A stretch of 64,000 nucleotides of DNA from Candidatus Rokuibacteriota bacterium (GCA_016200085.1 JACQFL010000028.1:26809-90808); one strand, 5' to 3'; counted from the first letter of the stretch, positions 1 to 64,000 are shown. The notes: a model not told the origin generated them from the letters alone. Program-made: numbers and translations.

Positions 1-2
1 GC

Positions 3-221
3 AACATCCAGTCCGGCGTGGTCTACGGCTTCGCGGGGCTGGTCGACGGCATCATGGACCGGATCCGCGTGGAGATGGGCGGCACCGTCACGGTGGTGGG
101 GACCGGGGGCCTCGTCGGTCTGGTCGCGGACGTGACCCGGGCCATCGAGCACGTGCACCCGGACCTCACCCTGGAGGGCCTCAGGCTCATCTGGGAGCAC
201 GCCCGGCCCCCCGGCGGGTAG
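3..221 (+). CDS. coaX: Type III pantothenate kinase, C-terminal part (truncated by window edge)
   Basis: NIQSGVVYGFAGLVDGI...VVGTGG...HPDLTLEGL is the typical CoaX C-terminus. Confidence 0.9.
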   Translation, partial: NIQSGVVYGFAGLVDGIMDRIRVEMGGTVTVVGTGGLVGLVADVTRAIEHVHPDLTLEGLRLIWEHARPPGG

Positions 222-333
222 AGCGCCTCAACCAGGACCAGAATCAGCCCCGCTCCGCCCCCTGGATCTCCTTCGCTGCCTCTCCGGAGACAAAGGGCGA
301 GTGCTGCGCGACCCGGGGCTCCCGGTACACCCC

Positions 334-537
334 GCAGAAAGGCGGCGTGCTGATCGCTCGGAAGTATCTCGAAGACCCGACTCGCGCTGAGCGCCTCGGC
401 CGTCGCGTGCCTGCGGCTCGCGGCCCCGCCCAGCGCGCTACAAGTGCTACACTGAGCAAGTCCTCCCGTCTAACCCCTGCAGAAAGGCGGCCTGCTGAGC
501 CCCCGGGAGTCCCTCGAAGACCCGATTCGCGCCGAGC
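334..537 (+). repeat. Degenerate tandem duplication (145-bp offset) of the RBS/5' end of the glucan synthase gene
   Basis: 334..392 vs 479..537 align ungapped at 50/59 nt; copy 1 reads GTG-LIARKYLEDPTRAE, copy 2 reads CTG-LSPRESLEDPIRAE. Confidence 0.8.
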
Positions 538-3500
538 TTTTTGGCATCGAACGCCTCGAGCAGCACGCCGGGAGCCTGGCGGCCGCCCAGCGCATCACGA
601 GCCACCCTGGCAAGGGGCGGCGATTGTTGCCGCGTGTCGAGGACAACGGTCGCGTGCTCCGCGAGTCGTACCGCGTGATCGCCGAGGTCATCCGCGAGGA
701 GCGCGCGATCACGCCGGCGGCGGAATGGCTCGTCGACAACTTCCATGTCGTGGACGAGCAGCTGCGGGAGATCCACGACGACCTGCCGCCCGGATTTTAC
801 CGGCAGCTGCCGAAGCTGGCGGAGGGACCGCTCGCCGGCTACCCGCGCGTCTACGGCATCGCGTGGGCGTTCGTCGCCCATACCGATAGCCGGCTCGATC
901 CCGAATCGCTCCGGCGGTTCGTGCAGGCCTACCAGCGCGTGCAGCCGCTGACGATCGGCGAGCTGTGGGCGGTGGCGATCACCCTGCGCGTCGTGCTCGT
1001 CGAGAATCTTCGCCGCCTGGCGGAGAGCATCGTGGGCGGCCGCGAGGCGCGCCAGGAGGCCGATGCCCTGGCCGACGAGCTGCTCGGGGTCGGCGAGGGG
1101 ATCGTCGCGCGGACGGCACGGGGCCTCGCGCGATTCGAGAGCAGCCCGCTGGTGACCGCCTTCGCGGTGCAGCTCGTCCAGCGGCTGCGGGAGCAAGATC
1201 GCGCCGTGACGCCGGCCCTTCTCTGGCTCGACCAGCGGCTGGCCGCGCAGGGGACGACCTCCGAGGACATCGTCCGCGCCGAGCATCAGCGGCAGGCGGC
1301 CATGAACGTGACCGTCCGCAACGTGATCATGAGCATGAGCCTGATGTCCACGCTCGACTGGACGGAGTTCTTCGAGGCCGTCAGCCTCGTCGACGCGGTG
1401 CTGCGGGCGGACCCGAACTACCCCGCGCTGGACTTCGCGACCCGCGACGCCTACCGGCAGGCCGTCGAGGAGCTCGCGCGGGGCTCGGGCCGACCCGAGC
1501 TGGACGTCGCCCGCGAGGCCGTGGCGCACACGCACCGCGCGGAGGTGCAGGACGACCGGTGGAGCGATCCCGGCTTCCACCTCATCGGCAACGGACGCGC
1601 GGCGTTCGAGCTGACGCTCGGCTACCGGGCGCCCCCGATGCACCGGCTGCTTCGCGCCTACCTCGCGGCGGCCACGCCCGGATATCTGGGAACGATCGCC
1701 GTCCTCAGTGGCTTCCTGTTCACGCTGCCGCTCCTCGCCGCCGGGGCCTCCGGCGTCGGACCCGTGAGCCTGCTCCTCCTCGCCCTGCTGGCCGTCGTTC
1801 CGGCCTCGGACCTGGCGATCGCCCTGCTGAATCGAAGCGTCACCGCGCTCGTCACGCCGGCGGTGCTGCCCCGGCTCGAGCTGCGCGAGGGCGTGCCGTC
1901 GGATCTGCGCACCATGGTCGTCGTGCCGATGCTGTTGACCGACGTCGTCGAGGTCGAGGAGCAGATCGAGCGGCTCGAAGTGCATTACCTGGCCAATCCG
2001 GACGGCGATCTCCGATTCGCCGTCGTCTCCGACTGGATGGACGCGCCCACGGAGAGCGTGCCGGGCGACGACGAGACGCTGGGGGCGGCGCGCGAGGGGA
2101 TCGCGCGTCTGAACCGGCGTCACGGCCCCGCCCCCGATGGCGGCGAGCGATTCCTTCTCTTCCACCGCCGGCGACTCTGGAACGAGAGCGGGCGGGTGTG
2201 GATGGGATGGGAGCGCAAGCGGGGCAAGCTGCACGAGCTGAACCGGCTCCTCCGCGCGGCCACGGACACGAGCTTCGTGCCCACGGGCGCGGTGGCGCCC
2301 TCCGGGGTCCGTTACGTCATCACCCTGGACGCCGACACGCGGCTGCCCAGAGGCGCGGTCGAGCGCCTGGTCGGCACGATGGCGCATCCGCTCAACCGGC
2401 CGCGGCTCGATCCCGGAAGGCGGCGTGTCGTCGAGGGCTACGCGGTGCTTCAGCCGCGGGTGACGCCGCCGCTGCCCGGACGCGAAGGCTCGTTCTTCCA
2501 GCGCCTGTCGTCCGGTCCGGCTGGCATCGACCCCTACGCGGCGGCGGTGTCCGACGTGTACCAGGACCTCTGGGGGGAGGGGTCGTACACGGGCAAGGGA
2601 ATCTACGACGTGGACGTGTTCGAGGCCGCGCTGGTGGGGCGGGTGCCCGAGAACGCGCTGCTGAGCCACGATCTCTTCGAGGGGGTGTTCGCGCGCGCCG
2701 GTCTCGTGACCGACGTCGAGCTGTTCGAGAGCGCGCCGTCGCATTACGGCGTCGCCTCCGCGCGGCAGCACCGATGGGCGCGCGGCGACTGGCAGCTGCT
2801 TCCCTGGATCCTGGGGAGCCGGATCCCGGTGATCGGGCGCTGGAAGATGCTGGACAACCTGCGTCGCACGGTGTCGGCGCCGGCCGCATTTCTCACGCTC
2901 GTCGTCGCGTGGATGATGCCGGGCACGTCACCGGCGATGTGGAGCGCCTTCGTCCTCGCGACCGTCGTCGTGCCCTTGCTCTTGCCGGTGCTGGACGGAG
3001 TGATTCCCCACCGACGCGGCATCTCGAAGCGTAGCCATGTCCGCGCGGTCGGCCGGGACCTCGTCCTGGCCGCCTCGCAGATCGGGCTCACGATCACGAT
3101 GCTGACGTACCAGGCCTGGCTGATGAGTGACGCGATCGCGCGGACGCTCGTCCGCGTGTACGTCACGCGTCGGCGGCTGCTGGAATGGGTGACCGCGGCC
3201 CAGGCGAAAGCCGGTCTCCGTCTCGATCTCCGTGGCTTCTGTCGTCGGATGGGCGGCGGGGTCGCGCTCGCCGGGGCCGCCGCCGTCGCCGTCGCGTGGG
3301 GGCGACCGGAGGCGTGGCCGGCCGCGCTGCCCTTTCTGGTGCTCTGGGCCGCATCGCCTGCGGTGGCGCGATGGATCAGCCTGCCGCGGAGCACCGAGCC
3401 CACCCAGCCGCTCTCGACGGCGGACGCGCGTGCCCTCCGCCTGGTCGCGCGCCGGACGTGGCGGTTCTTCGTGACGTTCGTCGGGTCCGAAGACCACGCG

Positions 3501-6500
3501 TTGCCGCCCGACAACTTCCAGGAGACGCCGAGCCCCGCGGTGGCGCATCGCACCTCGCCCACGAACATCGGCCTGTACCTGCTGTCCACGGTGGCCGCCC
3601 GCGATTTCGGCTGGCTCGGCACGCTCGACGCCGTGGAGCGTCTCGAGGCCACGTGCGAGACGCTGGAGACCCTCGAGCGGTTCCGCGGCCATTTCTACAA
3701 CTGGTACGACACCAGGGACTGCCGCCCGCTCGACCCGAGGTACGTGTCGTCGGTCGACAGCGGAAACCTCGCCGGTCATCTCATCGCGGTCGCACACGCG
3801 TGCGAGGAGATGCTCGACCGTCCGATCCTCCCCCGCGCGGCGCTCGCCGGGATCGAGGACGCTGCGCTCCTCGTGCGCCAGGCGAGCCTGGGGGCGGCCA
3901 GCGATCCCCGGTCGCGCACCGTTGCCCACGAGCGGCTGGACGCGGCCCTCGACGCCGTCACGGCGGCCGTCCGGGAGCCCCCGCACGATTCGTGGCCGTG
4001 GGCCCCCCGGCTCACGGCGCTGACCGCACGCGCGCGCACGGTGATGGACGCCGCGCGCGTGCTCGTCGACGAGGAGCCTCGGAGCGCGCCGGGGGACGTC
4101 CTCGTCTGGGCGGAGGCGCTCTGCGCCACGGTCGACAGCCACGTGCGCGACCTCGACACGCCCGACACGCTCACCCGTCGTCTCGCGATCCTCGCCCGCC
4201 GCGCGCACGCGATGGTCCACGCCATGGATTTCGGCTTTCTGTTCGACCCCATGCGGAGGCTCTTCGCCATCGGGTACCGGGTGACGGACGGCAGCCTCGA
4301 TCCCGGTCGGTACGATCTCCTCGCATCGGAAGCCCGTCTCGCGAGCTTCGTCGCGATCGCCAAGGGTGACGTCCCCGTCTCGCACTGGTTCCGGCTGGGC
4401 CGGGCCCTGACCCCGGTGGCGCTGGACTCGGTGCTCGTGTCCTGGTCGGGATCGATGTTCGAGTACCTGATGCCGGCGCTCGTCATGCGGGCGCCGGCGG
4501 AGAGCCTGCTCGATCAGACCTCGCGGCTCGTGGTGGAGCGGCAGATCGCGTATGGCGCGGAGCGCGGCGTGCCGTGGGGCGTGTCGGAGTCGGCCTACAA
4601 CGTGCGCGACCGGGAAATGACCTACCAGTATTCGAACTTCGGGGTGCCGGGGCTCGGGCTGCGACGCGGGCTCAGCGAGGACGTCGTCATCGCGCCCTAC
4701 GCGACGGGCCTGGCGGCGATGATCGATCCGGCGGCCGCGGTGCGAAACTTCCGGCGCCTGGCGGCGGCGGGAGGCGGTGGCGCCTATGGCTTCTACGAGG
4801 CGCTCGACTACACCGCGCCCCGGCTTCCGGAAGGCGCCGAGGTCGCCGTGGTGCGCGCCTACATGGCGCACCACCAGGGCATGGTCGTCGTCGCGATCGC
4901 GAACGCCCTCCACGACGGCGCGATGCGCGCCCGCTTCCATGCCGAGCCCATCATCCAGGCCACCGAGCTGCTCCTGCAAGAACGAACACCGCGCGACGTG
5001 GCCGTCGCCCGGCCCCGCGCGGACGAGGTGCACGCGGTGGGCGACGTGCGCGAGTTCGTTCCGCCCGTCGTCAGGCGTTTCACCTCGCCCCACGCCTGGC
5101 GCCCACGCACCCAGCTGCTCTCGAACGGGCGGTACGCGGTGATGCTGACGACGGCGGGCTCGGGATACAGCCGCTGGGGCGATCTGGCGATCACGCGGTG
5201 GCGGGAAGACGCCACCCGCGACGCGTGGGGCACGTACGTGTTCCTGCGCGATGCCGACAGCGGCGAGAGCTGGTCGGCCGGCTACCAGCCGCGCGGAGGC
5301 GAGCCGGACAGCTACGAGGTCACGTTCGCCGAGGATCGGGTGGAGTTCGTGCGGCGAGACCGTGCCATCGGCACCACGCTGCAGGTGATCGTGTCGCCGG
5401 AGGACGATGCCGAGGTGCGTCGGGTGGCGCTGACGAATTTCGGGTCGACGATCCGGGACATCGAGCTCACGTCGTACGCCGAGATCGTGCTGGCGCCCCC
5501 CGCGGTGGACTCCGCCCACCCGGCGTTTTCCAACCTCGGCGTGCAGACCGAGTGCGTCCCGGAGCTCGAGACGCTGCTGGCGACACGTCGGCCGCGGTCA
5601 CGCGGCGAGGCCCACGTCTGGATGGCGCACGTGATCGTCGTCGAAGGCGAGACGGTGGGCGACCTGCAATGGGAGACTGACCGCGCCCGGTTCCTCGGCC
5701 GGGGGCGCGGGATCGGGGCGCCGTCGGCGGTGATCGATCTGAGCTCCCTCTCGGGCACCGTCGGCGCGGTGCTCGATCCCGTGGTGAGCCTTCGGCGCCG
5801 GGTGCGGCTGCGGCCGGGCGCCACCGCGCGCGTCGTCTTCTCGACGCTCGTCGCGCCCTCCCGCGCGGAGGCCCTCGGCCTCGCCGAGAAGTATCGCGAT
5901 GCGGCGACGTTCGAGCGCGCCGCGACGCTGGCGTGGACGCAGGCGCAGGTCCAGCAGCACCACCTCGGCGTCGGCCCCGACGAGGCGCACCTCTTCCAGA
6001 GCCTCGCCAGCCGGATTCTCTACTCCGACCGGATGCTGCGGCCCTCCGCGGACGTGCTCTCCCGTCATGCCGGGGGCCCCGACGGGCTGTGGGCGCACGG
6101 GATCTCGGGAGACCTTCCGATCGTGCTCGTGCAGATCGACGAGCCCGAGGACGTCGGCATCGTGCGGCAGCTGCTCCGCGCGCACGAGTACTGGCGGATG
6201 AAACAGCTCGCCGTCGATCTCGTGATCCTGAACGAGCGCGCGGCGTCCTACGTCCAGGATCTACAGATGTTGCTGGAGACGCTCCTCCGCGCGAGCCAGT
6301 CGGCGGGGTCCCACGATGGGCACGCAGCGCACGGGAACGTGTTCATCGTGCGTGCGGACCGGGTGACGGCGCCGCAACGCGACGTGCTCCAGTCCGTGGC
6401 CCGTGCGGTGCTGTCGAGCCGGCTCGGAACCCTGGCCGAGCAGGTGGCCCGAGCGCAGCGGCCCGACGCGGCCGCGCCCGCCCTGCCGAGGCGGCCGGCG

Positions 6501-8948
6501 ACCACGAAGGCATCGCCGGGCGTGGCGGCCCGGTGGCCGGGTCTCGAGCGCTTCAACGGCCTCGGCGGCTTCGCGGAGGATGGACGCGAGTACGTGACGA
6601 TCCTCACCGAGGGGCGGTGGACGCCGGCGCCGTGGATCAACGTGATCGCGAATCCGGGTTTCGGCTTCCAGGTCTCCGAGTCGGGTTCGGGGCACACGTG
6701 GTCGGTCAACAGCCGCGAGAACCAGCTCACCCCCTGGTCGAACGATGCGGTCAGCGATCCGCCGGGCGAGACCATCTACGTCCGGGACGAAGAGACCGGA
6801 GATCTGTGGGGGCCGACGGCGCTCCCGATCCGCGAGGAGGCGTCGCCCTATGTCATCCGGCATGGGCAGGGCTACACGCGCTTCGAACACGTCTCGCACG
6901 GCGTCTCGCTCGAGCTACTGCAGCTTGTGCCGCTCGACGACCCCATCAAGATCTCGCGTCTCACCCTGACGAACGAGTCCGGACGACTGCGGCGGCTGTC
7001 TGTGACCGCCTACGTCGAGTGGGTCCTTGGCGTGTCGCGGAGCGCCGCCGCGCCGTTCGTCGTCACCGAGATCGACGGGCAGACGGGCGCGATGTTCGCG
7101 CGGAACGCGTGGAGCCGGGAATTCGGCGGTCGCGTCGCGTTTGCCGACCTCGGCGGGAGTCAAACGGCGTGGACCGCCGATCGGACGGAATTTCTCGGGC
7201 GTAACGGCACGCCCGATCATCCGGCGGCGCTCGCGCGACGACACCGGCTCTCGGGACGGGTCGGGGCCGGCCTCGATCCGTGCAGCGCGCTCCAGGCGAC
7301 GATCGAGCTGCCCGCTGGAGGCCGAACGGAGGTCGTATTCTTCCTCGGCGACGCGGCGAGCGCCGAGCAGGCGAGGGAGCTGATCGTTCGCTACAGCGCC
7401 CGTAACAGTGCGGCGGTCTTGCAGGCGGTCCGCGATCGCTGGGACGAGGTGCTCGGCACGGTGCAGGTCAAGACGCCGGACCGCTCCATGGACATATTGC
7501 TCAACCGCTGGCTGCTGTATCAGACGCTTTCGTGTCGGGTCTGGGCGCGGTCGGCCTTCTATCAGGCCGGCGGCGCCTACGGGTTTCGCGATCAGCTGCA
7601 AGACGTGATGGCGCTCGCGGTGCCCGAGCCCGAGCTGGCGCGGCAGCATGTGCTGCGCGCCGCGGCGCGGCAATTCGAGGAGGGCGACGTCCAGCACTGG
7701 TGGCACCCGCCCGGCGGTCGCGGCGTGCGGACGCGGATCTCCGATGATCTGCTCTGGCTCCCGTACGCCGTCACCCGATATGTCGAGGTCACCGGTGACG
7801 GCGCCGTCCTCGACGAGGTTGTCCCTTTTCTCGCGGGACCCAACCTCGCCGTCGGACAGCCCGAGTCGTACTTCGAGCCCCGCGCCTCCGACGAGCGGGG
7901 CACGCTCTTCGAGCACTGCGCGCGCGCGCTCGACCACAGCTTGACGACCGGACCGCACGGCCTGCCGCTGATGGGGACGGGGGACTGGAACGATGGGATG
8001 AACGCGGTGGGCGCCGAGGGCAAGGGCGAGAGCGTCTGGCTCGGGTGGTTCCTGCACGCCGTGCTGTCCGAGTGGACGAGGCTGGCCGACGCGCGCGGGG
8101 AGGGCAAACGCGCCGAGCGATGGCGCGGGTACGTCGGCGCACTGAAGGAGTCGCTCGAGCGCGAGGCCTGGGACGGCGCCTGGTATCGGCGCGCGTACTT
8201 CGACGACGGGACACCGCTCGGCGCCGCCGCCAACGACGCCTGCCGCATCGATTCGATCGCGCAGTCCTGGAGCGTGCTCTCGGCGGCGGCCGAACCCGCC
8301 CGCCAGGCGCGCGCCATGGCGTCGGTCGACGAGCATCTCGTCCGCCGCGCCGACGGCCTCGTGCTGCTCTTCACGCCGCCGTTCGAAGACACGCCGCTGG
8401 AGCCCGGCTACGTCAAGGGGTATGTGCCGGGCGTCCGGGAGAACGGTGGGCAGTACACGCACGCGGCGATCTGGTCGGTGATGGCCTTCGCGGCGCTCGG
8501 GGACGGGGACAGGGCCGCCGAGCTCTTCGCGATGTTGAATCCGATCAACCACGCCAGCACCGAAGCGGGCGTCCAGCGCTACAGGGTCGAGCCGTACGTC
8601 GTCGCGGCGGACGTCTACGCCGAGCCGCCGCACGTCGGCCGCGGGGGCTGGACATGGTACACGGGATCCGCGGGCTGGATGTATCGGGCCGGACTGGAGT
8701 CGATCCTCGGCTTCCGGCTGCGCGGCACGCGGCTGACGGTCGACCCGTGCATCCCGCGGGCGTGGCCCGGCTTCGAGATGGTCTTCCGTTATCGCTCCGC
8801 GCGGTACGACATCCTCGTGGACAACCCGCGGGGTGTGCCGCGGGGAGTGTCGTCAGTGGAAGTCGATGGCGTCTTGGTCGACGGCGATCTCGGCATCACC
8901 CTCGCCGACGACGGGAAGACCCATCGCGTCCGAGTCCGCCTCGGCTGA
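492..8948 (+). CDS. ndvB: Cyclic beta-1,2-glucan synthase (Cgs/NdvB/ChvB type; GT84 + cyclisation + GH94 phosphorylase domains)
   Basis: Motifs YVITLDADT, LSHDLFEG, RQHRWARGDWQ, SWSGSMFEYL, GFRDQLQD, GDWNDG, ENGGQYTH. The conserved N-terminus EDPIRAELFGIERLEQHA lies in frame upstream of the track start at 624, bounded by an in-frame TAA at 471; CTG at 492 is an inferred start. Confidence 0.9.
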   Translation: MLSPRESLEDPIRAELFGIERLEQHAGSLAAAQRITSHPGKGRRLLPRVEDNGRVLRESYRVIAEVIREERAITPAAEWLVDNFHVVDEQLREIHDDLPPGFYRQLPKLAEGPLAGYPRVYGIAWAFVAHTDSRLDPESLRRFVQAYQRVQPLTIGELWAVAITLRVVLVENLRRLAESIVGGREARQEADALADELLGVGEGIVARTARGLARFESSPLVTAFAVQLVQRLREQDRAVTPALLWLDQRLAAQGTTSEDIVRAEHQRQAAMNVTVRNVIMSMSLMSTLDWTEFFEAVSLVDAVLRADPNYPALDFATRDAYRQAVEELARGSGRPELDVAREAVAHTHRAEVQDDRWSDPGFHLIGNGRAAFELTLGYRAPPMHRLLRAYLAAATPGYLGTIAVLSGFLFTLPLLAAGASGVGPVSLLLLALLAVVPASDLAIALLNRSVTALVTPAVLPRLELREGVPSDLRTMVVVPMLLTDVVEVEEQIERLEVHYLANPDGDLRFAVVSDWMDAPTESVPGDDETLGAAREGIARLNRRHGPAPDGGERFLLFHRRRLWNESGRVWMGWERKRGKLHELNRLLRAATDTSFVPTGAVAPSGVRYVITLDADTRLPRGAVERLVGTMAHPLNRPRLDPGRRRVVEGYAVLQPRVTPPLPGREGSFFQRLSSGPAGIDPYAAAVSDVYQDLWGEGSYTGKGIYDVDVFEAALVGRVPENALLSHDLFEGVFARAGLVTDVELFESAPSHYGVASARQHRWARGDWQLLPWILGSRIPVIGRWKMLDNLRRTVSAPAAFLTLVVAWMMPGTSPAMWSAFVLATVVVPLLLPVLDGVIPHRRGISKRSHVRAVGRDLVLAASQIGLTITMLTYQAWLMSDAIARTLVRVYVTRRRLLEWVTAAQAKAGLRLDLRGFCRRMGGGVALAGAAAVAVAWGRPEAWPAALPFLVLWAASPAVARWISLPRSTEPTQPLSTADARALRLVARRTWRFFVTFVGSEDHALPPDNFQETPSPAVAHRTSPTNIGLYLLSTVAARDFGWLGTLDAVERLEATCETLETLERFRGHFYNWYDTRDCRPLDPRYVSSVDSGNLAGHLIAVAHACEEMLDRPILPRAALAGIEDAALLVRQASLGAASDPRSRTVAHERLDAALDAVTAAVREPPHDSWPWAPRLTALTARARTVMDAARVLVDEEPRSAPGDVLVWAEALCATVDSHVRDLDTPDTLTRRLAILARRAHAMVHAMDFGFLFDPMRRLFAIGYRVTDGSLDPGRYDLLASEARLASFVAIAKGDVPVSHWFRLGRALTPVALDSVLVSWSGSMFEYLMPALVMRAPAESLLDQTSRLVVERQIAYGAERGVPWGVSESAYNVRDREMTYQYSNFGVPGLGLRRGLSEDVVIAPYATGLAAMIDPAAAVRNFRRLAAAGGGGAYGFYEALDYTAPRLPEGAEVAVVRAYMAHHQGMVVVAIANALHDGAMRARFHAEPIIQATELLLQERTPRDVAVARPRADEVHAVGDVREFVPPVVRRFTSPHAWRPRTQLLSNGRYAVMLTTAGSGYSRWGDLAITRWREDATRDAWGTYVFLRDADSGESWSAGYQPRGGEPDSYEVTFAEDRVEFVRRDRAIGTTLQVIVSPEDDAEVRRVALTNFGSTIRDIELTSYAEIVLAPPAVDSAHPAFSNLGVQTECVPELETLLATRRPRSRGEAHVWMAHVIVVEGETVGDLQWETDRARFLGRGRGIGAPSAVIDLSSLSGTVGAVLDPVVSLRRRVRLRPGATARVVFSTLVAPSRAEALGLAEKYRDAATFERAATLAWTQAQVQQHHLGVGPDEAHLFQSLASRILYSDRMLRPSADVLSRHAGGPDGLWAHGISGDLPIVLVQIDEPEDVGIVRQLLRAHEYWRMKQLAVDLVILNERAASYVQDLQMLLETLLRASQSAGSHDGHAAHGNVFIVRADRVTAPQRDVLQSVARAVLSSRLGTLAEQVARAQRPDAAAPALPRRPATTKASPGVAARWPGLERFNGLGGFAEDGREYVTILTEGRWTPAPWINVIANPGFGFQVSESGSGHTWSVNSRENQLTPWSNDAVSDPPGETIYVRDEETGDLWGPTALPIREEASPYVIRHGQGYTRFEHVSHGVSLELLQLVPLDDPIKISRLTLTNESGRLRRLSVTAYVEWVLGVSRSAAAPFVVTEIDGQTGAMFARNAWSREFGGRVAFADLGGSQTAWTADRTEFLGRNGTPDHPAALARRHRLSGRVGAGLDPCSALQATIELPAGGRTEVVFFLGDAASAEQARELIVRYSARNSAAVLQAVRDRWDEVLGTVQVKTPDRSMDILLNRWLLYQTLSCRVWARSAFYQAGGAYGFRDQLQDVMALAVPEPELARQHVLRAAARQFEEGDVQHWWHPPGGRGVRTRISDDLLWLPYAVTRYVEVTGDGAVLDEVVPFLAGPNLAVGQPESYFEPRASDERGTLFEHCARALDHSLTTGPHGLPLMGTGDWNDGMNAVGAEGKGESVWLGWFLHAVLSEWTRLADARGEGKRAERWRGYVGALKESLEREAWDGAWYRRAYFDDGTPLGAAANDACRIDSIAQSWSVLSAAAEPARQARAMASVDEHLVRRADGLVLLFTPPFEDTPLEPGYVKGYVPGVRENGGQYTHAAIWSVMAFAALGDGDRAAELFAMLNPINHASTEAGVQRYRVEPYVVAADVYAEPPHVGRGGWTWYTGSAGWMYRAGLESILGFRLRGTRLTVDPCIPRAWPGFEMVFRYRSARYDILVDNPRGVPRGVSSVEVDGVLVDGDLGITLADDGKTHRVRVRLG

Positions 8949-8950
8949 GG

Positions 8951-9313
8951 CTACCGCTGGCGGTGAAAGGTGATGCGGCCGTCGGTCGCGCTCCCGTAGC
9001 CTTGCATCTCGTCGCCCGTCACCGTCATCTCGCCGCCGGCGGTCGTGCCGCTGACGAGGTAGCTGAAGTGATCGCCCGTCACGCTCCCATGAAGCGCTCG
9101 GCGGGGTACCAGCGCGGTTTCCACGTGCCCGACGACCCTGGCCCCGGTCTGCTCCAGGCGCAGCGTCCCGGGCCCCGACCAGGGGGCGTTGTCCCACTTC
9201 GCGACCCACACGCCGGTCACGTCGACCGGGGGCGGGACGCGCGGAGCGCCCACCGAGGCGCACCCGACGCCCACGACCACGAGCAGGCCGAGCGACAATG
9301 CGAGCGATCTCAT
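8951..9313 (-). CDS. Hypothetical lipoprotein
   Basis: MRSLALSLGLLVVVGVGC lipobox-like signal followed by a beta-rich domain (VDVTGVWVAKW). Confidence 0.7.
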   Translation of the reverse strand: MRSLALSLGLLVVVGVGCASVGAPRVPPPVDVTGVWVAKWDNAPWSGPGTLRLEQTGARVVGHVETALVPRRALHGSVTGDHFSYLVSGTTAGGEMTVTGDEMQGYGSATDGRITFHRQR

Positions 9314-9338
9314 TGGGCGTGGCGCTCGGCGTCGGCCG

Positions 9339-9737
9339 CTACCCGCCATCGGCAGGGGCGCCGCCGGCGGACGCGTCCGCTGAACGCTGGTCGACCGCGC
9401 AGCGGATGGCGTCCAGCACCGCTTGCTCGTCAAACGGCTTCCACAGGTGGCCGGCCGCCCCGGACTTCTCGATGCGCGTGCGGGTGGCGGCATCGTCGTG
9501 GGACGTGATGAAGACGACGGGGACGGCGAGCTTTTCCTGAAGGTCGAAGCCGCTGATCTCGTTCATGTGGACGTCGAGCACCAGGCAGGCCGCTCGCCCT
9601 CGGGGCAACCACTCGAGGAATTCACGGGCCGAGCCGAACGTCTCCACGAGGTAGCCCGCCGATTCGACCACGCGATGGAGGGAGCGACGGACCGAGGCAT
9701 CGTCGTCCACGATGGCAATTACTGGCACGTCGTTCAC
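9339..9737 (-). CDS. Single-domain response regulator (FixJ-like receiver)
   Basis: IAIVDDDASVR, CLVLDVHM, VFITSHDD, LWKPF; GGGAGG RBS before GTG. Confidence 0.9.
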   Translation of the reverse strand: MNDVPVIAIVDDDASVRRSLHRVVESAGYLVETFGSAREFLEWLPRGRAACLVLDVHMNEISGFDLQEKLAVPVVFITSHDDAATRTRIEKSGAAGHLWKPFDEQAVLDAIRCAVDQRSADASAGGAPADGG

Positions 9738-9854
9738 GTCGGGTCCTCCCTTCGAGAGCACCGTATCCGGCGGTGCGCGAGCACGCTATTGGACCTTGGT
9801 CTCCCTCGAGCTGCTCTCGCGAGTATGCCTCCGGTGTGTGACCGGTGGTGAAGA

Positions 9855-9893
9855 GCCCTCACGGGGAGCTCGATACGGCTCCTCCGTGAGGGC
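9855..9893. terminator. GC-rich hairpin, putative terminator
   Basis: gccctcacggggagc / gctcctccgtgagggc inverted repeat just downstream of the 9909..10259 minus-strand gene; no long U tract. Confidence 0.45.
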
Positions 9894-9908
9894 CCGCCGA
9901 ATCGTGGT

Positions 9909-10259
9909 CTACTTCTCGGCCACCTTGAGGAGTTGCGACGCGCACTCCTCCGCGACATCGCGATTCGCCTCGCCGCCTCCGACCGTTGCCCAGCCGCCTT
10001 TCACCACGGCGTCGCGCTGATCGTAGGACGTCGTGAGCGCCTTGAGCTCCCCCAGCTTCTTGATCCGGGCAGGATCAGCCTTCGACTTCTCGAGGCAGAC
10101 GGGCACCAGTGCTGCGGTCACCGCGACCGTGGCACGGTCCGTCGCGATCCGGTCTGCGGTTCCCTTCGTCGCCCAGCCGCCCCAGCTGAACCCGACGATC
10201 ATGGTGAAGATGCTGCCGACGACAACCCCCCACGCGGCCGGCTTGAACCAGGTCTTCAT
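9909..10259 (-). CDS. Conserved hypothetical membrane-anchored protein
   Basis: AAGGAGAG RBS, N-terminal TM (GFSWGGW), two Cys (PVC...EECA), coding-like codon use. Confidence 0.8.
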   Translation of the reverse strand: MKTWFKPAAWGVVVGSIFTMIVGFSWGGWATKGTADRIATDRATVAVTAALVPVCLEKSKADPARIKKLGELKALTTSYDQRDAVVKGGWATVGGGEANRDVAEECASQLLKVAEK

Positions 10260-10479
10260 GTGGCTCTCCTTTGTATACCGTGAACGCGCGGCGTCGATCC
10301 TGTGGGCAGGTCACCGCCCGTCCCGTCCTCGAAGCGCGCCTTTGTTCCCGCTGCCCAGCTTCCTCCGATCCTGAGGCGGCGGCTATTGGACCAAAGTCCG
10401 ATAGGGCGCCCGGAAGCCGCCGGCCAGGTTCCGAGGGTGAGCGAATGTTCCGTATCTGCCCCGGGCCTGGTGACGCCTT

Positions 10480-11056
10480 TCACGGAGTCCGGCGCTGGAA
10501 TATCGCGCCGAGCACGGCGTCGGCCGCCAGGCGGTCAGGCGGCGACGGTCTGACCAGGCGCGGCGGGGCGTCGGTCGATCGCGCGCTCCGCAAGCGCTCC
10601 AGGAGCTGGGGGAAGGAGGACGCCCGGACGATGGCGTCGAACTGGCTGCGGTAGTTCGCGACCAGGCTGCCGTCGACGACGACGTCGTAGACCGCCCACC
10701 CAGCGCCGCTCTCGAGCAGACGGTATTCGGAGCGGGATCGCGGTCCCGCGGGCGGTCGTCACTCGGGCGCGCACCTGGGCATGGCGGCCGCTGACCTTCT
10801 CGTCCTGGAACGCGATGTCGTCCCCGGCGCTCCGGTCGACGGCGGTCACATAGAACTGGTGCAACACGTCGGTGAACAGCCGGACGAACTCGTCCTGCTC
10901 CTTCGGTGTGTGGAAGTTCCAGTGCGGCCCGAGCGCGCGCCGGCTGATCTCGCCGAAGTCGAACAGGCGCTGCGCCCCGCCCGCCTGGCCCGCTGCGTGG
11001 GCGAGGGGAGCGAGCGTGAGCGCGACGAGGAAGACGGCGGCGACTCGGGCGGTCAT
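10480..11056 (-). pseudogene. mlaC: MlaC/Ttg2D-family phospholipid-binding protein, frameshifted near 10730
   Basis: First frame: FDFGEISRRALGPHW...EFVRLF. The continuation EYRLLESGAGWAVYDVVVDGSLVANYRSQFDAIVR is in another frame, ending at TGA 10480. Confidence 0.75.
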
Positions 11057-11118
11057 GGTGACACGAGTCTAGTCGGCCCGCACGGGCCGGCCCGGTGGAC
11101 CTTGGTCCTACGGCGAGA

Positions 11119-11745
11119 TCACTCCTTCGCGGCGATCACGCCCAGGCCGTCGGCCAGGCGCACGAGCTCGGCCACGGAGCCCGCCCGCATCTTGTCCATG
11201 ACCCGGGCGCGGTGCACCTTGACGGTCTTCTCCCCGATGCCGAGCGCGGCCCCGATCTGCTTGTTCAGCATGCCGGTCACGACGAGGGCGAAGACCTCGG
11301 TCTCGCGCGGCGTCAGCGTCCTGACGCGCGCCTGGATGTCGCTGACCTTGGCTTCGTCACCCCGGTCCCGCACGTCCTTGGCCACGGCGCGCTGGATCGC
11401 GGCCAGGAGGTCCTTGCTGTCGAACGGCTTGGTCAGGAAGTCGACGGCCCCGCCCTTCATGGCCTTGACGCTCATCGAGACGTCGCCGTGACCCGTGATG
11501 AAGACGATCGATCTGCGGTGGGCCGCGCCGGCGAGCGCTTCCTGCAGCTCGAGCCCGGTGAGGCCCGGCATCCGCACGTCGAGGATGAGACAGCACGGAC
11601 CCTTCGGGGGGGCGTGGGCGAGGTAGTCGCGGGCCGACGCGAACGTCTTGACCGCGTACCCGGCGGACGAGATCAACCGGGTGAGGCTCTTGCGCACCGA
11701 CGCGTCATCGTCGACGACGAAGACCACCGGCGCGCTGGCCGTCAT
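11119..11745 (-). CDS. FixJ/LuxR-family DNA-binding response regulator
   Basis: VFVVDDDASVR, LILDVRMPG, ITGHGD, DFLTKP, LTPRE...LNKQI...TVKVHRARVMDKM. Confidence 0.95.
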   Translation of the reverse strand: MTASAPVVFVVDDDASVRKSLTRLISSAGYAVKTFASARDYLAHAPPKGPCCLILDVRMPGLTGLELQEALAGAAHRRSIVFITGHGDVSMSVKAMKGGAVDFLTKPFDSKDLLAAIQRAVAKDVRDRGDEAKVSDIQARVRTLTPRETEVFALVVTGMLNKQIGAALGIGEKTVKVHRARVMDKMRAGSVAELVRLADGLGVIAAKE

Positions 11746-13574
11746 CGTGGATCGTCCTTGCTCAGGGGGAGCGTGAACTGGAACGTCGCGCCGCCGTCCG
11801 CGTTGTTCGCCGCCTCGAGCCGGCCGCCGTGGGCGTCCACGATGGTGCGCGCGATGGCCAGGCCCATGCCGATGCCTGCGGCCTTGGTCGTGTAGAGCGG
11901 CTCGAAGATCCTGTCAGCGTCCTTCTCGCTGATTCCCGGGCCCGAGTCCTGCACCGCCACGGCGGCGACCGCGGCGCCGTCGCCCAGCGTCCGGATGACG
12001 AGCCGGCGGTCGCGGGCCGGCGACTCCCGCATGGCCTCGAGGCCGTTCAGGACGAGGTTCAGGACGACCTGTTGCAGCTGCACCCGGTCGCCGAGCACTC
12101 TGGGCAGGCCCGCGGCGAGCTCGAGGCTCATCGAGACGTTCCGGATGATTGCGTCGTTCCTCACGAGCTGCGCCACTTCGGCGACGAGCTCGTTGAGGTC
12201 GAGGGGCACGTACTCGAGGTCGCCCTTCCTGAGCAGCTGACGCAGGCGCCGGATCACCTCGGCCGCGCGCTTGTCGTCCGCGACGATGTCGGCGAGGATC
12301 TCGCGCACCTCCTCCAGGTTCACGGCCTCCGACGCGAGGAAGCGCTGGGCCACTTGCGCGTTGTTGAGGATGGCCGTGAGCGGCTGGTTCAGCTCGTGGG
12401 CCAGCGACGCGGTCAGCTCGCCCATCGCCGAGACCCGCCCGATGTGGGTCAGCTCCTGCCGCAGCCGCTGCGCCTCGGTGTCCACCTGCCGGCGCGACAG
12501 GGCATTGGCGAACACCTCTCCCAGCAGGTGCAGTCCCTGCATGAGCTCCTCGGGCTTCCAGGGGCGCTCCGCGCGGACCGCGCTCAGCACGAGCCCGCCG
12601 ACCACCCGCCCGCCGACGAGCAGGGAGAGGGCGACCTGCGACGTGATCCCGCGCGTGAGACAGCTGCGCCGATCCACGGCCGCGTCCTCCGGGAGCTGGT
12701 CCACCGGAAAGGAGCCGGAGACGTCTCCCCGCCGTAACGCGGCCGTCATCCACGGGAAATCGTCCATGTCCATGTCCATGCCGTCGTCGCTCGTCCACGA
12801 GCGAACAACCGCCCCGTCCTTCGAGAACTCGACGAGGCTGGCATGATCGACGTCCAGGAGATCGGTGATCCGGCGAAGTCCGCGCTGGACCTCTCGATCG
12901 AAGTCCACGGCCGACAGATTGCTGAACGTCGTCGAGAGCGACGACAGGAGCTTCTCGAAGGCCAGGCGCTCGGCGAGCGAGACTTCCACGCGCCGCCGCT
13001 CGAGGGCGCTGGCGAAGGCTTCGCTCAGCAGGCGCAGCCGCTCGACCAGGTCGTCGGACCAGACGCGCTCGTCCTGGACGGAGTCGAACGAGAGGACGCC
13101 GAGCATCAGAGCGTTTCCGCGGAGCGGCAGGGACACGTGCGAGCGCGTCCCCACGCGCTCGTAGGCCGCTCGGTCGGTCGTCGCCTCCGGCGGGAGGTCA
13201 TCGAGTCGGGAGAAGCGCACGAGGTCACCGCGGCCCAGCTTCTCGGCGGTCCAGGGGAACAGGCCGCCGTGCGTGATCCCGGGCCGCGCGTCGATGCCCG
13301 GCGATACGCACGAGATCCGGCGGACTCCCGGCTCGTCCGCGTCGTATTCCTCGAGCGTGCCCCGATCGGCGCCGAGGAACGCGACGACCTGCGCGAGCCC
13401 ACGCTCCAGCGCGGCGTCGATGGTGCTCGCCGGGACGTGAATCAGGCCCGCCGAGGTCTCGGAGAGCAGGGTCTCGAAGCGCAGGCGCTCTTCCAGCAGC
13501 GAGGTGGCGTGCCGGCGCGCCACGCGCCGGCGCAGCCACCGGTAGGCGCCCTGGATCGGCAGGAGGATCGTCAC
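11742..13574 (-). CDS. Sensor histidine kinase with two GAF domains (FixL-like kinase core)
   Basis: H-box LAHELNQPL, N-box QVVLNLVLNG, DSGPG, GIGMGLAI; repeated GAF-like segments; 4-nt overlap with regulator; TATAAT at 13621..13626 (minus). Confidence 0.9.
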   Translation of the reverse strand: MTILLPIQGAYRWLRRRVARRHATSLLEERLRFETLLSETSAGLIHVPASTIDAALERGLAQVVAFLGADRGTLEEYDADEPGVRRISCVSPGIDARPGITHGGLFPWTAEKLGRGDLVRFSRLDDLPPEATTDRAAYERVGTRSHVSLPLRGNALMLGVLSFDSVQDERVWSDDLVERLRLLSEAFASALERRRVEVSLAERLAFEKLLSSLSTTFSNLSAVDFDREVQRGLRRITDLLDVDHASLVEFSKDGAVVRSWTSDDGMDMDMDDFPWMTAALRRGDVSGSFPVDQLPEDAAVDRRSCLTRGITSQVALSLLVGGRVVGGLVLSAVRAERPWKPEELMQGLHLLGEVFANALSRRQVDTEAQRLRQELTHIGRVSAMGELTASLAHELNQPLTAILNNAQVAQRFLASEAVNLEEVREILADIVADDKRAAEVIRRLRQLLRKGDLEYVPLDLNELVAEVAQLVRNDAIIRNVSMSLELAAGLPRVLGDRVQLQQVVLNLVLNGLEAMRESPARDRRLVIRTLGDGAAVAAVAVQDSGPGISEKDADRIFEPLYTTKAAGIGMGLAIARTIVDAHGGRLEAANNADGGATFQFTLPLSKDDPR

Positions 13575-13680
13575 GCCTTCCTTTCCTCCCGCGGCGAGGG
13601 GGCCGCGGCAGGCTTCCCAGATTATACGGCAGGAGGCGGGCAGGGGCGGGCCGGGCGCGACCGGAGACGCTGTGGGACCG

Positions 13681-14520
13681 TCATGAAGTCTGGATGGCCG
13701 ACAGCATCCAGGAGTTGAAGCCGGCCGGGCGCGCAAACGTCCAGAATTCCTGGACGTCCCTGGGGATCGTTCTCGAACCGTCCACGAGGCTGTCCACCTC
13801 GTCAACGGTGTAATCGACGATCGAGCCGCCAATGTGCGCCGTCAGGTAATCGCGCCCACTCTCCTGCCACGCCTCCGTGATCTCGGCCGTGATCTCGACG
13901 CGTTCGACGCGGTTCACCCGGCGGGTGCTCCGCAATCGGTCACATTGCGCCTGCAGCTCGCCATACATCTCCGGGGTGACGCGACCGCGCAGGGAACGGA
14001 GGTCCCGGGTCATCCACGCGCTCTGGGCGTCGCGGAACACCATGCCCGCATACCCGGCGAACCGGCTCGGATCGAATCTCGGGTCGGTCTGGCGGATGTC
14101 ACGAACTCCCCGCTCGAAGCTCGACTCCCCGTTCGAATCGTCGCCTGCCACTGCTCGACCGGACGGCGCATCGACACCGCTCGGCCCATCCACAGCCGCG
14201 AGAGGCGGCGGCAGAGGCGCGGCGTGGCGCCGGCGAACGAACATCAGCAGGAAGACGATTTCTCCCGCAAGCAACAGGCCCAGGCGGCCCGCGTCCATGC
14301 TCCCGAAGCCTCCCAGGAGCGCGCCGCCGATGACCCCGGCGCCCGCCACGCCCGCCAGCGGGCCTATCCACGGGTGAAAGCGGCGGACTGGAGGTGCCGG
14401 CCGCCTGATCTCACGAGGGCGCGGCGGCTCGAGATGGTCAGGGATGGGCCGAACGGCCGCCAAACCACGCGAGCCACGACTGCCGATCAGACGCGTCGAA
14501 CGATCAAGGAAGGTGATCAA
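13681..14520 (-). CDS. Tim44-domain protein (start uncertain, N-terminus possibly degraded)
   Basis: GSRGSRG motif, Gly-rich TM, DPRFDPSRF...QSAW...TPEMY...EFWTFARP...WMLSAIQ. Confidence 0.8.
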   Translation of the reverse strand: MITFLDRSTRLIGSRGSRGLAAVRPIPDHLEPPRPREIRRPAPPVRRFHPWIGPLAGVAGAGVIGGALLGGFGSMDAGRLGLLLAGEIVFLLMFVRRRHAAPLPPPLAAVDGPSGVDAPSGRAVAGDDSNGESSFERGVRDIRQTDPRFDPSRFAGYAGMVFRDAQSAWMTRDLRSLRGRVTPEMYGELQAQCDRLRSTRRVNRVERVEITAEITEAWQESGRDYLTAHIGGSIVDYTVDEVDSLVDGSRTIPRDVQEFWTFARPAGFNSWMLSAIQTS

Positions 14521-14550
14521 CGACGATGATTCCTCCCCCGCGCACGGTCA

Positions 14551-14836
14551 GGCCTCGGGGGTGTCCGAGTCCTGGTGGTCGACGATGCACCGCATGTACG
14601 GGAGCGACCTCGGGATGCCCGACAAGGGCGGCTACTGGCTGATCGGCCAGGTTCGGGCGCTGCCACCCGGGCGCGGCGGCACGACGCCGGCGGCGGCCCT
14701 CACCGCTTACGTGGGACCCGAGCACCGCGCCAGCGTCCTCCGCGCGGGGTTCCCGTACCACGTGGAAAAACCCGTCGGCGGTCGTGAGCTGATCGGCGTC
14801 GTCGCGATGCTGGCGCTCGACGAGCCGGTCGGATGA
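14551..14836 (+). pseudogene. Response-regulator receiver remnant with internal deletion/frameshift
   Basis: LGGVRVLVVDDAPHVRE in one frame joins at ~14603 to SDLGMPDKGGYWLIGQVRAL...AALTAY...HVEKP in another; the middle of the receiver is missing. Confidence 0.75.
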
Positions 14837-14861
14837 GGTGCGGGTCTCCACGACGTACGGC

Positions 14862-15218
14862 TCAGAAGCCCCTCCGCCTCATGCAACTGCGATATGCGGC
14901 CTGGTACGTGGCGTGCTTCGCTCCTTCCGCCCCCATGCCGTGGATCTGCGGATCCGACGACTCGATGGCTCTGCCCGTGAGGTCCGGGGAGCTCACCGTC
15001 ATGGCGCCGTCGCGCGCGGTATCGGCGCGGACGTGGTCGCCCGTGGTCGGTGAGGCGGTTCCGGCTTTGACCACGTGGGGCGCTTCTCCGTTGCAGGCGG
15101 CGAAGTCGGCGGCGGTGGGGATCTCGCCCTCGGCCGCCCGCGTGGCGGCGAGCGAGACGACAAGGATCAGGGCGAGGACGAGCACGACTCGGCGCTGACG
15201 AGGGCCGTAAAGGCTCAC
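14862..15218 (-). CDS. Hypothetical secreted protein
   Basis: GTG overlaps upstream TGA (GTGA); signal peptide; paired Cys (FAACN...YRSCMRRRGF). Confidence 0.7.
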   Translation of the reverse strand: MSLYGPRQRRVVLVLALILVVSLAATRAAEGEIPTAADFAACNGEAPHVVKAGTASPTTGDHVRADTARDGAMTVSSPDLTGRAIESSDPQIHGMGAEGAKHATYQAAYRSCMRRRGF

Positions 15219-15649
15219 GGCGCGCTGGCCAGGACAGTGGTGGGCGGCACCGCCACCGTGTGGCGGGCTCGCCGGCGAGCCGGGCTCACGAGCACCGCCA
15301 ACGCGGCGATGCCGAGCACGCCGGGCACGACCTTGGCTTCGACCGACCGGGGCGATGCCCACACGCCCCAGGCCCCGATCAGCAGCAGCGGCACGAGAAT
15401 CACCTGCGCCGGCGGCCACACGCGACGCACGCGGCGCAGGGAAGTCTCGCCGCGGCTGCCGCCCATGCGCGTGTGCAGCAGGGCCCAGGTCACGAACACG
15501 GCGACGACGATGGCGGGCACCCACTCGGCGAACCAGACGAGAGCGGCGACGATTCCGAGAATGGTCGCGCGTTGCCGCTTCGGCGCGCTGTCCACGAGAC
15601 CGGCCACTACCCGACCACCAATCCCGCGAGCGCTCCCGTCACGACCCAC
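15215..15649 (-). CDS. Hypothetical membrane protein
   Basis: 3-4 hydrophobic segments; coupled to the downstream gene. Confidence 0.6.
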   Translation of the reverse strand: MGRDGSARGIGGRVVAGLVDSAPKRQRATILGIVAALVWFAEWVPAIVVAVFVTWALLHTRMGGSRGETSLRRVRRVWPPAQVILVPLLLIGAWGVWASPRSVEAKVVPGVLGIAALAVLVSPARRRARHTVAVPPTTVLASAP

Positions 15650-15703
15650 GACACGAACATGGCGAAACTCATGACTGTCTCTCCTTCACGCGTTCGTAGC
15701 GCA

Positions 15704-16765
15704 TCACTGTGTCCGCGCCGTCTCGCGCGCCGCGCTCCGGCGGGGTGTGCCTCCGCTCGATGGGCGAGGGCGCCTTCGGCCCGGGCGCGCCGCCGTCTTG
15801 TCGCCGTTTCGCTGGACCAGGAGGGCGGCGAGCATCTCGATCGCCCGCGGGTCGAGGGCCCGATCGTCGATCATGACCTGCACGGTGGCGCCCGCGAGCG
15901 CACGAACGCGCTCGGCCGCCGACGTGGGGCACACGACGACGTCCACGCGCCGCAGCAGGCGCCCCAGCGCGGCTCCCTCGGCGGGGGACGTCCCGACCAG
16001 CGTGATGTTCGGCAGGCCGGCGTTGGCGATGGAGTGCTCCAGATTGTGGGCCGTCTCCGCGGCGGCCGACGCCACGCCCACCCGCGTCCCCGACGGCCGC
16101 TGGGCCAGCCGGTGGAGGGTCTCGAGATGCGCCTCGGCGAGGAGCGCGACGACGGGGGCGCGGTTGCTGCCGAGCAGCCTCTCCACCTCCGGGAGGTGGC
16201 CGAAGCTCGTGACCGCCGCGCCCCAGCGTGCGGCTCGCCTCTCGCGCCGCGCCACGGACGGCAGATCGTGCAGGAGCACCTTGTCGACGTGGACGGGGAG
16301 ATGGGCCTCGATCTCCCGCGCGAAGAAATCGAGCTCCGCGGGGCTGCACTCGACGAGGAGGATCTCGAGGCCGTCCTGGACGGCGACGGGCCGGATCTGC
16401 GCCAGGCTGAGCACGCCCACCGCGAGGTCGTCGGCGGTGATCCCCCGGGCGGCGGCCTGGATCACGACGTCCTGCAGAAACCGCTCGCGAAGGTGCGGGG
16501 ACGGACGGGCGGGCGGCACGGGCGCCACGAACACGCCCCGGCCCCGATGGGCTTCCACGTATCCGCCGTGCTTGAGGTCCTCGATGACGCGCGCGACGGT
16601 ATTCGGGTTGATCGCGAGAAAGCCGGCGAGCTCCCGGATGCTCGGCAGCGCCTCGTCCCGGGGCACGCCGCCGCCCTCGATGACGTGCTTGATCTGCTCC
16701 GTCAGCTGCCGGCGGATGGGGATCGGGCTGCGCGCGTCCACCTTCAAGTCCGTCGGGATCTTCAT
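15704..16765 (-). CDS. GntR (YtrA-like wHTH) transcriptional regulator with long C-terminal domain
   Basis: PIPIRRQL...[25 protein letters not shown]...RGRGVFV. Confidence 0.9.
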
Positions 16766-16788
16766 ACTGTATTACAACACTAGTACAC
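16766..16788. promoter_or_regulatory. Putative GntR operator 1 (ACTGTA-N11-GTACAC) overlapping the gntR promoter
   Basis: actgtattacaacactagtacac; minus-strand promoter TTGACA (16805..16800)-17 nt-TAGTGT just upstream of the ATG. Confidence 0.7.
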
Positions 16789-16844
16789 AAGATCACTCAT
16801 GTCAAGGCCCACGGCGACCTTCCCGTGCAGCAGGGCCAGTTAAA

Positions 16845-16875
16845 TTGACACACTGTACTATTTTAGTGGTACACT
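16845..16875 (+). promoter_or_regulatory. groESL promoter with putative GntR operator 2 (16852..16874)
   Basis: TTGACA at 16845, extended -10 TGGTACACT (19-nt spacer), overlapped by actgtactattttagtggtacac. Confidence 0.65.
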
Positions 16876-16943
16876 CAGCTTCGCTCAGGCACCAAATCGC
16901 AACACCCGCGCACCACACCCTGGAAGTGGGAGGTACCCGCACG

Positions 16944-17252
16944 ATGGCCGAGACAAGGAAGACGACGTTCCGTCCGCTGCACGACCGCGTACTCGTCAAG
17001 CGCCTCGAAGAGCAGGACGCCAGGCACGGCAGTCTCATCATCCCCGACAGCGCCAAGGAAAAGCCGCAGGAGGGGCAAGTGGTCGCGGTCGGCACCGGCA
17101 GGGTCACCGACGAGGGCAAGAGCCTTCCGCTCGCGCTGAAGGCCGGCGACCGGATCCTGTTCAGCAAGTATTCCGGCAACGAGGTCAAGCTCGACGGCGA
17201 GGAGTTCCTCATCATGAAGGAGGAGGACGTCCTCGGCATCGTCGGCTCATGA
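16944..17252 (+). CDS. groES: Co-chaperonin GroES
   Basis: [12 protein letters not shown]...[13 protein letters not shown]...[10 protein letters not shown]; GGAGG RBS. Confidence 0.97.
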
Positions 17253-18929
<1,677 letters not shown>

Positions 18930-19071
18930 CCGTGGCGATGTAACCGGTACGGGCAGGCCGGACGGCCGCGCGGCGCTCGATCCGGGCGCTCGCGGCCGGG
19001 CCGGCCGGCCACGCGATCAGGATTTCGACGGCAGCGCGGCCAACCCGAAGGCCGCGGCCCAGGCGCACTGC

Positions 19072-19827
19072 TCACGCGTGCGGTGACGGCTCATTCGGGG
19101 CCGCGGCCGTCAGCGGTCCGAGGATGACGAGCAGGCGCATCGCCGCGAGGGCGCGGATGACGGGCCACGAGGGGTCGAACTCCGAGCGCCGGACGCTGAA
19201 CTTTGGCGCGCGCGGATGTGCGTGGTGGTTGTTGTGCAGGCTTTCGCCGGCGGTGAGCCAGGCCAGCACGGCGCTGTTGTGCGCGGTGTTCTCGAAGTTC
19301 TGTCGGCCCCGCCAGTGGCCCACGCCGTTGATGAGGGGCGCGACCACGAAGACGTAGAGCACCGCGTGGCCGGCGGCGGCGGCCAGGCCGGCCCACCACC
19401 CGAGCACGAGACAGAGCAACCCTGTGCCGAGAGCGAGCCCGGCGAGTCCGTGCGAGAACAGCGCCCGGTCGAGCACGTCCGGGGTGATGTCGGGCGCGTA
19501 CCGGTCGAGCGTGTCGGGCTTGCGGGCCTCGCGGGCGTAGTAGACGACGTTCAGGAGCAGGACCCGCCACAGACCGAGCAGCCGGGGGCTGTGCGGATCG
19601 CCTTCCCGGTCGGTGAAGGCGTGGTGCTTGCGATGCACGGCGACCCACTCACGACGGTGCTGTCCCGTGGTGAGCCACAGCACCGCGCGGAACACGACGC
19701 CGGCCAGGGGCGACAGCGTCACGGCCCGATGGGCGAGGGCGCGGTGCAGATAGATGGAAGTCGCGATCGAAGCGATCTGGGTGAGCGCGATCGAGGTCGC
19801 CACCGTCACGAGCACGGTGACCGTCAC
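19072..19827 (-). CDS. Fatty acid (acyl-CoA/acyl-lipid delta-9 type) desaturase
   Basis: His boxes HRALAH, HRKHH, HNNHH; DPHSP. Confidence 0.92.
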   Translation of the reverse strand: MTVTVLVTVATSIALTQIASIATSIYLHRALAHRAVTLSPLAGVVFRAVLWLTTGQHRREWVAVHRKHHAFTDREGDPHSPRLLGLWRVLLLNVVYYAREARKPDTLDRYAPDITPDVLDRALFSHGLAGLALGTGLLCLVLGWWAGLAAAAGHAVLYVFVVAPLINGVGHWRGRQNFENTAHNSAVLAWLTAGESLHNNHHAHPRAPKFSVRRSEFDPSWPVIRALAAMRLLVILGPLTAAAPNEPSPHA

Positions 19828-19968
19828 CGGACGAGGTCCAGACAGAACGAGCGAGCGGTGTGCGGGGGCATCGGCACCTCGGGAAGACGACGTGAGCGAG
19901 GCAGGCCATGATCACCGACGTTCCGACGCCTGCATGCGCGAGCCCGGAGAACGGCAGCGGAGGCACCT

Positions 19969-20010
19969 CAGTATACACGCTGGCGTCGCCACGGCGCGCC
20001 GCGTATACTG
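19969..20010. promoter_or_regulatory. Back-to-back -10 elements (TATACT on both strands) between desaturase and RRM gene
   Basis: cagtatac (19969..19976) and gtatactg (20003..20010) form an inverted pair. Confidence 0.5.
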
Positions 20011-20121
20011 ACGACGTCTGGTTCAGGCACCGGCTCACTGTCGAGCCCCCTCCCTCAGGCAGCGTCTCCCACTGCTCCGCGGTCAGAGGCGTTCAACCAG
20101 CGGATTCTGGGGGACTCACGC

Positions 20122-20418
20122 ATGGCACAGAAGCTCTTCGTCGGCGGCATCGCCTTCAGTACCTCCACGGACGCGCTCCGCACCTTCTTCGCGCAATCCG
20201 GCGAAGTCGTGTCGGCCAACGTCATCACCGACCAGTTCTCGGGTCAGTCGCGCGGTTTCGGATTCGTCGAGATGGCCACGGCCGAGGAAGCCAACCGCGC
20301 CGTCGCGGACCTCAATGGCCGCGAGCTCGACGGGCGCTCCCTGAAGGTGGAGCTCGCCAAGCCGAAGGCCGCCAGCGGCGGTTCCTCGGGACAGGGCGGC
20401 CGCGGCGGCTGGCGGTAG
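20122..20418 (+). CDS. RRM RNA-binding protein with Gly-rich tail
   Basis: RNP2 KLFVGGI, RNP1 RGFGFVEM. Confidence 0.95.
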   Translation: MAQKLFVGGIAFSTSTDALRTFFAQSGEVVSANVITDQFSGQSRGFGFVEMATAEEANRAVADLNGRELDGRSLKVELAKPKAASGGSSGQGGRGGWR

Positions 20419-20461
20419 ACCGGATGGCTGCGGCGTCCGCGACGGCCGGGCGGAGGGGTCC

Positions 20462-20659
20462 ATGAGATCGCTCCAGGTCGGTGACGTCGTCGTCCGCCGC
20501 AGCCGCCTGCTCCGAACCCGTGGGGCGGTCGTCAAGCTCACCCAGGGCAAGCGCGACGGTGTCCGGCTCGTGTGGGTGAAGTGGGACCACGCCACGACGC
20601 TCCCCAACCCGAGCCTCGAGCTCGAGGACACCCTCGACGGGCCACGGCCCGGCCCGTAG
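20462..20659 (+). CDS. Small hypothetical protein (65 aa)
   Basis: GGAGGGG RBS, coding-like codon bias, beta-rich (LQVGDVVV...VWVKWD). Confidence 0.7.
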   Translation: MRSLQVGDVVVRRSRLLRTRGAVVKLTQGKRDGVRLVWVKWDHATTLPNPSLELEDTLDGPRPGP

Positions 20660-20690
20660 GAGCGCCTCACCACCCTGCCGCGGGCAGCCG

Positions 20691-20719
20691 TTGACAGGGT
20701 CCCCGCCCGGACCTATACT
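20691..20719 (+). promoter_or_regulatory. Sigma70-type promoter of the guaB3-guaA-dnaE-accA cluster
   Basis: TTGACA-17 nt-TATACT. Confidence 0.8.
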
Positions 20720-20841
20720 CTACGAAATCTTGTATCCGTCGTCGCCACCATCGCTACATACGGGAGTCGGGGCGGGTCAGCCACCCGCGCCGCAGATCAC
20801 GATCCTGCCACCGCCACGCCACGAGTAGGGGGGAGCACAGC

Positions 20842-22002
20842 ATGGGCATGTGGGTCGGGCGAGGCCGCAAAGCGAGAGCCGCGTACGGGTTCGATGACAT
20901 CGCGCTGGTGCCGGGGGCGCTGACCGTCAACCCGAACGAGGTGGACATCTCCTGGGAGCTCTGCGGGCAGCGCTACGAGATCCCCATCATCGCCGCGGCC
21001 ATGGACGGGGTGGTGAGTCCGCGCCTGGCCGTCGAGATGGGCCGCCTGGGCGGCCTCGCCGTGCTCAACCTCGAGGGGATCTTCGCCCGGTACCAGGATC
21101 CCGACGACGTGCTCGAGCGAATCGTCTCGGCCAGCCAGGAGCAGGCGACCAAGATCATCCAGTCGATCTACGCCGAGCCGATCAAGGAAGATCTGATCCA
21201 CCGGCGCATCCAGGAGATCAAGAAGGGCGGCTCCTCGGCCGTCGTCTCCTCGATCCCCCAGCGCGCCGAGCGCTTCGGCCAGATCGCCCAGGAGGCCGGG
21301 GCCGACGTCTTCGTGGTGCAGTCCACCGTGACCACCGCGCGACACATCGCGACCGAGTACACCCCGGTCGACCTGCGCAAGCTCAAGAAGTCGCTCGCCA
21401 TCCCGCTCATCATCGGCAACGTCGTGACATACGAGGCCTGCCTCGAGCTGATGGAGACCGGGGTCGACGCGCTGCTGATCGGCGTCGGGCCCGGCGCCGC
21501 CTGCACGAGCCGCGAGGTCCTCGGGCTCGGCGTGCCGCAGGTGACGGCCACCGCCGACTCCGCGGCCGCGCGCGACTTCTACTACAAGCAGACCGGCCGC
21601 TACGTGCCGATCATCACCGATGGCGGCATGACCACGGGCGGCGACGTGTGCAAGGCGCTGGCCTCCGGGGCCGACGCCGTCATGATCGGCTCCGCCTTCG
21701 CGCGCGCCACCGAGGCGCCCGGCCGCGGCTATCACTGGGGCATGGCGACGCCGCACCAGAACCTGCCGCGTGGCACCCGGATCCGGGTGGGCAGCGTGGG
21801 GCCGCTCGAGCAGATTCTCTTCGGGCCGGCGTTCACCGAGGAGGGCACGCTCAACCTGGTGGGCGCCATCCGCACCTGCATGGGCTCGGTCGGTGCGCGC
21901 AGCATTCGCGAGCTGCAGCAGACCGAGCTGATCATCGCCCCGGCGATCAAGACGGAAGGCAAGGTCTTCCAGCACGCACAGAAGCTGGGGCGGCCGCGGT
22001 AG
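20842..22002 (+). CDS. guaB3: IMP dehydrogenase family protein (GuaB3 type, no CBS domains)
   Basis: [45 protein letters not shown]. Confidence 0.9.
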
Positions 22003-22012
22003 GTCCGGGGTC

Positions 22013-23581
22013 GTGAGCCACGGCGGACCGGTCCACGCCGACACGATCGCGGTCCTCGACTTCGGCTCGCAGACCACCCAGCTGATCGCCCGCCGCATCC
22101 GCGAGCTGGGCGTCTATTCCGAGATCCTGCCCTGCACGCACCCGCTCGACGACATCCTGCGCGCGGGCTACAAGGGCCTCGTGCTGTCGGGCGGCCCCTC
22201 CAGCGTCTACGCGGACGGCGCGCCGTTGCCGCCCCGCGCGCTCTTCGACGCGGGGCTCCCCGTGCTCGGCATCTGCTACGGCATGCAGGCGATGGGACAC
22301 GTGCTCGGCGGGCGCGTGGCGCCGTCGGACCGCAGGGAGTACGGCCGGGCGGAGGTGACCGTCCACGACGCCGGCACACCGCTGCTGCGCGGGGTGACGC
22401 CGGAGCACGACGGCCGGCTGACCGTCTGGATGAGCCACGGCGACACCGTCCTGGCGCCCCCGCCGGGCTTCGCGGTCCACGGGAGGACGGAGACCTCCCC
22501 GGTGGCCGTGATGGCCGACGAGGCGCGTCGCTTCTACGCGGTGCTGTTCCACCCGGAAGTCGCGCACACGCCCCAGGGCACGAAGGTGCTCGAGAACTTC
22601 GTGCAGGCGTGCGGGGCCCGGCGCACGTGGTCGATGGTCTCCTTCGCGGACACCACGATCGCGGCGATCCGGGACCGCGTCGGCGACGACCGCGTGCTCT
22701 GCGCGCTCTCGGGCGGCGTGGACTCCGCGGTGGTCGCCGTGCTGGTGCACCGGGCCATCGGCGACCAGCTGACGTGCGTGTTCGTGGACAACGGCGTGCT
22801 CCGCAAGGGCGAGGCCGAGTCGGTGGCCCACACGTTCCGCGACACGTTCAAGATCAACCTCGTCCACGTCGACGCCTCCAGCCGGTTCCTCGAGACGCTC
22901 GCGGGCGTGACCGATCCCGAGCTCAAGCGCAAGCGGATCGGCGCGGAGTTCATCGCGGTCTTCGAGGAGGAAGCCCGCAAGCTCGGCGACGTCCCCTGGC
23001 TCGCGCAGGGCACCCTCTATCCCGACGTGATCGAGTCGGTGTCGTTCCGCGGCCCCTCGGCGACGATCAAGACCCATCACAACGTCGGCGGCCTGCCCGA
23101 GACGATGGGCTTCAAGCTGGTCGAGCCCCTGCGCGAGCTGTTCAAGGACGAGGTCCGGCGCGTCGGCGAGCTGCTCGGCCTGCCCGCGGAGATCGTGTGG
23201 CGCCAGCCCTTCCCGGGCCCGGGCCTGGCCATCCGCGTGCTGGGGGAAGTGACCCACGACCGGCTCGACCTCTTGCGCGAGGCCGACGCCATCGTGCGCG
23301 ACGAGATCCGCGCCGCCGGCCTGGAGCGGGAGCTGTGGCAGGCCTTCGCGGTGCTGCTGCCCGTGCGCACGGTGGGGGTGATGGGGGATTTCCGGACGTA
23401 CGCCGAGGTCATCGCGCTCCGGGCGGTGACCAGCCAGGATGCCATGACCGCCGACTGGGCGCGGTTGCCCTACGACCTCCTCGGCCGGATCTCGAACCGG
23501 ATCATCAACGAGGTGAAGGGGATCAACCGGGTGGTCTACGACGTCTCGTCCAAGCCGCCCTCGACCATCGAGTGGGAGTGA
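22013..23581 (+). CDS. guaA: GMP synthase (glutamine-hydrolysing)
   Basis: [44 protein letters not shown]. Confidence 0.98.
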
Positions 23582-23594
23582 CCGGGCCGGCCTG

Positions 23595-26500
23595 ATGCAC
23601 CACGCCGAGTTCGTCCACCTCCACGTCCACTCGGAGTACAGCCTGCTCGACGGCGCGGCCCAGCTCGAGAAGCTCGTCAAGAAGGCCAAGGAGCTCCACT
23701 TCCCGGCGCTCGCGCTCACCGACCACGGCAACCTCTTCGGCGCGGTGGACTTCTACCTCGCCGCGCAGAAGGCGGGCATCAAGCCGATCGTCGGGTGCGA
23801 GCTCTACATCGCGCCGGGCGCTCGCCGGGAGCGTGGCTCCCAGGACGGCGGCTACGAGGGCGCCAACCACCTGACCGTTCTCGTCCGCGACCTGGCGGGC
23901 TACCGGAACCTCATCAAGCTCGTCTCCAAGGCCTACCTCGAGGGCTTCTACTACAAGCCGCGGGTGGACCGGGAGCTGCTCGCCGAGCACGCGGAGGGGC
24001 TGGTCGTGCTCTCGGGCTGCCTGAACTCCGAGGTCTCGCGCCTGATCTCCGCCGGCGAGGTCGACCGTGCGAAGCAGGCCGCGGGCTGGTACCAGGAGGT
24101 CTTCGGGCGCGACCACTACTTCATGGAAGTCCAGGCCCACGGCATGGACGAGCAGGTGCGGGTCACGGCCGAGACCCTGAAGATCGCCCGGGCGCTCGGG
24201 GCGCCGGTGGCGGGCACGAACGACTCGCACTACCTCGAGGCCGGCCACGGGCGCGCTCACGAGGCGCTCCTGTGCATCCAGACCGGCTCCACCCTCAACG
24301 ACCCCAAGCGCTGGCGGTTCGCGACCCAGGAGTTCTACGTCAAGTCGGCCGAGGAGATGGCCCGGGTCTTCGCCGAGATCCCGGAGGCCTGCCGCAACAC
24401 CATTGCCGTCGCCGAGCGCTGCAACCTCACGCTCGACTTCGGGCGCTTCCACCTGCCCCGTTACGCCGTGCCCGAGGGCCACACGCTCGAGAGCTATCTC
24501 GAGCACCTCGCGCGGGAGGGCCTGCGGCGGCGCTACGGCGCATCCCCGGGGGACGAGATCGAGGGGCGGCTCGCGCACGAGCTGCGGATCATCGAGAAGA
24601 TGGGGTTTGCCGGCTACTTCCTCGTCGTGTGGGACTTCATCCACTACGCGCGCCAGCAGGGGATCGCGGTGGGGCCGGGGCGCGGCTCCTCGGCCGGCTC
24701 GCTCGTGGCCTACTGCCTGGGGATCACCAACGTCGACCCGATGCGCTACGGCCTGCTCTTCGAGCGCTTCCTCAACCCCGAGCGGATCTCGATGCCGGAC
24801 ATGGACATCGACTTCGCCGACGACCGCCGCGACGAGGTGATTCGCTACGTGGCCGAGCGCTACGGCCACGAGCGCGTGGCCCACATCATCACCTTCGGCA
24901 CCCTCGGGGCCAAGGCCGCCATCCGCGACGTCGGGCGCGTGCTCGGCATGACGTACGCCGACGTCGATCGCATCGCCAAGCTGGTGCCGAACTTCCCGCT
25001 CAACATCACGCTCGACGACGCCTATCAAAAATCGCCGCCTCTCGCGGAAATGGTGCGCAGCCAACCCGGGGTCCAGGAATTGTGGGACATCGCCCGCACG
25101 CTGGAGGGCTGCACCCGCCACGCCTCCGTCCACGCCTCGGCGGTGGTGATCTCCGACGAGCCCCTCGACGAGCACGTCCCGCTCTACAAGGACCCCAAGC
25201 GCCCGGAGCTCATCACCGGCTTCGCCATGGGCCCCATCGAGAAGCTGGGGCTGCTCAAGATGGACTTCCTCGGGCTGCGCACGCTCACCGTGCTCGCCAA
25301 CACCGTGGCGCTCATCAAGGAGTCCCGGGGGATCGACGTCGAGCTGGACGCCGTGCCGCTCGACGACGCGAGGACCTACGCGCTCCTGTCCGAGGCCAAG
25401 ACCTTCGGCGTGTTCCAGCTGGAGTCCTCGGGCATGCGGGACGCCCTGCGCGGGCTGCGGCCCGAGCGGCTCGAGGACGTCATCGCGATGGTCTCGCTCT
25501 ATCGCCCGGGCCCGATGGAGCTCATCCCGGACTTCATCAACCGCCGGCACGGACGCGCGAAGATCGCGTACGAGCACCCCGCCATGGAGAAGCTCACGCG
25601 GGAGACCTACGGGATCATGGTCTACCAGGAGCAGATCATGCAGATCGCCTCGGAGATGGCCGGCTTCACCATGGGTGAGGCCGACACCCTCCGGCGGGCC
25701 ATGGGCAAGAAGGACCGCGATCTCATGGCCACCCAGAAGGCGAAGTTCGTTGGCGGCTGCGCCGAGCGCAAGATCACCGCCGCCAAAGCCGAGCGCGTCT
25801 GGGAGCTGATGGAGAAGTTCGCGGGCTACGGCTTCAACAAGTGCCTGAGCGGCGACGCGCTCATCGAGCTCGCCGACGGTTCGCGCAAGCCGATCACGGA
25901 GATCCGCGACGGCGACCGCGTCGTGACCAAGGACGGCGTGTTCCTTGCGCGCGCGGTCCGTCCGAGCGGGATCCGGCGCGTCGGCACCCTGCGCCTCGCG
26001 AATGGCATGACCGTCTGCTGCACGCCCGACCATCCCGTGTTCACGCAGCGGGGGTGGGTGAACGCGGAGAGGCTCCTCGCGGACGATTTCATTGCGGTCG
26101 CTCGCGATCTGCCATGCGGAACCGAGAGCGTCCCACACCATCTGCCTGCTCTGCTCGGCTACGCGCTCTCGGAAGGCGGGCTCAACTACGACGGCCACTT
26201 CTATCTCTTCTCGACTGTCCGTGACGAGCTCGACGACATGGCGCGGCTCGTGGGCGCCTTCAGGAACACGCGCGCACGGATCGAGCAGCGGCCAGACGAC
26301 CGGGTGGCATCGGTCCGGCCGGTCCGGATCGACCGGAGGGTCCAGTCGGGCGCGGTCGAGTTCCTGTTCGACACGTGTGGGCTTCGCGGCGCGACGGCGC
26401 TGACCAAGCGCGTTCCGGCGTTGGTCGACGGTTGGGATCGTCACGCGATCGCGACTCTTGTCGCCAAGATGTTCCAGGGCGACGGTTGTGTGCATCGAGG

Positions 26501-28334
26501 GACGCGCTCCGTCTATTACGCGACGTCATCGGAACGGTTGGCCCGTGACGTCCAGCGACTCCTCCTGAAGCTGGGGGTCGCCTCGACGATCCACACCAAA
26601 CGGTTTGCCTACCGGGGCGGCCGGCGGACCGGCTACACCGTCAACGTCCTGGGTGGTCGGACGGCCTACGTTCGACTGGAGATGCTGATCGGTCCGCACC
26701 TCGTGGGCGTGAAGCAGCGCACTCTGACTGCGCTGGCGACGTCCTATGTCGGGTCTTCGATGGTAATGGCGCGTGGAGCCGTGGACGTCATACCGGCCTC
26801 GCTGTGCCGTGATGCCGTGCGGGAGGCCATCGCCAAGGGCTACCCGACCCTGAAGACGGGATGCCGAGCGCTCGGGATCTCGTACCGGCTTCTCTTCGCG
26901 GACACGCGCAAACGGGGCATCCGCCGCGACACCCTGTTGTACCTGGCCGAACGCCTCGACGCGCCCGCGATCGAAGCTCTGCTCGCTCCGCCCACCACCT
27001 GGTCGCGACCTCGTGGATTCACGCTCGAGCGCAGTGAGCCCACCTATGACATCGAGGTGCCCGGCGCCAGGAGCTTCATCGCCAACGGCATCGCCGTCCA
27101 CAACTCGCACGCGGCGGCCTACGCGCTGGTGGCGTACCAGACGGCGTACTTCAAGGCGAACTATTCGACGGAGTTCATGGCCGCGCTCCTCACCTCGGAG
27201 ATGGGCGACACCGACAAGATCGTGAAGTACGTCGACGAGTGCCGCGTCATGGGCATCGCGGTGCAGCCGCCCGACGTCAACGCCTCGGGGGTGCGCTTCA
27301 CCGTCGACGGCGCGGCCATCCGCTTCGGGCTGGCCGCCATCAAGAACGTCGGCGAGTCGGCCATGGAGTCCATCCTCAAGACGCGCGCCGAGCAGGGACC
27401 GTTCACCACGCTGAACGACTTCTGCGCCCGGGTCGACCTCCGTCTCGTCAACCGCCGGGTGATCGAGAGCCTGATCAAGGCCGGCGCCTTCGACTCCCTC
27501 GGGCTGACGCGCGCGCACCTGCTGATCACGTGCGACGCGGCGCTGGACAGCGGCCAGCGCGTGCAGCGCGAGCGCGCTGAGGGGCAGGCCTCGTTCTTCG
27601 ACCTGCTCCCGGCGCCCACGGCGGCGCCGGCGGCGGAGCCGAGCGAGCCGGTGATGGCGGAGTGGGAGGTGGACCAGCGGCTGGCCTTCGAGAAGGAGGT
27701 CCTCGGGTTCTACGTCTCCGGCCACCCGCTCGCGCGCTACCGGCCCATGGTCGAGTCGCTCGGGATCACGCCCACCTCCGAGCTGGCGGGCAAGAGCCCG
27801 GGCGCGCGCGTGCTCCTGTTCGGCCAGGTCGCGACCCTGAAGGAGACCTCGACGAAGAGCGGCAACCGCATGGCCTTCGTCACCCTCGAGGACATGGAGG
27901 GCACCGTGGAGGTCACGGTGTTCCCGGAGCCGTTCAAGGCGGCCGCGGAGCACCTGCGCGGGCGCGAGCCGCTGCTCGTGCGCGGCCGCGTCGACGACGG
28001 GGACAAGGGTCGCGCCATCCTCGCCGAGGACGTCCGGCTGCTCGCCCAGGCGCTCGAGCAGCGCGCCGAGCGCGGCGGCGCCGTCGAGGCGAGCGCGCTC
28101 CGGATCCGGGTGACCGCCGGCGGCGATCCGCGGGACGCGGTCGCCCGGCTGCGGGAGGCCTGCGGCCAGCACCCGGGACGCGTGGCGGTCTTCGTCCACG
28201 TGCTCCTCCCGGACCACGAGGTCGTCGTGCGCGCGCGGGGCGTCGCCGTGGACGCCGGCGGGGAGCTCCTCACCAAGCTGGAGGCGCTGCTGGGACCGGG
28301 GGCCGCCACCATCGACTATGCCGGACGGGCTTGA
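23595..28334 (+). CDS. dnaE: DNA polymerase III alpha subunit, intein-containing
   Basis: [36 protein letters not shown]|intein|SHAAAY. Confidence 0.97.
25842..27104 (+). mobile_element. Intein (421 aa) with LAGLIDADG homing endonuclease, in dnaE
   Basis: Begins CLSGDA after YGFNK; block B TPDHPVFT; [10 protein letters not shown] and [10 protein letters not shown] motifs; ends [10 protein letters not shown] followed by Ser; more A/T-ending codons than the exteins. Confidence 0.95.
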
Positions 28335-29280
28335 CTTCGAGCAGCCGCTCCTCGAGCTCGAGGCGAAGCTCGCGGAGCTGCGCGCCGATGCCGACGGCGC
28401 CGCCGACGAGATCGTGCGCACCGAGGAGCGTCTCGATCGGCTGCGCCGGCGGGTCTTCGCGGGCCTGACGGCCTGGCAGCGCACCCAGCTCGCCCGCCAC
28501 CCGAAGCGGCCGCACACCGCGGACCTCGTCAAGCTGCTGTTCGAGGATTTCCTCGAGCTCCACGGCGATCGCGTCTTCGGCGACGACCAGGCCATCGTGG
28601 GTGGTCTGGCGCGCTTCGAGGGCCGCAGCGTGGTGGTCGTCGGCCATCAGAAGGGGCGAGAGACGCGCGAGAAGATCGCGCGGCACTTCGGCATGCCGCA
28701 TCCCGAGGGCTACCGCAAGGCCCTCCGGCTCATGGAGATGGCCGACCGGTTCGGCAAGCCGCTGGTCACGTTCATCGACACCCCGGGCGCCTACCCCGGC
28801 ATCGGCGCCGAGGAGCGGGGCCAGGCCGCAGCCATCGCCCGCAACCTGCGCGTCATGTCGTCGCTGCGCATCCCGGTGATCGCGATGGTCACGGGCGAGG
28901 GGGGCAGCGGCGGCGCGCTCGCCATCGGGGTGGCCAACCGCGTGCTGATGCTCGAGTACGCGGTCTACTCCGTGATCACGCCCGAGGGCTGCGCGGCGAT
29001 CCTGTGGAACGACGCGGGCAAGGCGCCGGAGGCGGCGGAGATCATGCGCATCACTCCGCCCGATCTCCTGCGGCTGGGCGTCATCGACACGATCGTGGCC
29101 GAGCCGCCGGGCGGCGCCCACCGGGACTGGGAGGCGACCGCCGCCAGCGTCCGTTCCGCCCTCCGCCTCGCGCTCGACGCGCTCGCCCAGCTCTCGCCCC
29201 ACACCCTCGTCCGCGAGCGTTACGAAAAATTCCGTCGCATCGGCGCCTGGGAAGAAGAAGCCGCGCCCCGCCCGCGCTGA
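28318..29280 (+). CDS. accA: Acetyl-CoA carboxylase carboxyltransferase alpha
   Basis: [42 protein letters not shown]. Confidence 0.97.
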
Positions 29281-29313
29281 CGACGTCGCGCGGCTCGATA
29301 CTCGACCTCGACG

Positions 29314-29468
29314 CGGCGGGGGGCGGGGTCACGGGCCGGGGCTCTCAGCGATCCGTGGAGTACGGGCTGACCTCGGCGGGCGCTCGAACCGTCACGCGGC
29401 GTCACACCATCGAGACCACAGTCAGTCGGATCGAGGAGAGCCCCGGCCCGTGACCCCGTCCCCCGCCG
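29314..29468 (+). repeat. Arm-core-arm element copy A (42-bp inverted arms, 71-nt core)
   Basis: Arms 29314..29355 / 29427..29468 pair at 39/42; CGAGACCACAGTCAGTCGGATCG (29411..29433) is identical in copy B. Confidence 0.85.
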
Positions 29469-29484
29469 GGACGACGCGCGCTAC

Positions 29485-30474
29485 CTAGTCCTTGAGGAGG
29501 GCGTCGGCCACGTCCTCGTCGGTGACGAGGACGTTGAGGCAGTGGGCGTGGATCGCGCCACGCACGGCCTCGATCTTGGAGCGGCCGCCGGCGACCCCGA
29601 TCACGAAGCGATCGTCGCGGCGGGAGAGGGCCTGCAGCCGGTCGTAGCCCACCGCGAGCATCCGCCGCATGAGGATCCGGAGCTCGGGGCGATCGACGAT
29701 CCGCCCTTCGCCGTCGAAGGGCTGGTAGTTGATCTCGCCCACGACGCCGAGCTGGCGCAGCCGCTTCACGCTGACCCCGTAGGCCTCGGCGAGCGAGCAG
29801 AAGCCCGGGGTCTGCTCGGCGATCTGGCCGATCCCGAGGAGCGCGACGTCCACCGACTGCGCGGCGTCGTAGATCTTCCGGACTTCCGGATCGCGCAGCA
29901 GGCGCCGCCGCTCGCGCTCGATCTGGGTGAGCGACACGAGGTGCTGCACGGGCAGCGCATAGGCCGTGACGTGAGGCCGGTACTTCGCCGCCATCATCCC
30001 GACCAGGGTGTTGGGTGAGAGGTCGACCAGCTTCAGCGTGCTCTCGCCGGAGAGGGGATAAAGCGCGAGGTCGCGCAGCCGGCGCTCGTGCAGGGCGCGG
30101 ATGGTCTGGTACAGGGTGAAGCCGCAGGAGAGCCCGATGCGCATGCCGTTGGCCGCGACTTTCTCGAAGTAGGCCGCCGCGGCCACCCCCAGGGCCTCCC
30201 GCACGTCGCCACGACCGCCGGCGGCGATGACGACGGCGTCGCGCAGCCCGTGCCGCTGGACCAGACGGCTCTCCAGCTCCTGGGTGCGCGGCAGGTCGAG
30301 CTCCACGCGTACGAGCCCCTCGTCCATGGCGCGCTTGAGCAGGCGGGACACGGTGGCCGCCGAGAGCCCCACGGCGCGCGCGATGTCCTTCTGGCTCTGG
30401 CCGTGGCGGTAGTAGAGGTCCAGGCACTGGACCATCTGGCGAAGCTCGCCGGGGCGGCGAGAAATTAATTTCAC
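29485..30474 (-). CDS. SorC/DeoR-type sugar-binding transcriptional regulator (CggR-like)
   Basis: LYYRHGQSQKDIARAVGLSAATVSRLL HTH; IGLSCGFTL, ALLGIG, GVAGGRSK, VLVTDE; start GTG inferred. Confidence 0.9.
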   Translation of the reverse strand: MKLISRRPGELRQMVQCLDLYYRHGQSQKDIARAVGLSAATVSRLLKRAMDEGLVRVELDLPRTQELESRLVQRHGLRDAVVIAAGGRGDVREALGVAAAAYFEKVAANGMRIGLSCGFTLYQTIRALHERRLRDLALYPLSGESTLKLVDLSPNTLVGMMAAKYRPHVTAYALPVQHLVSLTQIERERRRLLRDPEVRKIYDAAQSVDVALLGIGQIAEQTPGFCSLAEAYGVSVKRLRQLGVVGEINYQPFDGEGRIVDRPELRILMRRMLAVGYDRLQALSRRDDRFVIGVAGGRSKIEAVRGAIHAHCLNVLVTDEDVADALLKD

Positions 30475-30521
30475 GTTCGTAAAGTTCTTGCTTGACGGGT
30501 CCAGTGTACGCCTCGTATGCT
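30461..30521 (+). promoter_or_regulatory. fbp promoter and adjacent AT-rich palindrome
   Basis: TTGACG (30492)-18 nt-TATGCT (30516); perfect palindrome GAAATTAATTTC at 30461..30472. Confidence 0.55.
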
Positions 30522-30575
30522 CCGGACCAAGGAAAATTCTCGAGCCCGTCACCCCAGAACCGCAAGGAGGCCGGC

Positions 30576-32072
30576 ATGGGAGACAAGCGCTACGGACCCC
30601 CCAAGGGGTCCACCGGGATGTCCGACTACCACCAGTCCCGGGACGAGCTGGCGGGGCTGCCCCAGACCGTCGCCGAGAAGATCCCGGTCACCAACACTCC
30701 GAACATCTTCTCCTACAAGTCCTACGTGTTCGCCAAGAACCCCGCGCTGGTGCAGCGCTACATCAAGGCCACCAAGGCCGACGTTGGCGGCGTGGGCGGG
30801 CATGTGGTCGCCGCCGAAGAGGTGAAGTCGATCATCGCCAAGTTCGTGATGGACAACAACGGCTACAACGGCGAGCCGATCTTCACCTCGCTGATCGTCA
30901 CCCACACCGGCGACGACGTCGCGGTGACGGGCATCATGGCGGAGTCGGTCGACATGAGCGTGGTCGACGAGCTGATGTGGGACGCCCTCAACGAGGGCGC
31001 GCGCAAGGCGGCCGAGCTCGGGCTCTACGGCCCGGGTCAGGACCTCGTGGCCGACGCCTTCACGGGCAACCTGCGCGGGACGGGGCCGGCCACCGTGGCC
31101 CTCGCGCTGCCCGTGCGCAAGGACAACGCCTCCCAGACCGTGCTCGTGTCCTACGCCGACAAGACCGAGCCCATGGCCTTCAACTACTACGCCACCGGCG
31201 CGTACCTGCTGCCGCGGTTCAACACCGGGCTGGTCATCGCCGCCTCGAAGATGAAGCGCGGCTACATCTTCGACGTCGTCGACCTGGACACCAAGGCGCA
31301 GGCCATCGAGGCGGGCGCGCACCCGCGCGATCAGAAGGCGCTGGACGGCAAGATGGAGGAGCTGGCCAAGGGATTACAGGAAAAGGTCATCTCGCTGCGC
31401 GGCCCCGAGGACCTCTACGACATCGAGGGGCTCTGCCGCTCCTCCCGCTTCGTCATCGCCCGCATCTGGAGCCGCAACGACAATGGCGAGCGCGATTCCC
31501 TCGGCTACATCTGCTCGGCCGAGCGGCTGCACAACATCAAGACCAAGAAGGGCTTCACCTACGGCGGCAAGGACGACCCGGTGCTGCTGGCCTTCGCCCA
31601 GGGCGACTGGCCGGCGCCGGGCGAGATCACCTCGCCGTGGGCGGCGGCGCCGATGGTGGCGGGCGATTGCCGCGGCAGCCACAACCTGCACATCCTGCCC
31701 ATGCCCATCAACTCCCAGACCTCGTACTGGTCGGGCCCGATCATCTCGGCGGTCACGCTGTCCTGCAACATCCACACGGGCCGGATCGGCGCCATCTCCG
31801 ACCAGTTCGCGCTCGGCACGCCGTGGGACGTGGTGCGCCAGCAGGCCGCGCAGCTCGCCATCCAGTTCCGCAACGCGCACGGCATCAAGCAGCCCGCGAC
31901 CCTGCACGAGGACGAGCTCGAGTACCAGGAGGGCTGGAAGGAGCGTCGCGCGCGCCTCGAGCAGTCCTTCGAGTTCCGCCCGGCCTTCACGCTGGGCAAC
32001 GGCGACGGCCACAGCGTCAACGGCGGGGCGAAGCCCGCCGCGGTCGGCGCGGGCAAGAGCGAGACCGACTGA
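30576..32072 (+). CDS. fbp: Fructose-1,6-bisphosphate aldolase/phosphatase (class V FBPase), long divergent variant
   Basis: KADVGGVGGH, GDDV, LYGPGQDL..DAFTGN.RG.GP, DKTEPMAFN, RLHNI, YGGKDDP, RGSH, ELEY; AAGGAGG RBS. Confidence 0.88.
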   Translation: MGDKRYGPPKGSTGMSDYHQSRDELAGLPQTVAEKIPVTNTPNIFSYKSYVFAKNPALVQRYIKATKADVGGVGGHVVAAEEVKSIIAKFVMDNNGYNGEPIFTSLIVTHTGDDVAVTGIMAESVDMSVVDELMWDALNEGARKAAELGLYGPGQDLVADAFTGNLRGTGPATVALALPVRKDNASQTVLVSYADKTEPMAFNYYATGAYLLPRFNTGLVIAASKMKRGYIFDVVDLDTKAQAIEAGAHPRDQKALDGKMEELAKGLQEKVISLRGPEDLYDIEGLCRSSRFVIARIWSRNDNGERDSLGYICSAERLHNIKTKKGFTYGGKDDPVLLAFAQGDWPAPGEITSPWAAAPMVAGDCRGSHNLHILPMPINSQTSYWSGPIISAVTLSCNIHTGRIGAISDQFALGTPWDVVRQQAAQLAIQFRNAHGIKQPATLHEDELEYQEGWKERRARLEQSFEFRPAFTLGNGDGHSVNGGAKPAAVGAGKSETD

Positions 32073-32135
32073 TCGACGCCGGGGCCTCATGGCCCCGACG
32101 GCGATCAGGCGATCAACGGGCGACTGGATTACCGC

Positions 32136-32165
32136 GTAGGAGGGGGCCGCGCGGCCCCCTCCTAC
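32136..32165. repeat. Perfect 30-bp palindrome (REP-like/terminator)
   Basis: gtaggagggggccgc|gcggccccctcctac downstream of fbp. Confidence 0.8.
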
Positions 32166-32347
32166 ACCTGCCCCGCACCTGTTCCGCCGCGATTGGTGAT
32201 CGAGGGGCGCCCGGGGTCCTCCTGCGCCTCCCCCCGCATATCTCCCTCCTCGATTGCTCATCAACGGGGCCGGTGATGTCGCGGCTGGTTTGACTTCATT
32301 TATCGTGGGTGCTACGGTCGGTCGAAGGTAAACGCGCGGAAAGATTG

Positions 32348-33688
32348 ATGGCGAAGCTGCATCTCATCACCTACGGCTGTCAGATGAACGAGTACGACTC
32401 CGAGCGGGTCGCCGGCTTGCTCAAGTCGCGGCAGTACGACCTCACCGAGGACGAGAGCGATGCCGACCTCATCCTGCTCAACACCTGCGCCATCCGCGAG
32501 AAGGCCGAGGACAAGGTGTTCTCCAGGCTCGGCCAGCTGCGCGCGCTCAAGCAGCGCCGGCCCGACGTCGTCATCGGCGTGATGGGCTGCATGGCGCAGC
32601 TGCACCAGGCGGAGATCCAGCGCCGCGCCCCCATCGTCGACCTCGTCTTCGGCTCGCCGGCCATTGCCCGGGTGGGCGAGCTGGTCGAGGCGGTGCGCCA
32701 GGGACGCCGGCGGATCCTCGACACCGGCGAGGCGCCGCTGGTCAAGATCACCGCGCGGCCGGCCTCGGCGTCGCGGCTCAAGGCGTACGTGACGGTGATG
32801 GAGGGGTGCGAGAAGCACTGCACGTTCTGCGTCGTGCCCACCACGCGCGGCCGCGAGCGCAGCCATGCGCCCGCGACGATCCTCGACGAGATCCGCGGCC
32901 TCGTCGCCGAGGGGTGCCGCGAGGTGACCCTGCTGGGCCAGACCGTCAACGCGTACGGGCGCGACCTCACCCCGCCGACCGACCTCGCGGTGCTGTTCGC
33001 CCAGGTCGACGCGATCGAGGGCCTTGCGCGCATCCGCTTCACGACGTCCAACCCCTACAACCTGACCGCCCGGCTCATCGCCGCCATCCGCGACGTCCCC
33101 AAGGTCTGCGAGTACTTCCATCTCCCCCTCCAGTCGGGCTCTGACCGCGTGCTCGCGGCCATGAACCGCGGCTACACGCGCGGCGAGTACCTGCGCCTCG
33201 TGGACGCCCTCCGCGAGGCGGTGCCGGACATCGCGCTGTCCACCGACGTCATCGTCGGCTTCCCGGGCGAGACGGAGGAGGACTTCCGGGCGACGCTCGA
33301 GGCCGCGGCCGCGGTCGGCTACGACAACGCCTTCGTGTTCCGGTACTCGCCCCGGCCCGGCACTCCGGCGGCGGCGATGCCCGGGCAGATCGCCCCCGAG
33401 GTCAAGGCCGAGCGCAACGCCCGCCTGCTCGAGGTCACCCGGCGCAGTGCGGCCGCGCGAAGCGACCGGCTCGCGGGACGCACCGTCGAGGTCCTGGTCG
33501 ACGGCGCCTCGCGCAAGAGCGCCCGCGAGCTGTCGGGCCGAACGCGCTGCAACCGCGTGGTGAACTTCGACGGGCAGGGGAGGGTCGCCCCCGGCGACCT
33601 GGTCCACGCCGTCATCGACGAGGTCCTGCCGCACAGCCTGCGCGGACACCTCGCGCCATCGGAGGAGGCCGTATGTTCGTGGAGATGA
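32348..33688 (+). CDS. miaB: tRNA ms2i6A37 methylthiotransferase
   Basis: TYGCQMNEYDS, NTCAIREKAE, CEKHCTFC, LLGQTVNAY, TRAM domain. Confidence 0.96.
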   Translation: MAKLHLITYGCQMNEYDSERVAGLLKSRQYDLTEDESDADLILLNTCAIREKAEDKVFSRLGQLRALKQRRPDVVIGVMGCMAQLHQAEIQRRAPIVDLVFGSPAIARVGELVEAVRQGRRRILDTGEAPLVKITARPASASRLKAYVTVMEGCEKHCTFCVVPTTRGRERSHAPATILDEIRGLVAEGCREVTLLGQTVNAYGRDLTPPTDLAVLFAQVDAIEGLARIRFTTSNPYNLTARLIAAIRDVPKVCEYFHLPLQSGSDRVLAAMNRGYTRGEYLRLVDALREAVPDIALSTDVIVGFPGETEEDFRATLEAAAAVGYDNAFVFRYSPRPGTPAAAMPGQIAPEVKAERNARLLEVTRRSAAARSDRLAGRTVEVLVDGASRKSARELSGRTRCNRVVNFDGQGRVAPGDLVHAVIDEVLPHSLRGHLAPSEEAVCSWR

Positions 33689-34185
33689 AGGTGCGAGGGC
33701 TCGCGCTGGACCCGCTGTCGAACATGCCGATCATCATCCTGCGCGACGAGGAGGACAAGCGGTCGCTGCCGATCTGGGTCGGCATCTTCGAGGCCAACGC
33801 CATCGCGCTGGAGCTGGAGAAGATCGCCACCCCGCGGCCCATGACGCACGACCTCATCAAGAACATCATCGAGACCATCGACGCCAAGCTCGTCAAGGTC
33901 GTGGTGACGGACCTGCGCGAGAACACGTTCTACGCCGTCCTCCACCTGCAGGTCGGCGAGACCGAGTACACCGTCGACTCGCGCCCCTCCGACGCCATCG
34001 CGCTGGCCCTGCGGGTCACCGCGCCGATCTTCGTCGACGAGGACGTGGTGCGCCGGGCCAAGAGCCTCGACGACAGTACGAAGGACGCCGAGTCCATCAA
34101 GGCCGCCGAGCCCATCAAGGCCGACGACCCTGAGCGCCTCAAGGAGTGGCTGGAGAACATCAAACCGGAAGACTTCAAGGCGTAG
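33673..34185 (+). CDS. Bifunctional nuclease family protein (DUF151)
   Basis: LPIWVGIFEANAI, RPMTHDL, DSRPSDAIALAL. Confidence 0.93.
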   Translation: MFVEMKVRGLALDPLSNMPIIILRDEEDKRSLPIWVGIFEANAIALELEKIATPRPMTHDLIKNIIETIDAKLVKVVVTDLRENTFYAVLHLQVGETEYTVDSRPSDAIALALRVTAPIFVDEDVVRRAKSLDDSTKDAESIKAAEPIKADDPERLKEWLENIKPEDFKA

Positions 34186-34194
34186 CCGCCGCCG

Positions 34195-35349
34195 GTGCGC
34201 GTCGCCCTCTTCACGAACAACTACCTGCCGTTCTGCGGCGGGGTCACCGTCTCGGTGGAGACCCTGCGCCGGGGGCTCGAGGCCTGCGGCCACGAGGCCT
34301 GGGTGTTCGCGCCGCGCTTCCCTGGCGCGCCCGACGACCCCGCCCGGGTCGTCCGCTATCCCTCGCTGCCCGCGCCGACGTACCCCGAGTTCTCGCTCGC
34401 GGTGCCCTTCTCGCGGCGCATTGGCCGGCTGGCGCGCGCCCTGGACTTCGACGTGATCCACGCGCATCACCCGTTCTTGCTCGGACCGGCCGCGCGACGG
34501 CTGGCCCGCGCGGCGGGGCGGCCGATCGTCTTCACCTACCACACCCGCTACGACAAGTACGCGCACTACGTGCCCCTGCGCCGCGGCGTGGTCGAGGCCG
34601 CCGCCGTGCAGCTGAGCACGCGCTTCGCGGCCCGCGCCGACGCCGTGGTCGCGCCCTCCGCCGTGTTGCGCCACGAGCTGCGCGCGCGGGGTGTGCGGGT
34701 GCCCATCGCGGTCGTGCCGACGGGCGTCGACCTCGATCGCTTCCGGCCGGGCGAGGTCGGCGCCGCCCGCGAGGGCCTCGGCCTGCCGGCCGGCGAGCCG
34801 GTGGTGCTGTACGTGGGCCGCCTCGACCGCGAGAAGAGCGTCGACCGCGTGCTCGCCGCCTTCGAGCGGATCGCGGGCACCGTGCCCGCGGCGCGCCTGG
34901 TGCTGGTCGGCCACGGCACCCAGGCGGCGCGGCTCCGGGAGACGGCGGGCCGGCTCGCCACCAGCCGGCGCATCGTCTTCATGGGTGTGCAGCCACACGA
35001 TGCGCTGCCGCGGTACTACCGGACGGCCGACGTGTTCCTGTTCGCCTCCGAGACCGAGACCCAGGGACTGGTGCTGGCGGAGGCGGCGGCGTGCGGCGTG
35101 CCCGCGGTGGCGGCCACCGCGCCGGGCAGCGACGAGGTCGTGCGCGACGGCGAGACCGGCCTGCTGACCAAGGGCGATCCCACCGCGCTCGCCGAGGCCG
35201 CCATCGGGCTGCTGCTCGACACCAACCGCCGGCGGGCGATGGGGGAGCGGGCGCGGGCGGTGGCGGAGCAGGAGTTCGGGGTCGGATTGCAGATCGAGCG
35301 CACGCTGGCGGTGTACGCCGAGGCCGCCGCGCGCCTCGGCCCGAGGTGA
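34195..35349 (+). CDS. Glycosyltransferase family 4
   Basis: FTNNYLP..GGV, HAHHPF, YVGRLDREK, ETQGLVLAEA. Confidence 0.93.
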   Translation: MRVALFTNNYLPFCGGVTVSVETLRRGLEACGHEAWVFAPRFPGAPDDPARVVRYPSLPAPTYPEFSLAVPFSRRIGRLARALDFDVIHAHHPFLLGPAARRLARAAGRPIVFTYHTRYDKYAHYVPLRRGVVEAAAVQLSTRFAARADAVVAPSAVLRHELRARGVRVPIAVVPTGVDLDRFRPGEVGAAREGLGLPAGEPVVLYVGRLDREKSVDRVLAAFERIAGTVPAARLVLVGHGTQAARLRETAGRLATSRRIVFMGVQPHDALPRYYRTADVFLFASETETQGLVLAEAAACGVPAVAATAPGSDEVVRDGETGLLTKGDPTALAEAAIGLLLDTNRRRAMGERARAVAEQEFGVGLQIERTLAVYAEAAARLGPR

Positions 35350-35606
35350 CGGACCGCACGGACGCCCGCCGCGTCATCCGCGTCGCGTGCCGCGGCGCCT
35401 GGGCGCTGCCGGAGGGCAAGGGGCTGCTCGACGGCGACGCGCGGGTGCGCACGCTGCGGCGTGTGCTCGTGACCTACCCCGGCGTCCGCTACATCCTGCC
35501 CGATCGGATCGGGCTCCACGCGGGCGCCGAGGACCGCCTGCTCGAGACCCTGTCCACTCTCCTGACGCGCCAGCACTGGCTCGTCGAGACCGTGAGCGTC
35601 GAGTGA
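35346..35606 (+). CDS. Hypothetical protein (86 aa)
   Basis: GTGA overlap with the upstream gene; fills the operon gap. Confidence 0.7.
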   Translation: MTDRTDARRVIRVACRGAWALPEGKGLLDGDARVRTLRRVLVTYPGVRYILPDRIGLHAGAEDRLLETLSTLLTRQHWLVETVSVE

Positions 35607-35619
35607 GCGCGCCCAGCCC

Positions 35620-35949
35620 ATGAGCGGCCCGATGCGCCAGCGCCAGCAGGCGCTCGACCGGGTGAACGAGGAGATCGCGCGGGAGAAGGCGGCCTCGCTC
35701 GGCCGCGCCGGCGAGCGGCTGGAGGACGCCCTGGCGGAGGTCGCCGCGCTGGCCGCGCGGGTCGGCGCGGCGGCCGACGCCGCCGAGCGCGCGCGTCTGG
35801 TCGCGCAGCACGAGGCGGCGCGGGTGCGCGCGGCGCAGCGGCGCCTGGCCCTCATCATCCAGCGCGAGGCCATGGGCCTGCGGAGCCATCGCGTGCTCGA
35901 CCAGCAGTTTCCCGAGCCGCGCCGTCTCGCCGGCGAGGCGGGCGCGTGA
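35620..35949 (+). CDS. Hypothetical helical protein (DUF6665-like)
   Basis: EKAASLGRAGERLE...IIQREAMGLR pattern; GTGA coupling to paaK. Confidence 0.65.
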   Translation: MSGPMRQRQQALDRVNEEIAREKAASLGRAGERLEDALAEVAALAARVGAAADAAERARLVAQHEAARVRAAQRRLALIIQREAMGLRSHRVLDQQFPEPRRLAGEAGA

Positions 35950-37238
35950 TCTGGAACCCCGCCGCCGAGTGCATGACGCGCGCCGAGCGCGAGGCGCTGC
36001 AGCTCGCGCGGCTGCGCGAGACCGCGGCGTGGGCGGCGGCGCGCGTGCCGTTCTACCGCGGCCTCGCCGGCGCCCGCCTGGCGAGCCTCGACGACCTGCC
36101 CGCGCTGCCCTTCACGCGCAAGACGGACCTGCGCGAGCAGTATCCCTTCGGCCTGTTCGCGGTGCCGCAGGCCGAGGTCGCACGCGTGCACGCCTCGTCG
36201 GGCACCAAGGGCAAGCCGACCGTCGTGGGCTACACCGCCGCCGACCTCGACGTCTGGCGCGAGGTGATGGCGCGCGCGATGACCGCCGCCGGCGCCCGCC
36301 GCGGCGATCCGCTGCAGGTCGCCTTCGGCTACGGGCTCTTCACGGGCGGGCTCGGTTTCCACGACGGCGCGGAGCGGATCGGCATGACGGTGGTGCCGAC
36401 GTCCTCCGGCAACACCGCGCGCCAGTGCCTGCTCCTGCGCGACTTGCGCCCCGCCGGGCTCTGCGCGACGCCGTCCTTCGCGCTCCACATCGCCGAGACC
36501 CTGGCCGACCAGGGGACCGCGCCCGCCGACCTCGGCCTGCGCTACGGCATGTACGGCGCCGAGCCGTGGACCGAGGGCATGCGACGGGCGCTGGAGCAGG
36601 GCCTCGGCTGCCCCGCGTTCGACGTCTACGGGCTGTCCGAGGTCACGGGCCCCGGCGTCTCGGGCGAGTGCGAGGCGCGCGACGGCCTGCACCTCGCCGA
36701 CGACCACTTCCTGCCGGAGATCATCGACCCGGCCACCGGCGAGGTGCTGCCGCCCGGGCGCGAGGGCGAGCTGGTCTTGACGACGCTGTCCAGGCGCGCC
36801 ATGCCCGTCGTCCGCTACCGGACGGGCGACCTCACCGCGCTCACCTTCGAGCCCTGCCGGTGCGGCCGCACGAGCGCACGAATGGCGCGCATCAAGGGCC
36901 GCTCCGACGATATGCTGATCATCAAGGGCGTGAACGTGTACCCGTCGGAGGTGGAGGCCGCGCTGCTGGACGTCGAGGAGCTGGTGCCGCACTACCAGCT
37001 CGTCGTCGACCGCCGGGAGACGCTGGCGCGGCTGGAGATCCAGGTCGAGCCCTCGGCGGCGTTGCTGGGGCGGACCGGGGAGTCGCTGGCGGGGCATCCC
37101 GCGACCGAGGCGCTGCGCCAGCGCGTGGCGGCCCGGCTGCGGACGGCGCTCGGGCTGGGGGTCGAGGTCACGCTGGTGGCCCCCCGGACCATCCCGAGGT
37201 CCGAAGGCAAGGCCGTGCGGGTCATCGAGCGGAGCTGA
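35946..37238 (+). CDS. paaK: Phenylacetate-CoA ligase
   Basis: HASSGTKGKPT, FGYGLFTGGLGFH, GAEPW, YGLSE, RYRTGD, GRSDDM. Confidence 0.93.
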   Translation: MIWNPAAECMTRAEREALQLARLRETAAWAAARVPFYRGLAGARLASLDDLPALPFTRKTDLREQYPFGLFAVPQAEVARVHASSGTKGKPTVVGYTAADLDVWREVMARAMTAAGARRGDPLQVAFGYGLFTGGLGFHDGAERIGMTVVPTSSGNTARQCLLLRDLRPAGLCATPSFALHIAETLADQGTAPADLGLRYGMYGAEPWTEGMRRALEQGLGCPAFDVYGLSEVTGPGVSGECEARDGLHLADDHFLPEIIDPATGEVLPPGREGELVLTTLSRRAMPVVRYRTGDLTALTFEPCRCGRTSARMARIKGRSDDMLIIKGVNVYPSEVEAALLDVEELVPHYQLVVDRRETLARLEIQVEPSAALLGRTGESLAGHPATEALRQRVAARLRTALGLGVEVTLVAPRTIPRSEGKAVRVIERS

Positions 37239-37259
37239 GCTTCAGGAGGGCCGTGAGCC

Positions 37260-38081
37260 ATGACGAGCCAAGTCACTGACATGATGGACAAGATCTCCCG
37301 CGGCGCCCGCCTCGAGTCGGCCGAGGAGATGACGGCCGAGTACCGGGACGACCTCGTGCACCTGATGACGATGCAGGCCGACTCCGAGCTGGCCGGGGGC
37401 TACGGCTACGTGGCCTGGATCACCAAGGCGCCCACGGTCGAGGAGAAGCACGTCGTCGCCCAGATCGTGAAGGACGAGCTCCGCCACGCCACGGTGATGT
37501 ACGGCCTGCTCGCCGACCTCGGGGTGGACGTCGATCGTCACGTGCGCGAGCACGACGAGACCTTCACCATGCGCATCGGCGCCGACGCCGACATCGGCAC
37601 CGCGCGCATCACGAGTGACAAGCGGGTCAACATCTTCTATTACCCGATCGACACCTGGACCGATTTCGTGTTCTTCAATTTCTGCATGGACCGCGGCGCC
37701 GGCCATCAGCTCGAGGACGTGCGACAGTGCTCCTACGGCCCCTGGGCGCGCACGATCGAGGGGATCTTCAAGGAGGAGAAGTTCCACATCCGCCACGGCG
37801 AGTACTGGGTCAAGCGTCTCGCCGAGGATCCGGCCACCCACGACGAGGCCCAGCGGACCTTCGAGCGCTGGTACATCCGCACCATGAACATCTTCGGCCG
37901 CCCGGGCTCGCCGAGGAACCAGCGCTACCGCCGCTTCCGCCTCAAGAGCCGCGACAACGACGTGGTCCGCCAGGCCTTCGCCACCGAGATCGCCGGGCTG
38001 TGCGAGAAGTTCGGGCTCACGGTGCCGCAGTGGAAGCCGCGCTGGGACCGGCTCCCCGAAGAAGGCCAGATCCCCGGATAG
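37260..38081 (+). CDS. paaA: Phenylacetyl-CoA epoxidase subunit A-like di-iron protein
   Basis: QADSE, WITKAPT, DELRH, SYGPW, EEKFH di-iron pattern. Confidence 0.8.
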   Translation: MTSQVTDMMDKISRGARLESAEEMTAEYRDDLVHLMTMQADSELAGGYGYVAWITKAPTVEEKHVVAQIVKDELRHATVMYGLLADLGVDVDRHVREHDETFTMRIGADADIGTARITSDKRVNIFYYPIDTWTDFVFFNFCMDRGAGHQLEDVRQCSYGPWARTIEGIFKEEKFHIRHGEYWVKRLAEDPATHDEAQRTFERWYIRTMNIFGRPGSPRNQRYRRFRLKSRDNDVVRQAFATEIAGLCEKFGLTVPQWKPRWDRLPEEGQIPG

Positions 38082-38086
38082 GTCGT

Positions 38087-38110
38087 GCTGGGGGGCTCCG
38101 GGCGCCCCCC
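38087..38110 (+). repeat. REP-like hairpin, identical to 54573..54596 on the opposite strand
   Basis: gctggggggctccgggcgcccccc matches the reverse complement at 24/24. Confidence 0.75.
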
Positions 38111-38150
38111 GGACCCCCCCCACGCTCCCCAGTGTTCGATCTCTGGTCAG

Positions 38151-39515
38151 TTACACCAGGGCCCAGACGTCCGAGGGGCGGCGGGGGAAGAGCGCGTTGA
38201 GCAGCGCGCGCGCTTCCTGATCGCGCACGACGCAGTCGGGAAACGCGTGCTCGAGCTCCTCGACGCTGCGGAAGCCGAACAGGAGCTGCAGCACGCTGAG
38301 CCCGGGAAAGAGCGCCGACGGCCGCCGCGGGTCCTTCGAGGGCGCGCCGGACTCCTGGCCCAGGACGTCGCGCGCCGGCGCCCAGGGCGCGACCTTGACC
38401 ATCCGTCCGCCCTCGAGGACCAGCTGAACCCCGCCGCGATCCCACGCCAGGCGCAATTCGCCGCTGTGGCCGGTGAGCGGGGAGTCCGCCAGGTGCCGCT
38501 CGAGCGCCGGCCTCACCGTCGTGAGCAGCGCCGCGACGTCGGGCGCGCGCAGGTACCACCACGACGGCCGCGGCGTGCCCGGCGCCTTGTAGATGCGCTC
38601 GAGGGGATGCCCGGGCGCGATGAACCAGAAGCTGGCCGCCTGGCCGAACGGCCGCGCGTGGCGCGCGGCGTAGGCCTCGCCGGTGGCGCGCAGATACGCG
38701 AGCACGTCGGGCCAGACCGCGCGCCACGACACGCCGTCGATCACCTCGAGCTCGCCGACCGCCACCGCCGTGTTCCAGAGCACGGGCAGGTGCACGAGCA
38801 TCCCCACCGGGCGAGCGGCTGGCGTCTCGATCACGCAGAAGGCGAGCGACTGGGCGCTGCCCGCCGACCGCTCCCCGAGGTCGTAGCGCCAGACGCGCTC
38901 GTCGTGCGGCGCGGTGACGAGATAGCGCGCCCGCGACGCCGTGTGCGTCGCAGCGAGGAACCCGGCGTCGTCCGCGCGCGCGGGCCGGATACGGAAGGGA
39001 CCCGTGCCCGGCGCGGGGAGTTCGAGGTCGCCGAGGGGCACCCAGGGGCCGCCACCGCGCGCCAGCGCAGGCTCGTAGCCGAACTGGCGGTAGAAGACCG
39101 GGATGCCGGCGATCGCGAGGAGCTGGTGGCCCCGCGCCGCGGCCTCGGCGTGGATCGCCTCGAAGACGGCGCGCACCAGCCCGCGGCCCCGGTAGGCCGC
39201 GAGCGTGCCCACGAGCTCGGGCTGGCCAACCGAGACCAGCACGCCGCCGTACGTCCAGGTCTGCGAGATCAGGATCGTCGACGCCACGAGGGCGCCGCTC
39301 GCTCGATCTTCCACGAGCACGGCGTCCTGGGCACGCACGCGGTGGTGACGCCCGCCGAGCAGATCCTGCGTCCAGCGCCCGAAGATCTCGGCCGGCTCCT
39401 GGGAGTCCTGGAAGCGGAGGACGTCGGCGGTGAAGGTGACCAGGCGCTCGACGTCTGCCAGGGTCGCCGTGCGGAGCACGAGGCCGCCACCGAGGTCCCT
39501 GGGTAAAGTTGACAT
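38151..39515 (-). CDS. GNAT family acetyltransferase (Eis-like architecture)
   Basis: PELVGTLAAYRGRGLVR, GIPVFYRQFGY. Confidence 0.85.
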   Translation of the reverse strand: MSTLPRDLGGGLVLRTATLADVERLVTFTADVLRFQDSQEPAEIFGRWTQDLLGGRHHRVRAQDAVLVEDRASGALVASTILISQTWTYGGVLVSVGQPELVGTLAAYRGRGLVRAVFEAIHAEAAARGHQLLAIAGIPVFYRQFGYEPALARGGGPWVPLGDLELPAPGTGPFRIRPARADDAGFLAATHTASRARYLVTAPHDERVWRYDLGERSAGSAQSLAFCVIETPAARPVGMLVHLPVLWNTAVAVGELEVIDGVSWRAVWPDVLAYLRATGEAYAARHARPFGQAASFWFIAPGHPLERIYKAPGTPRPSWWYLRAPDVAALLTTVRPALERHLADSPLTGHSGELRLAWDRGGVQLVLEGGRMVKVAPWAPARDVLGQESGAPSKDPRRPSALFPGLSVLQLLFGFRSVEELEHAFPDCVVRDQEARALLNALFPRRPSDVWALV

Positions 39516-39558
39516 AATCCCTCTTATCGGAAGTACCAAGAAGCCGGAGGGCGCGGCC

Positions 39559-40197
39559 CTACGACGCGGCGCCGAGCGTGGCCAGCCGGCCGCGGACGTC
39601 CCCGGCGCGCGGACTGCCCGGACGCTCCTTGAGCAGGCGCTGGTAGGTCGCGATCGCCCGGTCCTTCTGGCCGGCCATCTCCTGGGAGCGGCCGAGGTCG
39701 ATCAGAAGCTGCTCGTAGTAGAAGTCGCTGGGCTTGAGCCCGGCGAGCGCCGCCCGATAGGCCTCGCCCGCACGCGTGAAGTTCCGCTCGGCCTCCCACG
39801 TGTAGGCGATCCCCGCCTGGGCCAGGGTGCGCAGGGTGCCCTGCGCGCCCTTCGCCAGGGCGATCCGGTAGGCGCCGCGAGCGGCCTCCCACTGGCGGGC
39901 GTCGGAGCGCGCGTTGCCCAGCTCGCAGGCGGCCTGCCCGGCGCGCCGCGAGCCGGGATACCGCGCGAGGAAGCCTTCGAGCGCTCCCGCGACCGCCGCG
40001 CGGGCGGCGGGCGGCGCGTCGGGGGCGCGGGCCGTGGTCATCACCGTCATCACCTCGGCGTAGGCCTCGAGGGCGCGCCGCTCCTGGAGCGTGGACCAGA
40101 GCCAGAGCCCGGCGCCGGCGGCCACGACCACGGCCAGACCGGTCGCGATCCAGGCGGCGGTCCGCCACGAGATGTCCGGCCAGCTCACGCGGCGCAT
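39559..40197 (-). CDS. Membrane-anchored TPR protein (YfgM-like)
   Basis: N-terminal TM followed by TPR-like helices. Confidence 0.8.
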   Translation of the reverse strand: MRRVSWPDISWRTAAWIATGLAVVVAAGAGLWLWSTLQERRALEAYAEVMTVMTTARAPDAPPAARAAVAGALEGFLARYPGSRRAGQAACELGNARSDARQWEAARGAYRIALAKGAQGTLRTLAQAGIAYTWEAERNFTRAGEAYRAALAGLKPSDFYYEQLLIDLGRSQEMAGQKDRAIATYQRLLKERPGSPRAGDVRGRLATLGAAS

Positions 40198-40230
40198 CGA
40201 AGTCTCAGGCTCCCGGGTTGACGACGAGCA

Positions 40231-40416
40231 TCAGCGCACGCGCAGGCCCCGCCGGTACTGGCGGCCGCACGCCACGCAGCGGCGCCAGCCGCGCCAAGCG
40301 CGGCGCACGAGGTGGCCACAATGGGGGCAGCGCTGGTAGGACCGGCACCCGTAAAACAGGCCGATGCCCGCGGCCACGGCCACGCCGACGAGCCACGCCG
40401 AGGGTACGACTTCCAC
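40231..40416 (-). CDS. Small membrane-anchored zinc-ribbon protein
   Basis: TM + CPHC...CVAC; promoter directly upstream. Confidence 0.7.
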   Translation of the reverse strand: MEVVPSAWLVGVAVAAGIGLFYGCRSYQRCPHCGHLVRRAWRGWRRCVACGRQYRRGLRVR

Positions 40417-40422
40417 CTGTGC

Positions 40423-40451
40423 ATGCTAGGCAGCGCTCGACACCCTGTCAA
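40423..40451 (-). promoter_or_regulatory. Sigma70 promoter predicting a leaderless mRNA
   Basis: TTGACA (40451..40446)-17 nt-TAGCAT, then 6 nt, then GTG at 40416. Confidence 0.7.
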
Positions 40452-40466
40452 GAATGCCCCTGATCG

Positions 40467-40766
40467 TCAGCGTTCCAGATAGAGATCCTCGCCCTCCACG
40501 ATCACGGGCCAGCAGGCCAGCTTGACCGCCGGATTGTTGACGTTGGCGCCGGTCGTCACGTCCCAGCGCCAGGCATGCCAGGGGCAGATGACCACGCGGC
40601 CCTCGAGATCGCCGTCCCCGAGCGGGCCGCCCCGATGGGGACACGTGTTGTCGATCGCGTAGAAGCGCCCCTCCACGTTGAAGAGCGCCACCGAGCCCTC
40701 GCCGGCCTCGATGACGCGGCCTTCACCCTCCGGCACGTCACTCACCGCCCCCAGCCTGATCCGCAT
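40467..40766 (-). CDS. Rieske [2Fe-2S] ferredoxin (NirD-like)
   Basis: CPHRGGPL...CPWHAW. Confidence 0.93.
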   Translation of the reverse strand: MRIRLGAVSDVPEGEGRVIEAGEGSVALFNVEGRFYAIDNTCPHRGGPLGDGDLEGRVVICPWHAWRWDVTTGANVNNPAVKLACWPVIVEGEDLYLER

Positions 40767-40877
40767 GGGTTCCCTCCCGCCCGTCATATCGACGGGTTGA
40801 CCCGCCTCTGTCAAGACGTCACCCGAATGGCCCCCGTCGTGGCAAGGACTCTGAGCCCGGGCGCGCGTCGGCTCGAC

Positions 40878-41024
40878 GGCGGGGCAGGCTGAGGGCGGGA
40901 GGGCTTCCGCGATCCGACTGACTGTGGTCTCGTAGGCCGTGTCCGCGCGCCGCGTGGCGGGCGCGGCGAGACCATCCCTACCCAACGGATCGCGGAAGCC
41001 CTCCCGCCCTCAGCCCGCCCCGCC
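40878..41024 (-). repeat. Arm-core-arm element copy B (39-bp arms, 69-nt core)
   Basis: Arms 40878..40916 / 40986..41024 pair at 38/39; core 61/69 identical to copy C. Confidence 0.9.
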
Positions 41025-41179
41025 TCGCTCGGCGTCCACCAGTCACGCGACGCTCGAGACGCCAGACCGATCCCGAACCTCTTCCCCCAAGGCGCTGGGG
41101 TTCCTTGGGAAGAATGAAACCTTTCCGCGTCGGTGCCGCGCCGATCGGTCTTCGCGGTTTGCCCCTCGTGAACCTCGCG

Positions 41180-41315
41180 CTCCGCGGGGCCGGGCCGGGG
41201 GGCCGCGATCCGTTCGGTACGGGTCGTCTCGCCGCGCGCGTCACGCGGCGCGCGGACACGACCTACGAGACCACAGTCGGTCGGATCGCGGCCCCCCCGG
41301 CCCGGCCCCGCGGAG
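41180..41315 (+). repeat. Arm-core-arm element copy C (33-bp arms, 69-nt core)
   Basis: Arms 41180..41212 / 41282..41315 are perfect apart from one bulged C. Confidence 0.9.
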
Positions 41316-41382
41316 AATCGGGGTTCCGCGCGCAGGGAGAAGCGCGGATAATGGGCAGGGTGGTCAGACGCGGAGGGCGGGG

Positions 41383-42756
41383 ATGATTTTTCAACAGCTG
41401 CTGAACGAGGAATCGGGGTGCCTGTCGTACCTGATCGGCTGCGGGCAGGCCGGCGAGGCCGTGGTCGTCGATCCCGGGCGCGATCGGGTCGACGAGTACA
41501 TCCGCCTCGCGCGCAAGAAGGGGCTGACGATCTCGCGCATCGTCGAGACCCACACCCACGCCGATCACATCTCCGGCAACCGCGACCTCGCCGCGGCCAC
41601 GCGTGCGCCGATCTTCCTGCACCGGGCCGCCCAGGCCGCCTTCGAGCACGAGACGCTGGCCGACGGTGACATGATCCGCCTCGGCACCGTCGACCTCGAG
41701 ATCCTGCACACGCCCGGCCACACGGCCGACAGCCTCTGCCTGCTCGTCACCGATCGCTCGCGGGGCGAGGTGCCGTGGTTCGTGCTCACCGGTGACACCC
41801 TGTTCATCGGCGACGTCGGCCGGCCCGACTTCGGCGGTGCGCAGGCGGCGGCCTCGATGTGGGACAGCCTGCGGCAGGCGCTCCTGCCCCTCGACGACAG
41901 CGTCGAGGTCTACCCGGGCCACGGCTCGGGGTCGCTCTGCGGGCGCGCGATGTCGGCGAAGTCGGCCTCGACCATCGGCTTCGAGCGGCGCTTCAACCCC
42001 GCCCTGCAGGCGCGGAGCCGCGAGGAGTTCGTCGAGCGCCTCATGACGGGGCTGCCGCCCAAGCCACCGTCCTTCGAGACCATCGTCGCCAAGAACCGCG
42101 GCCTCATCCCGCTGCAGGCGAGCAAGCCGCGCCCGCTGTCCGCGCGCGAGACCCAGGACCTGCTCGCCCGCGGAGCCTGCGTCCTCGATCTCCGCGACCC
42201 GGGGAGCTTCGGCGAGGGCCACGTTCCGGGCGCGGTCAACGTCTGGATCGAGAGCCCGCAGTTCGCCGATCGCGCGGGCTGGCTCGCGCCCCCCGGCGCC
42301 GAGCTGATCCTCGTCGCGCAGGGGCCGTCCGATCTCGATCGCGCGCTCGCCGGGCTGGCCCGGGTCGGCGTGGACCAGGTCGTCGGCCACGTGCAGCACG
42401 GGATGGTCGGCTGGCGGAACGACGGCCTGCCCGTCGCCGCGGTGCCCCAGCTGTCCGTCTACGAGCTGGGCGAGTGGCTGGCCGAGGGACGTGACGTGCA
42501 GATCGTCGACGTGCGCGAGCCGTCGGAGTGGCGCGAGGGCCACGTGCCCGACGCGCTGCACGTGCCCATGCTGGAGGCGCTCGCGCGCCGCGCCGAGCTC
42601 GCTCCCGACCGTCCGAAGGCGGTGCTGTGCGCGGGCGGGCTCAGGTCGAGCGCGGTCATCAGCGTGCTCGCGCGCGCGGGCATGCACGGCTTCTACAACG
42701 TCACCGGCGGCATGGCCGCCTGGCAGAAGGCGGGCCTCCCGGTCGAGCGATCGTAG
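41383..42756 (+). CDS. Persulfide dioxygenase-like MBL hydrolase fused to two rhodanese domains (CstB-like)
   Basis: ETHTHADH, TPGHT, TGDTLFIGDVGRPD, GSLCG; C-terminal rhodanese CAGGLRS. Confidence 0.88.
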   Translation: MIFQQLLNEESGCLSYLIGCGQAGEAVVVDPGRDRVDEYIRLARKKGLTISRIVETHTHADHISGNRDLAAATRAPIFLHRAAQAAFEHETLADGDMIRLGTVDLEILHTPGHTADSLCLLVTDRSRGEVPWFVLTGDTLFIGDVGRPDFGGAQAAASMWDSLRQALLPLDDSVEVYPGHGSGSLCGRAMSAKSASTIGFERRFNPALQARSREEFVERLMTGLPPKPPSFETIVAKNRGLIPLQASKPRPLSARETQDLLARGACVLDLRDPGSFGEGHVPGAVNVWIESPQFADRAGWLAPPGAELILVAQGPSDLDRALAGLARVGVDQVVGHVQHGMVGWRNDGLPVAAVPQLSVYELGEWLAEGRDVQIVDVREPSEWREGHVPDALHVPMLEALARRAELAPDRPKAVLCAGGLRSSAVISVLARAGMHGFYNVTGGMAAWQKAGLPVERS

Positions 42757-42780
42757 AGCCGGGGGCTCCTCGAGTCTGCG

Positions 42781-45700
42781 CTAGGCCCGCCGGCCCAGCG
42801 TCTCTTCGAAGAGGCCGCGGACTTCGTCGACGCCGAGCGGCTTGGTCAGCACCGGCCGGCCCGTGCGCGCGAGAAATGCCCGGGTGTCGCCGTCCAGCGC
42901 ATCCCCGGTCATGAACACCACCCGCGCGGCCGTCCGGGGCTGGCGCTCGACGATCCAGGCCCACACGTCCTGGCCGCTGATGTCGGGCAGCCGGAGATCG
43001 AGCGCGACCAGATCGTAGGCCGCGCGCTCCAGGCACCCGATCGCTTCCAGCCCCGTGGCCGCGGCGGCCGCGGCGTGCCCCAGCCCCTCCACGATCTCCG
43101 CGAGCAGCCCGCGCAGCCCGCTCTCGCTGTCCACCACGAGCACCCGCGCCGTGCCGGGGCGCCCCGCCGGAGGGCCGGCGGCGGGCTGCGCCACGGCAGC
43201 GAGGGCGTCGGCGGCGGGCTCCGCCACCGCGCCGAGCGGCAGGCGTACGGTGAGCCGGGCCCCGCGCGCGGGCAGGGTCTCGGCCTTCATCCGCCCGCCG
43301 TGCGACTCGACGATCCCCAGCGCGAGGCTGAGCCCGAGCCCGGTTCCCTCGCCCACGCCCTTCGTCGTGAAGAATGGGTCGAAGACGCGGCCGAGGTGCT
43401 CGGGCGGAATCCCCGGGCCCTCGTCGTCGATCTGGGCCACGAGCTCCTCGCCGTCGCGGAAGACGCGCGCGGTCAGCGTGCCGCGCCCGCGCGCGCCGGC
43501 CATCGCGTGGCTCGCGTTGGCGACGAGGTTGACGAAGACCTGCTCGAGCTGCTGCGGGTCCGCGGCGATCGGGGGCAGCTCCGGCTCGACCTCGCGCACG
43601 ACACGGATGCGCTGCCGCTCGAGCTCGGCGGCGTGCAGGTCGACGGCGCCGCCCACGACGGCCCCGAGGTCGATCATGCGGCGGACGGGTGGCTGGCGGC
43701 GGGAGAAGACCAGCAGGTCGCGGATGATCTTCGACGCCCGCCGGCACTCCGCTTCGACGGCGCGCAGGCGATGGAGCACGGCGGGCGGGAGCTCGGAGCG
43801 CTGGAGCAGCAGCTGGGCGGACATGAGGATGGTCGAGAGCGGGTTGTTCATCTCGTGGGCCATCCCCGAGAGCAGCGTGCCGAGGGCCGTGAGCTTGTCG
43901 GCCTGGATCAGCTGCGCCTGGGTTTCCTTCAGGGTGCGCAGATTCGCCTGCAGCTCGCCGTAGAGGCGCACCCGGTCGAGCGCGAGCGCGACCTGCTGGG
44001 CCACCGTCGCCAGCACCCGCGTGTCCTCCTCGTCCAGCCGGTGCCGCTGGCGGTAGTGGGCGACGAGGACGCCGACGGGATCGTCGCGCACGCCGAGCGG
44101 CATCGCGAGCGCCGAGACCACCCCGTGCTCGGCCAGGTAGGCGGCGAAGGCGAAGCGGCGGTCGAGGGTGACGTCTTCGGCGTAGACCCACTCCCGGCGC
44201 GCGAAGGCGAAGCCGGCCACCGACTGGTTGGCCGTGAGGGTGACGGCGCCCACCACGCCGGGTCGCCAGCCGCTGCCGGCCACCAGCCGCAACCTGCCGT
44301 CCGGCTCGGCGAGGAAGAGCCCGACGTCGTCCGCGCCGACCAGCGGGCCGGTGACCCCGACGGCCTCGTCGAGGAGCTTGCCTTCGTCGGTCGCCTCGAG
44401 CAGCCGCCGACAGAAATCCTGGAGCAGCTCATCGTGCCGCGCGCGGACGGCCAGACGGTCGAACGCCCGGCCATTCTCGATCGCCGCCGCGGCGAGCGCG
44501 CCGTAGGCGGCCAGCCGCTTGACTTCGGCCGCGGCGAAGCTGCGGGACGCCTCGAAGGAGACCTCGAGGGCGCCGAAGATCTCACCGGCCTTGATGCGCA
44601 GGGGCACCGCCAGCGCCGCGACGTAGCCCTGGCGCCCCGCGTGCTCACGCAGGCTCGTGGCCAGCGTGATGCGCGCGTCGTCGTGGATGTCCGGCGACCA
44701 CACCGCGCGTCCCTTGGCGAGGGCCAGGCCCGCAACCCCCTGGCCCACCGGTCCGCCGAGGGCGGCGGCGAGCCGCTCGGCCATGCGCCCGGCGTGGCTG
44801 ATCGCTCGCAGCGTGCGGGTGTCGGGATCGAGGCGGAAGAGCACGGCGCCGTCGGCGCCCGCGACCTCGAGCGCGCGCGTCGCGATGGCCTGGGCCACCG
44901 CGCCCAGATCGAGGGGACCCACGAGGGCGGCGCCCGCCGCGTGCAGGGCTTCGAGGTCCCGCTGGCGCGCGCGGGCCTGCTGGTAGAGCCAGACCTGCTC
45001 GCGGATCACGGTGACGAAGATCACCGCGACGCCGAGCGGCTGCGCCAGGATGGCCAGGTACCACGGCACGCCGTACCGGTCGGGGCTCATGAGGAAGCCC
45101 GTGAGCCCGAGGATCCACAGGAATGCCGCGACGAAGAGCGCGCCCGCGAAGCGGTCCTCCCGGGCCCGCCGGTAGCGCCCGCGCGCCGCCCACAGCGCCC
45201 ACACCGACACGAGACCGTTCAGCACCGCGCCGGCCTCGATGGCCACCGGGCTCAGTCGTCCGTCTCCCGGCAGGACCAGCGGCGGCAACGTGCGCCACAG
45301 GGCGAGCACGGCGCCGGCCACGGTCGCGGCCGTCGCCACGATGACGGCCGCCATCGCGGCCCGGTCGCGATCCGTCAGCCGGTACGCACGATCGCCCGCC
45401 CGGGCGGCGAGGGCGACCGCGGCGAAGCTCGCAAGATAGCTCAGCAGCAGGAAGTACGGGCTGACCGACGAGTCGAACCCGGGACCGGTGGGGTAGTCGG
45501 GCCGCGTCGCGATGTGCGCCATGGAGAGCAAGCCCGCCAGCCCGAGGACGGCGCCGAGGGCGGCCGAGCGCCGGTCGTTGCGGACCCGATGGCGCTCCAG
45601 GCAGGCGTACCCGATCACGAAGGCGAGCACGACGAACGGCGCGCCGAGGACGGGCACGGCGTAGGGCATCACGAGCCACGGCCCGTCGAGCCACCGGGTG

Positions 45701-45813
45701 GCGAGCAGGACCACGAGGTACGCCAGGCCGAAGGCGAGGAGGGCCGCCAGCAGGAGCGCGAAGCCGACACCCGGCGTGCGGCGGGCCACCCCCGAGCCCT
45801 GGACGGTGGGCAT
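42781..45813 (-). CDS. Hybrid sensor histidine kinase (multi-TM sensor, 2 GAF, HisKA/HATPase, receiver)
   Basis: ~7 TM segments; AHEMNNPL, FDPFFTTK, GTGLGL; receiver DLVALDLRLPD...LTKP. Confidence 0.9.
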   Translation of the reverse strand: MPTVQGSGVARRTPGVGFALLLAALLAFGLAYLVVLLATRWLDGPWLVMPYAVPVLGAPFVVLAFVIGYACLERHRVRNDRRSAALGAVLGLAGLLSMAHIATRPDYPTGPGFDSSVSPYFLLLSYLASFAAVALAARAGDRAYRLTDRDRAAMAAVIVATAATVAGAVLALWRTLPPLVLPGDGRLSPVAIEAGAVLNGLVSVWALWAARGRYRRAREDRFAGALFVAAFLWILGLTGFLMSPDRYGVPWYLAILAQPLGVAVIFVTVIREQVWLYQQARARQRDLEALHAAGAALVGPLDLGAVAQAIATRALEVAGADGAVLFRLDPDTRTLRAISHAGRMAERLAAALGGPVGQGVAGLALAKGRAVWSPDIHDDARITLATSLREHAGRQGYVAALAVPLRIKAGEIFGALEVSFEASRSFAAAEVKRLAAYGALAAAAIENGRAFDRLAVRARHDELLQDFCRRLLEATDEGKLLDEAVGVTGPLVGADDVGLFLAEPDGRLRLVAGSGWRPGVVGAVTLTANQSVAGFAFARREWVYAEDVTLDRRFAFAAYLAEHGVVSALAMPLGVRDDPVGVLVAHYRQRHRLDEEDTRVLATVAQQVALALDRVRLYGELQANLRTLKETQAQLIQADKLTALGTLLSGMAHEMNNPLSTILMSAQLLLQRSELPPAVLHRLRAVEAECRRASKIIRDLLVFSRRQPPVRRMIDLGAVVGGAVDLHAAELERQRIRVVREVEPELPPIAADPQQLEQVFVNLVANASHAMAGARGRGTLTARVFRDGEELVAQIDDEGPGIPPEHLGRVFDPFFTTKGVGEGTGLGLSLALGIVESHGGRMKAETLPARGARLTVRLPLGAVAEPAADALAAVAQPAAGPPAGRPGTARVLVVDSESGLRGLLAEIVEGLGHAAAAAATGLEAIGCLERAAYDLVALDLRLPDISGQDVWAWIVERQPRTAARVVFMTGDALDGDTRAFLARTGRPVLTKPLGVDEVRGLFEETLGRRA

Positions 45814-45942
45814 GCGCACTCCCCTTCCGCTGGCTGGCGTGACGGCCCCCCCGAGCGACGCGTCGGCCGGGCCCAGACCATAACACCGGGCGGGAGTGGA
45901 CGCCATCTCCGGCCTGGAAGCCGGCCGGGGAACGCCGGTCGG

Positions 45943-46866
45943 TTACCTCCCGGGTCTCCGCCTGGTCGGCTCGGGTGGTTTCGGCGGCTCGGCGGGCGGC
46001 ACCACGCTCCGGATCGGCGGCAGCGATTTCAGGTAGGCGACGAGCGCGCGCATGTCCCGGTCGGCGATCCTGCCCGCGTAGTACGGCCAGGGCATCGGCG
46101 CCCGTTCCGGCGAGCCGTCGCGCCGCAGGCCATTGATGCCGGCCACGATCTGGTCCGTCGTCCATTCCCCGAGGCCGGTCTCGCGATCGGTCGTGAGGTT
46201 GGCGCTGTACGTCACGCCCCAGGGCCCGGTGAACTTCCGACCCCCGGCGAAGAGCCGCCGCGCGTCGTCGCGCCGGCCGCCTGGGCCGGGCGGGGTGTGG
46301 CACTCCACGCAGTGGGCGATGGGGCCAGCGAGATAGGCGCCGTACTGGAGGATCTCCTGCGGCGGATCGGGCACCGACGTCACGGGTGGCCCCCACGATG
46401 GAGGCAGGGGCATCGTGTACCGGCTCTTCGCCACGCGGTTGCGCACCGGCTTCACCGACCTCAGATAGGCGACGATGGCGGTGACGTCGGTGTCGGAGAG
46501 CTGGCGATAGAGCTCGAAGGGCATCGGCGGCCCGAGTGTGCGCCCGCTCTTCGACTTGCCCTCGCGGATGGCGCGGACGATCTCGGCGTCCCTCCAGCCG
46601 CCGATCCCGGTCGTCCGATCGGGCGTGATGTTCGACGCGATCGCGGTCCCGAACTCCTCGGTGATGCTCCCTCCGCCCGCGAGGTGCTTGCCCGGCAGGT
46701 CCCCCGCCGGCCCCTTGGGGGTGTGGCAGTTCCCGCACGCGGCCAGGACCTCCACGAGATAGCGGCCGCGCTCGACGGGAGGCTCCGCCGCGGGCGCCGC
46801 GGGCGCGGCCAGGGCGAGCGTCACGAGCGCGGCGGCGAGCGCGGGCCCCAGGTTCCTCGTCGGCAT
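45943..46866 (-). CDS. Periplasmic diheme cytochrome c
   Basis: Signal peptide; CGNCH and CVECH; NITPDRTTGIG and NLTTDRETGLG. Confidence 0.92.
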   Translation of the reverse strand: MPTRNLGPALAAALVTLALAAPAAPAAEPPVERGRYLVEVLAACGNCHTPKGPAGDLPGKHLAGGGSITEEFGTAIASNITPDRTTGIGGWRDAEIVRAIREGKSKSGRTLGPPMPFELYRQLSDTDVTAIVAYLRSVKPVRNRVAKSRYTMPLPPSWGPPVTSVPDPPQEILQYGAYLAGPIAHCVECHTPPGPGGRRDDARRLFAGGRKFTGPWGVTYSANLTTDRETGLGEWTTDQIVAGINGLRRDGSPERAPMPWPYYAGRIADRDMRALVAYLKSLPPIRSVVPPAEPPKPPEPTRRRPGR

Positions 46867-47004
46867 GCCCGACAGTCTGGCGGCGTTCGCCGACCGCGTC
46901 AACGCCGGGTCGGGCCACCCCCGCCGAGCAGCCGCAGGACCTCGCCGGACGCGGGCATGCGGCGCTGCACGTGCTTCGAAAAGACGAGTCGGCCATGATG
47001 TCCA

Positions 47005-48144
47005 TCACCGGTCTTGAGGTTGCGGGCGCTCGCGCAGCTCGGACAGGGTGACCTTGACGGTGCGGCGGCCATCGGCACGCGCCACGCCGAGCGAGACCGA
47101 GGTCCCCGGCGGGGTGCCCGCGATCCGCCGCGTCAGGTCGATCGGGGTCTGCAGCTCGCGGTCTTCGAGCGCGACGATCACGTCGCCGGGGCGCAGGCCC
47201 GCGGCGGCGGCGGGGGAGCGCGGCACGACGTCGGCCACGAGCGCGCCGCGCCGTCCGGGCAGGCGCAGCTCCCGCACGGCGTCCGGGGTGACCGGACCGA
47301 CGGCCACGCCGAGATAGCCGCGCGTGACGCTGCCGCGCTCCTTGAGCTGGGGCAGGACCTGCTTGGCCAGGTTGACGGGGATCGCGAAGCCGATGCCGAC
47401 CGACCCGCCCGTCTCGGAGAAGATCGCGGTGTTGATGCCGATCAGCCCGCCGTGCGCGTCGACGAGCGGCCCGCCGGAGTTGCCGGGGTTCACGGAGGCG
47501 TCGGTCTGGATGAAGTCGTCGTACGGCCCGCTGCCGATGTAGCGCTCCTTGGCGCTCACGATCCCGGTGGTCACCGTCTGCTCGAGCCCGAAGGGATTGC
47601 CGATCGCCATCACGGGCGCGCCGACGTCGATCTGGTCCGAGTCGCCGAAGGGCAGCGGCGGCAGGCCGCGGGCGTCGATCTTCAGCAGCGCGATGTCGGT
47701 CTTCGGATCGGTGCCGACGACCCTGGCGCGGTACTCGCTCTGATCGGCGAGGCGCACCACGATCTCGTCGGCCTCGCCCACCACGTGGTTGTTGGTCACC
47801 ACGTAGCCGTCGGGGGACACGATGAAGCCCGAGCCCAGGCTCTGTCGGGCCCGGCCCTCCGGCAGCTCGAAGAAGCGGCGGAAGAACTCGTCCCCGCGCG
47901 GCGACCGCCGGATGCGCTGGGTGGTGCTGACGTTCACCACGCTGGGCCGGACCACCTTGGCGAGCTCGACCCAGACGGTCAGGGCCGGCGGCAGCGGCGC
48001 GTCGGTGCGGCTGTCCTGCCAGAAGGGCGTGGCCTCGACACGGGTGAAGCGCGGAGCGCGCACCTGCACCGAGACCACGCCCGTCGAGACGAGCCCCGCG
48101 ACGACCGCCGCGGCGATGAGGACGACCAGCGCGAGGCGGCGCAC
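47005..48144 (-). CDS. HtrA/DegP-family serine protease with one PDZ domain
   Basis: GSGFI, TNNHV, DIALLK, GNSGGP, PDZ. Confidence 0.94.
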   Translation of the reverse strand: MRRLALVVLIAAAVVAGLVSTGVVSVQVRAPRFTRVEATPFWQDSRTDAPLPPALTVWVELAKVVRPSVVNVSTTQRIRRSPRGDEFFRRFFELPEGRARQSLGSGFIVSPDGYVVTNNHVVGEADEIVVRLADQSEYRARVVGTDPKTDIALLKIDARGLPPLPFGDSDQIDVGAPVMAIGNPFGLEQTVTTGIVSAKERYIGSGPYDDFIQTDASVNPGNSGGPLVDAHGGLIGINTAIFSETGGSVGIGFAIPVNLAKQVLPQLKERGSVTRGYLGVAVGPVTPDAVRELRLPGRRGALVADVVPRSPAAAAGLRPGDVIVALEDRELQTPIDLTRRIAGTPPGTSVSLGVARADGRRTVKVTLSELRERPQPQDR

Positions 48145-48148
48145 AGAG

Positions 48149-48532
48149 CTACTTCGCCGCGGCCCGGAGCGTGACGATCAGGTCGCGGGCCACCGTGCCG
48201 GTCGTGCCGCCGTCGGTCTCGAGCACCACGAAGTCTCCGGGCCGGACCTCCCCGAGCGCGATCATGGTGTCCGTGAAGTCCTCGCCCGCGCTGGTGAACG
48301 TGCCGGAAGGCTCGGAGACCACGACCCGCGCGCCGGCCGGCACGTGCACCCGCACCGTGCGCGGCTTCCCGTTCTCGACCAGCTCCTGGATCGTCACCGT
48401 GGCCGCCTGTGGATCGACCGCCATGACGGTGCCGGAGTGCCGCTCCGCCGCCCACCCGGGCGCGACGAGCGCGGCCGAGGCGACGAGCGCGGCGATCCCG
48501 ATCACGCCGGCGATCGCGCGAGAGAAGCGCAC
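48149..48532 (-). CDS. Hypothetical secreted beta-rich protein
   Basis: Signal peptide (GWA-AE); operon context. Confidence 0.7.
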   Translation of the reverse strand: MRFSRAIAGVIGIAALVASAALVAPGWAAERHSGTVMAVDPQAATVTIQELVENGKPRTVRVHVPAGARVVVSEPSGTFTSAGEDFTDTMIALGEVRPGDFVVLETDGGTTGTVARDLIVTLRAAAK

Positions 48533-48581
48533 GACGCTGTCCCCCCGCGGGGCGGCGCCCCGCGAGCGACGCACGGCGCAC

Positions 48582-48992
48582 TCACGGGAAGCGATGGCCG
48601 CCCCCTTCGAGCACGGTGTAGGACCAGACGCTGACGCGGTAATGATCGGCCGGCGGCAACGGCCCCACCTCGAAGTACGACCGCGAGAGTGCGGGAATGC
48701 CGCCCGGCACCCACGCCAGGCGCTGACCGACCAGTCGATTCGAGGCGTCGAGCGCCTGCGCGAGGACGCGGACATCGCCGACCGGACGCCCATAGTTGTT
48801 GTAGACGTAGCCGCTGGCGCGGAGCGCCTCGCCCCTGGGCTCCACCGTGAAGTCGACCTTGAACCAGGTGTCGGTGAACCCGGGCAACGTGGTGGTCACC
48901 GTGGCCGAGGGCTCCATGCCTCCGGCCGCCCCGGCGGCGCAGCCGGTCAGCAGCAACGTCATCCCGAGCACGGCGCGGGCAAAGGCGCTCAT
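48582..48992 (-). CDS. Hypothetical lipoprotein (FxLYD-like)
   Basis: LLLTGC lipobox; GYVYN...AQALD...YFEV. Confidence 0.75.
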   Translation of the reverse strand: MSAFARAVLGMTLLLTGCAAGAAGGMEPSATVTTTLPGFTDTWFKVDFTVEPRGEALRASGYVYNNYGRPVGDVRVLAQALDASNRLVGQRLAWVPGGIPALSRSYFEVGPLPPADHYRVSVWSYTVLEGGGHRFP

Positions 48993-49627
48993 CGACGGCC
49001 CCCCTCACCGCTGATTATCCCACCGCCCTCGCGGCGGGCCAGCCGTCGCACCGGTCGGTGGCGGAAGCACCCGACGAGGTGGTCGTTGACCAGCCCGGCG
49101 GCCTGCATGAACGCGTAACAGATCGTGGGCCCCACGAAGCGGAAGCCCCGCGTCCGGAGGTCACGGCTGAGGGCCTTCGAGACGGGGGTGGCCGCGGGCA
49201 CCTGGCGCGGCGTCCGCCAGGCGTTCTGCACGGGCGTCCCGCCGACGAATTCCCAGACGTAGGCCGCGAAGCTGCCGTGCTCGCGCCGCACCTCCTGGAG
49301 CGCGCGCGCATTGGCGATGGCCGCCTCGATCTTCGCCCGGTTCCTGACGATGCCGGCGTCCGCGAGCAGGCGCCGCGCGTGGGCGGGCGTGAAGCGGGCG
49401 ACGCGGCGGGGGTCGAAGCCGGCGAACGCGCGCCGGTAGGCCGCGCGCTTCCGGAGCACGATCGCCCAGCTGAGCCCGGCCTGAGCGCCCTCCAGCACGA
49501 GGAGCTCGAAGAGCCCACGGTCGTCCCGCACCGGGATCCCCCACTCCTCGTCGTGGTACCGGATGTCCAGCGCGCTGGTCGCCCAGTGGCACCGCGAGCG
49601 ATCGTCGGTGGGTGGCGGGGGCGGCAC
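48989..49627 (-). CDS. tag: DNA-3-methyladenine glycosylase I
   Basis: RCHWA, YHDEEWG, LEGAQAGLSW, GFRFVGPT, NDHLVGCF. Confidence 0.95.
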   Translation of the reverse strand: MPPPPPTDDRSRCHWATSALDIRYHDEEWGIPVRDDRGLFELLVLEGAQAGLSWAIVLRKRAAYRRAFAGFDPRRVARFTPAHARRLLADAGIVRNRAKIEAAIANARALQEVRREHGSFAAYVWEFVGGTPVQNAWRTPRQVPAATPVSKALSRDLRTRGFRFVGPTICYAFMQAAGLVNDHLVGCFRHRPVRRLARREGGGIISGEGGRR

Positions 49628-49763
49628 GACAGAACGGTACCATGCCCCGCGCCCGACGGCCCACCACGGGCGCCGCAAAGTGCCCCGATTCGCGGCGCGC
49701 TCGCTATACTCGATCCAGGCGGGCGGCGGCAGGCAGACGTTCACCACACGCGCGGGAGGCGCT

Positions 49764-50360
49764 GTGAGCAAGCACGGGCCCCACACCACCGGCACCACCC
49801 TGCGCCAGGCGGCATCGCTGGTGTTCGCGCTGACGTCGGTCGTGCCGCTCCTGATCTTCACGTATTCCCTGATCACCCTGGACGCGCTGGGCAAGGCGCG
49901 GTACCAGATCAATCTCGTGCTTGCCCTGGCGGTCTCGCTCCTCGGTTTTCATCTCTCGCGGATCATCATGGGACGGATGACCGAGCTGCTGCGATCCCTC
50001 AGCCACACGCCCGACACGCCCGATGTGCCGACCGTGCCGACGCGGGAGCAGCTGCAGGTGCCGGGTATCGGGGTGATCCAGGAGTTCCACGAGGTGCGCG
50101 GCGCCACCGACGTGCTCGCCGCGCTCTGGAAGAACGAGGCGCGCGCGCACGTGGGCCAACCCGTGCGGATCGCGGTGCGCAACGCGATCCGGCCCGTCAC
50201 GGGGCTGCTCATCGAGGCGGGCGCCGAGGGCGTGCGCGTGGAGGTCGACGGCCAGGAGGTGGCGATCGCCTACGCGCGATTCTCGTCGATCACCGCGCCG
50301 ATCGGGGAGAGCGACACGCCACTGCCCCCGAAGGCCCCGCCCCGCGACGGCGGTCACTGA
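49764..50360 (+). CDS. Hypothetical protein with two TM segments
   Basis: GGGAGG RBS, TATACT upstream, two hydrophobic helices. Confidence 0.7.
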   Translation: MSKHGPHTTGTTLRQAASLVFALTSVVPLLIFTYSLITLDALGKARYQINLVLALAVSLLGFHLSRIIMGRMTELLRSLSHTPDTPDVPTVPTREQLQVPGIGVIQEFHEVRGATDVLAALWKNEARAHVGQPVRIAVRNAIRPVTGLLIEAGAEGVRVEVDGQEVAIAYARFSSITAPIGESDTPLPPKAPPRDGGH

Positions 50361-50382
50361 TCCGGGGTGCCGGAAGAGCATG

Positions 50383-50401
50383 GCGCCGGCGAAGCCGGCG
50401 C
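50383..50401. repeat. Stable GAA-loop hairpin (REP-like) between convergent genes
   Basis: gcgccggc-gaa-gccggcgc. Confidence 0.55.
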
Positions 50402-50451
50402 TCGAGGATCGCGTGGGGCTGGGGACGCTCGGCGCCCCCGGCCCGACTCGA

Positions 50452-50820
50452 TCAGCTGCGCCAGGCGGCCCAGGCCAGGGTCAGCCAGCCGGCGATGAGG
50501 GCCAGGCCGCCGAGCGGCGTGATGGCCCCGAGCCAGCGCTGACCCGTCAGCGCGATCAGGTAGAGGCTGCCCGAGAAGACGACGGTGCCGGCCGCGAACA
50601 GCCAGCCCGCCGCCGACATCGTCGCGCCGGGCCAGCGCGCGGCAGCCCAGCCCACGGCGATCAGGGCGAGCGCGTGATACATCTGGTACCGCACGCCGGT
50701 TTCGAACACGCTCAGCATCTCGGCGCCGAGGCGTGCGCGCAGGCCGTGAGCGCCGAACGCCCCGAGGGCCACCGCGATGGCGGCCGACAGCGCGCCCAGG
50801 GTCACGAACGTGCGGTCCAT
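50452..50820 (-). CDS. DUF423 membrane protein
   Basis: LGAFGAHGL, YQMYHAL, FSGSLY, GAITPLGG. Confidence 0.93.
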   Translation of the reverse strand: MDRTFVTLGALSAAIAVALGAFGAHGLRARLGAEMLSVFETGVRYQMYHALALIAVGWAAARWPGATMSAAGWLFAAGTVVFSGSLYLIALTGQRWLGAITPLGGLALIAGWLTLAWAAWRS

Positions 50821-51329
50821 GCCGGTCTCGGCGAGGACGATACGCGCGCGGGCGCGGGCGTCAACGTGACGATGCGCGGCCGGAGCCCGGAGGCGACGAC
50901 GTCGATCCGGGCGATGGTCACCGGCAACCGGAAGCGTCGCGGGCCGGCGCTGCCCGGGTTGACGAAGAGCACGCCGGCCCGGCGCTCGATCACCGCCCGG
51001 TGGGAGTGGCCGCTCATGACGACGCTGACGCCCTCGCCGGCGCCGGCCCGGAACGCCGCGACGTCGTGGACGACGCGCACCACATGAGAGCCGAACCGGA
51101 ACGTCTGGCGCTCGGGCAGCCTCCGGGCCCACGCGCCCACGTCGTTGTTGCCGCGCACCGCGATCACGGGCGCGAGCGCGCGCAGCGCGTCGAGCACGGC
51201 GGGATCGCCGACGTCGCCCGCGTGCACGATGAGGTCGCTGCCCGCCAGCGCGGCGAGGGCCTCGGGCCGCAGCAACCCGTGGGTGTCGGAGATGAGGCCC
51301 AGGCGGCGCGGCGCGCGCGGCATCCTCAT
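50802..51329 (-). CDS. YfcE-like metallophosphoesterase
   Basis: ISDTHG, HAGDVG, RGNND, GHSH, NPGSAG. Confidence 0.93.
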   Translation of the reverse strand: MRMPRAPRRLGLISDTHGLLRPEALAALAGSDLIVHAGDVGDPAVLDALRALAPVIAVRGNNDVGAWARRLPERQTFRFGSHVVRVVHDVAAFRAGAGEGVSVVMSGHSHRAVIERRAGVLFVNPGSAGPRRFRLPVTIARIDVVASGLRPRIVTLTPAPARVSSSPRPAWTARS

Positions 51330-51346
51330 GGCATGGAGGCGCGACG

Positions 51347-52354
51347 ATGAAGTTCGACGTTGGCATCCTGGGCAACCAGCCTGTCCCGATGATCGTGCGG
51401 CAGGCGCAGCTCGCCGAATCGCTCGGCTACGACACGGTGTGGATCGCGGACACGCACCTCGTCTGCCGCGAGCTCTGGGTCACCCTCACCGCCTGCGTGC
51501 TGGCCACCTCGCGCATCCGGCTCGGGCCCGGGGTCACGGTGCCGCACACGCGGCACATCTCGGTGACGGCCAGCGCCATGGCGACGCTGCACGAGATGGC
51601 CGAGGGGCGGCTCGTGCTCGGGATCGGCACCGGCGGCAGCTCGGCGGGGACGATGGGGCTCAGCGTGCAGCAGGTGGCGCGGGTCGCCACCCTGGAGGCC
51701 ATGACGGGCTCGCTGCGCCGCTTGCTCGGACGCGGCACCATGCGCTTCGACAGCGGCTCCGAGGGCGGCATCGCGTGGCTCGACCGCCCGCGCCCGGTGC
51801 CGATCTACGTGGCGGGCTCCGGCCCCAGGATGCTCGCCGCCGCGGGCCGGCTCGGCGACGGCGCGATCGTGTATTCCAGCGTGTCGCCCTCGATCCTCGG
51901 CCCCGCGCTCCGCTGCGTCGAGGAGGGCGCGCTCGCCAGCGGTCGGAGCCTCGACGATCTCGACGTCGCGGTGTGGGCGCCGACGTCGCTCGGCCGCGAC
52001 CGCGCGCTCGCGCGCGACCACGTCCGCGGCCGCGTCGCCTCGGCGCTGCGCCACGCCTTTCCCGTCGAGTTCAGCGCCGAGGACCGGGCGGCGATCCAGC
52101 GCGTGCGCGAGCAGTACGACTCGTTCCAGCACGCCACCGCGGGCTCGACGCACCGCACGCTCGTCCCCGACCGCTTCGTCGACCTGATGGCGCTCGCGGG
52201 CACGCCGGGCGAGGTGGTCGAGCAGGTGCGGGGTATCGCCACGCTGCCCGCGATCGATCGCGTCATCGTCCTGCCCCAGGTGCCGGGCGAAGGTTTCATC
52301 GAGCGCGAGAGCATCCTGCAGCTGTTCGCGGAGGAGGTCATCGCCCGCGTGTGA
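51347..52354 (+). CDS. LLM-class flavin-dependent oxidoreductase
   Basis: AESLGYDTVWIAD, TSRIRLGPGV, GRLVLGIGTG, GPRML. Confidence 0.9.
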   Translation: MKFDVGILGNQPVPMIVRQAQLAESLGYDTVWIADTHLVCRELWVTLTACVLATSRIRLGPGVTVPHTRHISVTASAMATLHEMAEGRLVLGIGTGGSSAGTMGLSVQQVARVATLEAMTGSLRRLLGRGTMRFDSGSEGGIAWLDRPRPVPIYVAGSGPRMLAAAGRLGDGAIVYSSVSPSILGPALRCVEEGALASGRSLDDLDVAVWAPTSLGRDRALARDHVRGRVASALRHAFPVEFSAEDRAAIQRVREQYDSFQHATAGSTHRTLVPDRFVDLMALAGTPGEVVEQVRGIATLPAIDRVIVLPQVPGEGFIERESILQLFAEEVIARV

Positions 52355-52395
52355 CGGCGCGGCGCGGACGGCGGCCGGCATGACCGGACGGGACG

Positions 52396-54375
52396 TCACC
52401 TCGAGCGGCCGCGGTCCAGCGCGGCGATGATCGCGTCGACGTCGTAGACGCAACCGCCCCACGTGCCGCCGCCGACCTGCTGCAGCGCCGCCCAGAGCCG
52501 GGTCTCGGCCGGCAGCTCGGGATCGGGCGTGAGATCGGCCCGCGGCGGACGCGTGGCCAGCACGCGCGCGCCCTCCTCGGGCGTGAAGCGCGCGCCGCCC
52601 GCGCCGACGAGGTCCACCCGGCCCTCGAGCCGATCGCGGTCGACGACGATCTCGATCACGTCGCCCTCCACGACCCGGCCGATGGGACCGCCCGCCAGCG
52701 CTTCGGGTCCCACGTGGCCGATGCAGGCACCCGTGGAGACGCCCGAGAACCGCGCGTCGGTCACGACGGCGACGTGCTTGCCGAACGACAGGTGCCGCAG
52801 CGCCGCCGTGATCTGGAAGATCTCCTCCATCCCTGCGCCCAGCGGCCCGCGGCAGATGAGCACGAGGACGTCGCCGGACTTGATGCCCTGGGGCCCCTGG
52901 CTCTTGATGGCCGCGATGGCGTCCCGCTCGCGCGTGAAGACGCGCGCGGGGCCGACCTTGCGGTAGACGCCGTCGGGGTCGACGACCGACGGGTCGATCG
53001 CCGTGCTCTTGATCACCGAGCCCTCGGGCGCGAGGTTGCCGCGCGGGAAGGTCACCGTGCTGGTGAGCCCCCTCGCGCGGGCGGCGTCCGGGGACAGGAT
53101 GACGTCGTCGGGATCGATGCCGTCGGCGCGCAGCCGGGCGCGCAGCGTGCGGCGGCGCTCGGAGGCTTCCCACCAGTCGAGCACGCGGCCCACGGTGTCC
53201 CCCGCGACCGTGAGGCACGAGGTCTCGAGCAGGCCGAGGCGCCGCAGGTGCAGCATGACCTCGGGCACGCCGCCGGCCAGGAACACGCGGACGGTGGGAT
53301 GGCCGACCGGGCCGTTCGGCAGGACGTCGACGATGCGCGGCACGCGACGGTTGATGGCGCTCCAGTCCTCGATGCCGGGGCGACGCAGCCCGGCGGCGTG
53401 GGCGATCGCAGGCAGGTGTAGCAGGAGGTTCGTGGAGCCGCCGAACGCCGCGTGCACGACCATGGCGTTGCGCACGGCCGCGTCGGTGAGGACGTCGCGG
53501 GTGGTGAGCCCGCGCGCCTCGAGGGCCACGAGCGCGCGGGCCGAGCGCCGCGCCATGTCCGTCCAGATCGGCTGTCCCGACGGAGCCAGCGCGCTGTGGA
53601 CGAGGGCCAGGCCCAGCGCTTCACCGATCACCTGCGAGGTCGCCGCCGTGCCCAGGAACTGGCATCCGCCGCCCGGCGAGCCGCACGCGCGGCAGCCCAG
53701 CTCGGCGGCCGCCTCGAGCGTGAGCTCGCCGTGGGCGAAGCGCGCCCCGATCGACTGGACCTTGCCCGCGTCCTCGCCGTCCGTCGGGGGCAGCGTGACC
53801 CCGCCGGGCACCAGCACGCCCGGCAGATCGCGGGTCGCGCCTAGCGCCATCATCATCGCGGGCAGGCCCTTGTCGCAGGTCGCCACGCCCAGCACGCCCC
53901 GCCGCGTCGGAAGCGAGCGGATGAGCCGGCGGAACACCTGCGCGGCGTCGTTCCGGTACGCGAGGCTGTCCATCATCCCGACGGTGCCCTGGGTGCGGCC
54001 GTCGCACGGATCGGAGACGAAGCCCGCGAACGGCAGCCCGCCGAGGGCGCGGAACTCGTCCGCGGCGGCCCGGCAGAGCAGTCCGATCTCCCAGTGGCCG
54101 GTGTGATAGCCGAGCGCGATCGGGTGGCCGTCCTCGGCGCGGATGCCGCCCTGGGTGCTCAGCATCAGGAACTGCGGCCGCCCCAGCTCGCGCGGGTCCC
54201 AGCCCATGCCCGCGTTCTGGGTCATCCCGAAGATGTCGCCGCTCGGACGCTCGAGCAACATCTCGGCGGTGAGGGGCAGCCGCCCGCTCGGGCCTGCTCC
54301 GGACGTGGCGATCTCCCAGACGGCCTCGGTTCCCACGATGGCCTCGAAGGCGGGGGGCGCGCTCACCTGCTTCAC
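52396..54375 (-). CDS. YjhG/YagF-family sugar-acid (D-xylonate) dehydratase
   Basis: [45 protein letters not shown]. Confidence 0.92.
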
Positions 54376-54459
54376 GGCTCTGGCTCCTTTGCGAAGATGA
54401 ACGGCGAGGCCCAAGTGTCTCACGACGGCCGGCGGCCGCGCGCGTCAGGGGGTCAACGA

Positions 54460-54596
54460 CGCGCGCGCCGAGCGCCGGGGGTCATCGAGGAGCGCCCCGG
54501 GGGACCCGGGGGCGCTTCCGAGCGTTGGGGGTATGGGGGCCATGTCGGGGCCCCCACGTCGATCAGTCGTCTGGGGGGCGCCCGGAGCCCCCCAGC
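54460..54596. repeat. Cluster of REP-like G/C hairpins
   Basis: agcgccccgg..ccgggggcgct, tgggggcc..ggccccca, and the 24-mer shared with 38087. Confidence 0.6.
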
Positions 54597-55528
54597 TTCG
54601 GATGTCCCCGGAAGAAGTCCCAGATCACCTCGGTGGCGTCGACGTCCCGGCAGACGCGCCCGATGACGCGCTCGGGCAGGTATTGCCGCCCGCCCGGCCA
54701 CGTGTGTCCCCCGCCCTCGAAGCGATACAGCACGACCTCGCTACCGTCGCGTCCGCCCGGGTAGACGTAGCGGCGGGCCCGACAGCCATCGTCCGGGTCG
54801 CGGTGGGCGACGTCCTCCACGACGGGGCTGAGCGCGCAGCCGTTGTGACGGACCCACAGCGCGACCACCGCGTCGGTGTCGAGGATACGGCCGCGGGGCC
54901 GGTTCATGAGGGTGATCGCGCCGCCGTGATACGGCACCAGCGGATCGTCGGTCCCCTGCATGATCAGGACGGACACCGCCGCGTCCGGCGTGAAGCGCAC
55001 CGGCTCGCCGAGCCCGCCCGCGACTGGCGCGATCGCCGCGATCCGTGAGGCGCGGCGAACCGCGAGGTACTGGGAGAAGATCGCGCCGTTGGAGATGCCC
55101 GTGGCATAGATCCGGCGGGCGTCGATCGCCCGGTCGCGCCCGACGGCGGCCAGAAGCGCATCCACGAACGCGACGTCGTCGATGCCGTCGCGGTACGAGG
55201 GGATGACGGGATCGTCGCGACCGTCGTTCCAGCTGCGATTCAGGCCATCCGGATAGACCGCGATGAAGCCGTCGCGATCGGCGAGCCGGTCGAAGCCGAT
55301 GGAGCGCTCGGTCGCGGCGCCCGTGGCGCCGCCCCCGTGGAAGACGAGCACGACGGGCAGGGGTCGATCCGCCCCGACGCCGGGAGGGACGTGGATCACG
55401 AAGGTGCGCTCCCGCCCGTCGACCTGCAGGGCTCTGGTCGACGACGCCGGCACCAGGGCGGCGATCCCCAGCGCGGCGAGCGCGACGGCCACACCGGTCA
55501 CCCACATCGCCCGGCGGTCAGCGGTCAC
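54563..55528 (-). CDS. Secreted esterase, PHB depolymerase/LpqC family
   Basis: FHGGG, AVYPDG, GISNGA, GTDDPLV, GGGHTWPG. Confidence 0.9.
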   Translation of the reverse strand: MTADRRAMWVTGVAVALAALGIAALVPASSTRALQVDGRERTFVIHVPPGVGADRPLPVVLVFHGGGATGAATERSIGFDRLADRDGFIAVYPDGLNRSWNDGRDDPVIPSYRDGIDDVAFVDALLAAVGRDRAIDARRIYATGISNGAIFSQYLAVRRASRIAAIAPVAGGLGEPVRFTPDAAVSVLIMQGTDDPLVPYHGGAITLMNRPRGRILDTDAVVALWVRHNGCALSPVVEDVAHRDPDDGCRARRYVYPGGRDGSEVVLYRFEGGGHTWPGGRQYLPERVIGRVCRDVDATEVIWDFFRGHPKLGGSGRPPDD

Positions 55529-55559
55529 GGACGGTCCTCACCCCGCTCGCTCACGACCC

Positions 55560-56009
55560 CCGTGGGACGTGCACGGGGGGCGGACCGTTTACGAGGTCGG
55601 CTCAGCGGCCGCGCGGCGACCTCGGGGCCGAAGCCCCGCCCGGCCGGCGCGCCGGCGCGGTACGACGGGCAGAACACGTCGGCCTCGCGGACGAGCGCGC
55701 GCAGGCGCCCGGTGTCGTCCTCCTGGCGCAGATCCAGACGCGTGGAGAGTTTGCCGCGTCCCACGTCGATCACGTGGTTGTCGAAGTGGGGCACGTGGCC
55801 AGCGCTCACCACATGACGTCGGCGCCCTGCTCGGCCAGCGTGCGGCCGCAGACCGGTCCCGCGATCACGGGCGTGAGGTCGAGCGTCCCGGCAGGACCGG
55901 ATCGCTGCTCGAGAGATTGACCTGCTCGAGCGCGGCCGGATCACCGCCGGCGAGCGACCAGAGCCCGGCCAGCGCGGCGCGGGCTTCGATCGGGATCATG
56001 AGGTCCATG
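55560..56009 (-). pseudogene. Family III (CaiB/BaiF) CoA-transferase remnant
   Basis: LWSLAGGDPAAL..DPVLP, LDLTPVIAGPVCGRTLAEQGADV and DVGRGKLSTRLDLR..LVREADVF lie in shifted frames with a large deletion. Confidence 0.8.
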
Positions 56010-56100
56010 GCCCAGCGCCGGGCGGCGCGATCCGCAAGCCTGGTGCCACGCGCCCCGCCTACACGAGGCGCGCGCCGAGCGTGGGGGGGCTCCCGCTGGA

Positions 56101-58104
56101 TCACATCAGGCCCATCCAGCGCCAGAGCGGGACGCTGGCGAGCAGGGCGACCAGCGTGGCGATCGCGAAGGCCAGCGCACCCCGCCGGGCCTGCCGGTGG
56201 GTGAAGATGTGCGGCTCGGCGCCGTGATAGAGCGCCAGGTACTGCGTGTTCTGGTACGGCGTCAGGAACGTGCTACACGCCATCAGGGTCGTCATCGCCA
56301 CCACCCACGGATCGATGCCCGCCGCCCGGGCGAACGGCATCATGGCCAGCACGAGCAGCGGCGCCGCGGCCTGCCAGCGCAGCACCAGCGTGACGCCGAC
56401 GGACAGGATCGCCAGCGCTCCGACGAAGAGGAGCGGCGTGTGGGCGAGCGGGCCCGCGATCCCCTTCACCATCGCCGTGAGCCAGCGGTCGAGGCCGGTC
56501 GTCTCGAAGACTCGCGCCATGCTGGCCAGGATCCCGAAGAGCAGCAGGAAGTCCCAGTCGATCGCCCGGAACACCTTCTTCTGGAGCACGCCGGCCACGC
56601 CCAGCACCCCGAGCGCAAGCGCGGCCAGCCATGCGGGATCGATCCCGTGCCACGGCTGGCTGGCGAAGCCGGCGAGCAGCACGATCGTCACCGCGAGCGT
56701 GACCTTCTCGCCCGGCGACGGACGGCCAAGCAGCGCCTGCTGGACGGCGAGGCGTTCGCGACGGTCGGTGCGGCTCGGGCGCGGGGCCGTGGCGGACGGC
56801 CGGTACAGCCACAGCAGCGCGACCAGGAAGGTCGCGAGGAGGATCGCGGTGGTCGGCGCCGCCCGCAGGCCCCACACCGTCCACGTGAGGCTCGCCCGCG
56901 TGGTCTCGGGCATGAGCGCGTAGACGAGCAGGGTCGTGCTCGAGCTCGTGAGGAAGGCGGCGACGGTCTGGCCGAAGCCGACGAGCACGGCCATGGCCAG
57001 CCCCGTGGCCGCGCGCGTGCCGAGCCGATAGCCGAGCGCCTCGATCAGCTCGCCGACCGCGGGAGCGAGGAGGGCGACGCGGCCGGTGGCGTTGGGCATG
57101 GCGGGCCCGATCAGCACCCCGGCGAGACAGAGCGCGATGGCCTGGCCCGCGTACGTCCCCGGCACGCGCCGCACCGACCAGAGCGCGAAGCGGTAGAGCA
57201 AGCCCGAGGCGCTGACCGCGGCGCCCACGGCGAGCGTCGCCACCTGGAGCGCCCACGCCGTGGAGGTGAAGCCGCTGACCGCAACCGCCGGCAGGGTCAC
57301 GCCGCCGATCACCCAGATCGACGCCAGGGTCAACGCCACCACGCCGTCGGGCAGCGCCTCGAACGCCAGGACGGCGACGAGGGCGACCAGGGTCCAGAGC
57401 GCGTGCCAGCCGCGGACCGGCAGGTCGGCGGGCGACGGCGTGAGCCAGCCCGCGGCGAGAGCGGCGGCGGCGAGCGCGACGCCGATCAGGGGACGCCACG
57501 TGATGGCGACGCGCCGGGCCCGCCGCCTCGGAAGCTCGACGGCGGTCGCGTCGATGCGAAGCGCGGTGCGCGCCGGCTCGCTCTCCGCCAGCGCGCCGGC
57601 CTGGTGCGCAGCGAGCACCAAGCGGTTGGCCGCGGCGAGCCGGCGGCTCACGGTGGCGGCCATCGCGAGCACGACCGTCGGATCGTCGCCCACCAGATCG
57701 AGAAAGCGCGCCCGCTCCAGGCGCACCGCCTCGACGGGGCCCTCGGCGCGTACGGTCGCCGAGCGCGGCTCGCCGGTCAGCAGGGCCATCTCGCCGATGG
57801 GATCGCCCGCGCGGGCCGTCGCGAGCCGCAGCGCGCCCGCCCCGTCCGTGCCCTGCTTGAAGACCCCGAGCTGGCCCCGCACGACGACGTACAGCGCGTC
57901 GCCCGGGTCGTCCTGGCGGCAGAGCACCCCGCCGTCCTGGAACCGACACAGCTCGAGGTGCGCGGCAAGGCGGGCCAGGCGGAGACGATCGAGCCCGCTG
58001 AAGAGGTCCACCCGGGCCAGCAGCGCCGCGTAGTCCGCGGCGGAGAGGGCGGAGGGCGTGGGGACGGCAGCGGGCTCGCCCGGTCCGCCCGGTTCGATCG
58101 GCAT
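56101..58104 (-). CDS. cNMP-binding domain fused to a DASS/SLC13 anion permease
   Basis: IGEMALLTGEPRSATV; many TM segments; PNATGR, IDWDFLLLFG, PYQN. Confidence 0.85.
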   Translation of the reverse strand: MPIEPGGPGEPAAVPTPSALSAADYAALLARVDLFSGLDRLRLARLAAHLELCRFQDGGVLCRQDDPGDALYVVVRGQLGVFKQGTDGAGALRLATARAGDPIGEMALLTGEPRSATVRAEGPVEAVRLERARFLDLVGDDPTVVLAMAATVSRRLAAANRLVLAAHQAGALAESEPARTALRIDATAVELPRRRARRVAITWRPLIGVALAAAALAAGWLTPSPADLPVRGWHALWTLVALVAVLAFEALPDGVVALTLASIWVIGGVTLPAVAVSGFTSTAWALQVATLAVGAAVSASGLLYRFALWSVRRVPGTYAGQAIALCLAGVLIGPAMPNATGRVALLAPAVGELIEALGYRLGTRAATGLAMAVLVGFGQTVAAFLTSSSTTLLVYALMPETTRASLTWTVWGLRAAPTTAILLATFLVALLWLYRPSATAPRPSRTDRRERLAVQQALLGRPSPGEKVTLAVTIVLLAGFASQPWHGIDPAWLAALALGVLGVAGVLQKKVFRAIDWDFLLLFGILASMARVFETTGLDRWLTAMVKGIAGPLAHTPLLFVGALAILSVGVTLVLRWQAAAPLLVLAMMPFARAAGIDPWVVAMTTLMACSTFLTPYQNTQYLALYHGAEPHIFTHRQARRGALAFAIATLVALLASVPLWRWMGLM

Positions 58105-58115
58105 CGATCGAGACT

Positions 58116-58502
58116 CTAGCGTCGAGACCCGGTCGTGTCGTGAGACGCCACGTCCCGCGGGAAGCCGTCGGCGCGAACGACGTCGTGCAGCCGCACCGGC
58201 GTATCGTCGCGCGAGGGCCGGCAGCCGTCACGCCGTGCCTCATCCTCGCACGCGTAACAGCGTTCCGGGCTTGCTTCCTCGTAGAAGCGGCTCGCCGGCA
58301 CGTAGTAGACGCGCCGGCCAGGCTCGTACGACGCGTAGCCCTTGATGGGATGCGACGCGGGGCACGTCCAGGGATCCTCGGGCGGCACACCCGGCCGGTC
58401 GGTGGCGCGAGCCGATGCAACCCGGACGGTGCTGATCATGGCCAGGACCACGAGAGACGCAACGATGAAATCAGTCAGTGGCGCTCGCCGGTTCGACGTC
58501 AT
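58116..58502 (-). CDS. Secreted hypothetical protein with a small CP..HPIKG domain
   Basis: CPASHPIKG...VYYVP..RFY..PERCY..EDEA..DGCR. Confidence 0.6.
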   Translation of the reverse strand: MTSNRRAPLTDFIVASLVVLAMISTVRVASARATDRPGVPPEDPWTCPASHPIKGYASYEPGRRVYYVPASRFYEEASPERCYACEDEARRDGCRPSRDDTPVRLHDVVRADGFPRDVASHDTTGSRR

Positions 58503-58538
58503 CGCTTCAGGTAGAGCCTCAGGGAATGGACGCCCCGG

Positions 58539-58979
58539 TCACATGATCGCCGACGTCCGCTCCCCGGCCGCCGGCCAGACGTTGAAGGCGGCGTCCCACT
58601 CGGCGATCATCCCGTCGCGCATGCGCCAGACCTCGAGCCCGTGCCCGGTCATCGCCACGCTCGTCCGGGCGTCCTCCCACGTGCCCTCCCAGAGGTTGGC
58701 GAGGACGTTGCCCTCCAGCGCGAGCAGGGTCTTGCGGAGCCGGTAGCCCTTCTGTCGCGCGAAGCGCGCCGCGAAGAACGCCCTGATGGCGTCGCGCCCG
58801 CGCTGCTCGGGCTGCTCGGCGAAGCGGAAGACACAATCGGGCGTGAAGCCGTGGACCAGGGCCTCGAGGTCACGACGGTGGAACATGTCCTCGACGATCC
58901 GCAGCAGGGCCTCGGCCTGGGCTCGGGTCCACCCTTCGGCACCTCTGGGAAGCACGACGGAGGCTGCGGCGACGGCCAT
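58539..58979 (-). CDS. SnoaL/NTF2-like protein
   Basis: GFTPDCVF...GRDAIRAFF...GLEVWRMRDGMIAEWDA. Confidence 0.85.
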   Translation of the reverse strand: MAVAAASVVLPRGAEGWTRAQAEALLRIVEDMFHRRDLEALVHGFTPDCVFRFAEQPEQRGRDAIRAFFAARFARQKGYRLRKTLLALEGNVLANLWEGTWEDARTSVAMTGHGLEVWRMRDGMIAEWDAAFNVWPAAGERTSAIM

Positions 58980-59005
58980 GGTGGCTCCCCTCAGCGACGC
59001 GGCGG

Positions 59006-59470
59006 CTAGAAGTACTGGATGCCCATGGTCTCGGCGACCAGCACGGGGCGCTCCTGCCCCTCGACCTCGACGGTCATCTGCGAGGTGATGCGCACGCCGT
59101 TGCCCTCGACATCCTCGACGTTGGCGATGCGCTGCCGGAGCCGGATCCGCGAGCCGGCGGGCACCGGGCCGGTGAAGCGCACCTTGTTGGAGCCGTAGTT
59201 GAGGCCCCGCGTGCGCTTCTCCACCCGGACGAGCGTGGCGGCCAGCCGCGGCACCAGCGAGAGCGTGAGATAGCCGTGGGCGATGGTCTTGCCGCCCGGC
59301 ATCTCGCGCTTGGCGCGCTCGACGTCCACGTGGATCCACTGGTGATCGCCGGTGGCCTCGGCGAACTTGTCGATCATCGCCTGGTCCACGGTCATCCAGT
59401 CGGAGGGGCCCAGCTCGCGGCCGATGTGCTGCTTGAGATCCTGCGGCGTCTCGACGATGAGTGTGCTCAT
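59006..59470 (-). CDS. MaoC-family dehydratase
   Basis: FAEATGDHQWIHVD, IAHGYLTL, NYGSNKVRF. Confidence 0.93.
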   Translation of the reverse strand: MSTLIVETPQDLKQHIGRELGPSDWMTVDQAMIDKFAEATGDHQWIHVDVERAKREMPGGKTIAHGYLTLSLVPRLAATLVRVEKRTRGLNYGSNKVRFTGPVPAGSRIRLRQRIANVEDVEGNGVRITSQMTVEVEGQERPVLVAETMGIQYF

Positions 59471-59529
59471 GGCCCCGCATGGTAGCCCACCCGGCCGCGC
59501 TCGTCGATACGGCCCCGGCCGACGGCCTC

Positions 59530-60033
59530 CTAGCCTCCGTAATAGATGTTGTCGCCGAGCTCCTTGAGCCAGAGCGTCGCGTCGTCCGCACGGCCCTGGG
59601 GCGCGGCGGCGAGACCGGCCTCGACCACCTCCCCCACGAAGACCGAATGGTCGCCGCGCTCGACGGTGTCGACCAGCCGGCACTCCACGAAGGCCGGGGC
59701 GCGCTCGAGCACGGGCGCGCCGGTGGCCCCCTTGCGGAAGGGCTCGCCGGAGATGGTCTGCCCCTCGCGCGTGGCCGGCTTGAAGAACGTGAAGGCGGCC
59801 TTCTGCTGGCCCTTGCCCAGCACGTTGAGCGCGAAGGCCCCCGAGTCCTTGATGATGGCGTGGATGTGGGAGTCGGCCTTCACGCCGACCACGACGAGCG
59901 GTGGCGCGAACGAGGCCTGGGTCACCCAGTTCACCGTCGCAGCGCCGATGGCGCCGTCCTTGCCCTCGGCGGTGAGGACGTAGAGCCCGTAGGGGATCAT
60001 TCGCAGCACGGTCTTCTTGGCGTTGGCATCCAT
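59530..60033 (-). CDS. Flavin reductase-like protein
   Basis: PYGLYVLT, QASFAPP, GAPVL, GDHSVFVGEV. Confidence 0.92.
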   Translation of the reverse strand: MDANAKKTVLRMIPYGLYVLTAEGKDGAIGAATVNWVTQASFAPPLVVVGVKADSHIHAIIKDSGAFALNVLGKGQQKAAFTFFKPATREGQTISGEPFRKGATGAPVLERAPAFVECRLVDTVERGDHSVFVGEVVEAGLAAAPQGRADDATLWLKELGDNIYYGG

Positions 60034-60064
60034 GGCAGCCTCTCCGTTGGTTGGTGGTGTCGCC

Positions 60065-61579
60065 TCACCAGGGATCGATCCCCCGGCGATCCGCCCGCGG
60101 CGTCCGCGCCGCCGGTGCGACGGCCAGAGCGCGCGCGAGGATATCGCGGGTGTCGGCCGGGTCGATGACGTCGTCGAGGCGGAACCGGCCGGCGAGCGCC
60201 CGCGCCGTGTGGTCCTGCCGCAAGCGCTCGGTGTGCGCGCGCCGCACGTCGCGCGGCGCTCCCGTGGCCTCGATCTCGTCGCGGTGCAGGATGTTCACGG
60301 CGCCCTCCAGCCCCATGCCGCCGAACTCCGCGCCGGGCCAGGCCACCGCGAGCACGGGATCGAAGGGCGGGGAGCCCATCGCGTAATAGCCGAGGCCGTA
60401 GGCCTTCCGCAGCACGACCGTGAGGATGGGTGCGCTCGCGCGCGCGAGAGCGTGGATCACGCGGGCGCTGTGACGGACGAGCGCCGTGGTCTCCACCTGC
60501 GGCCCCACCATGAATCCCGGCGTGTCCACGAGGAAGACCAGGGGCAGGCCGAACGCGTCGCACAGCTGGACGAAGCGCGCGATCTTGTCGGACGCGTTCG
60601 CGTCGATGGCGCCCGCCATCACCATCGGCTGGCTGGCGACGAGCCCGACGGGCCGGCCGTCGATGCGCGCCAGCGCGGTGACGACGTTGCGAGCGAACTC
60701 CGCGCGCAGCTCCATGGCGCTGTCGGCGTCGGCCAGCGCGGTGATGACCTTGCGCACGTCGTACGCCTGGCGCGCCGCCCCGGGCACCAGCGTGCGCAGG
60801 GCGTCGCGGGGAACCGGCGGATCGACAGGGTGGCCGCGCCCCTCGAAGAAGGCGAGGTACGTGCGGAGCGCGTCCACCGCCCGGGCGTCGTCCTCGACGA
60901 GCAGGTCGACGGCGCCCGCCCGGGCGTGGACCTCGACGGGGCCGATCTGCTCGGGGCTCAGCCGCTCGCCCGTGGCGGACTCCACCAGGGGGGGCCCGGC
61001 CATGCCCATGGTGGCGCGGCGGGTCGCCACCACGAGATCGCAGAGCCCGGCGAGGTTGGCGTGACCGGCAAACGCGGGCCCCACCACCGCGCAGACGACC
61101 GGCACCTGACCGGAGAGGCGGGCGAGCGACACGAAGGTCCGCGCGCTGGTCCCGAAGCCGATGCCCAGCTCCTGGGCGCGCGCGCCGCCGCCCTCCGAGA
61201 AGATCGCCACCGGCCAGGCGCGGGAGGCGGCCAGCGCGAGGATCCGATCGATCTTGAGATGACTCACGTGCCCCTGGCTGGCGCCGAGCACGGTGTAGTC
61301 GTACGACACCACGGCGAGGGGCCGGCCGCGCAGGGTGCCGACGCCGGTCACGATGCCGTCCGCCGGTCCGTCGAGGTCGGGGTGGGCCGGGCGCGCCAGC
61401 AAGCCATATTCGACGAACGATGTCGCGTCGAGGAGCCGGGCGATCCGCTCGCGCGCGGTGAGCGCGCCGCGGCGGTGCTGGCGCTCGACCGCGTCGGGCC
61501 GGCCGGCGTCGAGGAGGCGGGCGCGCTCGTCGCCGAAGGCCTGCGGCGACGGCGGAGGCTCGGAGGGGCTCGACGTCAC
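60065..61579 (-). CDS. Acyl-CoA carboxylase carboxyltransferase (PccB-like)
   Basis: LTARERI, DYTVLG, EGGGAR, DTPGFMVG, RKAYG, VIDPADTR. Confidence 0.9.
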   Translation of the reverse strand: MTSSPSEPPPSPQAFGDERARLLDAGRPDAVERQHRRGALTARERIARLLDATSFVEYGLLARPAHPDLDGPADGIVTGVGTLRGRPLAVVSYDYTVLGASQGHVSHLKIDRILALAASRAWPVAIFSEGGGARAQELGIGFGTSARTFVSLARLSGQVPVVCAVVGPAFAGHANLAGLCDLVVATRRATMGMAGPPLVESATGERLSPEQIGPVEVHARAGAVDLLVEDDARAVDALRTYLAFFEGRGHPVDPPVPRDALRTLVPGAARQAYDVRKVITALADADSAMELRAEFARNVVTALARIDGRPVGLVASQPMVMAGAIDANASDKIARFVQLCDAFGLPLVFLVDTPGFMVGPQVETTALVRHSARVIHALARASAPILTVVLRKAYGLGYYAMGSPPFDPVLAVAWPGAEFGGMGLEGAVNILHRDEIEATGAPRDVRRAHTERLRQDHTARALAGRFRLDDVIDPADTRDILARALAVAPAARTPRADRRGIDPW

Positions 61580-61642
61580 GCCACCTTGTAGCCGTCCGGC
61601 GACGGCCCCGTCAAGGGCGCCGGCTCCTCGCCGGCCCGCGTG

Positions 61643-61671
61643 TTGACCGTCCCCGGAGCACGCCGTAGAGT
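61643..61671 (+). promoter_or_regulatory. Putative sigma70 promoter
   Basis: TTGACC-17 nt-TAGAGT upstream of a GGAGG RBS. Confidence 0.55.
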
Positions 61672-61710
61672 CACGGCGCGGCCGACGATCGGCGGCGTGG
61701 GGAGGACGTG

Positions 61711-62715
61711 ATGGGTGGGGACTGCTGCGCTCAGGAGGGCCACGGGGCCGGGGACGCCCGCTTCGACATCAAGAAGGTCGCCGAGGGCGTGCACCTGGCC
61801 TTCGCGGCGCCGGCCTACAAGGTGAACTCCAACACCGCGATCATCGAGAGCGACGACGGCGTGGTCATCGTGGACACGCACTCCAAGCCCTCGGCCGCGC
61901 GCGTCATCGTCGACCGCCTGCGGGAGCTGACCCCGAAGCCCGTACGGTATGTCATCAACACGCACTTCCACTGGGACCACTGGCACGGCAACGAGGTCTA
62001 CCCGGCGGCGTATCCGGGCGCCGAGATCGTGACCAACCAGATCACGCGCGAGGCCATGCTCCGGAAGGGGCTCAAGCGCATCCAGGATCACGTCCGCCAG
62101 GTCCCGGCCGAGATCGCGACGCTCGAGGCCGACCTCGCGGCGGCCACCGGCGCCGGGCAGCGCGCGAAGCTCGAGCACGATCTGCGCATGGCTCGGTCCT
62201 ATCTCGCCGAGGTCAAGGGTCTCAAGCCGGCGCTGCCGACGATCGCCTTCGAGCAGACCATGAAGATCTACCGGCGCGACCGCGAGATCCACCTGCTCCA
62301 CCTGGGCCGCGCCCACACCGAGGGCGACGTGTTCGTCCATCTGCCGCGCGAGAAGGTGGTCATCACCGGGGATGCCCTCATCGGCTGGACGCCGTACATG
62401 GGCGACGGCTATCCGGAGGAGTGGGTCGGCACGCTCGATCGCCTGGCGCAGCTCGATTTCACCCACATCATCATGGGGCACGGGGACGTGGTGGGACGGG
62501 AATGGCTCGCCACCTTCCGCGGCTACGTCCACGATCTTGTCGAGGCCGTGCGTCGGGAGGCGGCGACCGGGGCCCCGCTCGACGAGGTCAAGCAGCGCGT
62601 GCCGGCCGCCCTGGCGCCCGCCTACGAGAAACCCTTCTCACGCTACGGGGATTACCGGCCCTGGCGGCAGCAGATCCTCGGCAACATCGAGCGGACGTTC
62701 GCGCAGGTCGGCTGA
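61711..62715 (+). CDS. MBL-fold metallo-hydrolase
   Basis: NTHFHWDHWHGN, AHTEGD, TGD, MGHG. Confidence 0.9.
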   Translation: MGGDCCAQEGHGAGDARFDIKKVAEGVHLAFAAPAYKVNSNTAIIESDDGVVIVDTHSKPSAARVIVDRLRELTPKPVRYVINTHFHWDHWHGNEVYPAAYPGAEIVTNQITREAMLRKGLKRIQDHVRQVPAEIATLEADLAAATGAGQRAKLEHDLRMARSYLAEVKGLKPALPTIAFEQTMKIYRRDREIHLLHLGRAHTEGDVFVHLPREKVVITGDALIGWTPYMGDGYPEEWVGTLDRLAQLDFTHIIMGHGDVVGREWLATFRGYVHDLVEAVRREAATGAPLDEVKQRVPAALAPAYEKPFSRYGDYRPWRQQILGNIERTFAQVG

Positions 62716-62774
62716 GGCGGTGAGCAGCGCGCCGCCCGGGGGTGCGGTGTCTCCCCGGGCGGCGGGATCGGGCG

Positions 62775-63362
62775 CTACTTGTAGGGGCCCGGGGGCGGCG
62801 GAGGCGGCAGCCCTGGCGGCGGCAGCGGCATGTCCGGCGGAGGCGGCGGCGCGTTGCCGGGCGGCGGCGGGGGTGGTGGCGGCGGCGGCGCGCTGGACGA
62901 ATACGCCGCGGGACGCGAGCCCCGCGCCACGGGGATCTGGTTGCCCTTGGCGTACATGCACTGCATGTAGGCGCTGTCGTAGCGCCGCTGGACCGCGACG
63001 TACGACGTCTGGGCGTTGCTCGCGCCCACGGCGGTTCCGAACACCAGGCCGGTACCTCCGCCGATGGCCGCGCCAAGCCCCGGGTTGTGGGCGATGGCGC
63101 CCAGCGCCGCACCCGCGGCGGCTCCCAGGAGCGTGCCGATCGCTGCCCCTCCCACCGCGCTGTCGGTAGCGGCCTTGCCAGGGGTCGTGCCGGTCTGCTG
63201 TGCGGCGAACTGACGACACGCCGCGTCGTCGAACTGGAACTGCTCGAACGCCTTGCCGTTGCCGGGCAGCACCATCACGCTCGGGCCCTTCGGCACGGTC
63301 GCGCACGCCGTCACCGCAAGGCCGATCACCAGCGGGATGACCACCGACTTGAGGCGCATCAC
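62775..63362 (-). CDS. Glycine-zipper lipoprotein with poly-Pro tail
   Basis: LAVTAC lipobox, GAAAGAALG zipper, YMQCMYAKGNQIP. Confidence 0.88.
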   Translation of the reverse strand: MMRLKSVVIPLVIGLAVTACATVPKGPSVMVLPGNGKAFEQFQFDDAACRQFAAQQTGTTPGKAATDSAVGGAAIGTLLGAAAGAALGAIAHNPGLGAAIGGGTGLVFGTAVGASNAQTSYVAVQRRYDSAYMQCMYAKGNQIPVARGSRPAAYSSSAPPPPPPPPPPGNAPPPPPDMPLPPPGLPPPPPPGPYK

Positions 63363-63390
63363 GCGATCCCCTTCCCTGGCTTCCCGATGG

Positions 63391-63795
63391 CTATGGCCGC
63401 GGGGGAACCTTGATCCACGGCTCGGGGCAGCTCGGGACCGACGGGTAGTAGCCGCTGGCGCTCTGACAGAAGTACCAGAACATCTGCGCGGCCGCCGGCG
63501 GTGCGGGCAGCGGGGGCGCAGGGGCCGGCTGCTGCACGTACACCGGAGGCTCCTGGATGACCACGGGCGGCGGCGTATAGACGGGGGCGTAGACGTACGG
63601 CGGCGGGTAGTACCAGTAGGGGTACGCGTAAGGGTACGGGTAGGGGTACGGATACGGCCCCCACCAACCCGGCCCGACCCCGATGAAGACGCGCGCCGCG
63701 GGCCGTCCGTGCCAGCGCGATGAGGCCTCGCCGTGCGGCGCCAGGGTGAGAAGCAGTGCGAGCGCGACGACGACGACCGCCACTGTTTTTCTCAT
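63391..63795 (-). CDS. Secreted Pro/Tyr-rich protein
   Basis: Signal peptide, YP repeats, WYFC...GYYPSVPSCPEPWIKV. Confidence 0.8.
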   Translation of the reverse strand: MRKTVAVVVVALALLLTLAPHGEASSRWHGRPAARVFIGVGPGWWGPYPYPYPYPYAYPYWYYPPPYVYAPVYTPPPVVIQEPPVYVQQPAPAPPLPAPPAAAQMFWYFCQSASGYYPSVPSCPEPWIKVPPRP

Positions 63796-63932
63796 GCGCC
63801 ACCTCACGTTCCCTACGACGGGCTTCTCCGCGAGTGTATTCATTATAACGCTGGCGCCTGTCAGGGCCAACTGGCCCGTGACCCGGACGGTTCCGGGCGT
63901 TGGCATATAATGGCGGCCGACAGGAGGCAGGC

Positions 63933-64000
63933 ATGACAGCGAAGAAAGTCCTGTTCGTCGGCGCCGGGGCCATCGGCAGCTACCTGGGCTCGTTCCTGTG
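63933..64000 (+). CDS. Ketopantoate reductase family protein, N-terminus (truncated by window edge)
   Basis: AGGAGG RBS; MTAKKVLFVGAGAIGSYLG Rossmann motif. Confidence 0.65.
   Translation, partial: MTAKKVLFVGAGAIGSYLGSFL

Follow-up and report, generated by a model that had tools for sequence, protein, structure and literature searches.

What kind of element are the three long hairpins, A, B and C, that lie between genes in this DNA from a Candidatus Rokuibacteriota bacterium? Are they structured RNA genes, signals at gene ends or mobile DNA? The window, i.e. the whole 64,000-nucleotide stretch analysed, carries them in the following settings (sf1 is one of the subfamilies described below).

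28318..29280, plus strand: accA-like gene (acetyl-CoA carboxylase carboxyltransferase alpha; Pfam PF03255, E 1.8e-139)
29308..29474, plus strand: copy A, whole hairpin (5' arm 29308-29352, core 29353-29429, 3' arm 29430-29474)
29485..30552, minus strand: SorC-type sugar-binding regulator gene (Pfam PF04198)
40467..40860, minus strand: Rieske [2Fe-2S] ferredoxin gene (Pfam PF00355 on ORF 40470-40985, minus strand, residues 77-159; codon-position GC)
40874..41028, minus strand: copy B, sf1 (core 40914-40988; arms of 39 and 40 nt)
41029..41179, no strand: B-C spacer, with a small CCAAGG/CCTTGG palindrome and an AT-richer patch
41180..41315, plus strand: copy C, sf1 (core 41210-41284; arms 41180-41209 and 41285-41315)
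41383..42756, plus strand: metallo-beta-lactamase and rhodanese gene (Pfam PF00753, PF00581; codon-position GC frame)

All three copies were found where the initial annotation had placed them, and its description of copy-specific arms, each pairing with its own partner, is borne out: complementarity is 40/45 in A, 38/40 in B and 30/31 in C, the last with one G6/C7 bulge (by reading the sequence). The similarity noted between the cores of B and C is also real, as these are 89% identical, with unrelated arms, and the strings that A was said to share with B and C are present in the sequence. The core of A combines an sf2-type start (CCGTGGAGTAC) with an sf1-type end. Folded as RNA, copy A gives -111 kcal/mol (z -9.3), copy B -132 kcal/mol (z -12.3) and copy C -118 kcal/mol (z -9.1); with either strand considered, the range is -106 to -132 kcal/mol (z -8.5 to -12.5), and none of 200 shuffles folded as well.

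Copy A is flanked by convergent genes. The TGA stop of the accA-like gene is separated from the hairpin base by a gap of 33 nt, and the TAG stop of the SorC-type regulator lies 16 nt off the base on the core-3' side, which is the usual 'anti' arrangement of the family; this TAG stop is also present in element-free relatives. Copies B and C are oriented head to head and occupy the promoter region of two divergent genes instead of gene ends. The Rieske ferredoxin gene, whose start is not fixed (about 40800-40860), faces copy B, and the metallo-beta-lactamase/rhodanese gene begins 68 nt 3' of copy C. The sequence of the spacer between B and C is not common to other copies.

How large is the family? 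The initial annotation knew of three copies only. Searching with the core by blastn, as it had suggested, yields 37 loci in the genome, and covariance model R1 gives 59 matches in the 3.57-Mb genome. Three of these are in the window: A at C51:56146-56252, B at C51:67707-67811 (106.9 bits) and C at C51:68003-68107 (91.3 bits). The copies are extragenic, are scattered over many contigs and split into three subfamilies, sf1 and sf2 among them. Among the 150 other genomes of the host's family scanned, 147 have no match, though the same genes are present. Three further genomes have one weak match each, and one other genus (g43, genome G049) has six copies. The G049 copies adjoin genes whose counterparts sit elsewhere in the source genome, which has nothing inserted at the site of copy L058. 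The hairpins are a lineage-restricted family of about 59 non-coding repeats in an uncultured groundwater bacterium.

At the centre of the unit is a non-palindromic core, 73-81 nt long, in which three blocks of sequence are conserved (CCGTTGGGTACGGG, ACGCGGCGCGCGGACACG and CACAGTCAGTCGG in sf1). It is enclosed by an inner stem, limited to a few types that recur in all three subfamilies, and by long arms, one carrying runs of G and the other runs of C. In 44 of 58 copies the arm alignment extends as far as the core, and in these the median arm is 37 bp long at 97% identity. Some copies have a more degenerate outer inverted repeat beyond the arms. Outer ends are defined in four to five sf2 copies only, which have a common outer inverted repeat ending in TAG/CTA; over 158 hairpin ends, a common enriched end was not found. 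In sf2, and in the G049 copies, stem positions 5-6 repeatedly hold a tandem mismatch.

Is there structure within the core? Compensatory changes are present in 16 of 18 outer-stem pairs (37 copies), and RNAalifold predicts the outer stem alone from the same number of copies. In the 23-copy sf1 alignment, 13 pairs show compensatory change, 11 of which are among the 13 outermost pairs; the others belong to a 2-bp inner helix and come from one sequence each. No such change is seen in the remaining nine pairs, the GC-rich inner stem among them, and the nested core stems proposed by the initial annotation find no covariation support in this alignment. Two further points in that annotation concerned strand. 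A G-rich arm comes first on both strands of any inverted repeat, so the 'G-rich arm first' form says nothing about the strand of the core; the G-U mismatches, taken to favour one strand, amount to 13 in the core sense versus 5 in antisense, which is not significant (p = 0.10), counted over those 44 of the 58 copies in which the arm alignment extends to the core. An Rfam 15 scan of positions 28000-43000 gave no match at gathering score on the element. Those that do appear, on copy B, are to miRNA-precursor models at 35.6 and 27.9 bits, versus gathering scores of 72 and 84, and are hairpin-only chance matches.

Are the hairpins insertions? At the site of copy A, the convergent genes are about 0-20 nt apart in nine relatives (own arithmetic); two relatives whose site was read have 9 nt and 2 nt between the genes, with no hairpin. 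Another head-to-head pair, on C12, spans 558 nt here versus 0-24 nt in at least 10 relatives, and the one relative read has TAG, 10 nt and CTA, the 10 nt forming a palindrome with no comparable hairpin. The B/C locus has about 530-550 nt extra, the relatives having ~50-110 nt between the flanking genes. These comparisons show the hairpin unit, arms included, to be an insertion. Since other genera lack the whole element, together with its arms, at the corresponding sites, and since a second genus has copies at non-orthologous sites, one of which is empty in the source genome, the 'non-autonomous mobile element' offered by the initial annotation gains support. Its idea that insertion creates or targets inverted flanks does not, as the sites read in relatives, compared as it had proposed, have no comparable hairpin and the closest pairs share arms. 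Target duplications of at least 8 nt were not above null. The TAG/CTA at both ends in two of four sf2 copies fits a TA duplication, yet is part of the inverted repeat itself. Contigs of four groundwater DNA runs contained no empty-site variant. Core identity is no higher than 96% even in the closest pair of copies, which gives no hint of recent movement.

The family is old. In the sf1 core, conservation is 90% or higher in 44 of 78 columns (mean pair identity 0.94), and 19 variable columns have a mean pair identity of 0.39; the unconstrained columns are saturated, and the conserved blocks persist while the rest of the element drifts. What of the arms? Five pairs of copies with a core identity of at least 0.90 have an arm identity of 0.74-0.94, except for one arm cut off in a tandem copy, and at a core identity of 0.80-0.85 the arm identity is 0.64 versus a null of 0.61. 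The sf2 copies, and likewise the G049 copies, have arms in common as well as cores. As the closest copies still share arms, the arms travel with the core and diverge afterwards, and they are part of the element, not of the target. They drift to random similarity between copies while staying 97% self-complementary. Of the 24 arm columns that vary in four G049 copies, 15 have two or more states, each found on both arms; between copies L056 and L060, all four arm differences are mirrored, and three of them are transversions (by reading the alignment).

Two features are new here: a fixed polarity of the core relative to the gene end and an excess of TAG at the neighbouring stop. Genes were positioned with a crude in-house caller based on ORFs and codon-position GC. 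Among gene 3' ends no farther than 120 nt from a copy, 35 are anti- and 7 co-oriented (p 1.5e-5), and the core-3' end nearly always faces the abutting gene end. The hairpin unit lies 0-50 nt past the stop codon, and in 24 of 48 cases the distance from the stop to the hairpin base does not exceed 20 nt. Most head-to-head pairs are flanked by two convergent genes, and each gene has a copy of its own, oriented alike relative to it. The gene caller scored 1 of 59 contexts as divergent but overlooked B/C. TAG is the adjacent stop codon in 26 of 40 cases versus 659 of 2395 (27.5%) genome-wide (p 8.5e-7), and the terminal TAG of the sf2 outer inverted repeat is the stop of the neighbouring gene at all four gene-adjacent ends. 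A symmetric TA target alone cannot yield polarity. Polarity and the long-term conservation of core blocks at each locus fit a host function equally.

On balance, the hairpins are probably mobile DNA repeats of the hairpin-forming ('foldback') kind, non-autonomous and confined to one lineage. Read in this manner, the family is a form of REPIN/MITE-like small selfish repeats, a type familiar in other bacteria. How might these elements work? The conserved blocks, with the recurrent 2x2 mismatch 5-6 bp from the core, may constitute the recognition site of a trans-acting protein, for which no candidate was found in the assembly. The arms would need only to pair, and their near-perfect match would result from one arm serving as template for its partner, either through template switching in the hairpin at replication or through rebuilding of the second arm at each copying event. 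If one arm is so copied, changes, including those in G-run length, show on both arms at once. In DNA that is TA-poor, at 71% GC, TA/TAG targets might be left mainly in stop codons, and this would account for the location downstream of genes. Either the insertion machinery or selection against the opposite orientation at gene ends could underlie the fixed polarity.

Which enzyme could move them? The initial annotation saw no cognate enzyme in the window, and transposase, HUH and reverse transcriptase domains are indeed absent from all 40 ORFs scanned there. The 94.6%-complete assembly has no matches to PF01797 (Y1/RAYT/IS200), PF13358 (IS630), PF07282 (TnpB) or PF01609 (IS4/5 transposase). PF01797 has none in G049, G141, G022 and G084 either; control genomes gave matches, though a RAYT gene missing from the assembly could have escaped this search. 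Copies next to transposase genes, which the initial annotation had advised looking for, did not turn up: three IS110-type and three rve-type genes are present in the genome and none adjoins a copy. A longer element carrying the sf2 outer ends was not found.

REP, BIME and REPIN elements are mobilised by RAYT (Y1 HUH) transposases, and the conserved parts of a REPIN are two inverted REP 16-mers at its ends, the middle being variable, as set out by Bertels and Rainey (2011, PMC3116915). Compared with the elements described there (PMC3116915), the present ones are likewise extragenic and non-autonomous, have tens of copies, form long hairpins in single-stranded DNA or RNA with common compensatory changes across the hairpin sides, occur in alternating-orientation clusters and tandem arrays, adjoin gene ends and persist for long within one lineage. 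Unlike the REPIN of the same account (PMC3116915), the present family conserves a central, non-palindromic core of 73-81 nt and has variable arms. It also differs in that arm identity outside the closest pairs is at the null (0.61-0.64), a Y1/RAYT gene was not found in the source genome and four other genomes with matches, and the elements are polar relative to the neighbouring gene.

MITEs of the TA-targeting IS630/Tc1-mariner type, e.g. Correia and RUP, are small non-coding foldback elements with terminal inverted repeats and an intergenic preference. The present elements are also small, non-coding and foldback, favour intergenic sites and, in the four to five sf2 copies with an outer repeat ending in TAG/CTA, fit insertion at TA within CTAG. 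However, their outer ends are not conserved family-wide, most of the hairpin is copy-specific, a TA duplication is indistinguishable from the inverted repeat itself, and neither a DDE_3 transposase (PF13358, no matches) nor a longer element with the same ends was found. Integron attC sites are imperfect inverted repeats of 60-140 bp that lie right after the stop in a fixed orientation; their structure is conserved more than their sequence, unpaired bases act as recognition marks, and the R''/R' core sites read RYYYAAC / GTTRRRY. The inverted-repeat form, the stronger conservation of structure than of sequence, the position after stop codons and the fixed orientation are common to both, and the unpaired bases here may be comparable marks. 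On reading only, R''/R' sites and conserved AAC/GTT ends were not seen here; the present copies do not form cassette arrays but lie dispersed behind housekeeping genes, accA for example, and conserve the centre, not the ends. Quasipalindrome correction by template switching at replication, and arm-to-arm gene conversion in large palindromes, are general processes. Such correction would explain arms that stay complementary despite change, including the paired transversions and paired run-length changes, but leaves the conserved core, the copy number and the post-stop position unaccounted for.

Could the hairpins instead serve the host, as a cis-acting 3'-end signal in the mRNA of the upstream gene? 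Selection, not mobility, would then maintain core blocks, pairing and orientation, and the module might be a polar terminator, a 3' exonuclease block, or an RNase III or protein-binding site. This reading is tentative and rather unlikely. Proximity to the stop (24/48), polarity (35 versus 7), the similarly polar pairs with one copy for each convergent gene, core blocks conserved despite saturated neutral columns, and the high stability on both strands all agree with it. No U tract follows the hairpin in either sense, however (1.16 T per 10 nt in core sense and 1.41 in reverse, versus 1.44 in the genome; 58 copies), the core lacks a compensated helix, and the commoner arm mismatch would be C-A, not G-U, in the mRNA sense (13 versus 5). 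The 147 of 150 family genomes with no match have the same genes, and B and C lie upstream of two divergent genes.

A bolder proposal, which we regard as distinctly unlikely, is a self-propagating polar gene-end cassette, served by an enzyme outside the transposase families searched, that lands a few bases from TAG stops in one orientation. One arm plus the core would be the heritable template, the second arm being rebuilt by snap-back synthesis at each copying event. Arm sequence would be free to drift while pairing stays perfect, and the logic would extend to the other hairpin families of this genome, of the same build with different cores.

The initial annotation had also suggested a structured RNA released from a processing stem. 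A free-standing gene for a 70-90 nt core RNA, cut from the long stem and with its own promoter on the core-5' side, is very improbable, as the core has no conserved or compensated helix and Rfam scores are far below threshold. The long perfect stem does resemble an RNase III substrate, a motif (A/C)CTCGCGGCGG is restricted to the core-5' side (six exact cases), and 9 of 59 copies have CCTTGG at a distance of 79-122 nt upstream of the core versus ~2.5 expected (own arithmetic, from the genome rate). Still, the upstream regions of the copies are not homologous to one another, most such transcripts would overlap the end of the adjoining gene in antisense, and the weak core-sense G-U excess is not significant. 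DNA-level protein-binding sites of BIME type, with the hairpin or cruciform and core blocks bound as DNA for chromosome organisation or as a replication/transcription roadblock, are equally improbable. Conservation in sequence blocks rather than structure, the recurrent tandem mismatch in sf2 and G049 copies and the dispersal of extragenic copies over many contigs would suit such sites, but no result here favours a binding protein, 147 of 150 family genomes have no match and the TAG bias is left unexplained. Movement of the core alone into loops of pre-existing long GC-rich hairpins (terminators or other repeats), hence copy-specific arms, is scarcely credible and largely refuted by empty sites and shared arms: 33 of the 96 long inverted repeats in the genome are outside family I (the present family) with similar arms and different cores, few inner-stem types recur across the subfamilies, and the similar B and C cores have unrelated arms, but the relatives' sites read have 2-10 nt between genes and no long hairpin, sf2 and G049 copies share arms, and arm similarity, far from being absent, declines as the cores diverge.

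The genome has a second family of hairpins, family II, which is also found after stop codons, where its copies show no polarity (8 versus 6).

Reading of the sequence places three copies (A, B and C) of a hairpin repeat, family I, where the initial annotation had put them. Each has a non-palindromic core between paired arms, and the cores lie at these window positions:

29353-29429 (+), core of copy A
40914-40988 (-), core of copy B
41210-41284 (+), core of copy C

The arms are complementary at 40 of 45 positions in copy A and 38 of 40 in copy B, and by our reading those of copy C pair at 30 of 31, with one bulge. For either strand the folding energy of the three is between -106 and -132 kcal/mol; relative to dinucleotide shuffles this gives z-scores between -8.5 and -12.5, and not one of 200 shuffles equalled them. 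The order of G-rich arm first and C-rich arm last, which the initial annotation gave for each copy, is no mark of the core strand: in any inverted repeat, reading the bottom strand from its 5' end meets the reverse complement of the top-strand 3' arm first, so the order holds on both strands and is unlinked to core direction. An open reading frame through copy C (41105-41386) was rejected as coding sequence because, by our reading, its frame is not kept among copies, which differ in arm length and in core indels.

Copies B and C lie head to head between two gene starts, those of a Rieske ferredoxin (-) and a metallo-beta-lactamase/rhodanese protein (+), each with its core-3' end towards its gene. 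They are atypical within family I in that divergent gene starts flank them, and the promoters of the two genes would have to be in the short remnants beside B and C or in the inserted DNA. Among sequencing runs, DNA of the window's genome is present only in groundwater metagenomes, and no RNA run was among those listed. One study contributed four groundwater DNA runs, and two of these runs may represent the source sample. In their contigs breaks occur inside or beside elements, one contig bridges copy A, and among the joints listed there is none that removes an element.

How large is the family? The genome comprises 3.57 Mb in 57 contigs (71% G+C, 94.6% complete). BLASTN with the three copies found 37 loci in it, and an alignment of 37 copies (core plus 15 nt on each side) was the basis of a covariance model. 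The consensus structure of this alignment is the outer stem only, with compensatory changes at 16 of 18 pairs. The model has 59 matches in the genome (E up to 0.01), among which are three subfamilies, sf1 to sf3, with the core start CCGT(T/G)G(G/A)GTA common to all. The sf1 core has the middle ACGCGGCGCGCGGACACG and the end CACAGTCAGTCGG; sf2 shares this end and has the start CCGTGGAGTA and the middle GATGCGAGCGCGC; sf3 has the middle GAGCGAACGCGAGCAC and the end GCCTACGCGGTCCGG. Copies C18:67427 and C3:579 (contig and position), one of them at a contig start, have a common 137-nt 3' flank with 99% identity, which represents either a segmental duplication or a single locus assembled twice.

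In the collection searched, the window's genus has one species, with this as its sole genome. A first sample of 40 relatives gave a single weak match, in G022. Of 150 more genomes from this taxonomic family, 147 were without a match; six copies are present in G049, which belongs to another genus, and one weak match each in G141 and G084. Scans for the exact core-end pattern, which may leave out records of the window's own genome, gave chance stretches without arms: one in species genome contigs, in apparently coding DNA of a Gemmatimonadota MAG, and two of low G+C in metagenome contigs. Rfam (E up to 1) over window positions 28000-43000 gave chance hairpin matches to miRNA models alone, far below threshold, and a literature search (Rokubacteria with intergenic or repeat; coding density or palindromes) found no description of such repeats in this lineage. 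For annotation, approximately 59 sites of 150-170 nt, together with the copies of sister families, are to be masked as repeats and not called as open reading frames or RNAs.

As judged from sequence divergence, family I is old, since most core pairs are 60-85% identical (the closest pair, 96%) and variable columns are saturated. The sf1 core (23 copies) has 78 columns, of which 44 reach 90% conservation or more (mean pairwise identity 0.94), and the 19 variable columns have a mean identity of 0.39, i.e. saturation. Is the core kept as a folded RNA? RNAalifold on the sf1 core found no compensated pair beyond single sequences. The conserved blocks are not helices and the core is not maintained as folded RNA; what is maintained is thus its sequence, suggesting that it is recognised by a protein or through base pairing in trans.

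The positions of the copies relative to genes depend on our own gene caller, a crude one (open reading frames of at least 90 codons, third-position G+C above 0.85). By this caller 22 copies are between convergent and 29 between tandem genes; one was called divergent, and the B/C case was missed. Within 120 nt of a model match there are 42 gene 3' ends; the core-3' end is turned towards 35 of them and the core-5' end towards seven (p 1.5e-5). Three of the seven belong to the far-side gene where a single copy separates two convergent genes. From stop codon to hairpin base the distance is 20 nt or less in 24 of 48 cases, and in 22 of these 24 the gene end faces the core-3' end. There are eight head-to-head pairs, most with a convergent gene on either side and each gene with its own copy, so that the rule of core-3' end towards the gene explains most of them; no tail-to-tail pair was seen in the coordinates of the genome's model matches. 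Replication direction is not the source of this polarity, as the members of a pair are in opposite orientation within 300 bp.

The stop codon adjoining an element is TAG in 26 of 40 cases, vs 659 of 2395 called genes genome-wide (p 8.5e-7), and by our count the base before it is G in 13 cases and C in 10. Element-free relatives carry the same TAG, three at the SorC-type gene beside copy A and one at a gene beside a head-to-head pair on contig C12; on this comparison the TAG is ancestral at the sites checked. In sf2 there is also a more degenerate outer inverted repeat (TAGTGTCCTGAGTC...), whose last bases are exactly the TAG of the neighbouring gene at all four gene-adjacent ends. A preference for TA or TAG targets would account for the position after genes, since these are rare outside stop codons in DNA of 71% G+C, but it would not explain polarity. 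On the gene-distal side, CCGCGAGGT(T/C) often follows directly after the hairpin. We lean slightly towards family I being purely selfish. The strict polarity and the TAG preference could also point to repeats recruited as gene-end signals, and that family I now serves gene ends we consider rather unlikely; the hairpins differ from intrinsic terminators in having no U tract after them in either sense. The sequence CCTTGG is present 79-122 nt upstream of the core in nine of 59 copies, vs about 2.5 expected at the genome rate (our arithmetic), mostly in the spacers of head-to-head pairs (window case, 41066-41100).

Arm statistics cover the 44 of 58 copies whose strict local alignment reaches the core. 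Median arm length in these copies is 37 bp, at 97% identity, with 28 transversion and 18 transition mismatches over 1597 pairs, plus 16 indels. The proposal that G-U pairs favour pairing in one particular strand is not established (13 in the core-sense strand vs five in the other, p 0.10). Where related copies differ, the difference is present on both arms. Among the four G049 copies 24 arm columns vary, and in 15 of them at least two states each occur on both arms; between two loci in that alignment, L056 and L060, our reading has four of four differences mirrored, three of them transversions; and in sf2 a run of G5 vs G4 is matched by C5 vs C4. The arms drift at about the rate of unconstrained positions and stay almost perfect; selection on pairing, by itself, would seem too slow to achieve that. 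We infer from the combination that one arm is copied from the other, which might occur by template switching in the hairpin during replication; alternatively, the arm might be rebuilt at each copying event. The mirrored changes offer a natural data set on how palindromes stay perfect. Copy A, sf2 and the G049 copies have in common a tandem mismatch at stem positions 5-6, which may serve as a recognition mark.

Are the arms part of the element or of its target? Other genera of the family, with gene DNA 72-83% identical, served for comparison at three loci; two unpublished genomes, G009 and G023, enter the tallies at the copy A, C12 and B/C sites only. Copy A is between convergent accA-like and SorC-type regulator genes, an intergenic site of about 0-20 nt in nine relatives (our arithmetic on alignments; two sites read have 9 nt and 2 nt). 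The C12 head-to-head pair occupies 558 nt vs 0-24 nt in at least ten relatives, one of which, read directly, has TAG, 10 nt and CTA. The divergent intergenic region with B and C, about 50-110 nt in relatives, is longer here by approximately 530-550 nt, and the two genes that flank L058, a G049 copy, abut in the window's genome. In five copy pairs with core identity of at least 0.90, arm identity is 0.74-0.94, except for one arm cut off in a tandem copy; at core identity 0.80-0.85 it is 0.64 vs a null of 0.61 from shuffled arms. By these sequence comparisons the arms are part of the element and not of the target. The initial annotation had offered a mobile element whose insertion creates or targets inverted flanks: absence of the whole unit at relatives' sites bears out insertion, but the targeting of hairpins already in place, with the core alone entering them, is close to refuted, since relatives' sites hold short gaps and the closest copies still have like arms.

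There are no target duplications of 8 nt or more above null, and no common outer terminal repeat over all long hairpins beyond the sf2 ends. Flanks of 45-220 nt have no homology between copies except for common spacers, tandem copies and a few weak matches. In genus g38 the accA/sorC site of one genome is occupied by another long hairpin element, whose core is unrelated and whose arms are 35 bp (L041 1347-1497, G075), and a sister genome has remnants of that hairpin (L040 1340-1490, G044). This intergenic site is a repeated landing place.

What might move these sequences? The window itself has no cognate enzyme, as first noted: transposase, HUH and reverse transcriptase domains are absent from the 40 window open reading frames scanned. 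The whole assembly has no match to PF01797 (Y1/RAYT/IS200), PF13358 (IS630), PF07282 (TnpB) or PF01609, and PF01797 is also without a match in G049, G141, G022 and G084. IS copies are often lost from MAGs, so that zero matches do not prove absence. PF01548 (IS110) and PF00665 (rve) have three matches each in the assembly, none near a copy; IS110 elements often target palindromic repeats. Two small reverse transcriptase genes are present in the assembly and none in G049; the best PADLOC model for both is the generic RT (PDLC01136).

IS110-family transposase and reverse transcriptase genes in the window's genome (contig:positions)
C32:3175-3618, IS110-family (DEDD) transposase, not beside a copy
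C12:98368-98820, IS110-family (DEDD) transposase, not beside a copy
C37:13835-14269, IS110-family (DEDD) transposase, not beside a copy
C44:48955-49596, reverse transcriptase (L063), ~356 codons, not adjoining a hairpin copy
C39:158368-158976, reverse transcriptase (L064), ~363 codons, not adjoining a hairpin copy

On G049 contig C196, four clustered copies have ordinary metabolic genes and one Uma2-family nuclease as neighbours, and no transposase. The putative nuclease gene (PF05685; L061 1375-1938) is about 170 nt from one copy.

What is understood of REP/REPIN-type repeats comes mainly from Proteobacteria and, for the most part, by way of RAYT. They are the closest known kind: the hairpins described in PMC3116915 are extragenic, have compensatory changes, cluster in alternating orientation and persist long in a lineage, and family I resembles them in each respect. 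Two defining features fail, as conserved inverted REP ends are absent and RAYT was not found. TA-target MITEs match the sf2 ends alone. We file family I as non-autonomous hairpin repeats in which the centre is conserved, the arms seem to correct themselves, the copies are polar towards gene ends and TAG is favoured. With no RAYT found, strict gene polarity and a TAG preference, family I points to one of two things, an undescribed mobility of small hairpin DNA or the recruitment of repeats as gene-end signals.

Several hairpin families of this uncultured groundwater lineage have a layout opposite to that of REPIN, with a conserved centre and drifting arms. Of the 96 long inverted repeats in the genome, 63 overlap family I; among the remaining 33 are three or more further families of the same build, with copy-specific G-run arms and a conserved core of their own. 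Family II (14 copies, e.g. C2:86955-87112, C55:9182-9358 and C57:83541-83717) is found 14-46 nt after stop codons, TAG in seven of 12, without polarity (eight vs six). It has inner arms GGCAGGGGTCAcCgGGACC and its own 79-nt core, whose end, ccGGTTGGGGTACG|GGTCC, resembles the family I core start. At least two more small hairpin families are present besides family II.

Two genes in the window also stand out:

23595-28331 (+), DNA polymerase III alpha (dnaE), 1579 codons
624-8945 (+), 2774-codon gene with GH94 supersandwich and catalytic domains and a glucoamylase-like domain

The dnaE product has a LAGLIDADG_3 homing-endonuclease domain at residues 955-1024, and so probably holds an intein. The product of the 2774-codon gene resembles proteins of the cyclic beta-1,2-glucan synthase or phosphorylase type.
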